Shown piece by piece: positions 1 through 41,572 of a stretch of 41,572 nt of DNA. How positions within the stretch are numbered: the first letter of the stretch is position 1; each line of letters begins with the position of its first letter. The position numbers and the translations under genes were made by a program. The stretch covers positions 1-41,572 of IMG/VR virus record IMGVR_UViG_3300020045_006174; one strand, written 5' to 3'. Origin of the DNA: a virus. Lineage: Duplodnaviria > Caudoviricetes. Under the pieces are notes generated by a model. That model was not told where the DNA came from. It did no database searches and saw only the letters and a list, made by a program, of their open reading frames with translations.

Positions 1-45
1 TGTTCTTTTCGCGATTCTTCACCCGCCAACTCTTGCTCCATTCCG
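1..45. repeat. 45-bp exact inverted copy of 533-577
   Basis: The reverse complement of 1-45 (cggaatggagcaagagttggcgggtgaagaatcgcgaaaagaaca) equals 533-577. Confidence 0.95.
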
Positions 46-274
46 AGACAGGTGCCGTCGGGTTGGTAGCAGTCGCATTGGGCTTTCGCCATTTGGTGAG
101 GGTTCATGATTTTCGAGTTGATGCCGGTCGTGTCGTTGATGGGAAAGTTGTGAAGCTCGACTCATCCCGGTTCACGACCTGGCAAATTCTTTCGAGCTTC
201 ACGTCGTCATGGTTTCAGAATTCATTGCTTTAGTCAATCGAGAATCGACTGGAACGAGGTCGTCTTCTGCCTCT

Positions 275-390
275 GTTGTTGTAGTTGTAGTTGTGTATGT
301 AGTTGAGAGCGTTACGGCGTTACTTTTTATTACAGTCACAAATAATAACGCTTCGTAACAGATAATCGTTACGGTAACGAGATTGTTATT
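275..390. other. Candidate replication origin with CGTTAC/GTAACG iteron-like repeats
   Basis: CGTTAC at 310, 318, 367; TAACG at 346, GTAAC at 355, GTAACG at 374; palindrome TCGTTAC-G-GTAACGA at 366-380; TGTAGT/TGT tandem run at 275-305; AT-rich; upstream of the initiator gene. Confidence 0.45.
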
Positions 391-416
391 GACGATCAAA
401 AAAGCGGGTGTATTAT
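389..416 (+). promoter_or_regulatory. Sigma70-like promoter for the replication operon
   Basis: TTGACG-N16-TATTAT ending 8 nt before the TTG start at 424, so possibly leaderless. Confidence 0.5.
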
Positions 417-423
417 CGCCGCA

Positions 424-894
424 TTGATACAGGAATTAACCAATAAAATAGGGCTTAAAGGTCGAGTTAAGCAATGTCCAAAGTGCGACTGCAAGCATTC
501 AGGAACAAGCTCAAGATGCCCTCCGTGCCACGCGGAATGGAGCAAGAGTTGGCGGGTGAAGAATCGCGAAAAGAACACGAAGATTTGTCAGAATTATCGC
601 AAGCGTCACCCCAAGCGTTGGAAGGATTACAATCGCAGATACTCACTCAGAACTAATTACGGAATAACGCCAGAGATTTACGAACAGATGATGCTGGAAC
701 AAGGCGGGGCTTGCGCCGTCTGTAAAACCAAGACTCCATCTGGTCCGGGTAAGAGGCTGATGGTGGATCATAACCATGCCACCGGAGAAGTCCGTGGGCT
801 TTTGTGTTGTAATTGCAATTTTGTGATCGGACACAGTTTGGAAAACCCAGCGATTCTTTCGTCCGCAATCGCGTATCTGAAAGTAGGAAAATAA
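424..894 (+). CDS. Endonuclease VII-family (His-Me finger) nuclease
   Basis: YGIT..Y..M...QGGACAVC, LMVDHNHATGEVRGLLCCNCN motifs. Confidence 0.9.
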   Translation: MIQELTNKIGLKGRVKQCPKCDCKHSGTSSRCPPCHAEWSKSWRVKNREKNTKICQNYRKRHPKRWKDYNRRYSLRTNYGITPEIYEQMMLEQGGACAVCKTKTPSGPGKRLMVDHNHATGEVRGLLCCNCNFVIGHSLENPAILSSAIAYLKVGK

Positions 895-919
895 AATTTA
901 CGGCAAAGTATTTGAACGG

Positions 920-1597
920 ATGTACACCGGATCAATGATGGGAAAGGGGGCCATGATGTTTGCAGTCTGGCCCTACATCATCGCCCACATGAAACCCAAC
1001 CGGGACAGGACGGTATTCACGGTGGAATTAAACACGGCGTTGATGGCGCTTTTGATTGGAGAGGATGAGCAGGAAATCGCAGAAGTAATCAGGGATTGTT
1101 GCGAGCCCGACTCGAAATCAAGAACACCCGACAAAGAGGGTCGAAAGCTGATAAAGCTGGGAGAGTATCTTTACGAGGTCGTCAACGGGCTGGTTTACGA
1201 CCAGATGCGAAGGGCTGACGATCTTCGGGAGGGAAACCGAGTCAGGCAGAGCAATTTTAGAAAAAGAGTCGCCTCACCCGAACCAACTCCAAAGCCCGCC
1301 AAGACAATAGCGGCGGCAATCCCACCCAACCTCAAAGGCGAATCATTCTCCCAAGCCTGGACCAAGTGGCTCGAACACCTGAAGCAGAAGAAAAAGCCGG
1401 CCACACTTCACGCTCAGGACCTGCAGCTAATAAAACTTTCCAAAATGGGCGAAAAAAAAGCAATCGAGACGATTTATCACTGCATCGAGAAAGGCTGGCA
1501 GGGGATTTACGAGCAGGGCGAAAACTCCAACATCACCTACGAAACCCCATCCTCCAAACTCTCCGATGCCGAGCTTATCAGACAGGCGCAGTTATGA
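920..1597 (+). CDS. Phage replication initiator / replisome organiser-like protein
   Basis: N-terminal winged-helix-like region, RVRQSNFRKR helix, C-terminal W..WLEH.KQKKKP...IEKGWQGIY; upstream of DnaB. Confidence 0.7.
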   Translation: MYTGSMMGKGAMMFAVWPYIIAHMKPNRDRTVFTVELNTALMALLIGEDEQEIAEVIRDCCEPDSKSRTPDKEGRKLIKLGEYLYEVVNGLVYDQMRRADDLREGNRVRQSNFRKRVASPEPTPKPAKTIAAAIPPNLKGESFSQAWTKWLEHLKQKKKPATLHAQDLQLIKLSKMGEKKAIETIYHCIEKGWQGIYEQGENSNITYETPSSKLSDAELIRQAQL

Positions 1598-1881
1598 GCA
1601 CCGCAATATGCACATGCCGAACCGCGCCGCAAGCGGACTGCCCATTTCACGGAGGCGGAGCGGGAGAAACACCACTCTTACTTCCGAACGACACAAAAAT
1701 CCTGTTCTGCAACACAATGGACGCGATGCTGACGCATGGCTCTACGTGCAAGGAATGCTGGAGATATATCCGCTGGGGCGATGGCGACCTGTGCTCTGAT
1801 GGTAAAGCGACCATCGCAAGAGAACTTTGCTATGCGGACACGAATCTTGATTTGCCACCAAACCAGAAACCCCACCCATGA
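1594..1881 (+). CDS. Cys-rich hypothetical protein
   Basis: ATGA overlap with neighbours at both ends; CTC, CPFH and CKEC motifs. Confidence 0.65.
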   Translation: MSTAICTCRTAPQADCPFHGGGAGETPLLLPNDTKILFCNTMDAMLTHGSTCKECWRYIRWGDGDLCSDGKATIARELCYADTNLDLPPNQKPHP

Positions 1882-2258
1882 GCGAACAGACATCCTCTCC
1901 GAAGCGTATCGACCATCTGATAAAAGGAATGCGCTACTGGCTAGATCGCGCCAAAATAAAGCTGGACGCTGGATGCGAACGTCACGCCGCAATTGCCATG
2001 GTGAAAGCGCAAGAAAACCTATCCATGCTCGAATCAGAAATCTTGAGAGGAAACGTCCCGGATGCGGTCGTCGAATCGGAAGTGTGCGAATGCTGCGATG
2101 GAGCGGGCAGCATCTCATACAACCCAAACCTCAATCCGAATGCGTTCCCAGCGACGACATCCGCTGTATGTATGCACTGCAACGGCACAGGCATCGTAGA
2201 GCAAGCGAAGCCGCAGCCGAACGCCAAGCTCAAAGATCGGATCGGAGAAAATCTATGA
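1878..2258 (+). CDS. Hypothetical protein with DnaJ-type CxxCxGxG zinc finger
   Basis: CECCDGAG and CMHCNGTG; ATGA coupling; C-terminus encoded by an attC arm. Confidence 0.7.
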   Translation: MSEQTSSPKRIDHLIKGMRYWLDRAKIKLDAGCERHAAIAMVKAQENLSMLESEILRGNVPDAVVESEVCECCDGAGSISYNPNLNPNAFPATTSAVCMHCNGTGIVEQAKPQPNAKLKDRIGENL

Positions 2259-2408
2259 CGACACAAGACCCAATCGAATCAAAGCCGTGCCCAAACTGCT
2301 GGGCGTCTAACGTGGCGACAAATGCGAGATGCGGACTGTGTGGCTTCCAATTTCCAACGCAACGAACCGGAGAGGCGAAATCCGATTCTATGCAGCGCGT
2401 GGTTGGCT
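2216..2408 (-). other. attC-like integron recombination site 1
   Basis: Minus strand GCCAAC-CACGC-GCT[G]CATAG[A]ATCGGA...TCCGATCTTTGAGC-TTGGC-GTTCGGC: R'', L'', L', R' boxes with two extrahelical bases. Confidence 0.75.
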
Positions 2409-2631
2409 GCTATGTGGCCGTCAATCAAGACCTCGTAGATGAAATCGTGCGGCGAGCCAAAGAATCGGAATACGGGCTTGGCGACCCCGTAAAAGACCCC
2501 GACATCACAATATACGAACCGTGGGACATAGACATGCTGGCTGTGTGCTTGGTGTCATCATGGACGGAAAAGTATGACCTCGTAAGCGTGTTCGCTGCGG
2601 CAATGCGCGTGATGAAAGAAAAGGCAGCCAA
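2222..2631 (-). mobile_element. Integron-type gene cassette 1 (about 410 bp)
   Basis: R'' arm gttggctgc (2402-2410) is the exact reverse complement of gcagccaac (2624-2632) at the other cassette end. Confidence 0.65.
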
Positions 2632-2641
2632 CAAAGATTAA
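2255..2641 (+). CDS. Zn-ribbon hypothetical protein (cassette 1 cargo)
   Basis: ATG at 2255 in an ATGA overlap; CPNC...CGLCG; reads through the attC arm. Confidence 0.7.
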   Translation: MTTQDPIESKPCPNCWASNVATNARCGLCGFQFPTQRTGEAKSDSMQRVVGCYVAVNQDLVDEIVRRAKESEYGLGDPVKDPDITIYEPWDIDMLAVCLVSSWTEKYDLVSVFAAAMRVMKEKAANKD

Positions 2642-2670
2642 GCGAACCACCCCATGCAAATCCCGAATAT

Positions 2671-3075
2671 ATGAGAAGCAAAAAGGTAACCCGATACTAC
2701 TGCGACCATTGCTCCAAAGGAATGTTCAAAGCTCCTTCAATGCAGGCCCATGAATCCATCTGCTTCTCAAATCCGAAAAGGTTGTGCTATTTGTGCGAGA
2801 ACGCCGGAAGCGCTCCAGATCAAATAAAGAAGCTCCTCAATCTTCACACTTTGGACCGCCATGAAGATTTCAGCGGAAACGAAATGGATACAATGTCTGC
2901 GACTCCTGAGTTTTTGAAGGCGCTAAGAAATGAGGTGAACAACTGTCCGGCCTGTATTTTGGCCGTTCTTAAGCAAGGGAAAATTTTTGCTTTCGGTGAA
3001 TTCGACTACAAGAAAGAAAAGGCAGAATACGCAGCGGAAAAACACCGCGAGTTGATGTCTGGAATTGGCCTCTAG
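2671..3075 (+). CDS. Cys-rich phage hypothetical protein
   Basis: RYYCDHC, HESIC, CYLC and CPAC motifs. Confidence 0.7.
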   Translation: MRSKKVTRYYCDHCSKGMFKAPSMQAHESICFSNPKRLCYLCENAGSAPDQIKKLLNLHTLDRHEDFSGNEMDTMSATPEFLKALRNEVNNCPACILAVLKQGKIFAFGEFDYKKEKAEYAAEKHRELMSGIGL

Positions 3076-3084
3076 ATTAACCCC

Positions 3085-4509
3085 ATGCAACCCACTTCCA
3101 TCTCGGAGTTGGCCGACGCATCGAACCCGCGTCTTAGGCCAAAAGCTAAACCGTCTCTGGACCGCCTGCCTCGCAGCGCCGAGGCGCACCGCGCTGATCG
3201 CCTGCCGCCGCATTCTGCCGAAGCAGAGCAGGGCGTCCTGGGCTGTGTTTTGCTGTCCCCAAATGAGTGCATCGGACAGTGTGCGGAGAAGTTGACGATG
3301 GGTGGCGAGGCGTTTTACGACCTGCGACACCAGACGATTTACAACGCGGTGATGACAATGACGGATGTTCTGGAGCCAATTGACATCATCACGCTGCAAC
3401 AGCGGTTGAAGGATGGCGGCTTGTTGGATCAGATTGGCGGGATTGCCTATCTGAACGCCTTGCAGGACGCCGTTCCTTCAGCGGCAAATCTGAGCTACTA
3501 CCTCGACATCGTGGCGGAAAAATACACGATGCGGCGCTTGGTGCAAACCTGCACGGATTTGGTAGGACGCGTTTACGAACACGAGGGCGATGTGGATGTG
3601 TTGCTTGATGAAGCAGAGCGCGACATTTTCAGCATCCAGAAATCGAAGTTCATGCCGACGCTCGACGGCAAGGCGGTTGGAAAAAGAATGCTTCAGGATT
3701 TGGAGCGTCGCTTTAATCTCAACGGCGCACTGTCGGGATTATCCACCGGCATACCAGCACTAGATGCCATGACCGAGGGATTGCAGCCGGGAGAGCAGTT
3801 CATTATCGGGGCCAGGCCGTCACAGGGAAAAACCGCGCTCGGTCTAAACTTTTTTGCCCACTCAGTTTTTAACGGCATCCCAGCCATGTTCATCAGTCTT
3901 GAAATGTCGGTCGAGGCCATCATGCGCCGGCTGTGTGCGATGCGCCTCAAGATCGGAATGAAGACCATGCGGCGGGGATCATACTCCGAGCAAGACTTCG
4001 GAAGTTTTGCCTCCATGAGCACTCAGCTATCGAAGCTTCCAATCCGCATTGTTGACGGAGTGGACGGCATGAACATCCGGGAGGTCTGTTCGCGCATCAA
4101 CAAGGAGGTCATCCGCAGCGGCATCAAACTGGTTGTCGTAGACTACCTGCAAAAAATCAGGTCGTGCGAGCGTCAGGAGAAAAAGACCTACGAGGTGGCT
4201 GAGGTCAGCGGAAGGTTGAAGGCGGTCGCGCACGACAACAACATTGCGATAGTCACGCTAGCCCAGCTTAATCGCGAGAACGTCAAGGGCGGTGACAAGA
4301 ACGGGTCAAGGGCGCCGAGATTAAGCGACCTCGCCGACTCAGGCCAGATCGAGCGCGATGCCGACACGGTGGCTTTGATTCACCGCAAGGACAACGAGAC
4401 GAATTTGATAATCGCAAAACAGCGCGACGGGGAGCTTGGACTAATCAAGCTGTACTTCGAGGGACGATATGGATTATTCCATCAGCTTGATGAAGTAGAA
4501 GAACCGTGA
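3085..4509 (+). CDS. dnaB: DnaB-family replicative helicase
   Basis: LPPHSAEAEQGVLG N-terminal domain, Walker A GARPSQGKT, SLEMS, VVVDYLQ, LAQLNR, LSDLADSGQIERDAD, IIAKQRDG. Confidence 0.97.
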   Translation: MQPTSISELADASNPRLRPKAKPSLDRLPRSAEAHRADRLPPHSAEAEQGVLGCVLLSPNECIGQCAEKLTMGGEAFYDLRHQTIYNAVMTMTDVLEPIDIITLQQRLKDGGLLDQIGGIAYLNALQDAVPSAANLSYYLDIVAEKYTMRRLVQTCTDLVGRVYEHEGDVDVLLDEAERDIFSIQKSKFMPTLDGKAVGKRMLQDLERRFNLNGALSGLSTGIPALDAMTEGLQPGEQFIIGARPSQGKTALGLNFFAHSVFNGIPAMFISLEMSVEAIMRRLCAMRLKIGMKTMRRGSYSEQDFGSFASMSTQLSKLPIRIVDGVDGMNIREVCSRINKEVIRSGIKLVVVDYLQKIRSCERQEKKTYEVAEVSGRLKAVAHDNNIAIVTLAQLNRENVKGGDKNGSRAPRLSDLADSGQIERDADTVALIHRKDNETNLIIAKQRDGELGLIKLYFEGRYGLFHQLDEVEEP

Positions 4510-4664
4510 TTCCGCTTCTTATACCTAACCTTCCGCTCCGTCCCGTTGATGGTCTTTCCTGACTCCAGGTTTCGCAGCGCGTATTTGTGATACGACGGGG
4601 CGGGCGCCTTGATGCCGACGGTGTACTTGCGGATGGTTTCCGGGGATGGTAGATAGGGGTTCAT
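4482..4664 (-). CDS. Small basic hypothetical protein
   Basis: ATG at 4664 overlaps the stop of the upstream gene (ATGA); 3' end overlaps the dnaB end. Confidence 0.5.
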   Translation of the reverse strand: MNPYLPSPETIRKYTVGIKAPAPSYHKYALRNLESGKTINGTERKVRYKKRNHGSSTSSS

Positions 4665-5242
4665 ATTACAAATGTTCCTTTTTCGCAGCCAACCCAATCG
4701 GTGAAATCGAATCCAACCGCGTTTTTGTAGTTGTCTTTTATCGAGTGATTGGCGAGAGCATATCCCATGACATGGCTTGTCATTTGCCTTGCAAGTCTGG
4801 CGCACTGCTTCACGTCCAGCTTTTTTGAATCCTTGTTTACCGGCGCCTGCTTTATCACCGTCGCGTTATAGATGGAATCGCACGCCATCAATCCTGCCCA
4901 ATCAGGAATTTCTTGCTCCAACTTTTCCGCCAGACATTTTTCCATTAGGTAATAAAACTGGCGGGGCTGCTGGCTGATATAAAATTTTCGATTAACGCGA
5001 TGACTCTTTTTAGCATCGGCCCTGAAGTCAGAAACGCTGCGCTTTATCTCCACCTCGATCATGTATCTGCCTGAAGTAATCCCCAACACGTCAGGCTGGC
5101 CCATCATGTACGAAGGCGTTCTTTCCTCCAATACTACAAGGCATTTCTTTTCTAGCCAAAGCCAGCGCATTGCCGCAAGTTCAAGCATGGATCGCGTCCG
5201 AGTTAACGAGTCAGTTTCCAACCAGGAATTTATTCCGCGCAT
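4661..5242 (-). CDS. PD-(D/E)XK nuclease, MmcB-like
   Basis: QPDVLG...IEVEIKRSVSDFRAD motif and IPDWAGL; true start may be ATG 5188. Confidence 0.75.
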   Translation of the reverse strand: MRGINSWLETDSLTRTRSMLELAAMRWLWLEKKCLVVLEERTPSYMMGQPDVLGITSGRYMIEVEIKRSVSDFRADAKKSHRVNRKFYISQQPRQFYYLMEKCLAEKLEQEIPDWAGLMACDSIYNATVIKQAPVNKDSKKLDVKQCARLARQMTSHVMGYALANHSIKDNYKNAVGFDFTDWVGCEKGTFVI

Positions 5243-5286
5243 CCGGGAGTTGGAGTCCCAAGGTGCGCTTTATTTCATCATCAAAG

Positions 5287-5595
5287 TCAGGGCTCACAAC
5301 GCTGGCTATGAGATTCAGTGCGATGTGCCGACGCCAGAGCTTCTGCCTCCTCCAGCAACCTGAATCGCTTCGCATCGAATCCGTATTCCTGTCCGCTCGC
5401 CTCGCTGATGGGATTATTCAACCCGACGAGATAGACCACCGTGGCCGGCTGACGCTTACCGCCGTGATGGGCGACGCCTCCGGTTGAATCCCGGATGACG
5501 TATTGACAGCCCTCAATCGGGATGGCCTTGTAGAGTGCCAGCACCCACGTTGGGAATTTGCCGTCGATGCAGATTACTTTGTCGCTGGGGGTCAT
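5287..5595 (-). CDS. Hypothetical protein
   Basis: ATGA-coupled start at 5595; KVICID...FDAKRFRLL pattern typical of small phage SH3-like proteins. Confidence 0.65.
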   Translation of the reverse strand: MTPSDKVICIDGKFPTWVLALYKAIPIEGCQYVIRDSTGGVAHHGGKRQPATVVYLVGLNNPISEASGQEYGFDAKRFRLLEEAEALASAHRTESHSQRCEP

Positions 5596-5819
5596 TTTAT
5601 TTCGACTCTTAAATGCTCCTGCTTTATTTCGATTGCCAAAATCAGTTGCCTGTTTTGATTTCTTAGCCTGACCAATTCTGTGCTCATTGCCTCGCGTTCG
5701 GCCCGCTCGCAAAGCGGGCAACTCGACCAAGAACACTCGGCGCGCATCTTTTGGTCGGCGTCATCTGGAGCTTCAATTCCAAAGCGGCATTTGTGAATCT
5801 GGCATTCAAGGATGGTCAT
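5592..5819 (-). CDS. Hypothetical protein (Cys motifs plus coiled coil)
   Basis: Coupled overlaps on both sides. Confidence 0.6.
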   Translation of the reverse strand: MTILECQIHKCRFGIEAPDDADQKMRAECSWSSCPLCERAEREAMSTELVRLRNQNRQLILAIEIKQEHLRVEIK

Positions 5820-6061
5820 AAATCGTTTGGGTCATCATCGTCATCCATCGAGTCCCAAAACTCAGACTCTTTAACCCCATCGCAAATACCGCCAGCCAGC
5901 ACGCTGTCACACGGACGATTGCGCTCGCAGCAGTGGCAATACTGAACCATGCTTTCGACAAATTTTTGATACTCCTCGGATTGATATGGGTCTTCATCAA
6001 CCGGAACTGGTGGCTTCATCTCCGCCACTTCGGCAAAGATTTGTTCGACGGGATCGCTCAT
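5816..6061 (-). CDS. Acidic Cys-containing hypothetical protein
   Basis: CHCC...PCD.VLAGGICD; operon coupling. Confidence 0.6.
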   Translation of the reverse strand: MSDPVEQIFAEVAEMKPPVPVDEDPYQSEEYQKFVESMVQYCHCCERNRPCDSVLAGGICDGVKESEFWDSMDDDDDPNDL

Positions 6062-6064
6062 AAT

Positions 6065-6466
6065 TCAGCAAATCATTATGGCTTCCCGAATCATAATCAT
6101 CTCCGGGCAGCGATTAAATGACTCGACGTAAATTCTCACCTCGCCATTGTGTGCCATGCTCCTGCAATTATGCCCATCCAGTTCAAGGTATTCTTTGCAA
6201 CCCTCCTCCGTGAAGGCAATCATAACAGTTTCCCATCGGTCCACGTATCCGAACTCGTCCCACTCGCCGCCTTCTGGCTCGCCTTTGAAATCCTTGTCGT
6301 CGTCGTAGACGGTTTCTTGGTTTGCGGAGTCGTGCCAGCACTTGTTGGCCGCGTATGCCGAGTCGTAGCCAACATCACGGCGTTTGATTTGCACACAGAA
6401 CATTGGATTCTGCGTGCAGCGATTGTCTTGCTTGTTAAGCCTCTCTCCGATTGTTCTTAGGTTCAT
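6065..6466 (-). CDS. Ead/Ea22-like phage protein
   Basis: QDNRCTQNPMFCVQ, W.TV..AFTEEGCKEYL..DGHN and RIYVES.NRC.EM motifs, recalled from Ead/Ea22-like proteins. Confidence 0.6.
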   Translation of the reverse strand: MNLRTIGERLNKQDNRCTQNPMFCVQIKRRDVGYDSAYAANKCWHDSANQETVYDDDKDFKGEPEGGEWDEFGYVDRWETVMIAFTEEGCKEYLELDGHNCRSMAHNGEVRIYVESFNRCPEMIMIREAIMIC

Positions 6467-6473
6467 AATTCTT

Positions 6474-6797
6474 TCATCGCTTTCTAGATTTATTCAATTC
6501 ACAAAAACAGTCACCGTCCGGGTCGTTGTAATTGGCAAGCAGTCCGTCCATGCTGAAACAAAAGTGCCAGCCATCAGCCATTTCTTTTTCGCTAAGAAGG
6601 ACGCCATCGTCTTCCATTAACTGATTGAACCTAACAGCAGTCATGTGACCATGTTCGCCAGCCGGAGGACTGCATCGTGTCGCATCCAGAAACTCCCGCA
6701 ACTTCCCCTCAAAGTATTTCTCGTTGTTAACAATGGAGTCGCGTTGTAGTTCGGGAACGGCGGCGGCGAGTTCGGAGGCGAGGAGGTGGATGGTCAT
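6474..6797 (-). CDS. Hypothetical protein
   Basis: ORF in the minus-strand operon; GWHFC..MDGL motif. Confidence 0.6.
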   Translation of the reverse strand: MTIHLLASELAAAVPELQRDSIVNNEKYFEGKLREFLDATRCSPPAGEHGHMTAVRFNQLMEDDGVLLSEKEMADGWHFCFSMDGLLANYNDPDGDCFCELNKSRKR

Positions 6798-6825
6798 GTA
6801 AAAAGGGTGGCAATGTTAAAAAGGA

Positions 6826-7125
6826 CTAGATTGGTACATCCGATTCCGCGCCCGACCCGTCTCCAACTACCGGAGCAGGAGCCTTCGGAGCGTCTTGCTT
6901 TCTCGGCATGAACTTCGCATTGCCTATAATTTCGCCGCGCTTCCCAGCCTCGCGCTCCTCCTTGCTGACTCCCTGCACAACCATGTAGTCATTCCCAAAC
7001 TGACTATCCTTGCTGGCGAGCAAAACGCAGTCGAGATAAGTGCCCTTGGCGCCCTTGAAAAGCCGCGCCTTGTCGATTTTAGTCACGTCGATCTTGACGA
7101 TTATTGTCTGTGGTTTTTCGTTCAT
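6826..7125 (-). CDS. Putative ssDNA-binding protein
   Basis: KIDVTKIDK...GKGTYLD...VQGVSKEERE...IIGNAK fold with an acidic DVPI tail as in SSB C-termini. Confidence 0.55.
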   Translation of the reverse strand: MNEKPQTIIVKIDVTKIDKARLFKGAKGTYLDCVLLASKDSQFGNDYMVVQGVSKEEREAGKRGEIIGNAKFMPRKQDAPKAPAPVVGDGSGAESDVPI

Positions 7126-7128
7126 AAA

Positions 7129-7587
7129 TTATTTAATCTGCTGCTTCATTCCATACTCAAGGATCAGCAAGGCATCTGACACTTGCAGCGTTACAGTGCA
7201 ATTCGGAAACAACTGCTGTGCCTTGTTCTTGAGTTTTCCTTTCCAGATGGTGTCCGTCGCGCACTCGCTGCGTTTTCCCAGACTGAAAAACTTCTGCCAC
7301 TTCTGCGGGGTCAGCATTTCCACCCGGAATCCCAGCGCACAAAGAACGCCCTCGATCCTGCCGGCGCTCCGGTGCAGCTTGGTCATTGAGTTGCCCAGCT
7401 TCTTTCCTCCGATGAAGCTTGGCACATCCTCCATGAAGCAAATCCAGTCTGGAGAATTTGCCTTGAGCCCAACCATGATGTCTTTGAAGTCGCCAATGGT
7501 TTCCGGCAGCTTGGCGCACGATACAATGCCGTCGTCGTAGGTTGCAAATCCGCCTGATGCGCCGGGGTCGATAGCAATCAGATTCAT
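7129..7587 (-). CDS. RuvC-like Holliday junction resolvase
   Basis: LIAIDPGASGG, FMEDV, TPQKWQK, SDALLI. Confidence 0.85.
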   Translation of the reverse strand: MNLIAIDPGASGGFATYDDGIVSCAKLPETIGDFKDIMVGLKANSPDWICFMEDVPSFIGGKKLGNSMTKLHRSAGRIEGVLCALGFRVEMLTPQKWQKFFSLGKRSECATDTIWKGKLKNKAQQLFPNCTVTLQVSDALLILEYGMKQQIK

Positions 7588-7597
7588 TGTTTCTCCT

Positions 7598-7864
7598 TCA
7601 TTGTGGAAGTTCTTTAAGGTTGGCGGCGGCGGTGAGGATGTTATCCCGCGTTGTTCTTTTGGCGTAATCGCGGTCATGAGATTCACAAAAATGCTGCGGA
7701 ACTTGCTGTGCCGCCCACTCAGCACCAGCTTTGAAAGCATTCAAATCCTTATTCTCCACCTGATCAACCAGCCAAAGAATGTCGTTTGCTGATATTTCAA
7801 ATCCGTCCATTGATGGTGAATCAGTGCAGGCTTTGCGAAGCTCGGATAGTTGTTCTTTTGTCAT
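7598..7864 (-). CDS. Hypothetical protein
   Basis: Operon position; AFKAGAEWA motif common in phage early proteins. Confidence 0.6.
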   Translation of the reverse strand: MTKEQLSELRKACTDSPSMDGFEISANDILWLVDQVENKDLNAFKAGAEWAAQQVPQHFCESHDRDYAKRTTRDNILTAAANLKELPQ

Positions 7865-8013
7865 TCCTCAATCTCCTTCTCCGCGCAATCCTCGCAAAGA
7901 TATTTATTTCCAATCCTGACCACCGCCTGAGCAGATTCGCACTTGTCGCACAAAATCCACTCCTGCTCTTCGTGAGCGGTTGGGGGTTGAAAGCGGTCCG
8001 TGGACGGGCTCAT
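7861..8013 (-). CDS. Small zinc-finger protein
   Basis: CDKC...LCEDC; ATGA coupling at 8010-8013. Confidence 0.6.
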   Translation of the reverse strand: MSPSTDRFQPPTAHEEQEWILCDKCESAQAVVRIGNKYLCEDCAEKEIEE

Positions 8014-8237
8014 ATCCACCCCTCCAAAAACTCTCCTTCGGCATCGGTATGAAAAACCGGAGGCTTCTCGCCAGTATCGCATTTACCCTCGATCCTGATT
8101 CGATGCAACCCGTTCTCAAACTTGACGACCTCGCCGACACAACCAGACCATAGGTGCGGTCGGTTAATAAAAACAGTCTCTCCAACCGAAAACTTCTGCG
8201 GCTGGATCGACTTTGGTTCTTTTGACTTTCTTGCCAT
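8010..8237 (-). CDS. KOW/SH3-like small protein
   Basis: FSVGETVFI...WSGCVGEV; first gene after the divergent promoter. Confidence 0.6.
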   Translation of the reverse strand: MARKSKEPKSIQPQKFSVGETVFINRPHLWSGCVGEVVKFENGLHRIRIEGKCDTGEKPPVFHTDAEGEFLEGWI

Positions 8238-8257
8238 CGTCCGCACAGCAAAACATA

Positions 8258-8311
8258 TTGAATAATTCTTGTCAATACTCATTGACAGAAATCGCAAAAT
8301 GATTTTAGATT
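8258..8311. promoter_or_regulatory. Divergent promoter pair with palindromic operator-like site
   Basis: Back-to-back -35 boxes TGTCAA (8270-8275) and TTGACA (8282-8287); TAGATT at 8306; TATTGA-N10-TCAATA palindrome. Confidence 0.65.
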
Positions 8312-8318
8312 CGGGGGC

Positions 8319-8486
8319 ATGACGAAAGAAGATTTGATTGCCGAACTGGAGAAATTGCCAGCGGGACAACAGGTGGAGTTTCGCGTGACGAAGAAAAACT
8401 CTGAAGAATTCACGAACCGAATCCGCGCTGAATTTGACCGCATCGTTTTCTCGAATCCGGCCAGGGTTGAGTTGTTGGAGAAGTGA
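8319..8486 (+). CDS. 55-aa hypothetical protein (not in ORF track)
   Basis: MTKEDLIAELEKLPAGQQVEF...VELLEK; directly after the promoter; stop overlaps the attC R' core. Confidence 0.65.
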   Translation: MTKEDLIAELEKLPAGQQVEFRVTKKNSEEFTNRIRAEFDRIVFSNPARVELLEK

Positions 8487-8604
8487 ACGTCAAGATCATC
8501 GACAGCCGCCGGGAGAGGCTGCCGCGCGCAATGAAACCTCCCAATAAACCAGACGCTCCGACCGCAGTGCTTGGCGGCTGTTCGCTGCATCGCCTTGGTT
8601 AGAG
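8482..8604 (-). other. attC-like integron recombination site 2
   Basis: Minus strand TCTAAC-CAAGGC-GAT[G]CAGCG[A]ACAGCCGCC...GGCGGCTGTCGATGATC-TTGAC-GTTCAC; same extrahelical G and A as site 1. Confidence 0.8.
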
Positions 8605-8623
8605 CGCAGAACCAAAACACAAA

Positions 8624-8983
8624 ATGATAGACCTAGACCCGACAGCAACAAAATACCAAGAGATGTGCAACAAAGACCTCTTGGAGAAACTGCGGAAAGT
8701 CGAAGAAGCCGCCGCGCAAATGGAACTGCCCCGCTACAAGTGCCACAAAGAAGTGTGGGCGCTCAAAATAGCGGAAGTGCGAGACACCACAGAACCCGGA
8801 AACGAAACCGACGGTAGCCGACTGCTCATCTTCGAGGAAAAGCCGTATGCGCCGATTCGGGTGGATAATACCTACGTCCACAAGCACAAGCCGGAGGCTG
8901 GTGGCTACTACGTGGTGTATGCCGATGGATACAAATCTTTCTCCCCGGCGAAAGCGTTCGAGGATGGATACACGAAAGTCTGA
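8624..8983 (+). CDS. Phage protein with GY.V.Y.DGY.S(F/W)SP..FE.GY domain (cassette 2 cargo)
   Basis: PRYKCHKEVWALKI and GGYYVVYADGYKSFSPAKAFEDGY motifs. Confidence 0.8.
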   Translation: MIDLDPTATKYQEMCNKDLLEKLRKVEEAAAQMELPRYKCHKEVWALKIAEVRDTTEPGNETDGSRLLIFEEKPYAPIRVDNTYVHKHKPEAGGYYVVYADGYKSFSPAKAFEDGYTKV

Positions 8984-8990
8984 AACCAAC

Positions 8991-9019
8991 GAGCGTAGAG
9001 CGGACGCCGCTCTGCGCTC
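8991..9019 (+). terminator. GC-rich hairpin after the cassette gene (no U-tract)
   Basis: gagcgtagagcgg-acg-ccgctctgcgctc: 13-bp stem with one G-U pair. Confidence 0.4.
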
Positions 9020-9054
9020 TAACAGTTAATTCAACCAACCGAGTTGGCATTATC

Positions 9055-9339
9055 ATGAAACGCCCCATCACCCGCGAATCTCTGCTCAAGCAGATCGACC
9101 GCGCATACAAAAAGATTGCCGCTATGGAGGTGCTGGCCCAGGAACAACTGGACATCGAGGAGCTTTATCGAGGTTGTGATGTAGTCAAGCGCAATGAACA
9201 CGCTGAATCCGCCAACAAGCTTTTAGCCAAGATCAAATACCAGAAGGAGCGCCGATTGAAAAAGCTTGGTGAGAAGCTGGCCGAGGTGGATACGATTCCG
9301 CTTAGGCTTCAACCTGAATCAAATGATGTAATTCCATGA
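9055..9339 (+). CDS. Coiled-coil hypothetical protein
   Basis: Helical, charged ORF coupled to the next gene. Confidence 0.6.
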   Translation: MKRPITRESLLKQIDRAYKKIAAMEVLAQEQLDIEELYRGCDVVKRNEHAESANKLLAKIKYQKERRLKKLGEKLAEVDTIPLRLQPESNDVIP

Positions 9340-9707
9340 TGTACACAAAAAACATGAATGACGGAAAACACGTATTTGTGTTTGGATCAAACTCAGGCGG
9401 ATACCACGGCGCTGGGGCGGCAAGGCAAGCCTATCGCTATTGGGGAGCAAAATGGGGTATTGGAATTGGTCGCACCGGGAACTCTTACGCAATTCCAACC
9501 AAGAGCGCATCGCTGAGAGTTAGGCCGCTGCATGACATAGAATCTAGCGTTGCTGGATTCATCGGCTACGCCAAAGATAATCCAAGCCTGACCTTTCTCG
9601 TGACCGCAGTAGGTTGCGGGTTGGCTGGATACTCACCTAAAGACATTGCGCCAATGTTTGAGGGCGCTCCAAGTAATTGCGTTCTTCCCGACGAGTTCAA
9701 ATACTAG
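9336..9707 (+). CDS. A1S_2505-like macrodomain-fold protein
   Basis: VFVFGSN..G.HGAGAA, SYAIPTK, FLVTAVGCGLAGY, IAPMF. Confidence 0.8.
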   Translation: MMYTKNMNDGKHVFVFGSNSGGYHGAGAARQAYRYWGAKWGIGIGRTGNSYAIPTKSASLRVRPLHDIESSVAGFIGYAKDNPSLTFLVTAVGCGLAGYSPKDIAPMFEGAPSNCVLPDEFKY

Positions 9708-9940
9708 ACCGTCCGATACTTCGCCGGATACCTACCCTCTCCCGTCACCAATCCTCCCGCCACCATCCGCTTAAGCCGGTGATGCGCGGTGTCCTGTTCC
9801 AGCTTCATCGCCGCCGCAAATTCCTTCAACGTCGCCGGCTGGATGCGCTTCAAGACGGCATAGCTTTTCTGAAATCGCTTCGAGGTCTGGACGTGGCCTT
9901 TGCCTTTGCACTTCGGACACTTGGTTTGCGGGGCGCTCAT
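9704..9940 (-). CDS. Zn-knuckle plus winged helix-turn-helix DNA-binding protein
   Basis: CPKCKGKG then TLKEFAAAMKL...TAHHRLKRMVAGGLV. Confidence 0.7.
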   Translation of the reverse strand: MSAPQTKCPKCKGKGHVQTSKRFQKSYAVLKRIQPATLKEFAAAMKLEQDTAHHRLKRMVAGGLVTGEGRYPAKYRTV

Positions 9941-9981
9941 TTCAGGCGACTGTGAGGCATTGACGGGATTTTGTCAAGAAG

Positions 9982-10121
9982 TTGGTGGCGGCAGTCACAG
10001 CAATTCTGGCACTCACGACTCGGCCCGGGGATGCTTCTGCGGATCGTTTCCCGTATCTGTTCGCAAAACTGGCCTGTCGATTGGAGTATCGCTGCTTCGC
10101 ATATAAGACTGCCACCACCAA
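9982..10121 (-). ncRNA. Candidate 140-nt rod-like structured RNA
   Basis: 15-bp closing stem (9982-9996 / 10107-10121) whose only mismatch is a U-G wobble on the minus strand; nested inner helices; no convincing ORF. Confidence 0.5.
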
Positions 10122-10154
10122 AACACCGACGTTCTAGGCTAACGGGAAAAATAG

Positions 10155-10237
10155 TGAGCGCGGCAGGATTTGAACCTGCATGAGTGAGCGTAATCCCCCT
10201 CTTAGGTATCAGCGTCTTTACATTCCGCCACGCGCTC
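10155..10237 (-). tRNA. tRNA-like element with degenerate anticodon arm (Leu-like / pseudo-tRNA)
   Basis: Acceptor GAGCGCG/CGCGCTC-A, D stem GCG/CGC, T arm GCAGG-TTCAAAT-CCTGC; anticodon stem does not pair. Confidence 0.65.
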
Positions 10238-10270
10238 ATTGAGCAGAATCTATCAAAACTTTTCCGAGCG

Positions 10271-12160
10271 TCAAACCTTTTCCAACTGGCGGTCAAGCCG
10301 GTCTTTCAAGGCGGCTTCGTGGGATTTTAAGAGCCAGGAGGGTTTTCCAGACTTTGAAGCCGATGGCGCTCCAATCCTGTCTATCGTAAATCCGCGACGC
10401 CTCGCTCCCTCAATTCCAGTAACAAGCATGTCCGCTAAATCTGGACTGACACCTGTTCTTTCACGAAGTTCATCCTTGGTTTCAATCTGAATTTTATCCT
10501 GACGAACCTTCCTCCACTCGCGAGGCTGCGCATCCAAAACTATATCGGCTGTGAGTCCCCGCATCTGGTCGGACTCAATGGCATATCTCGCACTTAACCA
10601 CATCTCGGTAACGAAATTAAGAAACGCCTCCTTTGCGGTCTGAAGTCTTCTCAATCCTGTTTTCTTGTCTACCGTGTAAAGGTCGGGGCCGGCTGGCCTT
10701 TCGGTTGGAGAGCCCCCAAATTCCAAACTATTGACATCCGTACTCCAAATTCTCCCCAAGCTGATGGCAAGCGTTCCGCGACCGTCGAAGAAAAAGTTTT
10801 TCGGAGGAACCCCAGCCGATTCCATTTTTTGTTTGCAGTAGTGGGCAATTTGCTCCTCGGCAGTTATGTCCTTTCTGATAACGATTGGAACAAGCCACAT
10901 CTCGCGAAACTTAATGCGAATTTTTCCATCGACACACTTTCCAAACTCAAGCCATCCAAGTGGACAGCGATCTGATCCAGTTCCGCCGTAAGCTGCATCT
11001 AGCATTCCAACGCTTGTTGTTTCACCATCCCACACCACATCATCGAACGCATGGTAAATGTCGCAAAGCTCCTTCGTTATTATTTTGAAAGCGTCCAGCC
11101 CGAACTTAAATCTTCCCCTGCCGTTTGACCAATAAGACTCAGAGCCCTCTGTGTAATTCTTAAGCTTGTGAGGACCGGCCAAGTGCGCCCATCTTGGCTT
11201 GTCTATTGGATAGGCGCTGTTGGGGCCATCAAGAGAATCAAGATTTATGCAATAGCATTGAACCGGATGCTTCGGGTGTTTCTTGCATTTCCATACTTGA
11301 GTTTTGCCTGATTCAACAGTCGCCTCCTCCGTTGCAGACCACCCCGATTCTGGTTCTGAAACTATATCGAGCGGATTGTCTCGGACGGACGGGTTCGTAT
11401 TTCCGATGAATACGCATCGGTAGTGGCGCCTTGCCTTTCCTCGCTCCATCGGGTCTTGGTAATCGTCTGGGTATCTTCCGCCCATCATGCCGGAGCCATC
11501 ATCATTGCTCACAAGGTTGTCTTGACCTTCGAGCACGGATAGTTGCATGAATTGGAATTCATCGGAAAGGCACCATACTCTACGATTTTTGCGACCGCTG
11601 TATGATCCCATGCCGACAAAAACCCCACTCGAAGTTTTACAGGCTATGCCTAGGATAGAATTCCTTATATCGCGTGCTTTTTCATCTTCGACATCGGTGT
11701 GTGTTATGACAGTCTTGCTGTCAATCGGGTGGCCAGGGAACCAATCATATCGCTCTGAAGCCCGCTTCCACATCATTGTAGTCTCGCCGTAAATACGACT
11801 CCTCAGACCTTCAAGCGTTGTCGAACTCATCATGACAGACGTGCAATCCGGCCAGCATGACCAGTCCATCAGAGCTAGCCGCGAAACAGTTCCCGATTTC
11901 CATGCTGATGCTGGACCCACAACCGAGGTGAACTTGTGCTTTATGATGTTATCAAGAATCAAGTCGGTCCACCAAGTCTGTGAGTCCTCCGGCCAAAGAA
12001 GCGCCCAATAGTTTTTGAAATGCTGAAGCAGACCGCTACCGCACACGACGCCGCTTTTGTTGACGAAATATCCGCCATAGCGAATCATCTCGCGCTCTAT
12101 CTGGGCGTCGTCAAGATCGTCTGCCCAAAGAAGTCCATGTTTTAGCTTTTTGTTTTTCAC
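10271..12160 (-). CDS. terL: Terminase large subunit
   Basis: Walker A-like GPASAWKS, Walker B CLSDE, FIGN coupling motif, RNase H-like MLDAAYGG..DRC and TKDELRERTGVSPDLAD. Confidence 0.88.
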   Translation of the reverse strand: MKNKKLKHGLLWADDLDDAQIEREMIRYGGYFVNKSGVVCGSGLLQHFKNYWALLWPEDSQTWWTDLILDNIIKHKFTSVVGPASAWKSGTVSRLALMDWSCWPDCTSVMMSSTTLEGLRSRIYGETTMMWKRASERYDWFPGHPIDSKTVITHTDVEDEKARDIRNSILGIACKTSSGVFVGMGSYSGRKNRRVWCLSDEFQFMQLSVLEGQDNLVSNDDGSGMMGGRYPDDYQDPMERGKARRHYRCVFIGNTNPSVRDNPLDIVSEPESGWSATEEATVESGKTQVWKCKKHPKHPVQCYCINLDSLDGPNSAYPIDKPRWAHLAGPHKLKNYTEGSESYWSNGRGRFKFGLDAFKIITKELCDIYHAFDDVVWDGETTSVGMLDAAYGGTGSDRCPLGWLEFGKCVDGKIRIKFREMWLVPIVIRKDITAEEQIAHYCKQKMESAGVPPKNFFFDGRGTLAISLGRIWSTDVNSLEFGGSPTERPAGPDLYTVDKKTGLRRLQTAKEAFLNFVTEMWLSARYAIESDQMRGLTADIVLDAQPREWRKVRQDKIQIETKDELRERTGVSPDLADMLVTGIEGARRRGFTIDRIGAPSASKSGKPSWLLKSHEAALKDRLDRQLEKV

Positions 12161-12870
12161 TTAACATGCCTCCACGTCCTTCCGCTTAATACGGCGGCAA
12201 CGGCTCCGCAAGAAACTCCAATATGTTTAGCTATGTCGCGATGTGTCTGGCCAAGCTTTCTCATGTTCCTGATTTTAATAACAAGCTTATTAGTGAGAAC
12301 CGCCATGCCAGAATACTCTCCCTTAGGCTGCTTGTTTCTTTTCTTCGAGTGCATATCATGCTGGTTTTCTCTCTGCGTTCCCAAAAACAAATGGTCTGGA
12401 TTTACGCACGGCGGATTGTCGCACTTGTGGAGAACGCAAAGACCAGAGGGGATGCTTCCCTTGTGAATTTCCCAAGAATGTCGATGCGCTCGCTTCTGCT
12501 TGTAATCAACAAGAATAATCCCGTAGCCAAATCCATTCCTATGACCAACCCATTCCCAACAGCCGCTTTTCTTTTTAACCACCCTCGAAAAGAAACGGCT
12601 ATTGCGTAAAAAATTGGCGTAGTGTTTTTCACACACCATGTGTTCTGGATTGCAGCACAGCCTGTTTCTGCAAATTTGAAAAACGTAGAATCCATCAGGT
12701 ATTTCTTTGCCGGAAATAAGCCAAGCAACCCGATGGGCCGGCATGTTGGTGTAAGAAATGTTCACCGTTCCATAACCACCACCCGCTGTTGAGCGTGTCC
12801 AAATCCAACAATCCCCAGACTTGTCAACCTTGCTCCAAAATTTCTGAATCTGATCTTGCCTAAAATTCAT
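12157..12870 (-). CDS. Tandem HNH homing endonuclease with C-terminal HTH
   Basis: FWSKVDK..DCWIW...AHRVAW...CRNRLCCNPEH, then CWEW...AHRHSW...VLHKCDNPPCVNPDHLFLGTQREN; TTGCAA-N16-TACCAT promoter upstream. Confidence 0.92.
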   Translation of the reverse strand: MNFRQDQIQKFWSKVDKSGDCWIWTRSTAGGGYGTVNISYTNMPAHRVAWLISGKEIPDGFYVFQICRNRLCCNPEHMVCEKHYANFLRNSRFFSRVVKKKSGCWEWVGHRNGFGYGIILVDYKQKRAHRHSWEIHKGSIPSGLCVLHKCDNPPCVNPDHLFLGTQRENQHDMHSKKRNKQPKGEYSGMAVLTNKLVIKIRNMRKLGQTHRDIAKHIGVSCGAVAAVLSGRTWRHVK

Positions 12871-12954
12871 AAACACCATGGTATCAAATCCCCAAACTAT
12901 TGCAAACAACAAATGGCTTGAGATTTGATGATTCGGGGTGTACTAAAGGCTCAA

Positions 12955-13854
12955 ATGAGTGCCACAACAGACTGCTGTGGGGGCTGCCCCTCAATCGAGG
13001 TTGTCGAAATTCCCGGATCGCCCGGAACCAGCGGATCGGCTGGAGCCGCCGGGGCCGCGGGCCTTTCAGTCTTCACCCTCACCGCCGCCGACGCTGCCTT
13101 TGCCGACACGGTTGCCACGGTTCAGGTAACAGTTGTCAGCAATCAAATGTTTGTCCTCGGTCAGACGTTGGCAGGAGCGGACCCGACTGGGGGCAGTGAC
13201 CACGGTACCTTCGAGGTAATTTCTCTCACTGGCACAACTATTGTCGGGCTTCGTGCCATTGATGCCGACGGCGACACCGCATTACCTTACACAATCGAGT
13301 CTGGCGGCAAGCTAACCGCAACCGGAGTTCCCGGCTCTATTCCAACTCCAGTCACCATTGCAAATGGCGGAACAAATTCAGCAACGGCAACGCTGGCCCG
13401 CGCTGCTCTTGGTGTTGGCGGTGCGGCCCTATCGGTTTACGCCGCAGGAACAGCGTATCAACTCACCGCAACACCGGCCCTACTCAATTTCGGAACCACC
13501 GACCCATCTTTGGTAATCAATGCTCCCGGAGTCTGGCTGATTCTAGCCCGGGCTCGCATCGACTATACCGCAGCCACATTTGCAGCGGTTCGTACCGGCA
13601 CGTTGAAGCTTCGTCGCACGAACAACACTGCTGCTGACATCGGCAATTCATCGGCGCAATACTTGACCGAAATCGTCACGACGTTAACCTACACGCTCGA
13701 CGTGATTGACCTCGCTCCGATTATTTACACCACCACAAATTCTGACGACATCATCCAGTTGTGGGGTGACATCAGCGTGCTTCCGTCAGCGGGAAGTCTG
13801 GATGCCGTCGAGGCAAGCATTGTTGCTGTTAAGCTGTACGATCAAACCGTATAA
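12955..13854 (+). CDS. Tail fibre / virion appendage protein
   Basis: Short Gly-X-Y run IPGSPGTSGSAGAAGAAG; IANGGT...ARAALGV fibre motif; Thr/Ala/Gly-rich. Confidence 0.65.
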   Translation: MSATTDCCGGCPSIEVVEIPGSPGTSGSAGAAGAAGLSVFTLTAADAAFADTVATVQVTVVSNQMFVLGQTLAGADPTGGSDHGTFEVISLTGTTIVGLRAIDADGDTALPYTIESGGKLTATGVPGSIPTPVTIANGGTNSATATLARAALGVGGAALSVYAAGTAYQLTATPALLNFGTTDPSLVINAPGVWLILARARIDYTAATFAAVRTGTLKLRRTNNTAADIGNSSAQYLTEIVTTLTYTLDVIDLAPIIYTTTNSDDIIQLWGDISVLPSAGSLDAVEASIVAVKLYDQTV

Positions 13855-13859
13855 AGCAT

Positions 13860-16373
13860 GTGGGAGATACCCAACCTTTCAAAAGCGCTACTGTTTACGA
13901 TGCCATCTCGATTCTGAGCGATGGCATGAACTCCGGCATCGCGCCGGTGTTGCTCGAAAAAACCCAAGCCGCCTATCTTGCCAACGTCACCGTCCGCGAT
14001 GGCTTTGCCACCTGCCGTCCTCCTTACACCAAGCAACTCACAATCAACTGGCCATCTCCCGAAGTTCAAGAGGCAGTCGAGCAAGGCTTGTTTCAAGGCG
14101 CAATGCCAGAGGCTTACCGGCCTGACTCCGGCGCTCCGTCTCAGATTGCTCAAATCTCAGGTCGGCTGTTTCAATTCCAGATTGTCGGCGATGTCGTCAC
14201 CGTTACCGAGATAACGATTCCCGGCGATCCCAACCCGGCGACGGCAACTCAGGCATGGCTTTGGCAAGCAGAGAATTTCGTCATTATCAACGACGGCATC
14301 AGTCTGCCGATTTTCTGGGATGGTGTTACCTCGCGACGCAGCTACGGCCCAACTCAGGTTCTTGCCACTCAAGACGCCGGGCCGGTTGCAAAACCAGTTG
14401 TGGCCGGGCAGCAGGCGACGCTGACGCTTACCGCTCCCTACACTGGCCCATACAACGTGCCGGTTCTGATCGACGGCGAGTATTATCAGCCCATCGAAAA
14501 CGCCGCTGGCTATTTAGTAAATGCGGAAAGCCTTTACGATGTCGCCGGGGCTCCTATTCCCATCGGCGCAGAGGTGACGGCGATACCCTCGATTGCCGGA
14601 GTCGTTGCGGTCGGAATATCGCCAGCAGGAACATTCAACGCTGAAACCTCGTCGTCGTTCAGCTCGCAAGGGCTGACATTAACCTCTCCGTTTCTTGGTG
14701 CTGTAAATTCTCAAATCATCCTGTTTGGAAAAATCTGGAGAGTCGCCACGATACTGCCAGGAAATCAGATAGTAGCCGTGGCATTGCAATCCGGCACTTA
14801 CTCAGCAATTCCTGCCGGCAGCAGAATCCAATACGCAAGCAGCAGCGCCCCGAATGTCGTCTTCGGAACGGAGTCAGTCGGAACGGTAGCGCCTCCGATT
14901 GGCGGAACGGTGCAACTCACTCTCAGCAACGTCTTCACCGGAACACCGGGACAGATTGCCTACATCGGCGCAGTTGGGCAATACAAGCTGACCGCAGTTC
15001 CTCCAGCGCCGGGCGGAACATCGTTGACCGTAATCAACATTTCAAACACAACGGTTGGTGATTTCATCAGCGCAGAAATCATCAGCGTCCCGGAACTTCC
15101 AGCGGGTCGCATGGGCGCCTACGGACACGCGCAGAATTGGGTTTCGCTGGTGGACGGCATCAGCTTTGTTTGCAGTGATATTTCTGGCGCTCCTTCGGGC
15201 ACTCCAGCGTATCAGTTTCGGGATGCCGTGCTGAAGACCACCAACATCACTTTTGGAAGCGGAAACTTCCGAATCCCGTCGGCTGGAGACATCATCACCT
15301 CGATGACATTCGCCTCAAACCTTGATGTCAGCATGGGTCAGGGTCCGCTGATGGTCGGCACGGAGCGAATCATCTTTAGCTGCATTGCTCCAGTTGACCC
15401 ATCCAACATCGCAGCCATCATCCTTAAAGGAAGTCCGATCCTGACGTATGCCCTGATTGGTCGTGGCCCTCTTTCACAGAGCGGCACCATCAACGTAAAC
15501 AGCGACATTCAATTTCGCTCCACCGTGGGACTCGGCTCATTGGTGATCGCCCGCCAGCAATTCACGCAATCGCTCAGTGGCAACACTCCAATCTCCGAGG
15601 AAATGGTTCGGGTCTTCGACAACGACAATCCGCAGCTATTGCCCTACGGAAGCGCCATCAATTTTGACAACCGGGTTTTGTTCACGGCATCACCGCAAGC
15701 ATCGTCTCAGGGTGTATTTCACTCCAGCCTTGTCGCCATGAATCTTGATGGACTCTCTCATTTAAGAGCCAAAGAGCCCGCCGCCTACGATGGGCAGTGG
15801 ACCGGCATCAACGCATTGCAGCTAACTCGGGGATTGTTCAACGGCGTGCCCCGCGCTTTTGCGTTTACCTTCAATGTCACGCTGTCGAAGATCGAACTGT
15901 ACGAGTTGCTTCCAACTGGCGACCAACATTTCGACAACGGCAGCGTGCCGATTACTTGGGCCATCGAAACCGCATCGCTGTTCAACGGCGACGTGAAGCC
16001 AAACGATGTTCTGGTGCAGTTGTCCGACGGCGAGTTTGCTGTGGATCAACTCGTTGGAAGCGTCCGGTTTCAGGTCTTCTACAAGCCCGACCAATACGGT
16101 GCTTACGGTGAATCCTCCTGCTGGGTGCCGTGGCATGATTTCACCATCTGCGCCAAGGAGGGATCAAAGCCGCTTTACTTCCCGCGCCTTGGGTTGGGAG
16201 AGCCGAGCGTAGTTGGCTGCAATGGGCAGTTGGATATTCCACTGCGGTTGGGTTATACGTTTCAGGTGCGTTTCGTAATTTCCGGCATGTGCCGGTTGCT
16301 GCGGGCGAGGTTCGCAGCGATTACGCAACCGCTGCCAAAGTTCCAGCCTCCAATCTGCGACATCAACGCATGA
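13860..16373 (+). CDS. Tail nozzle / DNA stabilization protein (P22 gp10- or T7 gp12-like)
   Basis: 837 aa beta-rich protein with SDGMNSG..P, ANVTVRDG...RP start and YTFQVRF C-terminus; structural module. Confidence 0.6.
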   Translation: MGDTQPFKSATVYDAISILSDGMNSGIAPVLLEKTQAAYLANVTVRDGFATCRPPYTKQLTINWPSPEVQEAVEQGLFQGAMPEAYRPDSGAPSQIAQISGRLFQFQIVGDVVTVTEITIPGDPNPATATQAWLWQAENFVIINDGISLPIFWDGVTSRRSYGPTQVLATQDAGPVAKPVVAGQQATLTLTAPYTGPYNVPVLIDGEYYQPIENAAGYLVNAESLYDVAGAPIPIGAEVTAIPSIAGVVAVGISPAGTFNAETSSSFSSQGLTLTSPFLGAVNSQIILFGKIWRVATILPGNQIVAVALQSGTYSAIPAGSRIQYASSSAPNVVFGTESVGTVAPPIGGTVQLTLSNVFTGTPGQIAYIGAVGQYKLTAVPPAPGGTSLTVINISNTTVGDFISAEIISVPELPAGRMGAYGHAQNWVSLVDGISFVCSDISGAPSGTPAYQFRDAVLKTTNITFGSGNFRIPSAGDIITSMTFASNLDVSMGQGPLMVGTERIIFSCIAPVDPSNIAAIILKGSPILTYALIGRGPLSQSGTINVNSDIQFRSTVGLGSLVIARQQFTQSLSGNTPISEEMVRVFDNDNPQLLPYGSAINFDNRVLFTASPQASSQGVFHSSLVAMNLDGLSHLRAKEPAAYDGQWTGINALQLTRGLFNGVPRAFAFTFNVTLSKIELYELLPTGDQHFDNGSVPITWAIETASLFNGDVKPNDVLVQLSDGEFAVDQLVGSVRFQVFYKPDQYGAYGESSCWVPWHDFTICAKEGSKPLYFPRLGLGEPSVVGCNGQLDIPLRLGYTFQVRFVISGMCRLLRARFAAITQPLPKFQPPICDINA

Positions 16374-17722
16374 ACATTCTGCCACCAGGCTGCAAAACGA
16401 ATGACTGCACCGGAATTGCACCGGATGCCGAATCATATTCGTTGCAGGACGCCCTTTATTTCAACGGCACTCCGGTTACGGTTGTGATTACGTGTCCTCC
16501 CGGAGCTACGTCATGCACGCCGGGCGAGCCTGTCGTTGTCACATATCCTCCCGACACATTCGTTTTCCCAGATGTTCCACCGCCGACGCCTGGGCAGCCA
16601 ATCTATTTGAGCATGATGGGGTGTCAGTCAACGGTGAGCATCACACTTCCACCCACCGCGACTCAGGCCGAGATTCAGGCCGCCGTAAACGAAATCATCG
16701 CTCAAGTGGCGCAACAGCAAGCTGAGTGCGATTATTCCCCACCGGGATTTCCTCCGGGAGCTTCGCTTTCGCTTTCGTCGCTGTCTCAAACCAATGCGTG
16801 CCTTGCCAGCACATATTCCGGGTTCATCACCGCAACCGCGAATCCGGCGAGCTATCCTGTTTCTTTCAACGTCACCGGAGGTTCGCTGCCTTCCGGATTG
16901 GTCATGTCGTCGAATGGCGTGTCGGCAACCATAACCGGAATCCCAACGACTGCCGGAAGTGTAACTTTTACGATTACAGCAGTTGCCACCAACGGGGCGC
17001 AAAAGGTTCAGGCGTTTACGATTGTTGTCGCTGGAATAACTACAGCTACTCCATTGACCGACGCCATTGTTGATGAGGTGTATTCCGTCACGCTGACGAC
17101 AAGTGGAATGGCATCTCCTCTACTGTGGGGCATCGCGACGGGATCATTGCCGGCGGGGCTGCTGCTCAATAGCTCGACGGGTGAAATCTCCGGCGTTCCG
17201 ACAACGGTTGGCTCATCGAGCTTTTCTGTGTTTGTTCAAAACAACACGCAGCAGTGTTTCAAGACGTTCAGCCTTGTGGTGGAAAGCACCCCGGTTGTTA
17301 CATGCGAGGCGCTTTCCGAAACAGTTGAGACAATTTTCTCCACCAATGGAAATCTAACCGTTTCGATTGGAGAGTCTGGAATAACATTTAACGAGCCGGG
17401 GCCGGGTGGAGACTTTAGCGATTGGGTTGGTGTTTCAGCGTATTCAGGGGTGGCAGTAAACTGCAACTTTACTATGAATATAGCATCAAACCCGGATGCC
17501 TGCATTTTCAACCTGCTGATATATCTCTACGAGGATGGGGTTGGGCCTCCTCCTGAAAGCATAGTTTTAGAAGTGGCTAATTTTACATCATCGCAAGATG
17601 TTGATTTCACAATTCCAGCGATGCCATCGGGATCGTTTAACCGATTCACCATTCTTTTTTTAGTGCGGCCCGACATTGGATCGGTGGCCCCTGTTTACAC
17701 TGGATCAATCACCTGCTCGTAA
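16370..17722 (+). CDS. Virion protein with putative Ig (He_PIG-like) repeats
   Basis: GSLPSGL..S....TITGIPTTAG..TFTITA and GSLPAGL.LNSSTGEISGVPT..G.SSF. Confidence 0.8.
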   Translation: MNILPPGCKTNDCTGIAPDAESYSLQDALYFNGTPVTVVITCPPGATSCTPGEPVVVTYPPDTFVFPDVPPPTPGQPIYLSMMGCQSTVSITLPPTATQAEIQAAVNEIIAQVAQQQAECDYSPPGFPPGASLSLSSLSQTNACLASTYSGFITATANPASYPVSFNVTGGSLPSGLVMSSNGVSATITGIPTTAGSVTFTITAVATNGAQKVQAFTIVVAGITTATPLTDAIVDEVYSVTLTTSGMASPLLWGIATGSLPAGLLLNSSTGEISGVPTTVGSSSFSVFVQNNTQQCFKTFSLVVESTPVVTCEALSETVETIFSTNGNLTVSIGESGITFNEPGPGGDFSDWVGVSAYSGVAVNCNFTMNIASNPDACIFNLLIYLYEDGVGPPPESIVLEVANFTSSQDVDFTIPAMPSGSFNRFTILFLVRPDIGSVAPVYTGSITCS

Positions 17723-17764
17723 GAAGATTATTGCAAAAATCAAAAACAACCGCAGGATGAAGCA

Positions 17765-18844
17765 ATGAGTGGCGCCTACGTATCGAGACTGATTGATGCC
17801 CGCAACGACTCCGCGATTCAGGAGGTGGCCGGCGTCTGCTCGACTGGCGACCAGTATCGCAACCTCGTCAACGATGCCACCCGGCTCTTGATGGACCGTG
17901 GCGGCTGGGTTGGCTCAGAGGTAATTATGCGACTCTGCGGCACTGGCTGCGATGCGGTATTTCCTCGGTACGTCGGCACTGTGCTGGGATTGCGTCCCGG
18001 CTGCGGCGATTACCTCGACCTGCGAAACCACTGGTGGGCCATCCTTGCCCCGAATTACTCCAACGGTTACGGCAATGGCTGGGGTGACGGCGTTTACGGA
18101 AGCTGGGGATTTGGTGCGTACGGATACGGATACAACGCCAGTGGTTATTACGGATACGCTCCCGATGTCGTCGAGAGCAACGATGTGCCGACGTTTAACA
18201 AGGTGTCTGGCAATACTGGAAAGCTGATTCGTTATCACGTCGTCAATGCCGAGGACTACGGCAAGACCATCACTCTTTACGGCAAGAAATACGGCGGTCA
18301 GCCATTGCAGGAGATTGTTGACGGAACAACGCAGAACGGATTGACGCTGACGGCAGCAAATCCATTCGCCCAGACGACCACTCTTGTAACCAAGATTGAC
18401 CGCGTGGTTCGCCAGCCGACTGTGAGCCCGACGTATTTGTATGAATACGACACGGCGACTGCAAAGCTTCGGATGTTGGCAGCATACGAGCCGAGCGAAA
18501 CGAATCCATCCTATCGGCAGATGCGGATTCCTAACGTGTCCACCTGCTGCAATGTTGACGCGAATGGTGAGAGCCGGTGGCAGATTGAGGCGCTGATAAA
18601 GCTCAACTTCATCCCGGCGCTTTCCGACAACGATTTCATCGCGATTGGAAACATGGATGCAATTTCGATGGCAATTCAGAGCATCAAAGCGCGTCGGGCG
18701 AACGATCTTGTTTTGGCCCGTGAGTCCATGAAGGACGCCATCGAGACTTTGAATTACGAACTGAGAACCAAGTCGCCTGCCGACCAATTATCGGTTAGGG
18801 TAAGCACGATGGGTAGCAACTATATCCTCTCCAGTCCAATCTGA
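17765..18844 (+). CDS. Head-tail adaptor / tail tubular protein-like
   Basis: Helical N- and C-termini (LVNDATRLLM; AISMAIQSI...AIETLN) flanking a beta region; position before the ejection genes. Confidence 0.5.
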   Translation: MSGAYVSRLIDARNDSAIQEVAGVCSTGDQYRNLVNDATRLLMDRGGWVGSEVIMRLCGTGCDAVFPRYVGTVLGLRPGCGDYLDLRNHWWAILAPNYSNGYGNGWGDGVYGSWGFGAYGYGYNASGYYGYAPDVVESNDVPTFNKVSGNTGKLIRYHVVNAEDYGKTITLYGKKYGGQPLQEIVDGTTQNGLTLTAANPFAQTTTLVTKIDRVVRQPTVSPTYLYEYDTATAKLRMLAAYEPSETNPSYRQMRIPNVSTCCNVDANGESRWQIEALIKLNFIPALSDNDFIAIGNMDAISMAIQSIKARRANDLVLARESMKDAIETLNYELRTKSPADQLSVRVSTMGSNYILSSPI

Positions 18845-18847
18845 CCT

Positions 18848-19324
18848 ATGGCAATCGCACCAAACTTTTTGGAACAATACATACCGGGACTGACGGCAAA
18901 CACCGGGGCCGCCAGCGCAAACATCGGCCAACAACTGACCGGCCTGCCATCGACCGGACAGGCGAAGCGAAAGGCGGCTTACTTTGGCGCCACATCCGGG
19001 ATGCCAAACAGCGGAGTCTCGAATGCTCTCGGGTATGATTTGTACGGCGAACAAGCCGACCAATACCAGCAGCAAGGTTTCGATAACCTGCTCAAGATGC
19101 TCACGAGTTATTCCGGGACCGCAGCCCCGACGACCGCTCAAGTTCAGCAGGAGCAGCAATGGAATCAAGACCGCGAAGACCGACGCATTTCCGACTTTCG
19201 TGACCGCGCCGCTCAAGAGGAGGCGTCCATGAGCGCGAATCGCCCACGCAAATACGCCTTCACGATGACCGGAAATCGCAGCCCGGTGCCGGGCGGATTT
19301 CAAAACCGGGAATGGTGGGCATGA
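18848..19324 (+). CDS. Putative internal virion (ejection) protein
   Basis: Gly/Ala/Gln-rich helical protein ahead of the large ejection protein. Confidence 0.5.
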   Translation: MAIAPNFLEQYIPGLTANTGAASANIGQQLTGLPSTGQAKRKAAYFGATSGMPNSGVSNALGYDLYGEQADQYQQQGFDNLLKMLTSYSGTAAPTTAQVQQEQQWNQDREDRRISDFRDRAAQEEASMSANRPRKYAFTMTGNRSPVPGGFQNREWWA

Positions 19325-19327
19325 TTT

Positions 19328-20029
19328 ATGGCAGAATTGATTGAACCATTTGAGCGTGAACTTCGCCGCGTGCGTCGCCGTGAGGATTTTGAACCACAGC
19401 GCAGCGACGGATTTTCCAACGACGGACTTTCTTACAGCGTCGCCAACGATCTAGGCAAGATGTGGGGTCAGGCGTTGTCGGACTACGAGACGCGCAGCAA
19501 AGACCCGCGCTTTATTCCGGGTGCTGCGGTCGAATCTCCAGATGCTCCTGAAGCCCTGCGCCGCGAATTGCTCGACCCAATCATGGAGCGATTTGCACCG
19601 CGAAGCATGACCAAGACGGCAAGCCCGCTGATTCGAGAAGTGGGCAACGACGTTTACCAAATCGACCCGAGAACTGGAAGGTCGGTCAAGATTGTTGATA
19701 CGCCAGACCGGCCTGATACCCGGGGCGACAACTTCGAGCGACAGGTTATTCTCGGAAAACTTTCTGACCTGCGCCGATTGAAGGGCGACCGATTTGCCAT
19801 GCTCAAGTCAGGTCGCACGCCAGAGGAGATTGACGCCGAAATTGCCGCACTGGAAAACCAAGGGCGAGAAATCTATCAGCCTAAAGCCGGCATCGTTCCT
19901 CCTGTTCCTGAAGCTCCACGACTATCCCCACCATCAGCCGATGTCCAAGAAGTCACCCGCAAGATGAAGGACGGTCGCCGGGCAATTTTCGACGCCAAGA
20001 CCAAATCCTTTATCCGCTATGCCGACTAG
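19328..20029 (+). CDS. Putative internal virion protein
   Basis: Operon position; VGNDVYQIDPRTG repeat-type motif. Confidence 0.5.
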   Translation: MAELIEPFERELRRVRRREDFEPQRSDGFSNDGLSYSVANDLGKMWGQALSDYETRSKDPRFIPGAAVESPDAPEALRRELLDPIMERFAPRSMTKTASPLIREVGNDVYQIDPRTGRSVKIVDTPDRPDTRGDNFERQVILGKLSDLRRLKGDRFAMLKSGRTPEEIDAEIAALENQGREIYQPKAGIVPPVPEAPRLSPPSADVQEVTRKMKDGRRAIFDAKTKSFIRYAD

Positions 20030-23000
20030 GCCCACATGGGACGACACGGTTGAAGAAGCTCCAAGCTGGGATGATACGATGGAGGATGCGCCTTTGTGGG
20101 ACGATACCACCGAGGATCAACCCCAGATTGGCGACCTCATTCAGCCTGCCGAAAACGCTTCACTACTAGGCGTTCCCAATGCTCCACGGATTACGCTGAC
20201 GCCCCCAAGTGTCGGAAGTCTTCCACCTGAAGGCGCAGGAGCAGAATCTTTCCAAGACCCGTCGTGGAAGGAAATCCTGATGACTCCTCTAACCGAGTCG
20301 GGAAACCTCGGACGAGCGGCAATCGCTGACGTGGCGGCTGGAATGCGTGGCAGTCCAGAATTTAGCGGAAACCTTCCTGCCTCGATCATGGGCGAGTCTC
20401 TGCCAATCGACAAAGCTCTTGCTGACGCTTCCAGTGAATCTCCGGCATGGGCGACGGTAGGAAAGATTTCGCAAGGCTTGGCTAGCTCACTGCCAACGAT
20501 TGCCATGTTCCCGCAAGGCGCAATCGGAAAGCTTGTCGCTGCCGGATTTACCGCCGACATGCTGGCCAACGCGCCAGATGCCGCCCGGCGACTCGGAAGC
20601 GAGATGGGAAAGCCAGAAGCAGAGCGCGACATGGACGCAATGACCAGCGCCATTTCCGAGCTTGCCCAGACTGCTGCTTTTGCCCCGATGGCTGGCGCTC
20701 ACGCAGGAGGTAAGTTCATCGGTGAAAGGGTTGCGCCAAAGGCTGAGGCAATTCGGGCGCTCGCCAAAGAGTTAAAGGCCGAGCCGAATGTTCAAGCGCC
20801 GACCTCGCGGGAAGGATTGCGCCAGCTTGGGCTTCGACCTCCGAACTTGGAAAACGTGTTGGGCACTCCCGACCTTCAGGCATTGGCCGACCGCGCTTTG
20901 CAGGAAGGCCGCAATCCAGTTTTGGACCGGGGACAGACTCCGGCGATTGAGCAGATTCGACGCGAGTTGAATCCTCCAGAGGTCGGGCTTTCCGAACCAA
21001 CGCGACTCGCAGAAAGAATCGAAGGCGGAGGGGAAGCGCCTTACGGTAAAACGAGCTTTATGCGCGAGGGTGAAGCGCCGACGACACCTCGCACGCAAGC
21101 TGCAAGAGCAGCAGAACCAGAAGGCTCTCTAAAGCTCGGAGAAGCCAAGCCGTCGGCAGACTCCATCTTGCAGATGTCTCCCGAAAGTTATTTCGACACC
21201 TCTCGCAAGTGGGCGTCGGACGCGATGGCTGGAAAAGGCGAGCCGGTTCAAGTTCAGGCCGAGATTGCGGCACTACGCGAACCCAATCTAGCCAAGTGGA
21301 AAGAGGGTTACGCAAAAGCCGCTCAGGAAGCCGCCAAGGTCAAGGCAGAGATTCAAGCCAACCCGGCGTCGATGTCCGACCCTGTCGTGCAAAAGCGTTT
21401 TGGTGGGGCGGCTCAAAAAGCGCAGTTCTTTTCCGAGGGCATCAAGGTTCTCGAAGGGACTGAACCTCAGGCGCGAACTAGGGCGGCTTTGGAACGTGAG
21501 CAGGCTTTGAGCGCAGGAGATGCTTCAAAGATTCCAGACGACGCGCCCTATGAGGTGTTCGATACTCAAACAGGACAAGTCGTTTCGGAGGGGGTTTACA
21601 AAAACAGAAGCCGCATAAGAATTGGCGCAGAAACCAGAAACCAAAACTACGGAGCTTTTCGATATTCCACCCGAGTAAAACCGGAATGGATGGAGGCGCG
21701 GCGTCAAGCCATAGAGCAAGGGTTGAAAGTCAAAACAACCGAAATTGCCCAACCCATCTCCCTGAAAGACACTGCCGCCGAAGTGAGTCGTTTCGAGCAA
21801 GAATTTCCCGGCGCACCGAAGATCAACATTGCTCCCGACTTCACGGCGATGCCCAAGACGGCGCAAGACCTTGCGTTAAGCGTCGGCTCCGATCCTCGTT
21901 TGATTGAGGCTTACGTCCGCAATGGCGAGGTCTGGCTTAACGGTGATGCGGTCACGTCTCCCGCGATGGTTCGTCGTCTCGCATTGCACGAGACAGGAGG
22001 CCATTGGGCTGTTGATAAAAAGCTTGGCAGCCGACTCCAGAAGTTCATGGAGCAGGCGCACGATAGTTGGGCCGATTCCGAAACCATGGCAAACATTCGC
22101 GAGCGTTACCCGAATGCGGACAAAATCACGCTTGGCCGCGAACTAATTGCAAATCTTGCCGAGAATCCCATGCTCGCCCCGAAGGTTTGGAATCGCATCG
22201 TCGCGCAATTCCGTCAATGGTTGCGTGATATTGGCTGGGTCAAAAAGGTTTCCGAGAACGACATTCAATCCCTGATTACCGGAGCGATTGATGGTATGCG
22301 GAAGGCGGAAAAGGGAGAGGCGACGGGGGAGGGCATGTTGTCGCTCAAATCAGCAGCAGAAAAAGCAAATGAAAGATTTACTGAAAAACTGGACACCACT
22401 AAAGACCCCGTTCAAAGGGAAGCTCAAAGTTCCAAATGGAGCTTGGGAGAAGTTCTGCAAAACAAACCCGGAGTGGCTGGCTATGGAGGGCAAGCCGCAC
22501 CCAGTTCCAGCAATCTGCCACCCGGACGCGTACCGCCAGTTGCAAGCGGGGCCGCCCCCGGTTCTGGAAGACCTACGCCGCAAGTCTCCCTCGACGACAT
22601 CTATAAAATCTTCGAGCCGGAAAAGAAAACGTCGCCAACCCTCAAAGAGCGCGGCGTAAAAATCGCCGAAGCTTTCCGCACGGGAGTAAGCTCCAAGTTC
22701 CGCCCCGTCAACAAGCTCGCCGAGGACATCGCCAAGGCTTACGGATTGTCTAAGCCGAAGGACATCGCCGGCATCATGGAGCAGTTGAAGGGCAGTCAAG
22801 GAAAAGGCGAGGCTGACGTTTACCGATTCGACCGCGATGTAGCCAAGCTCGTCGAAGGCAACGAGAAGGATTTCAACGCGTACATGTTTTTGCAGCGCAC
22901 GCTTGACCGCCTGAATCAAGACGCTGCGGACGTGGCCGCTGGACTGCCAGCCCGGCGCAAGGTGTCCCAATACACCACCGCCGACATCGGCGCAAAGATT

Positions 23001-25262
23001 CGCGCTCTTGAGCAAAAGCTTGGACCCGAAAAGCTCCGATCCATTGAGAACGCAGGCCGGGAGTATCAGCGTTACATGGATAATGCGCTTCGCCTTCAGG
23101 TTGAGTCGGGAAGAATGTCCCCGGAGGTCTATAACGAAATCAAGTCCGGCAACCAGTTCTATGCGCCTTTCAAGGTGATGAAGTATCTGGAGGAAAGCTC
23201 GAAGCCTGAAGGTTCTGGAAGGCGAATCGACACCACCGCTGATTTCACGAATGCGATGGAAGGCATTGAATCTCCTGACTTCAAGTTGGGTGACATGCTT
23301 GGCGCCGCCCGGCAGGGAATTTTGATGTCGCGTATTCTCGCCGACAAGAATGTTGCCATGCGAAATGTCGCCGAACTAGCCGCCTTCGATACTCAAGGCA
23401 AGTTCATCAAGCGTCTTGCTGCCGACCAAGAGCCAGCGAAAGGATTCGAGGCAGTCAACGTCTTTGAAAACGGGAAGCAGAATCGCTATGCCGTGAACAA
23501 AGATGTTGCCGAGGCTGTCCAGCTTTACGGCGGCAATGCGGGCGGTGTCATCAGTCGCTTCTTGGGCTATTCGTCCATCCCATTCCGGGCCGGCGCAACG
23601 GCCTTTAACATCCCGTTTCAGGCTGGCAACCTTCTGATTGCGGACGCTCCTCGGGCGGCGCTCATCTCGAAATACGGATTGCGAGGCGCATCAGACCTCG
23701 TGCGCTATCCGCTGGACTTTGTCCATGCCCTGCTTTCATCAATCGGCGGGAATTCTTTCGGCCACAAGAGCAAGATCTATCTTGACTTCCTAGACTCTGG
23801 AGTTGCGGGCGGAACGGTGCAAGAAGCACTTACGCCAAACGCACTGAAATTCAAAGAGCCGACAACAATCTCCAAATCAAAGAAACTAGCGCGAACGGTT
23901 TTCAACATTCTCCCGGACTTTGCAAAGGCAATCGAGGAGACGAACAAGATTCTTGGTGTGAAGCGGGCGATTCGCTTCGAGAATGCCCAAAGCGGAGCCC
24001 AGCTAGCCCGCCAGATTCCAGAAGCCATCACCGAGCTAAGGCGATTCAGCGGCAGTCCTGATTTCGGAAGACAGGGAAAGACTGTTGAAGCGCTCCGCCT
24101 CAATCTGATTTATATGTTCCTCAATGCCCGCCTCCAAGGGGCCATTGCGGATGTGGGTCGATTGACTGGTCACGACGGAGCAAATACCGCTGTATCAACG
24201 TGGCTTAAAATTGCTCCTGCCGTTGGCATTCCTACCGCGTTGCTTTACTACTTGAACAACCGGCCAGGATACAAAGAAGACTACGACAGCCGGCCCGAAC
24301 AGGAGAAGCGCAATTACTGGCTTATTCCAAAGGATTCAACGATTACAAACGATGACGGAGAAACCATGCGGGATTACTGGCGCATCCCGAAGCGGGAGGT
24401 AAGCAAGTGGTTTGCGAACTTCATCGAAACAGCATTGGGCTTCGCGCAGAAACGCGATCCCAAAGCCGCCGCTGATTTCGGGGTGTCGATGCTGGAGGAA
24501 TTATCTCCGGTAAACATTCAGGGTGATACCGCACAGGAACGCTTGGAAAGCATTGGGGCATCTCTTAATCCTTTGCTTAAAGCGCCATTAGAGCTAGGCA
24601 GTGGCCGCGACCTTTACCGCCATCGCAGCATTGTGCCAGAAAGCATGAAAGATGCTTCTCCAGAGCAGCAATATACGCCGCGCACTTCAGAGGCTTTTAA
24701 GAAGATGGCTCAGGCAATGCCTCAAGTTGCACCGGAGTTTTTACGCAGTCCTTTGGTGTTGGAAAATCTGACGCGCAATCTAAGCGCGGGATTGTTTACC
24801 CAATTCCTGCCGCGCAAGCCGATTGAGGGGCGCTCAAAGCTGGAGAACAATCCTTTGCTGGCCCGCTTTCAGGCGTTGCCATATACCGACAATACCGAGA
24901 TTCAAAACAAGATTGATGATCTTCGACGCACCGCCGCCGACGAACAGCTTGAACGGCATCGGGCAGCGTTAAAGTTGCTGCTCGACAACAAGGGCCAAAA
25001 GCTCGAAAAGATTTTGGAGAAAGCGCCATTGGACGAGCGCCTTTTTAACCATGTGATTGACCTCTACATTGCCAAAGAGAATGGCATCACCGCCAAAGAG
25101 AGTCAGCTATTGGCGCTTCCGGTGAAGCAGCGAGCCTCATTTATCTCAAATCAAATCAAAGACCTTCCTCCCGAGAAGCAGCAGGAAATGCTGCTAGACT
25201 TTTCTCGCAAGCGGATTTTGACTGAGGCAGTCTTTCAGGAAATGCCAGATGTAATGCCATGA
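20019..25262 (+). CDS. Large polyvalent ejection protein with zincin-like motif and LPD38-like C-terminus
   Basis: 1747 aa; ALHETGGH...ELIANLAE; FLNARLQG, RNYWLIP, RIPK, P.LKAPLEL..GRD.Y..R.IVP motifs. Confidence 0.75.
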   Translation: MPTRPTWDDTVEEAPSWDDTMEDAPLWDDTTEDQPQIGDLIQPAENASLLGVPNAPRITLTPPSVGSLPPEGAGAESFQDPSWKEILMTPLTESGNLGRAAIADVAAGMRGSPEFSGNLPASIMGESLPIDKALADASSESPAWATVGKISQGLASSLPTIAMFPQGAIGKLVAAGFTADMLANAPDAARRLGSEMGKPEAERDMDAMTSAISELAQTAAFAPMAGAHAGGKFIGERVAPKAEAIRALAKELKAEPNVQAPTSREGLRQLGLRPPNLENVLGTPDLQALADRALQEGRNPVLDRGQTPAIEQIRRELNPPEVGLSEPTRLAERIEGGGEAPYGKTSFMREGEAPTTPRTQAARAAEPEGSLKLGEAKPSADSILQMSPESYFDTSRKWASDAMAGKGEPVQVQAEIAALREPNLAKWKEGYAKAAQEAAKVKAEIQANPASMSDPVVQKRFGGAAQKAQFFSEGIKVLEGTEPQARTRAALEREQALSAGDASKIPDDAPYEVFDTQTGQVVSEGVYKNRSRIRIGAETRNQNYGAFRYSTRVKPEWMEARRQAIEQGLKVKTTEIAQPISLKDTAAEVSRFEQEFPGAPKINIAPDFTAMPKTAQDLALSVGSDPRLIEAYVRNGEVWLNGDAVTSPAMVRRLALHETGGHWAVDKKLGSRLQKFMEQAHDSWADSETMANIRERYPNADKITLGRELIANLAENPMLAPKVWNRIVAQFRQWLRDIGWVKKVSENDIQSLITGAIDGMRKAEKGEATGEGMLSLKSAAEKANERFTEKLDTTKDPVQREAQSSKWSLGEVLQNKPGVAGYGGQAAPSSSNLPPGRVPPVASGAAPGSGRPTPQVSLDDIYKIFEPEKKTSPTLKERGVKIAEAFRTGVSSKFRPVNKLAEDIAKAYGLSKPKDIAGIMEQLKGSQGKGEADVYRFDRDVAKLVEGNEKDFNAYMFLQRTLDRLNQDAADVAAGLPARRKVSQYTTADIGAKIRALEQKLGPEKLRSIENAGREYQRYMDNALRLQVESGRMSPEVYNEIKSGNQFYAPFKVMKYLEESSKPEGSGRRIDTTADFTNAMEGIESPDFKLGDMLGAARQGILMSRILADKNVAMRNVAELAAFDTQGKFIKRLAADQEPAKGFEAVNVFENGKQNRYAVNKDVAEAVQLYGGNAGGVISRFLGYSSIPFRAGATAFNIPFQAGNLLIADAPRAALISKYGLRGASDLVRYPLDFVHALLSSIGGNSFGHKSKIYLDFLDSGVAGGTVQEALTPNALKFKEPTTISKSKKLARTVFNILPDFAKAIEETNKILGVKRAIRFENAQSGAQLARQIPEAITELRRFSGSPDFGRQGKTVEALRLNLIYMFLNARLQGAIADVGRLTGHDGANTAVSTWLKIAPAVGIPTALLYYLNNRPGYKEDYDSRPEQEKRNYWLIPKDSTITNDDGETMRDYWRIPKREVSKWFANFIETALGFAQKRDPKAAADFGVSMLEELSPVNIQGDTAQERLESIGASLNPLLKAPLELGSGRDLYRHRSIVPESMKDASPEQQYTPRTSEAFKKMAQAMPQVAPEFLRSPLVLENLTRNLSAGLFTQFLPRKPIEGRSKLENNPLLARFQALPYTDNTEIQNKIDDLRRTAADEQLERHRAALKLLLDNKGQKLEKILEKAPLDERLFNHVIDLYIAKENGITAKESQLLALPVKQRASFISNQIKDLPPEKQQEMLLDFSRKRILTEAVFQEMPDVMP

Positions 25263-25645
25263 AACTAGTAATGCGTCGTCCGACGGAACTTTACCCGGCA
25301 GGCCAAGGCTTTAGCTTCATCGAGCCAAAGACCAAGAAGGAATTCAACGGACTCCACGGCTCACCCAACGAGACGGCGAGAAAGGTCGTCGAGCATCGTC
25401 GCGCCAATCCACATATTTTTTCCGAGGCGAGCGAGTTTGATGTCGAGTCGGTTGTTCAGGAGATATTCGCTCAGAAATTTGCGACCATGCCGGAACTGTT
25501 CATTGGGTTCGGCGATCCCACGGAAACCGGCATGAGCAACAAATGCAAATGCGGGGCGAATGATTGGGAGGAAATTTACTGTCCAACATGCGCTGGAAAA
25601 AGAGTCGTCGGCCATAAATGCCGGAAATGCGGCAAAGAAAAATGA
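25259..25645 (+). CDS. Hypothetical protein with C-terminal Cys cluster
   Basis: CKCG, CPTC and CRKC; ATGA coupling. Confidence 0.7.
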   Translation: MKLVMRRPTELYPAGQGFSFIEPKTKKEFNGLHGSPNETARKVVEHRRANPHIFSEASEFDVESVVQEIFAQKFATMPELFIGFGDPTETGMSNKCKCGANDWEEIYCPTCAGKRVVGHKCRKCGKEK

Positions 25646-26004
25646 GCATCCTGGATCAAGTTAAAAGCATCCCGCACGGTCTGAGCATAATTACCCGATG
25701 GCTCGGCAGTGGAGGCAATGTCTGCGGACTGGAGGAAGCGCAACGCCGGGCTGACATCTGCCTGAAGTGCAAAAACAACGTGCAGGGAATGGCGCTTAGT
25801 TCCGCCGTCGCCACTGCGGTAAAGACCCATCTTGAGGTGAAGAACAAGCTCAACCTGCGAGTGAAGGGCGAAAAGAGCCTTGGCGCCTGTGCGGTCTGCA
25901 CCTGCCAACTGCGCTTGCTCATCCACGAACCTATTGATAAAGTTCGTTCAGAAATTCAACCGGGAGAAGTTCACCCCGGACATTGCTGGAAAATCGCACC
26001 ATGA
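25642..26004 (+). CDS. Cys-rich hypothetical protein
   Basis: AQRRADICLKCKNN, CAVCTC, HCW; coupled start. Confidence 0.7.
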   Translation: MSILDQVKSIPHGLSIITRWLGSGGNVCGLEEAQRRADICLKCKNNVQGMALSSAVATAVKTHLEVKNKLNLRVKGEKSLGACAVCTCQLRLLIHEPIDKVRSEIQPGEVHPGHCWKIAP

Positions 26005-26930
26005 TATTGATTCTCATTCCATTCTCGGCTAACGACGCGGTTTTGCTTGAGCGCAACCTTGACCACATTTACCGGATGAATGGTCGCAAGTCGGTCGGCC
26101 ATGCGTTGCTTGTCGCCAATCAGGACGTTCATCCCGAGATGCGGTCCAAGGTGAAGATCACCGCAGAACTCGCATTTGAGACTGTTTCCGAGACGACTGC
26201 GGCGGCGCTGGAGAAGGAATACGCCAACCATAAGGTTCGCCAGATGAACAACCTTTTTCGCCATGGCGCAAAATATGTTCAGGAGAATTACCGTTGTGGC
26301 TTCTTGTGGCTTGAACCTGATTGCGTGCCAGTAAAGCCCGAATGGATTGCCGCGTTGTCTGAGGCGTATCGCAACCAGCCAAAGAAACACTTTGGGGTAG
26401 TGACCAAGAATTCCTCCGGTCGTCAGATCATGGCGAGGTGGGGTATCTATGCCAACACATCGCATTCCGAATTAGACAAGCTCTGCCAGACCGAGGCTCC
26501 GTTTGCATCAGCGATTGCCGACAAGATTGTTCCTGGCGCGGGCCATACCACTTTGATTGACTTCCTGCCCATTCAGTCGGTGGACGACATCGCCAAGATT
26601 TCAGCGAAGGCGGTTATTGTTCACGGCGACAAGCTGGGGATTGTGGCGGAGAATTGGAAAGCGCCAGCCGACATCAGTCTCGCGATAGATACAGAAACGG
26701 TTGAAAGGTTCTTGAAGATGCCGGAGGAGGAGCTTCGCAAGCATAAGATGACCGAACGACAGCACAGGATGTTTATGGAAAGAGTTTCTGTATTCACGCC
26801 TCAGATACAGCCGCAAGAAGTCGCGAATACGCCCGAGAATGTGCCGATCAAAAACGGCGACCTGCCACCAGAAAACACTCCGCGCCTCAATCGTCGGCAA
26901 AAGCGGGAAATGGAACAGGCTAAAGTATGA
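26001..26930 (+). CDS. Putative GT-A fold glycosyltransferase-like protein
   Basis: Hydrophobic first strand ILIPF, FLWLEPDCVP DxD-like motif, C-terminal VHGDK. Confidence 0.5.
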   Translation: MILILIPFSANDAVLLERNLDHIYRMNGRKSVGHALLVANQDVHPEMRSKVKITAELAFETVSETTAAALEKEYANHKVRQMNNLFRHGAKYVQENYRCGFLWLEPDCVPVKPEWIAALSEAYRNQPKKHFGVVTKNSSGRQIMARWGIYANTSHSELDKLCQTEAPFASAIADKIVPGAGHTTLIDFLPIQSVDDIAKISAKAVIVHGDKLGIVAENWKAPADISLAIDTETVERFLKMPEEELRKHKMTERQHRMFMERVSVFTPQIQPQEVANTPENVPIKNGDLPPENTPRLNRRQKREMEQAKV

Positions 26931-29308
26931 GCGCAAAAATCAAAGACACTCCCGACTACGCAACTCCCGGCGTGGTTCTCGACGCCATCGAGTTGATGCA
27001 GTTTCCCGAGCGGGTTCGCGCTCGCAACCGTTCCAAGATTGACGCCTTGTTCAACGGCGCCCTTCCGTACACTGCCGAGCAGGTCAAGGAACATCAAATC
27101 CAGATCAATGTGAATTGGGGCGAAGGCGCCAAGATTCTTCAAGACGCGAACCGCCAGCTTAACAATGCCTTGCTTCACAAGGGAAACTTCGTTACATGCA
27201 CCGCGCTCAAGGGCCGGGTTGAAAAGCGCGATGAGTGGAGTTCTTCGTTCACGACCAACATCAACCGCAAGCTCAAACGCGACGACAGCGGGTTGAAATA
27301 CCTCTTTCTTCTCAAGAGCCGAAACGCCTCGCTTGCCATGCACGGAATCGGTGTGCTCATGTGGGCCAATAGCTACGACTGGATGCCTCGCTTTGTTCCT
27401 TTGGAGGACATCCTTATCCCTACCGGCACGCTTCAGGGTTTCATTAACCTAACGCATTTCGCCGTCAACATGTACCTGACTCCGTACGAGTTGATGACGA
27501 TGACACACGAGAATTCCAAGCAGGCTGAAGAATCCGGCTGGAATCTTAAGGCCGTGCGGAAGATATTGGCAGCATACGGCGACCTTAACGCCAATCCGAA
27601 TCAATACAACTGGTGGGACCAACCCGAGGACATGGTAAGCGTCTGGAAGCAAAATCGTGGCGCGTGCAATGCCGATGCCGTCCCCAAGGTAAATCTCTGC
27701 GCATTTTACTACCGATCTACAGAAGGCGGAGCGCAAGGTAAAGAGAAGTGGTATCGCAAGATTGTCCTGAAAGACACCGTTTCTCCAGTCAACGGCGACA
27801 GCGTGGACATCAAGGATCAATTTATTTTCGACAGCGGGACTCGCGTCTTCGCCGACCAACTAAAGCACATCCTGTCAGTGCAATACGGCGACTGCAATTT
27901 GATGGCGCCGTTGCAATATCACTCCACCCGGGGCTTGGGCGAAATGCTGTTTGCTCCGTCGGAGTGCATCAACCGGCTGCGCTGTCAGTTCATGCAGCAC
28001 ACTTTCGAGCAACTAATGATGGGCTTGCGCGTCAGCAATCCAGAGGGTCAGGACCGGCCAAAGGTATTCAACCTGAAGCCTTACTTTGTCTTGGAGCAGG
28101 GCGTCGAAATCATTCCCAAGGAGCAACGGCATCAAATCGACCCTCGCTTGGTCGAGGCTGCGATGTCGGAAAACCGCCAGATTCTCAGCGAGAATTCGGC
28201 GAGCTTCGTTCAGGACGTGGACAACGGCACCGGCAAGGAGCAGACGCTTGGCGAGGCGCAGATTCGTTTGCAGTCAGCGAACAAGATGGTGTCGGCGATG
28301 CTCGACATGATGTATCTGTTGGAGCAATACAAGGATGAGGAGATTGTCCGTCGATTTCTGTTGCCCAACTCTGCCGATCCCGACGTTATCGAATTCCAGG
28401 CGCAATGTCGCAAGGATGGAATCCCTGACGACCTCATGAAGCCGGAATGCTGGCAGGTTGATGTTGACCGCGTGGCCGGTGGTGGCGACCAGACGCTTGC
28501 GATGCAGGAGAATCAACTTTTGCTGAACAACTCGCAGCGATTCGACCCGACGAGCCAGCGCATGATTTTGCGTAACTGGACGATGACCATGACCCGCGAT
28601 CCAGCCAAGGCGAAGTTGCTGGTTCCAGACGAACCGCCCAAGGTGACGGCAGGACAGGAAGCCGCCGAGGACGTTTTTGGAACACTGATGTCAGGCGCTC
28701 CGGTGGGCCTGCGCGAAGGCATCGAGCAGCAGGATTACGTTGTCGCCATGATGACCATGATGAACGCCGTCATCCAGCGCATCGAGCAAACCGACCAGAT
28801 GGGCACGCCGCAAGATGTCATCGGGTTAAACATGGTGGCAAACGATATTCAGCAGCATCTCGACCTGATGGCGCAGAATCCCGAAAACAAGGAATTCGTC
28901 ACTGCCGTTGCGAAAGACTTGGGCAAGCAAATGAACTTGGTAAAGGCTTACCAACAGCGTCAGCAGGAGCAGGCGCAACAAGGACAGCCAGACCCGGAGG
29001 CCATTGCCAAAGCACAGGCGACCGAGGCGGCTGCCTCCCAGAAGCTCGAAATCAACCAGGCTAACTTCCAACAAAAGCAGCAGCAGTCTGAGGAGAAGTT
29101 CGCGCAGAAGCTTCGTCAGGCCGAGGAACAACAGGCCGCAAAAATCAAGACTATGCTTGATGAAGCGCGGCTTGAAATCGAATCCTTGCGGGCGAAAACC
29201 ATGGCCGAGATTTCCGCCTATCAGGCCAAGACAAGTGCCGAAATCCAGCAGATGCAGGAAAAGGCGGCTGCCGCACCTGTTGAGCAGAGTTCGTCAAAAA
29301 AAGATTGA
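26927..29308 (+). CDS. Portal protein
   Basis: 793 aa, LFNG.LPY, NVNWGE, GIGVLMW, GLGEMLF, T..EAQ, Gln-rich coiled-coil barrel at the C-terminus as in podovirus portals. Confidence 0.8.
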   Translation: MSAKIKDTPDYATPGVVLDAIELMQFPERVRARNRSKIDALFNGALPYTAEQVKEHQIQINVNWGEGAKILQDANRQLNNALLHKGNFVTCTALKGRVEKRDEWSSSFTTNINRKLKRDDSGLKYLFLLKSRNASLAMHGIGVLMWANSYDWMPRFVPLEDILIPTGTLQGFINLTHFAVNMYLTPYELMTMTHENSKQAEESGWNLKAVRKILAAYGDLNANPNQYNWWDQPEDMVSVWKQNRGACNADAVPKVNLCAFYYRSTEGGAQGKEKWYRKIVLKDTVSPVNGDSVDIKDQFIFDSGTRVFADQLKHILSVQYGDCNLMAPLQYHSTRGLGEMLFAPSECINRLRCQFMQHTFEQLMMGLRVSNPEGQDRPKVFNLKPYFVLEQGVEIIPKEQRHQIDPRLVEAAMSENRQILSENSASFVQDVDNGTGKEQTLGEAQIRLQSANKMVSAMLDMMYLLEQYKDEEIVRRFLLPNSADPDVIEFQAQCRKDGIPDDLMKPECWQVDVDRVAGGGDQTLAMQENQLLLNNSQRFDPTSQRMILRNWTMTMTRDPAKAKLLVPDEPPKVTAGQEAAEDVFGTLMSGAPVGLREGIEQQDYVVAMMTMMNAVIQRIEQTDQMGTPQDVIGLNMVANDIQQHLDLMAQNPENKEFVTAVAKDLGKQMNLVKAYQQRQQEQAQQGQPDPEAIAKAQATEAAASQKLEINQANFQQKQQQSEEKFAQKLRQAEEQQAAKIKTMLDEARLEIESLRAKTMAEISAYQAKTSAEIQQMQEKAAAAPVEQSSSKKD

Positions 29309-29332
29309 CGGAAATAAATCAATAGGTAGGCT
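29305..29332 (+). promoter_or_regulatory. Promoter with TTGA-N10-TCAA site
   Basis: TTGACG-N16-TAGGCT just before the GTG at 29339. Confidence 0.55.
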
Positions 29333-29338
29333 TTCCAT

Positions 29339-29536
29339 GTGAGCGTTGACGAACATCCAGAATGGCCGGAAGTGCCGATGTCTGATTTCAAAGAATACTT
29401 AAAGACGTGTCCTGACTATCGCGGTGATTGCTTTGGAAGGCTTGAGTTTAGGCACAATGGCGAGGTGTTTGCGGTCCTTTTGAAAGGAGGGCTTGGTGGT
29501 GAAAGCGTTCGAGTCAGCCCAAAAATTTTAGCCTAA
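29339..29536 (+). CDS. Small hypothetical protein with its own promoter (moron-like)
   Basis: ORF directly after the promoter; lower GC than flanks. Confidence 0.55.
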   Translation: MSVDEHPEWPEVPMSDFKEYLKTCPDYRGDCFGRLEFRHNGEVFAVLLKGGLGGESVRVSPKILA

Positions 29537-29826
29537 TGACAACCCTATCAGCCAAATCCCACTTTCTAAAACTGCATACCCCGGAGCAGTTGGCATCCGT
29601 CAAGCAAGGCGTGGACAACACCGTTACCCGGACGGCGATGGTTTACGCGCTGGCCCAGATGGCGGAGGAGGGACATGATCCCAAGGCTATGCTTGGCGCC
29701 GCCCGCTTTCGCAATCTGCTTTTGAACATCACCGAGCCCGATTCTCCCGCCAAGGATTTGCCCGTCACCGCGCTTGAAGAAGTGCCTTATCGTCCGAATG
29801 TCGCAGTCGCCCAAGAAAAGAAATAA
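29536..29826 (+). CDS. Small head-module protein
   Basis: Between portal and scaffold; TAATG coupling. Confidence 0.65.
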   Translation: MTTLSAKSHFLKLHTPEQLASVKQGVDNTVTRTAMVYALAQMAEEGHDPKAMLGAARFRNLLLNITEPDSPAKDLPVTALEEVPYRPNVAVAQEKK

Positions 29827-29829
29827 TCT

Positions 29830-30996
29830 ATGCCTGAAGCCCTCGCACCAGACGCCCAAGGAGTAGCCGAAGCTACTGCCGCAATGTTTGCCGCCAATCC
29901 TGCCGATGGAGTTTCGCAGACGCCCGCCGCCACTGCCATCAAGCCGGAGCAGAAGCCCATCGAGACTCCGGCTGCGCCAGAGCAAAAGCCACTTCCTGAA
30001 GCCAAGCCGGCCAAGAAGGAATTCACCGACGAGGAAATCGCCGCCGCTCGAAAGGAAAAGCCGGACCATAAGGCGTGGAAGATTCTCGACTCCATCAAGG
30101 CCAAGAGCAGCGCCAGTGAAGCCGCCCTGAAAAGTGAACTGGAAAAGTTGAAGCAGCGCCCTGAGACTCCGGCCAACGATGCCCGCATGGCCCAACTGGA
30201 GAAGTTGCTTGAGGAGCGCGACCAAAAAATCAAAGAGCGCGACCAGCGGCTTGAGGAAGCCGACTTTACCCGAACCGAGCAATACACCCAAAAATACATT
30301 CTTCCCTACAACAACGAATGGAAGAACGCCATTTCGACGGTCAAAGGACTAACGGTCATGGCTCAGAAAGACGGGGAAACAATCACGCGCCAAGGAACTG
30401 AAGCCGACTTTATGAAGGCTGCCGCCCTTCCGCCAAGCGAGCAAGATGACTTCATTGAAGCCACATTCGGAAAGTCTGCGTGGCGAGTAACGAAGCACCT
30501 CAACAAGCTTTACGAACTGAAGGACTCTGAGCGTGCTGCCGTGGAGGATTTTGCGGCCAATTACGAGAAGAACAAGGTCCAGCGCGAATTGGACATGAAG
30601 CGCCAGCGCGAGGCTTACGAGAAGGAGTTGGGCGACACATTCACCAATCTCCAGAAAGACCCGGAATTGGGAAGCTACCTGTCGGAGTCTGAAACCGACC
30701 CCGACGGCACGAAGATTTACAAGGCCGAGTTGGACAAGTTCAACAGCTTCAAGACCACCGCTCCGACCGCCGCCGATGCCGCCACGGTTCGCGCTCGCTA
30801 TGCCATGGCGCCACGCCTATTGCACGTCAACAAGCAGCTATCTTCCAAGGTTGCGTCTCTGGAGGCCGAGCTTGCCAAGTTTCGTGGCGCCGATCCCGGG
30901 GCCGCTGTTAAGACTGCCGCAAATCCAGCCGCTCCTGCTGCTGAGTTGGGAGTCGAGGAAAAGATTAAATCTCTCTCTTGGGATGGCAGGTCATGA
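29830..30996 (+). CDS. Capsid scaffolding protein
   Basis: Pro/Ala/Glu-rich N-terminus and long charged coiled coils, downstream of the portal. Confidence 0.65.
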   Translation: MPEALAPDAQGVAEATAAMFAANPADGVSQTPAATAIKPEQKPIETPAAPEQKPLPEAKPAKKEFTDEEIAAARKEKPDHKAWKILDSIKAKSSASEAALKSELEKLKQRPETPANDARMAQLEKLLEERDQKIKERDQRLEEADFTRTEQYTQKYILPYNNEWKNAISTVKGLTVMAQKDGETITRQGTEADFMKAAALPPSEQDDFIEATFGKSAWRVTKHLNKLYELKDSERAAVEDFAANYEKNKVQRELDMKRQREAYEKELGDTFTNLQKDPELGSYLSESETDPDGTKIYKAELDKFNSFKTTAPTAADAATVRARYAMAPRLLHVNKQLSSKVASLEAELAKFRGADPGAAVKTAANPAAPAAELGVEEKIKSLSWDGRS

Positions 30997-31199
30997 GCGA
31001 AGACGACCAATACATCCCGCTGGAGGAATTGCCGACGGCGATGATTCCAAAGTTGAGCAGTCTGGTTTCCAATGGCGCCAAGGCCCGCATACGCGATGTG
31101 CTGCTTGAGGTTGATAGCGTCAACGACAAGAAAGCCACGGTCACGTTTCGCTTCGCCGGGATATTTGCGAGCAAGGTTGAGGATAATTCGGTGAATTGA
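30993..31199 (+). CDS. Small hypothetical protein
   Basis: ATGA-coupled start. Confidence 0.55.
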   Translation: MSEDDQYIPLEELPTAMIPKLSSLVSNGAKARIRDVLLEVDSVNDKKATVTFRFAGIFASKVEDNSVN

Positions 31200-31202
31200 T
31201 GC

Positions 31203-32807
31203 GTGAGCGCGTATGTCCAACTCGCCAAGCACGGCGACCTTCTTTCCCTGCTGCCGTGCCTGCATCATGAATTCCTAACCACCGGCATCAAGCCAAGCCT
31301 GATTGTTGGTCGCGATTACCGGGCCATTCCTGACGCAGTGGACTATCTTAACGTCGTCCAATTCGACGGCGACCCCCAAGACCTAGACGGCGCAATCCGC
31401 TTTGCCAAGAATCGGTTTGAAGGCGTAAAAATCCCTCAGCTTCACGGCGAAGGATTCCAGTTTCAACATCGGCATCCCTCGTTCCAATACGATCAATGGG
31501 ACCGCGCCGGCTGGCTCGACAAGTGGGACACGCTGCCGCTGATACTACCGCGCCGAAAGTCCAACCTGGAAATACCGATTGAGCCTTTCATTGTTTACGG
31601 CGACCACAGCCAGTCATCTCCATTTCTGCACAAGGAAGACCTGGCTGAAGTCCTGAAGCAAAACTTTCCGCAGCACTCCATCGTGCGACTAAGTTCGGTG
31701 CTGGCCCCTCACCCGCTCGAACTCTTGGCGCTGATAGATGCTGCGGATTTAATCGTAACGGTGGACTCCATGCCGCTGCACTTGAGCAAGGCGGTCAACA
31801 AGCCTGCGATAGCCCTTGTGGGGGATAACCTCTCCCGATGGCACGGCAGCGCGTGGAGTAGCAGGTTTGCGATACACTGCCGCTATGGCGATTATCAGCG
31901 ACGCAAAGACGAGCTTGTGAAGGCGGCAAAGGCTGCGCTTAACAACAGCCTCCTGAAGTCCACTCCGATTGCTGCCGACATGGGAGGCTACAATCCATCC
32001 ATCATCCGCTTCGGAAACAAGACGCTGACTACATTCCGCTATCACCCGGCCCGAAGCTGGAAGACGCGGCTCGCCATCACCGACGGACACAAGGCGAGCG
32101 ACATCGTATTTCCTGCCAGCATGGACGAGTTCAGCAAGGAAGACGCCAGACTCTTTACCCACATGGGGAAATTGATGATGACCTACGTTGTCGCCAAGGC
32201 GCTTCCCGTTGGACACCAATTCCGCTGCGTCGTCGGATATGGGATGCTCAACTTCCGGGAAGGACGCTGGAGGATCGACGAGCATATCCAGCCGGCATTC
32301 CAAAACAACGACTGGTCAGGAACGGTTAAGAACTGGGTTCCGTTTGAACACGACGGAAAGATTCACTTCATCTACGGAAACCAGTTCGGAGAGCAAATCG
32401 TCATCCGAGTTGAGGGCGATAAGGTAACCGGAGAATACAAGACGCCTGAAGCTAAATGGGAGCACGGCGAGATAAGGGGTGGGGCTATCGTGCCGCACGA
32501 AGGCAATTTGCTGCGCTTCTTCCACAGCCGCACCGGAGAGAATCACTGGACGCCGGGAGCAACCTTCCAATATCACGTCGGCGCTCTATTGATGGAGTCA
32601 AATCCGCCATTCAAGGTTATCAAGGTGGGAAGCAGTCCGATTCTGAGCGGTGATGAAAGGTATATGCCGGGCTGCTTTCACTGGAAAAACAATGTCGCCA
32701 TCGCGTACGGGGTTGTGAAAGATGACGATGGGTTTATTCTGAGTGTCGGAAGAAATGACTCTAGTTGCGAGGCGGTTAAATTGAAGTTTGGAGATTTGAA
32801 TTTATGA
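31203..32807 (+). CDS. GT9 (heptosyltransferase-like) glycosyltransferase fused to a GH130/GH43-like beta-propeller
   Basis: HGDLLSLLP and ADLIVTVDSMPLHLSKAVNKPAIAL (GT9); YNPSI, EDARLF, KNWVPF, IRGG (five-bladed propeller). Confidence 0.78.
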   Translation: MSAYVQLAKHGDLLSLLPCLHHEFLTTGIKPSLIVGRDYRAIPDAVDYLNVVQFDGDPQDLDGAIRFAKNRFEGVKIPQLHGEGFQFQHRHPSFQYDQWDRAGWLDKWDTLPLILPRRKSNLEIPIEPFIVYGDHSQSSPFLHKEDLAEVLKQNFPQHSIVRLSSVLAPHPLELLALIDAADLIVTVDSMPLHLSKAVNKPAIALVGDNLSRWHGSAWSSRFAIHCRYGDYQRRKDELVKAAKAALNNSLLKSTPIAADMGGYNPSIIRFGNKTLTTFRYHPARSWKTRLAITDGHKASDIVFPASMDEFSKEDARLFTHMGKLMMTYVVAKALPVGHQFRCVVGYGMLNFREGRWRIDEHIQPAFQNNDWSGTVKNWVPFEHDGKIHFIYGNQFGEQIVIRVEGDKVTGEYKTPEAKWEHGEIRGGAIVPHEGNLLRFFHSRTGENHWTPGATFQYHVGALLMESNPPFKVIKVGSSPILSGDERYMPGCFHWKNNVAIAYGVVKDDDGFILSVGRNDSSCEAVKLKFGDLNL

Positions 32808-33004
32808 AAAAGATTATAGATTGGTTTCGCAGCATATCTTTCATCTTGTTATTCGTTCTGATATGCGCTTTCGCTCCACTGCCTTGGGTGATTAAATCAT
32901 ACTTTGAGGCGCAGTCGTACAACCGGCTCACCGGGGCAAAGGCAACAACATGGGACGCCATGTGGGTAGAACTGCGCGTCCAAGGATCACCAAAACAACC
33001 ATGA
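32804..33004 (+). CDS. Small membrane protein
   Basis: One hydrophobic helix, then EAQSYNRLTG...TWDAMWVELRV. Confidence 0.65.
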   Translation: MKKIIDWFRSISFILLFVLICAFAPLPWVIKSYFEAQSYNRLTGAKATTWDAMWVELRVQGSPKQP

Positions 33005-33588
33005 AAGAACTCATTGAAGTAAACCCGAAGCTCGATGGATGGTGCGAACTTCCCAAAGCAATCACCTTGTTCAACCTCGTGCTGGCAAGCCGGCCATTGG
33101 TAATCGTAGAGGTCGGCGTATTCGGTGGACGCTCTGCCATTCCGATGATGATGGCGTGCAAGCTTAACGGACGCGGCATTGTTCATTGCGTCGATCCGTG
33201 GAGCCCGGAGGCGTCAAAGGAGGGTCAGATTACCGACGTTGACATTAAGTGGTGGGGCGGCCTGAATCACGAAATGGTGTATCAGAAATTCGTTAGCTAC
33301 GTTGACCGGCTCGCGCTCAAGGAGCAATGCGAGATTCACCGCATGAGGTCTAGCGACTTTAATCCGCCAGCGAGAATAGATGTAGCCCACATCGACGGGA
33401 ATCACGGGCCCGATGCACTGGAGGACACCAAGAAATACGCCTCTCTTGTTGACTCAGGAGGATATGTCATTCTTGACGACTGCAACTGGCATGGCGGCTA
33501 CGTAACAAAGTCGGCAGAGTGGCTGAAAGAGAATGGATTTCTGGAACTGCACCCGCTCGGCACTGGCGCCCTATTCAGAAAGAGTTGA
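33001..33588 (+). CDS. Class I SAM methyltransferase (Methyltransf_24-like)
   Basis: GWC, VEVGVFGGRS, VDPW, HIDGNH, GGYVILDD. Confidence 0.88.
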   Translation: MKELIEVNPKLDGWCELPKAITLFNLVLASRPLVIVEVGVFGGRSAIPMMMACKLNGRGIVHCVDPWSPEASKEGQITDVDIKWWGGLNHEMVYQKFVSYVDRLALKEQCEIHRMRSSDFNPPARIDVAHIDGNHGPDALEDTKKYASLVDSGGYVILDDCNWHGGYVTKSAEWLKENGFLELHPLGTGALFRKS

Positions 33589-33603
33589 CAAGATTCTTTC
33601 AAT

Positions 33604-33906
33604 ATGGTTGAGTGGGCTGAAATGAAAGAACCAACCGCATCCGAAATAAGGCTGCGCACAAGTCGAATGGAGATTGCTAGCGATTTGATGTCTCAGTGTC
33701 TTGAGACTCAGGCGCGCCGGGTGGCGAAGCACTATCTTTCCCATATCCTCATTTCACAAGAGCTTTTGAAGGCGGCAGAATACATGAAGCAAGACCCATA
33801 TTCCGAAGTGGCTCGCGTTCTTACTCAAAGACTGCTTCAGGAAATAAAAGACAATCACGCATACGATTTCGGGATTGAACTCGAATGGAGAAAAAGAGAA
33901 TGGTAA
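33604..33906 (+). CDS. Hypothetical protein
   Basis: ORF after TTGACA at 33585; start may be 33622. Confidence 0.55.
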   Translation: MVEWAEMKEPTASEIRLRTSRMEIASDLMSQCLETQARRVAKHYLSHILISQELLKAAEYMKQDPYSEVARVLTQRLLQEIKDNHAYDFGIELEWRKREW

Positions 33907-35024
33907 GACCCCTCACAGTCAGCATGACCCCCGCCTTTCGCTACGGCGGAGAAAACGACTGGCTGCTTCGCGCTCAGTTGCGCTGTCTGTCCGAACAGGA
34001 GTTCAAAGACTTCGACGTTCTGATTGTCGATCCTCACTTTAACAAGCGCCGGAGCTACATGCCGGAGCTTCAACAGCGGTATAACCTGAATGTGGTCCAT
34101 GTGCCGTATCGCCCGAATCAGCGAGTCGCGTCACGCCTTGATTGCGCTGTCTTTAATGCGCCCTATCTGTTCAGCGAGTCTCCGCGAATTGTCCGCTACT
34201 CGTGCTGGCGATTTGTCAGGCCCAACTTCACCAAGCTTTGCGTTGAATCCAATACCAATGTGGATTTCCGATTTCACTCCATCTCGCCAAGAAATTTCGT
34301 CGGACAGGATTCAAACAACGAAACCAATCATCCCACCGACATCTGGGATGGAAAGAGTGACGTGGTGCAGTGGAACAACGTGCCCACTCACGCCGGAATG
34401 GGCGGGGCAACATGGGGAGACGATGCCGACGTTGACGCATTTGAAACCTTGATGCCCCTGAACGCTTATGGCAACTATTGTGTGTCTCGCAAAGACTGGC
34501 TTTCAATCAACGGAACAGACGAGGTTTTTACACGAGTTTGTCACTATGAGGACATGGACTTCACCCAACGGGCGTATAACGCGGGGATTCGATGCGAACG
34601 CAAAGCCCACGTTTTATACCGACTCAGCCACAACTACGGCAACCATAGCGGCAGGGCCAACGAACCAACAGACCATCCGCTTACAAAAAACTGTCCTGAA
34701 TGCGAGCGGGCTTGTCAGGTTCTTGAGCCGAATCGGTTTGATTTGAAGCGCCGGGAAGCAGCCGGAGAGATTGAGATTTTTCCCGAGCACAAGGTATGGG
34801 TCTGCAAGAAGTGTCTCTTGGCTGGAGCAGTTTATCACGCCGGCTGTCACGAGCATACTGAATGGATAAAGTCGTCAGGAAGAACGCAGGCGACAATCAT
34901 TCCGAAGCATAAGATGGGTCGCAACCTTCGCACACTCGCCTCTGACATGGACGGCAAAAGCCTAACGGAGAAGGTGAGGATTTTTGAGGATAGCTATAAC
35001 AACGAGAGGTATTATCGCGCATGA
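33900..35024 (+). CDS. GT2/GT-A glycosyltransferase with Cys-rich tail
   Basis: L..QEFKDFDVLIVD, GNY.VSRKDWLSINGTDE.F...YEDMDF..RA. Confidence 0.8.
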   Translation: MVRPLTVSMTPAFRYGGENDWLLRAQLRCLSEQEFKDFDVLIVDPHFNKRRSYMPELQQRYNLNVVHVPYRPNQRVASRLDCAVFNAPYLFSESPRIVRYSCWRFVRPNFTKLCVESNTNVDFRFHSISPRNFVGQDSNNETNHPTDIWDGKSDVVQWNNVPTHAGMGGATWGDDADVDAFETLMPLNAYGNYCVSRKDWLSINGTDEVFTRVCHYEDMDFTQRAYNAGIRCERKAHVLYRLSHNYGNHSGRANEPTDHPLTKNCPECERACQVLEPNRFDLKRREAAGEIEIFPEHKVWVCKKCLLAGAVYHAGCHEHTEWIKSSGRTQATIIPKHKMGRNLRTLASDMDGKSLTEKVRIFEDSYNNERYYRA

Positions 35025-35374
35025 ACGCCAAAACTGAACTGCCATCTACTGGCGTTGATTTCAAGTATTCCACCGTGCCACTGCCTGATGGGGTTGTTAT
35101 TGGAGGTCAATGGCCAAAAGCCATCATCTCTTGGCCTGACGGAAAGGGTCGAGGGGCCACAAAACCAGAGTGGGACCTATTTCAAGCACTTGAAAAGGCT
35201 TGTGAAGAAATTGAAGCGATCCGCGAAACGCCACCAAGCATCTTATCCGACGTGCTCCACCTCCGAACCGAAATCGACTGCCGCATCGATCATGGCGCGT
35301 CTGGGCCTGGACATCTGGAATACGTGCGGAACTGCTTGGATCAAATCATGGACGCTCACCGCTCTCCAAAATAA
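35021..35374 (+). CDS. Hypothetical protein
   Basis: ATGA-coupled ORF. Confidence 0.6.
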   Translation: MNAKTELPSTGVDFKYSTVPLPDGVVIGGQWPKAIISWPDGKGRGATKPEWDLFQALEKACEEIEAIRETPPSILSDVLHLRTEIDCRIDHGASGPGHLEYVRNCLDQIMDAHRSPK

Positions 35375-35381
35375 ATCCAGC

Positions 35382-35564
35382 ATGAAAAGATTCAAAATTC
35401 CAATGATCTTATCGCTGGCGTGCGTCATGGCAGTTCTGGCGCTTTTCTGGCTTGGAGGCTTCGACTTTGATACTCGTGGAGATAAGGCGGTTATCTGCTC
35501 GGTATTGGCAATAATTTTTGGAGGCATTGGATTTGCGCTCGGAATTCTGACTGAAGCGGATTGA
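35382..35564 (+). CDS. Two-TM small membrane protein
   Basis: Two hydrophobic helices separated by GFDFDTRG. Confidence 0.6.
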   Translation: MKRFKIPMILSLACVMAVLALFWLGGFDFDTRGDKAVICSVLAIIFGGIGFALGILTEAD

Positions 35565-35565
35565 T

Positions 35566-35748
35566 ATGATCCCACCCATCGCCCCTAAACCAAAATTCCG
35601 ATTAACCGCCCACAAGGTCACTGGCGAGCCGCCGACAGTCATGGAGTTCGACACGGTGAAAGAGGCTGATGATTTTTACTTTGAGCTAAAGCGGCGTCAC
35701 AAATATCTGACGTATGTTGGCGTTAAGATTGAAAAGATTGAACCATGA
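35566..35748 (+). CDS. Hypothetical protein
   Basis: Operon coupling; FDTVKEA motif. Confidence 0.55.
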   Translation: MIPPIAPKPKFRLTAHKVTGEPPTVMEFDTVKEADDFYFELKRRHKYLTYVGVKIEKIEP

Positions 35749-35999
35749 TTCCACTCCAAATGAAAATCGAAAAAGGCGTGATGGTAGTGAAGGGCGGTAA
35801 AGCTTGGGGAGAAACCCAATCAGACGGGCATAGCACATCGTATGGATGGGTAGATGTCGAAAGCGCACCTATCCACGACCCACACTCCTGCAAGAAACCA
35901 ACCGACGTGACATATAGCGGAAGCCACATGATACCAGAACTGTTGACAGGAGAAGTAGTGCATGTGGTAAGAACAACAACTATGCGCGTGCTTTTATGA
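35745..35999 (+). CDS. Hypothetical protein
   Basis: ATGA coupling on both sides. Confidence 0.6.
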   Translation: MIPLQMKIEKGVMVVKGGKAWGETQSDGHSTSYGWVDVESAPIHDPHSCKKPTDVTYSGSHMIPELLTGEVVHVVRTTTMRVLL

Positions 36000-36586
36000 T
36001 CCCGCCCCTCACAGACCGCGTAAGTCTGCTTGAGCTAGTCAACGAGCGATTCCCCAATGGGCTCGGAGTCGAGATAGGGGTTGCCGGGGGACACTTCACC
36101 AAGCAGATAGCCGCAACGTGGAATTTCGGCCAACTCTGCTGCGTCGATCCGTGGATTAACTTCAAGGACGGTTACGAGGACTCCTGCAACCTCGACGACA
36201 AGACCCAGGAGGAAAGATTCAACCAGTTCGCCAAAGACTTCGCTGATAATCCAAAGGTGGTGGTCATGCGCCGGATGTCTCACGAGGCTTCCAAGTCGGT
36301 CAAGCCCGCATCGGCTGACTTCATCTATCTCGACGCCAACCACAGCTTTACCGAGGTCATGCGCGATTTGCTTTGCTGGTGGCCCATACTTAAGCCGGGT
36401 GGAATCTTTGCCGGCCATGACTACTACGACGGCAACGGGAAAGGCCATGGCGTAAAGCTGGCAGTGGATATGTTCGCCTCAGATCGAGGGTTGAAGGTTC
36501 ATCAGACCACTCAGGAGTTCTGCCGTCCAGAAGGGGTTTATGGGGCTGGATGGGAGGGATACTCTTTCGTCTTAGAGAAGCCATGA
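35996..36586 (+). CDS. Class I SAM methyltransferase (Methyltransf_24-like), second copy
   Basis: GVEIGVAGG, VDPW, DFIYLDANH, LKPGGIFAGHDY, GVK.AVD.F. Confidence 0.9.
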   Translation: MIPPLTDRVSLLELVNERFPNGLGVEIGVAGGHFTKQIAATWNFGQLCCVDPWINFKDGYEDSCNLDDKTQEERFNQFAKDFADNPKVVVMRRMSHEASKSVKPASADFIYLDANHSFTEVMRDLLCWWPILKPGGIFAGHDYYDGNGKGHGVKLAVDMFASDRGLKVHQTTQEFCRPEGVYGAGWEGYSFVLEKP

Positions 36587-36891
36587 TAATCATTCCAAAA
36601 GGAGCGGACTGGCCAACGTATGTTGAAGTTTGCAAGATAAGCGGTATGCCGGTGACAAAAAGACGGAGCTTCTCAACTCTTTTCAGCGACGCCATCAGCG
36701 AATGGCGGCACAAGTCTGGATGCGCTCCCGCTAGGATTGTTATACCAATCAGGTTCAAAAGAATACTTCATGACCAAGTGATGACCTTAAATTTTTACTC
36801 GCCTTCGGGCGAAGAAGACCAGTTTTTAGGTATTCCCGTGATTTGGTCTATTGGCGGTGCGATGGAGTTGCTGGGAGACGTTAATCCGTGA
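36583..36891 (+). CDS. Hypothetical protein
   Basis: ATGA-coupled ORF. Confidence 0.5.
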   Translation: MIIIPKGADWPTYVEVCKISGMPVTKRRSFSTLFSDAISEWRHKSGCAPARIVIPIRFKRILHDQVMTLNFYSPSGEEDQFLGIPVIWSIGGAMELLGDVNP

Positions 36892-36910
36892 ATCTCAGAT
36901 AATCTGTAAT

Positions 36911-37153
36911 ATGTTTTTTGGATACGAAAACGAGGCGGAGATGCGGAAATACAATCCTGAGATTGCCGACAAGATCATCGCCGCAGCACGGTCGTCAAGC
37001 GTAACCGCCTGCTCTGAAGGAAAGCGATGCGTTGGCTCGGTCGATGGGAAAACATTTCTTTACAGCGACGGAACGCAGGACCTTGGACGTGAAGTAAAAG
37101 AGTTCAGAGCGGAACTTGATGGCCATGTCTTTGGGTGGATGAGTGGCCGCTAA
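36911..37153 (+). CDS. Hypothetical protein
   Basis: ATG at 36911; fills the gap to the convergent HNH gene. Confidence 0.5.
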   Translation: MFFGYENEAEMRKYNPEIADKIIAAARSSSVTACSEGKRCVGSVDGKTFLYSDGTQDLGREVKEFRAELDGHVFGWMSGR

Positions 37154-38025
37154 ATCAAGTTGGGTTTATGGGGGCCGGGGAGGGAGTCGTTTTTCGATCT
37201 ATTGTCAGGCTTCCAAAGAGGTTTGCAGTTTGAATAATTGAACGCCAGCAACCTTTGCGACCTGTCTGAAATGTTGAACGACGCGATTGGGATAACATGG
37301 TCGATTTCCCACTCTCCATAATTATCCCACGACATCCCGGGAGCAAAGTGAGCCTCTAGGTAAGACTTGAGAAAATCTGGAGCGCAGCCAACCAGTTCAA
37401 ACGTGTGGTCATGCTTTGGAATTCCAGCACATTTTAGAATCCATGAAACCCGAGTCCGGCAGGCGTCTTTGATGCGCTGAACCGGATCATTGGCGCGGCG
37501 AAGTCGCCTTAATTCCATTCGACGCGGAAGATAAGCCTTGGCGTCAGCCTTCATCTTTTCTCGGTTTCTGCTTCTCCAGCCAGCAAGGTAGGCTAGATTC
37601 CTTTGGCGGTTTTTTTGATACCTGATTTTATTGCGAGCAGAAATCTTTTCCTTGTTACGCTCGCGTGAGGCTTTTGCCTCAGCCAGTCGGCGCTCGCGGT
37701 TTTTGGCGTAGAACTTTTTGGAGTATTCATTGGTGCGGCATTTGTTTCTTGCCCTCCAGTCTGCCGCTATCGCCTTTACCTTCTCTGGGTTGTTTTTACG
37801 GTACTCGGCAGACTCCGCGTTTCTCCGCTCCTTGTTGCGGAGACGGTACCTTTTTTCAGCGGCAACTGCGGCGGGGTTTCGTCTAGGTTTTGCTCCATCA
37901 ATTGCAATAGTTGAGTCCTGGATAGCGGGTGTGGCCTCCGGCGTCCGATTTCCCAGTTTTTGTAAGTCTCCAGCGATATTCCCAACTGACTCGCGACTTC
38001 CTTCTGATAGCGCTTCCCTCTCCAT
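37150..38025 (-). CDS. HNH endonuclease with Arg/Lys-rich repeats (start uncertain)
   Basis: LVGC....LK.YLE..F..GMSWDNYGEWEIDHVIP...F...FNYSN.KPLW..DN.SK. Confidence 0.8.
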   Translation of the reverse strand: MEREALSEGSRESVGNIAGDLQKLGNRTPEATPAIQDSTIAIDGAKPRRNPAAVAAEKRYRLRNKERRNAESAEYRKNNPEKVKAIAADWRARNKCRTNEYSKKFYAKNRERRLAEAKASRERNKEKISARNKIRYQKNRQRNLAYLAGWRSRNREKMKADAKAYLPRRMELRRLRRANDPVQRIKDACRTRVSWILKCAGIPKHDHTFELVGCAPDFLKSYLEAHFAPGMSWDNYGEWEIDHVIPIASFNISDRSQRLLAFNYSNCKPLWKPDNRSKNDSLPGPHKPNLI

Positions 38026-38060
38026 TTTTTTAATTGGTCTGAAAGTTTCAAAATGTTCAA
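37776..38060 (-). CDS. XRE-family helix-turn-helix regulator overlapping the HNH frame
   Basis: LKKWR....QKEVASQLGISLETYKNWEIGRRRP; TTGATT-N16-TAAAGT promoter (38093-38066) placing TTG 38060 near +1. Confidence 0.8.
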   Translation of the reverse strand: MNILKLSDQLKKWRGKRYQKEVASQLGISLETYKNWEIGRRRPHPLSRTQLLQLMEQNLDETPPQLPLKKGTVSATRSGETRSLPSTVKTTQRR

Positions 38061-38106
38061 TGAACACTTTACTGTGGTTGCGTAAAAAATCAATCGGATT
38101 AAAAGT

Positions 38107-38311
38107 CTATCTGCCCACAAGACTTGGGGATAGCGGCCCCCGAGAAGGTAGCGCCTAACCTTTCCATAATCCGGCAAACGACCGCAACGAAGTGAATGGT
38201 CGGCTCGAAGCTTCTTCGAGCAAAACACTCCATAAACACAATTTAACCGTCTAGTCGCAATTTATGCGACAATGACAAGCACCGGAAGGTGTTAAATGAT
38301 AAGGATTTACA
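38107..38311 (+). promoter_or_regulatory. Hairpin-rich leader of the major capsid gene
   Basis: Stems ctatc/gatag, cgacc/ggtcg, gctcgaag/cttcgagc (38203-38221), gtcgca/tgcgac (38254-38270). Confidence 0.4.
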
Positions 38312-39655
38312 GTGGCATTTAGCTGCACACAATTTCGCACGAACATGGCGTCTCTTACGCCGGTTTATGATGAGCTTTTCTTGCGCGACTGGTCCGCAGT
38401 AGGTTCCGCCTACGTCGGCAAACACGAATCCGAGGTCTGGAAGCTCGGAACTGGCGACACTCACATTTCAAACCGCATCACTTTGGGCTACCCAAACCTG
38501 ATGTCTCCCAAGCAGCGCATCTCGGCAGCCTCATGCACCGACGCCTGTAATCCACCTTCCAGCCAAGTCAGTTTCGGCTCGGTCCAAGGCGAGCATTACA
38601 TGGATCAGTGGGTTGTGAATAGCCAGCCGTTCTGCTTGACCCAGCTTCGCTACAACACCCGCCCGCAAGAGCAGGCCACAATGATTATCAACGGGTTGAA
38701 GAAAATCCCGAAGATGCACGTTAACAATTACATCCGCACCCGGGCTTTCACACAGTCCCCGTCGGTTGAAATTGCCGGCCCGCTGACTTCGAGCATTCCA
38801 TCCACGTTTACGCCGAATGTTGGCGTCAACGTCGATGCTGAAATGTCGGTCATCGACTTGGGCAGTGCTGCCGCTCTCCCGACGAGCCAGTTGACCTTCC
38901 CCTACCTGGACTACATCACGACCAAGGTTGGCCTCCGTGGTTATCACGAGAAGCCATCTGGCCTTGGCGCCGGGATGTACAACCTCATCACTTCCGACCG
39001 CGCCTGGTTCAAGTTGACCAACGGCAACGACTCGATGAAAAACATGATGGCGTTGCCTGACCCTCAAAGCGCCAGCCCGCTTTACAAGGTCGGACAGGGC
39101 ATCCAGAAGCCGTTTGGCAACTACGCTCCATCACTGGACGAAGTGCCGGCCCGGTTTCAATGGCTCGGCTCTGGGGTTGGCTCTGGTGGCTTGCTCCAGC
39201 AAATCCAGCCGTTCGTCAACATCTCCGGCACGACCGGAACTCAGCAGATTCCAAATCCAATCTGGATCAATGCCAAGTTTGAACTCGGCTTCGTCTGGCA
39301 TCCGTCGGCGGTGAAGATTTTCAGCCCTGACTTCAAGAAGATTCACCCACTGGTGCCGTCGATCAACACCGGCATGTTTGGTCAATGGCGCTTCGTGAAT
39401 GACCCGGGCGCGATGATCTACACGAACCCGGACGGCACGACCTGCACCTACGACAACGTGGACCAGAATTACTTCTACTGGCGCGTGCGGTTCGAGATGG
39501 GATTCCAATATCTGGAGCCATACTTCGTCCTGCCGATCCTTTACCAAATCGACGGTTCTGGTTTGGGCAGCATCGCCAACGACCCGACTTGCTTGGCGAC
39601 TCCGGCGTATGTTGCTTACGACCCGAGCGACAACCCGGTTCGTTGCACAACTTAG
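38312..39655 (+). CDS. Major capsid protein
   Basis: 447 aa with strong codon bias (C-ending codons, TTC/AAC/ATC), followed by a strong hairpin; size and context fit an HK97-fold capsid. Confidence 0.75.
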   Translation: MAFSCTQFRTNMASLTPVYDELFLRDWSAVGSAYVGKHESEVWKLGTGDTHISNRITLGYPNLMSPKQRISAASCTDACNPPSSQVSFGSVQGEHYMDQWVVNSQPFCLTQLRYNTRPQEQATMIINGLKKIPKMHVNNYIRTRAFTQSPSVEIAGPLTSSIPSTFTPNVGVNVDAEMSVIDLGSAAALPTSQLTFPYLDYITTKVGLRGYHEKPSGLGAGMYNLITSDRAWFKLTNGNDSMKNMMALPDPQSASPLYKVGQGIQKPFGNYAPSLDEVPARFQWLGSGVGSGGLLQQIQPFVNISGTTGTQQIPNPIWINAKFELGFVWHPSAVKIFSPDFKKIHPLVPSINTGMFGQWRFVNDPGAMIYTNPDGTTCTYDNVDQNYFYWRVRFEMGFQYLEPYFVLPILYQIDGSGLGSIANDPTCLATPAYVAYDPSDNPVRCTT

Positions 39656-39673
39656 TGGGTTGGGTGGGTTACT

Positions 39674-39701
39674 ACCGGGTGGGGAGCAATCCTCACCCGG
39701 T
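39674..39701 (+). terminator. Strong GNRA-capped hairpin after the capsid gene
   Basis: accgggtgggga-GCAA-tcctcacccggt, 12-bp stem; no U-tract, so possibly an mRNA stabiliser or leaky terminator. Confidence 0.55.
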
Positions 39702-39717
39702 CAACTGACAAAAACCT

Positions 39718-39990
39718 ATGGATATTGATAAATCTCGTGTTTTCAGCGCTCTCGAAAAGCCCGCTCCTGAAGCTCCAGAAATGGACATGGAAATGGGCGA
39801 AGGCGAAACCCTCTCGATGTCGCTCTTGGGCGGAAAAGAAGTAAAGCCGGGCGATGTTGTCCGCATCCAGGTTCAAAGCCTGAACGAGGACGACGGCACG
39901 TTCCAAGGTGTTTACGCCGAGGAGGAATCTGACGACATGGGAGTGGAAGAAACCGTTGGTGCGACGTTCGCACCGAAAGGAATGACTTAA
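39718..39990 (+). CDS. Small acidic head-associated protein
   Basis: Follows the capsid gene; VKPGDVVRIQV beta motif. Confidence 0.65.
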   Translation: MDIDKSRVFSALEKPAPEAPEMDMEMGEGETLSMSLLGGKEVKPGDVVRIQVQSLNEDDGTFQGVYAEEESDDMGVEETVGATFAPKGMT

Positions 39991-39991
39991 G

Positions 39992-40393
39992 ATGGCAAAT
40001 CCGGTCTGCACCGTAGCGTCGCTGTCCAGCGGCGCCGTCTGTTACAAAAACTATGAGATGAGCGAGCGTTTCGCCATCATGGTTTACTATATGGCTGCCG
40101 AGTTGGCTGCCAACGGTGGCACGAGCTACACCATCGGAAGTGGGGGCACGCTCGAAGATGCCTCTGTCTGTTACAAAAACCTGACGTATCAAGAGTACTG
40201 CGTTCCTTCGGTTTACATGCTCTTGATTGCCTACAACAACGCTGTGTCTGCCGGCGCTTCGGTGGCTGCTGGCGGCTCGGAAGAACTGGCGACGGCGATC
40301 CAGTGCAACAAGAACTTTCCGCCAGGCGATCATGCCGCGCAGATTTTGTTCCTGACATGCGCCTTGGGGCGGCACGCGGATTATCCTCAATAA
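39992..40393 (+). CDS. Cys-containing virion protein with three internal repeats
   Basis: L...AVCYKN, LEDASVCYKN, LATAIQCNKN; the DNA repeat gtctgttacaaaaac occurs twice. Confidence 0.7.
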   Translation: MANPVCTVASLSSGAVCYKNYEMSERFAIMVYYMAAELAANGGTSYTIGSGGTLEDASVCYKNLTYQEYCVPSVYMLLIAYNNAVSAGASVAAGGSEELATAIQCNKNFPPGDHAAQILFLTCALGRHADYPQ

Positions 40394-40396
40394 TCT

Positions 40397-40651
40397 ATGG
40401 CTTGTCCTACTCTGGCAGAGCTTGAAATAGCGATGTGCGAGAGCGGAATCGGTCGGGAGGAAAACCTGATCACGCTTTTGCAGGTAACAGCGCAGGCTGC
40501 TCTTAATTGGGCTCAGTCGGCCAATCCAGGAGCGGACTATTCCCTGACCGCAATCGAGACGCGGGCCTGTGAGAGCCGAATTGGTTGGGAAACCGATCAA
40601 TCGGTTCTACTGCGGGTAATCGCGCAGAATTTGTGCAATCTGACATCGTGA
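40397..40651 (+). CDS. Cys-repeat virion protein (two copies of the MAC unit)
   Basis: CESGIG...LLQVTAQ and CESRIG...LLRVIAQNLC. Confidence 0.7.
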   Translation: MACPTLAELEIAMCESGIGREENLITLLQVTAQAALNWAQSANPGADYSLTAIETRACESRIGWETDQSVLLRVIAQNLCNLTS

Positions 40652-40655
40652 ATCT

Positions 40656-40898
40656 ATGGCTTGCTCGCTTTCAACCATCCAATCACAGGCATGTTTGAGC
40701 GGGATAGGGAGGATTCAGAACCCTATCCAGCTTTACCAGCTTATCGCCCAGCTTACCTGCGAGGCGAGTCAGGCGTCTCCCGTTTTATTTGGCGAAGGCG
40801 CTCCAGTGGCAGCCCCGGCCACAACAAACGCCGTTTATACCAACACGCTTACCGGCGACAAATACACCTACTACGGCGGCGCGTGGCACGCTGATTAA
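40656..40898 (+). CDS. MAC-unit virion/head-fibre protein, short
   Basis: MACSLSTIQSQACLSGIG...; C-terminal G.GAP...YTNTLTG.KY.Y.GGAW fibre-like repeat. Confidence 0.7.
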   Translation: MACSLSTIQSQACLSGIGRIQNPIQLYQLIAQLTCEASQASPVLFGEGAPVAAPATTNAVYTNTLTGDKYTYYGGAWHAD

Positions 40899-40902
40899 AT
40901 TT

Positions 40903-41502
40903 ATGGCCTGCGATCTACCTACAATCCAATCCCAAGCTTGCCTGTCTGGCATTGGGAGAATTCAAAATCCGATTCAACTTTACCAGTTGATGGCACAACT
41001 GACGTGCGAGGCATCGCAGGGCGGCGGGGGAGGCACATCGTGCTTCCAATGCTCTGATGGCGCCGGCGCCCCTGTTGCTGCTCCAGAGAATCCAGACCAG
41101 CCTGCGTCTTACCATGACACGACTAGCAATTTTACCTACAACTGGGATGTTCCGACGCAGCAATGGATTCCAGTTCCGAAAGTGTATCGGGCGTTATTGT
41201 CGCAGACGGGGACGGATGCGCCGGTTGCGGACGTGAAGATAAATACGCTTGGAGCAGCTGTTTGGAGCTACGAGGGGGTTGGCGATTATCGGATGACTCT
41301 TGCGGGTGCGTTTCCTGCTAGCAAGATTTATAGCTCATTTATGGGGACGGAAACATGTATTTCAAAACCTGCTGCGGACGATGTTTGGATTATTCTTAAT
41401 TACGGAAACATCGATTATATCAGTCTAAACTGCACGACTTTCGGAGTCCCGGGTGACGGTTATATCCAAAACACTGCGTTTGAAATCCTTGTTTACCCCT
41501 AA
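40903..41502 (+). CDS. MAC-unit virion/head-fibre protein, long
   Basis: N-terminal 39 aa 36/39 identical to the previous gene; C-terminal KVYRALLSQTGT.AP...NTLG...W.Y.GVG.Y...EILVY beta domain. Confidence 0.75.
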   Translation: MACDLPTIQSQACLSGIGRIQNPIQLYQLMAQLTCEASQGGGGGTSCFQCSDGAGAPVAAPENPDQPASYHDTTSNFTYNWDVPTQQWIPVPKVYRALLSQTGTDAPVADVKINTLGAAVWSYEGVGDYRMTLAGAFPASKIYSSFMGTETCISKPAADDVWIILNYGNIDYISLNCTTFGVPGDGYIQNTAFEILVYP

Positions 41503-41572
41503 ATGTGTTCAATCAACTCCAATCTTGGCGACTAAGTAGTTCACCCCATTTACCAAAAAAGCCTGATACGAC

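Follow-up and report, generated by a model that had tools for sequence, protein, structure and literature searches.

The locus

The window, i.e. the whole stretch of DNA analysed, spans 41,572 nt of the IMG/VR record IMGVR_UViG_3300020045_006174 (hereafter G000), a phage genome about 72% complete. The hosts of this phage are likely bacteria of the phylum Verrucomicrobiota. At two sites, A and B, separated by 6.1 kb, a small gene sits between an integron-type hairpin and a likely docking site, facing opposite to the genes of bacterial cassettes. The features, all on the + strand, are as follows.

1878..2258, +, upstream gene, 126 amino acids, weak match to DnaJ-type zinc fingers
2216..2408, +, attC-type hairpin A, formed by the + ("bottom") strand, which is also the gene-sense strand; AAC 2220-2222, GTT 2402-2404, unpaired T2386 and C2393
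2222..2631, +, predicted cassette A, 410 bp between two AA/C crossover points, with a 9-bp R-box complement
2255..2641, +, cargo A ORF, up to 128 amino acids; starts inside hairpin A, stop codon supplied by half-site A
2624..2650, +, far R box and putative attI-like half-site A, for which the next 260 bp offer no partner arm
8282..8311, +, sigma-70-like promoter match (consensus match only), heading a small + strand operon that includes cassette B
8319..8486, +, flanking gene, 55 amino acids; ends in a stop codon overlapping the R' box of hairpin B; adjoins the gene at 9055 in three relatives
8482..8610 (arms to 8604), +, attC hairpin B of the Verrucomicrobiota family; the + strand is the folding strand; AAC 8486-8488, GTT 8598-8600, unpaired T8581 and C8588
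8488..9022, +, predicted cassette B, 535 bp, with a 13-bp R-box complement
8624..8983, +, cargo B, 119 amino acids, widespread phage family
9011..9062, +, far R box (9011-9023) and putative attI-like docking site B, which extends as far as the start codon of the following gene
9055..9339, +, flanking gene, 94 amino acids, kept in relatives lacking the insert

The cassette lengths of 410 and 535 bp proposed in an earlier note on this DNA are right. The same note placed one cargo ORF in each bracket, but cargo A does not lie wholly between its boxes, as it starts inside hairpin A. In-frame start codons are found within the hairpin at 2255, 2312, 2390 and 2399; past it, a GTG occurs at 2414 and the first ATG at 2534. 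In six homologs of cargo A conservation is confined to the part that begins near residue 56 and ends at the Asn of the cassette boundary; this part matches no known family. The upstream gene passes in frame (frame 0) through the AAC at 2220 and stops in the 5' arm of hairpin A. It was considered as a further cassette and discarded, no upstream complement of at least 6 bp being found.

Cargo B received no Pfam, NCBIfam or defence label, and its atlas matches are all under 0.9 and unnamed. Its predicted beta fold resembles the decoration protein of phage L; no support was found for a role as anti-defence sponge. Homologs of cargo B reside mostly outside brackets: a convincing R-box bracket was seen at 2 of 51 loci, a complement of at least 8 bp at 6 of 51. 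Sigma-70-like matches in the region number 5, against 7.7 expected.

Anatomy and detection of the hairpins

The earlier note had described two imperfect inverted repeats with attC layout, AAC/GTT cores and spacers of 5-6 nt, and both hairpins do have the attC anatomy (for reference, Nivina 2016, PMC5027507) and are members of the attC family found in Verrucomicrobiota integrons. Spacers measure 5/5 nt in site A (unpaired central spacer) and 5/6 nt in site B. The core of B (115 bp) falls inside the published range of 57-141 bp; that of A (185 bp) is over-long and falls outside it. In either L box one of the arms bears two extrahelical bases with a distance of 6 bp, and the distal base is a T; the extrahelical G and A reported for the minus strand correspond to C2393/T2386 and C8588/T8581 on the + strand. 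The extrahelical base of L'' is a C at both sites, not the G that is "usually" found there (Nivina 2016, PMC5027507). The C is a family trait, since it occurs also in 2 of 7 integrase-adjacent loci whose sites were found without a motif search. One L-box mismatch is present in each hairpin.

In a scan for the attC layout the two sites took the top two places of the window, with scores of 16 and 14 out of 17; in 30 Markov shuffles a score of 14 was reached by 0.03 sites per window and never exceeded. Arm profiles drawn from 40 bacterial attC sites gave ranks 1 and 2 to B and A (37.1 and 23.4; next score, 11.7); in 100 shuffles 0.01 sites per window reached the score of site A, and none had also its pairing. 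The attC covariance model, built for this analysis from 40 bacterial sites and distinct from that of IntegronFinder, is partly circular because the motif used to collect its training sites came from the 3' arm of B; it scored site B at 44.9 bits (E 1.1e-9, + strand), and no other significant match emerged in the whole window. The covariance-model check suggested earlier was thus positive for B, and failed for A as a whole site, which at 185 bp is too long for the model; only its 3' arm was scored (9.5 bits, E 1.3). Family members of 150-199 bp are found in bacteria as well (6 of 100). Site A retains 12 of 13 tested arm pairs though departing from the family consensus. No Rfam family was found at either site.

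Folding energies of the hairpins are not unusual (z 0.78, -0.04, 0.45, 1.16), and were discarded as evidence, not being significant. At site B the R box is unpaired in the minimum-energy fold, and the top strand folds more stably than the bottom one (-20.7 vs -17.5 kcal/mol). The two sites may be partly decayed today.

The far boxes are exact complements of the R boxes, 9 bp at A (2624-2632) and 13 bp at B (9011-9023). Among the 1269 GTT positions in the window, complements within 60-700 bp reach at least 9 bp in 11 cases and at least 13 bp in 3, counts which likely include the observed pairs seen from both strands. The attC identity of the sites and the crossover points at AA/C, as originally proposed, have both held up.

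Candidate docking sites and related phages

That the far boxes continue into attI-like sequence had escaped the earlier note. On an attI profile, half-sites B and A rank 1 and 98 among 1321 AAC positions of the window, and with a wider profile half-site A moves to rank 7 of 1321; the profile is small and weak, as it includes 14 intI-adjacent sites, 3 of which were picked by eye, and leave-one-out scores range from -6.6 to 5.6. On the same profile the true attC arms of the window rank 461 and 1170 of 1321. The ranking supports the notion that the far boxes belong to half-sites of attI-like character and are not random targets.

The docking sequence at B recurs in a distant phage, G255, which has in common with the first 13 kb of the window only the interval 9019-9062 (44 bp, 93% identity). 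In G255 docking site B is preceded by a different cassette, 184 bp long and endowed with a 13-bp R complement, and identity begins at the R box. The finding of a different gene at the same docking sequence in a distant phage suggests that accessory genes are likely exchanged among such phages by means of an integron enzyme borrowed from elsewhere. The empty sites expected in the earlier note were borne out only in part, as no relative displays the exact empty join: three closer relatives (79-83% in terminase) lack the entire insert from 8487 to 9054 together with the docking site, and their divergence is too great to reveal a precise AA/C join. Matches to the motif of half-site B are in 4 of 5 cases attributable to chance.

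Other phages carry similar structures. G003, a complete relative, hosts a reversed array with 6 model hits, located in the region that corresponds to the roughly 16 kb missing from G000; in G004, complete as well, other, decayed units are found at the position of the array. In G211, a more distant relative (43-46% in terminase), 8 consecutive model hits form a reversed array that ends in a half-site and lies beside an IntI-like gene; the terminal site beside this gene has a six-base core in common with half-site A. Searches of viral contigs with the gene at 9055, the gene at 2671 or cargo A revealed no relatives, no GenBank phage matched the 8300-9400 interval, and a metagenome scan (36 of 64 parts) retrieved, among the matches listed, only the contig of L070.

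Polarity of the cassettes

In the phage the folding strand is the gene-sense strand, and therefore each hairpin precedes its gene. The canonical layout, in which a gene on the top strand is followed by attC, is absent; the genes lie on the bottom strand, 3' of the hairpin. The antiparallel orientation of the cargo had been proposed in the earlier note, and is borne out by calibration on bacterial sites. L202 is a complete Verrucomicrobiota integron (IntI at 462 bits, cut-off 265), and its genes lie on the strand opposite to the attC motif. Judged by the longest ORF, 71 bacterial sites with a bounded cassette divide into 49 canonical, 5 reversed and 17 undecided. The alternative that the + strand is the top strand, and attC sites downstream are truncated, was dropped on the strength of this calibration and of the polarity of L202. 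Viral motif hits (38), sorted by the same crude measure, are reversed in 13 cases, canonical in 14, and undecided in 11; several of the canonical ones are bacterial-type arrays (L091, L121-L123). Reversed cassette polarity in phage was not found in the literature searched.

Probable source of the integrase

The absence of an integrase from the window, as first noted, is confirmed, since no TIGR02249 match was found in G000 (about 72% complete), nor in the complete genomes G003 and G004. IntI over the cut-off is encoded by 47 of 201 genomes of Verrucomicrobiota, the likely host phylum. The sole hit among 46 viral records is the IntI-like enzyme of G211 (231 bits, below the cut-off of 265); given the occurrence of such a gene in a related phage, the host is not the only possible source. 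Most likely the enzyme is the IntI of the host; next in line comes an IntI-like enzyme encoded by another phage, either co-infecting or ancestral. In published work IntI1 recombined 5 of 6 phage attC sites (Qi 2023, PMC9892861).

A model for the two units

Taken together, the data make it probable that the window contains two solitary integron-type cassettes of reversed polarity, each inserted by an IntI from outside the window into an attI-like docking site located in a phage operon. By analogy with the chemistry of known integrons, the + (sense) strand would adopt its fold in single-stranded form and be cut by IntI at AA/C; the units of 410 and 535 bp would be excised or inserted as circles, with the double-stranded half-site as partner. 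Owing to the reversed polarity, cargo would be read from phage promoters, and a newly arriving cassette would take the position next to the docking site and most distant from the promoter, whereas in bacterial integrons the order is the opposite. The two crossover triplets of site A are Asn codons in frame, so the upstream gene would survive excision intact and acquire a short tail.

Alternatively, the units may be inert relics, cassettes of a former phage array which have been placed by ordinary phage recombination, no longer recombine, and persist as signals for translation start and stop. The L-box mismatches in both hairpins, the over-long and coding site A, the unremarkable folding energies and the decayed units of G004 fit this scenario, as does the joint absence of cassette and half-site in the relatives, which block insertion would produce. 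Yet both R-box complements are still perfect over 9 and 13 bp, site A holds nearly all the tested arm pairs despite its departure from the consensus, and docking site B has been kept 93% identical in a distant phage next to another cassette. We regard the relic scenario as unlikely.

Somewhat less likely still, the half-sites may be the surviving first arms of a next attC hairpin which has lost the second arm, and the units the stumps of a longer array. G004 and several viral loci do end in stumps resembling attC first arms, the stretch shared at B ends at a start-codon motif like those found in the hairpin loops of G003, and slippage is noted to remove folded attC sites with ease (Loot et al., bioRxiv 10.1101/2022.09.11.507474). 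Derivation from attC arms is however at odds with the attI-like scores of the half-sites, given the low ranks of the attC arms of the window, with the six-base core of half-site A found in the terminal site by the IntI-like gene of G211, and with the recurrence of the same half-site in G255. That the hairpins are chance palindromes or terminators with no integron link, for which only the folding z-scores plead, is very improbable, and is already largely refuted by the attC model score (E 1e-9) and the arm-profile shuffles, to which the exact far complements and the swapped cassette of G255 are to be added.

Returning to reversed cassettes inserted at attI-like sites, a broader scenario can be put forward tentatively, with a confidence a little short of even. 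Verrucomicrobiota phages may run a mirror-image integron economy of their own, in which attI-like docking modules, each about 40 bp long, pass from one phage to another, unrelated one and sit at gene starts, phage genes take the form of reversed cassettes compatible in frame, and IntI of host or phage origin swaps them in trans. Were this true, new cassettes would arise in phages, a point relevant to the origin of cassettes, since the mechanism creating them is described as unknown (Cury 2016). The family of cargo B, mostly found outside cassettes and packaged in few phages, offers a concrete case. Integrons are regarded as platforms of bacteria, in which strand selectivity keeps cassettes facing the Pc promoter (Nivina 2016, PMC5027507); in G000 their chemistry appears adapted to phage operons, in that polarity is reversed, docking sites are solitary and the cargo is of phage type. 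Were it active, the system would provide a site-specific route to phage genome mosaicism, and a case of phage exploiting a host enzyme. One docking site, occupied by a different cassette in each of two phages, supplies ready substrates for a standard assay.

Comparison with known systems

The closest counterparts are the attC sites and cassettes of Verrucomicrobiota chromosomal integrons such as L202, which share with the phage units AAC/GTT R boxes, spacers of 5-6 nt, near-identical arms, an L box with two unpaired bases 6 bp apart, the conserved T, and complementary cassette ends. The phage units differ because genes lie on the folding strand, 3' of the hairpin, and intI and Pc are missing. 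Moreover, the 5' spacer is 5 nt long in the phage and mostly at least 7 nt in these integrons, site A is over-long and contains start codons, and cargo B is of a phage family.

Clusters of attC sites (CALINs) have been reported in phages, as in TJE1 (Qi 2023, PMC9892861). They resemble the G000 units in that attC occurs in a phage devoid of integrase and use of the host IntI is presumed. In contrast, each G000 unit has an attI-like half-site and reversed polarity, and G000 is not a CALIN (at least two attC within 3 kb, Qi 2023), as its sites are 6.1 kb apart. One site of TJE1 was recovered by our scan and, unlike those of G000, has canonical polarity.

Each G000 unit fits the description of a SALIN, consisting of a coding sequence and a single attC with no integrase nearby, and is bounded in addition by an attI-like half-site. 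SALINs and attG insertions (Loot et al., bioRxiv 10.1101/2022.09.11.507474) are likewise single cassettes outside an integron, served by resident promoters and excisable by IntI, as is predicted for G000. They target, however, a minimal GWT in bacterial chromosomes and have canonical polarity, whereas the G000 cassettes lie at a conserved attI-like target common to phages.

Results

The phage genome holds two integron-type units in which the attC hairpin precedes the gene that it accompanies; all of the elements below are read on the plus strand.

2216-2408, plus: hairpin (site) A, attC-type, 185-bp core
2222-2631, plus: predicted cassette A, 410 bp
2255-2641, plus: cargo A ORF
2624-2650, plus: half-site A, far R box and attI-like stretch
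8482-8604, plus: hairpin (site) B, attC-type
8488-9022, plus: predicted cassette B, 535 bp
8624-8983, plus: cargo B
9011-9062, plus: half-site B, far R box and attI-like stretch

Both hairpins lie where the earlier note had placed them, and rank 1 and 2 in a scan of the window for the attC layout (scores 16 and 14 of 17; 0.03 sites of such score per shuffled window). Folding energy singles out neither. The far complements claimed for them, 9 bp (A) and 13 bp (B), are exact; complements of at least 9 bp occur at 11, and of at least 13 bp at 3, of the 1269 GTT positions of the window, counts in which the observed pairs are likely included. Decay of the two sites is possible, because each hairpin has a mismatch in the L box, and site A is over-long. 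At its R' side (2213-2222), part of the upstream gene, hairpin A pairs with the cassette R'' over six further bases with one bulge, which is not expected of a foreign target.

The 3' arm of site B supplied a motif that has matches at 54 viral loci and, in the 4 of 64 parts of the genome collection scanned, at a minimum of 143 genome loci; Verrucomicrobiota account for most of the 80 titles listed among the latter. A covariance model was built on 40 aligned sites drawn from 100 full sites; 97.7% of the alignment cells pair, and both-sided changes are found in 4 of 17 pairs. The earlier note had proposed such a model as a check on both sites. It recognizes site B on the plus strand (44.9 bits, E 1.1e-9), a score which is partly circular since the sites used for training had been picked out with the arm of B itself, and fails for site A, of which only the 3' arm is matched. 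Profiles of the arms from the same alignment rank site A second in the window; shuffled windows reach its score 0.01 times on average, and in no case among 100 shuffles was that arm score combined with equal pairing. The arms of site A diverge from the family consensus, yet 12 of 13 tested positions pair. A weak model match at 1683-1710 (10.1 bits, E 0.88), inside the gene at 1594-1881, looks like a collapsed attC.

Polarity was calibrated on L202, a complete Verrucomicrobiota integron (IntI 462 bits). Its cassette genes lie opposite to the motif, and the motif strand is therefore the folding bottom strand, as described in Nivina 2016 (PMC5027507). Bounded cassettes were found at 71 of 166 bacterial sites; on the longest-ORF criterion 49 are canonical (gene on the top strand, attC after it), 5 reversed and 17 undecided. 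In the window it is the gene-sense strand that carries the motif, so the antiparallel cargo described earlier is correct.

Terminases 79-83% identical to that of the window occur in four viral records. In the three relatives covering the region of cassette B, the orthologs of genes 8319 and 9055 abut, and hairpin, cargo and half-site are absent. These relatives lack the whole of insert B, and are too diverged to show the predicted exact join at AA|C. Since DnaB directly follows the replication initiator in two complete relatives, the segment 1598-3084, which contains cassette A and the weak match at 1683-1710, is evidently an insert as well. A small gene (5816-6061) shares 78% identity over 45 residues with a gene of the relative L072, which has the opposite orientation and adjoins the 9055 ortholog.

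No partner arm was found for either far AAC. By an attI profile from 14 intI-adjacent sites, 3 of them chosen by eye, half-site B ranks 1 and half-site A 98 of 1321 AAC positions; with 11 array-terminal sites chosen by eye added, the ranks are 2 and 7. Because the profile is weak, these ranks support, rather than prove, that the far ends of the cassettes are docking-like sites. Used as query, the stretch of half-site B gave five viral matches, four due to chance and the fifth in G255, a distant phage (terminase 32-40% identical). G255 and the first 13 kb of the window have in common only 9019-9062 (93%, E 1e-11), besides one 23-bp match (E 0.04). Identity starts at the R box, and in G255 the docking site is preceded by a different cassette of 184 bp, which has a 13-bp complement of its own and an arm of attC type. 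As the genes 3' of the site also differ, the docking site itself appears to travel between phages.

Cargo B is one member of a family of phage genes found at 69 viral loci, and its predicted fold resembles the phage L decoration protein (Foldseek E 1e-4, TM 0.54), a likeness by structure prediction which does not establish function. Sufficient flanking sequence is present at 51 distinct homolog loci; R-box brackets of at least 8 bp surround 6 of them, of which 2 look real, and attC-type hairpins with the polarity of the window lie near 4 of the 69 loci. In most cases, then, the family is an ordinary gene of phages, packaged only occasionally. The 6 homologs of cargo A are conserved between about residue 56 and the crossover Asn, with unrelated starts and tails. 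Both AAC triplets at site A are in-frame Asn codons, which is not so at site B. A promoter-like match precedes the cassette B operon, such matches being no more numerous than expected by chance.

The record (41,572 bp) is estimated to be 72% complete, and encodes a replication initiator, DnaB helicase, a RuvC-like resolvase and HNH nucleases. Verrucomicrobia are the only taxon named among the relatives of DnaB (3 of 120 listed), so the host likely belongs to that phylum. The 629-aa gene at 10271-12160 has no family match, and is presumed from motifs and position to be the terminase; a tRNA gene lies just 3' of it (10155-10237, minus, 34.6 bits). Bases 1-45 repeat 533-577 exactly in inverted orientation, which probably marks a chimera, from assembly or amplification, at the end of the contig. 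A cluster of glycosyltransferase- and methyltransferase-like genes (31203-36586), common to the complete relatives G003 and G004, possibly serves surface or DNA modification. Two short tandem genes (40651-40765 and 40898-41012; 72% identity over 115 bp) belong to a run of small cysteine-rich paralogs 3' of the likely capsid gene.

No integron integrase was found in the window, in agreement with the earlier note, nor in G003, G004 and G255 (67% complete). The likely host phylum has IntI over the cut-off in 47 of 201 sampled genomes. Among 46 motif-bearing viral records one, the complete phage G211 (terminase 43-46% identical to that of the window), encodes a divergent IntI-like protein (231 bits, under the 265 cut-off; 38% identity to L202 IntI). 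Its gene directly follows a terminal attI-like half-site and 8 model matches (G211:C1:6881-11598; L100, L330); no close relative of the enzyme was found in viral contigs. Catalytic residues and the integron-type insertion look present in the alignment as read by eye. This locus is likely a phage-borne integron of reversed polarity.

A reversed array resides elsewhere in G003, downstream of an exonuclease-like gene (L282, G003:C1:15375-17350), with 6 model matches, about 7 hairpins by eye and a terminal half-site. Short genes between the hairpins lie, as read by eye, on the bottom strand, and several hairpin loops contain start codons. G004 carries different, decayed units at this locus; the window lacks the corresponding region. 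The provirus record G001 opens with a canonical bacterial-type array (G001:C1:773-6207; L121-L125) of eight strong attC matches, at which no integrase was found, either a host array beside a prophage or a captured one.

Discussion

The feature is real, and its units would work in the manner of integron cassettes. The sequences show the anatomy, the attC family, the polarity, the exact complements, the lack of the units in relatives and another cassette at one docking site; the steps of recombination are inferred. The sense strand would fold into the hairpin, IntI, usually supplied by the host, would cleave at AA|C, and circles of 410 and 535 bp would form. The half-sites may serve as acceptors, new cassettes plausibly entering at the promoter-distal end.

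Seventeen phage CALINs have been reported, IntI1 recombining 5 of 6 sites, and divergent sites were noted in one phage (Qi 2023, PMC9892861). Genes antisense to attC and solitary docking sites are undescribed in the text of that study, whose figures and Dryad annotation file may bear on polarity. The one site of its phage TJE1 recovered by the present scan is canonical, unlike the reversed sites of the window. Solitary cassettes and their excision have been described in bacteria (Loot et al., bioRxiv 10.1101/2022.09.11.507474), and CALINs were defined, and the origin of cassettes called unknown, in Cury 2016 (PMC4889954). No paper on reversed-polarity phage cassettes was found in the literature searched, which covers a minority of subscription journals.

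The feature is neither a complete integron nor a CALIN. SALINs come closest, and the two units resemble a pair of them, but differ in having reversed polarity and attI-like docking sites.
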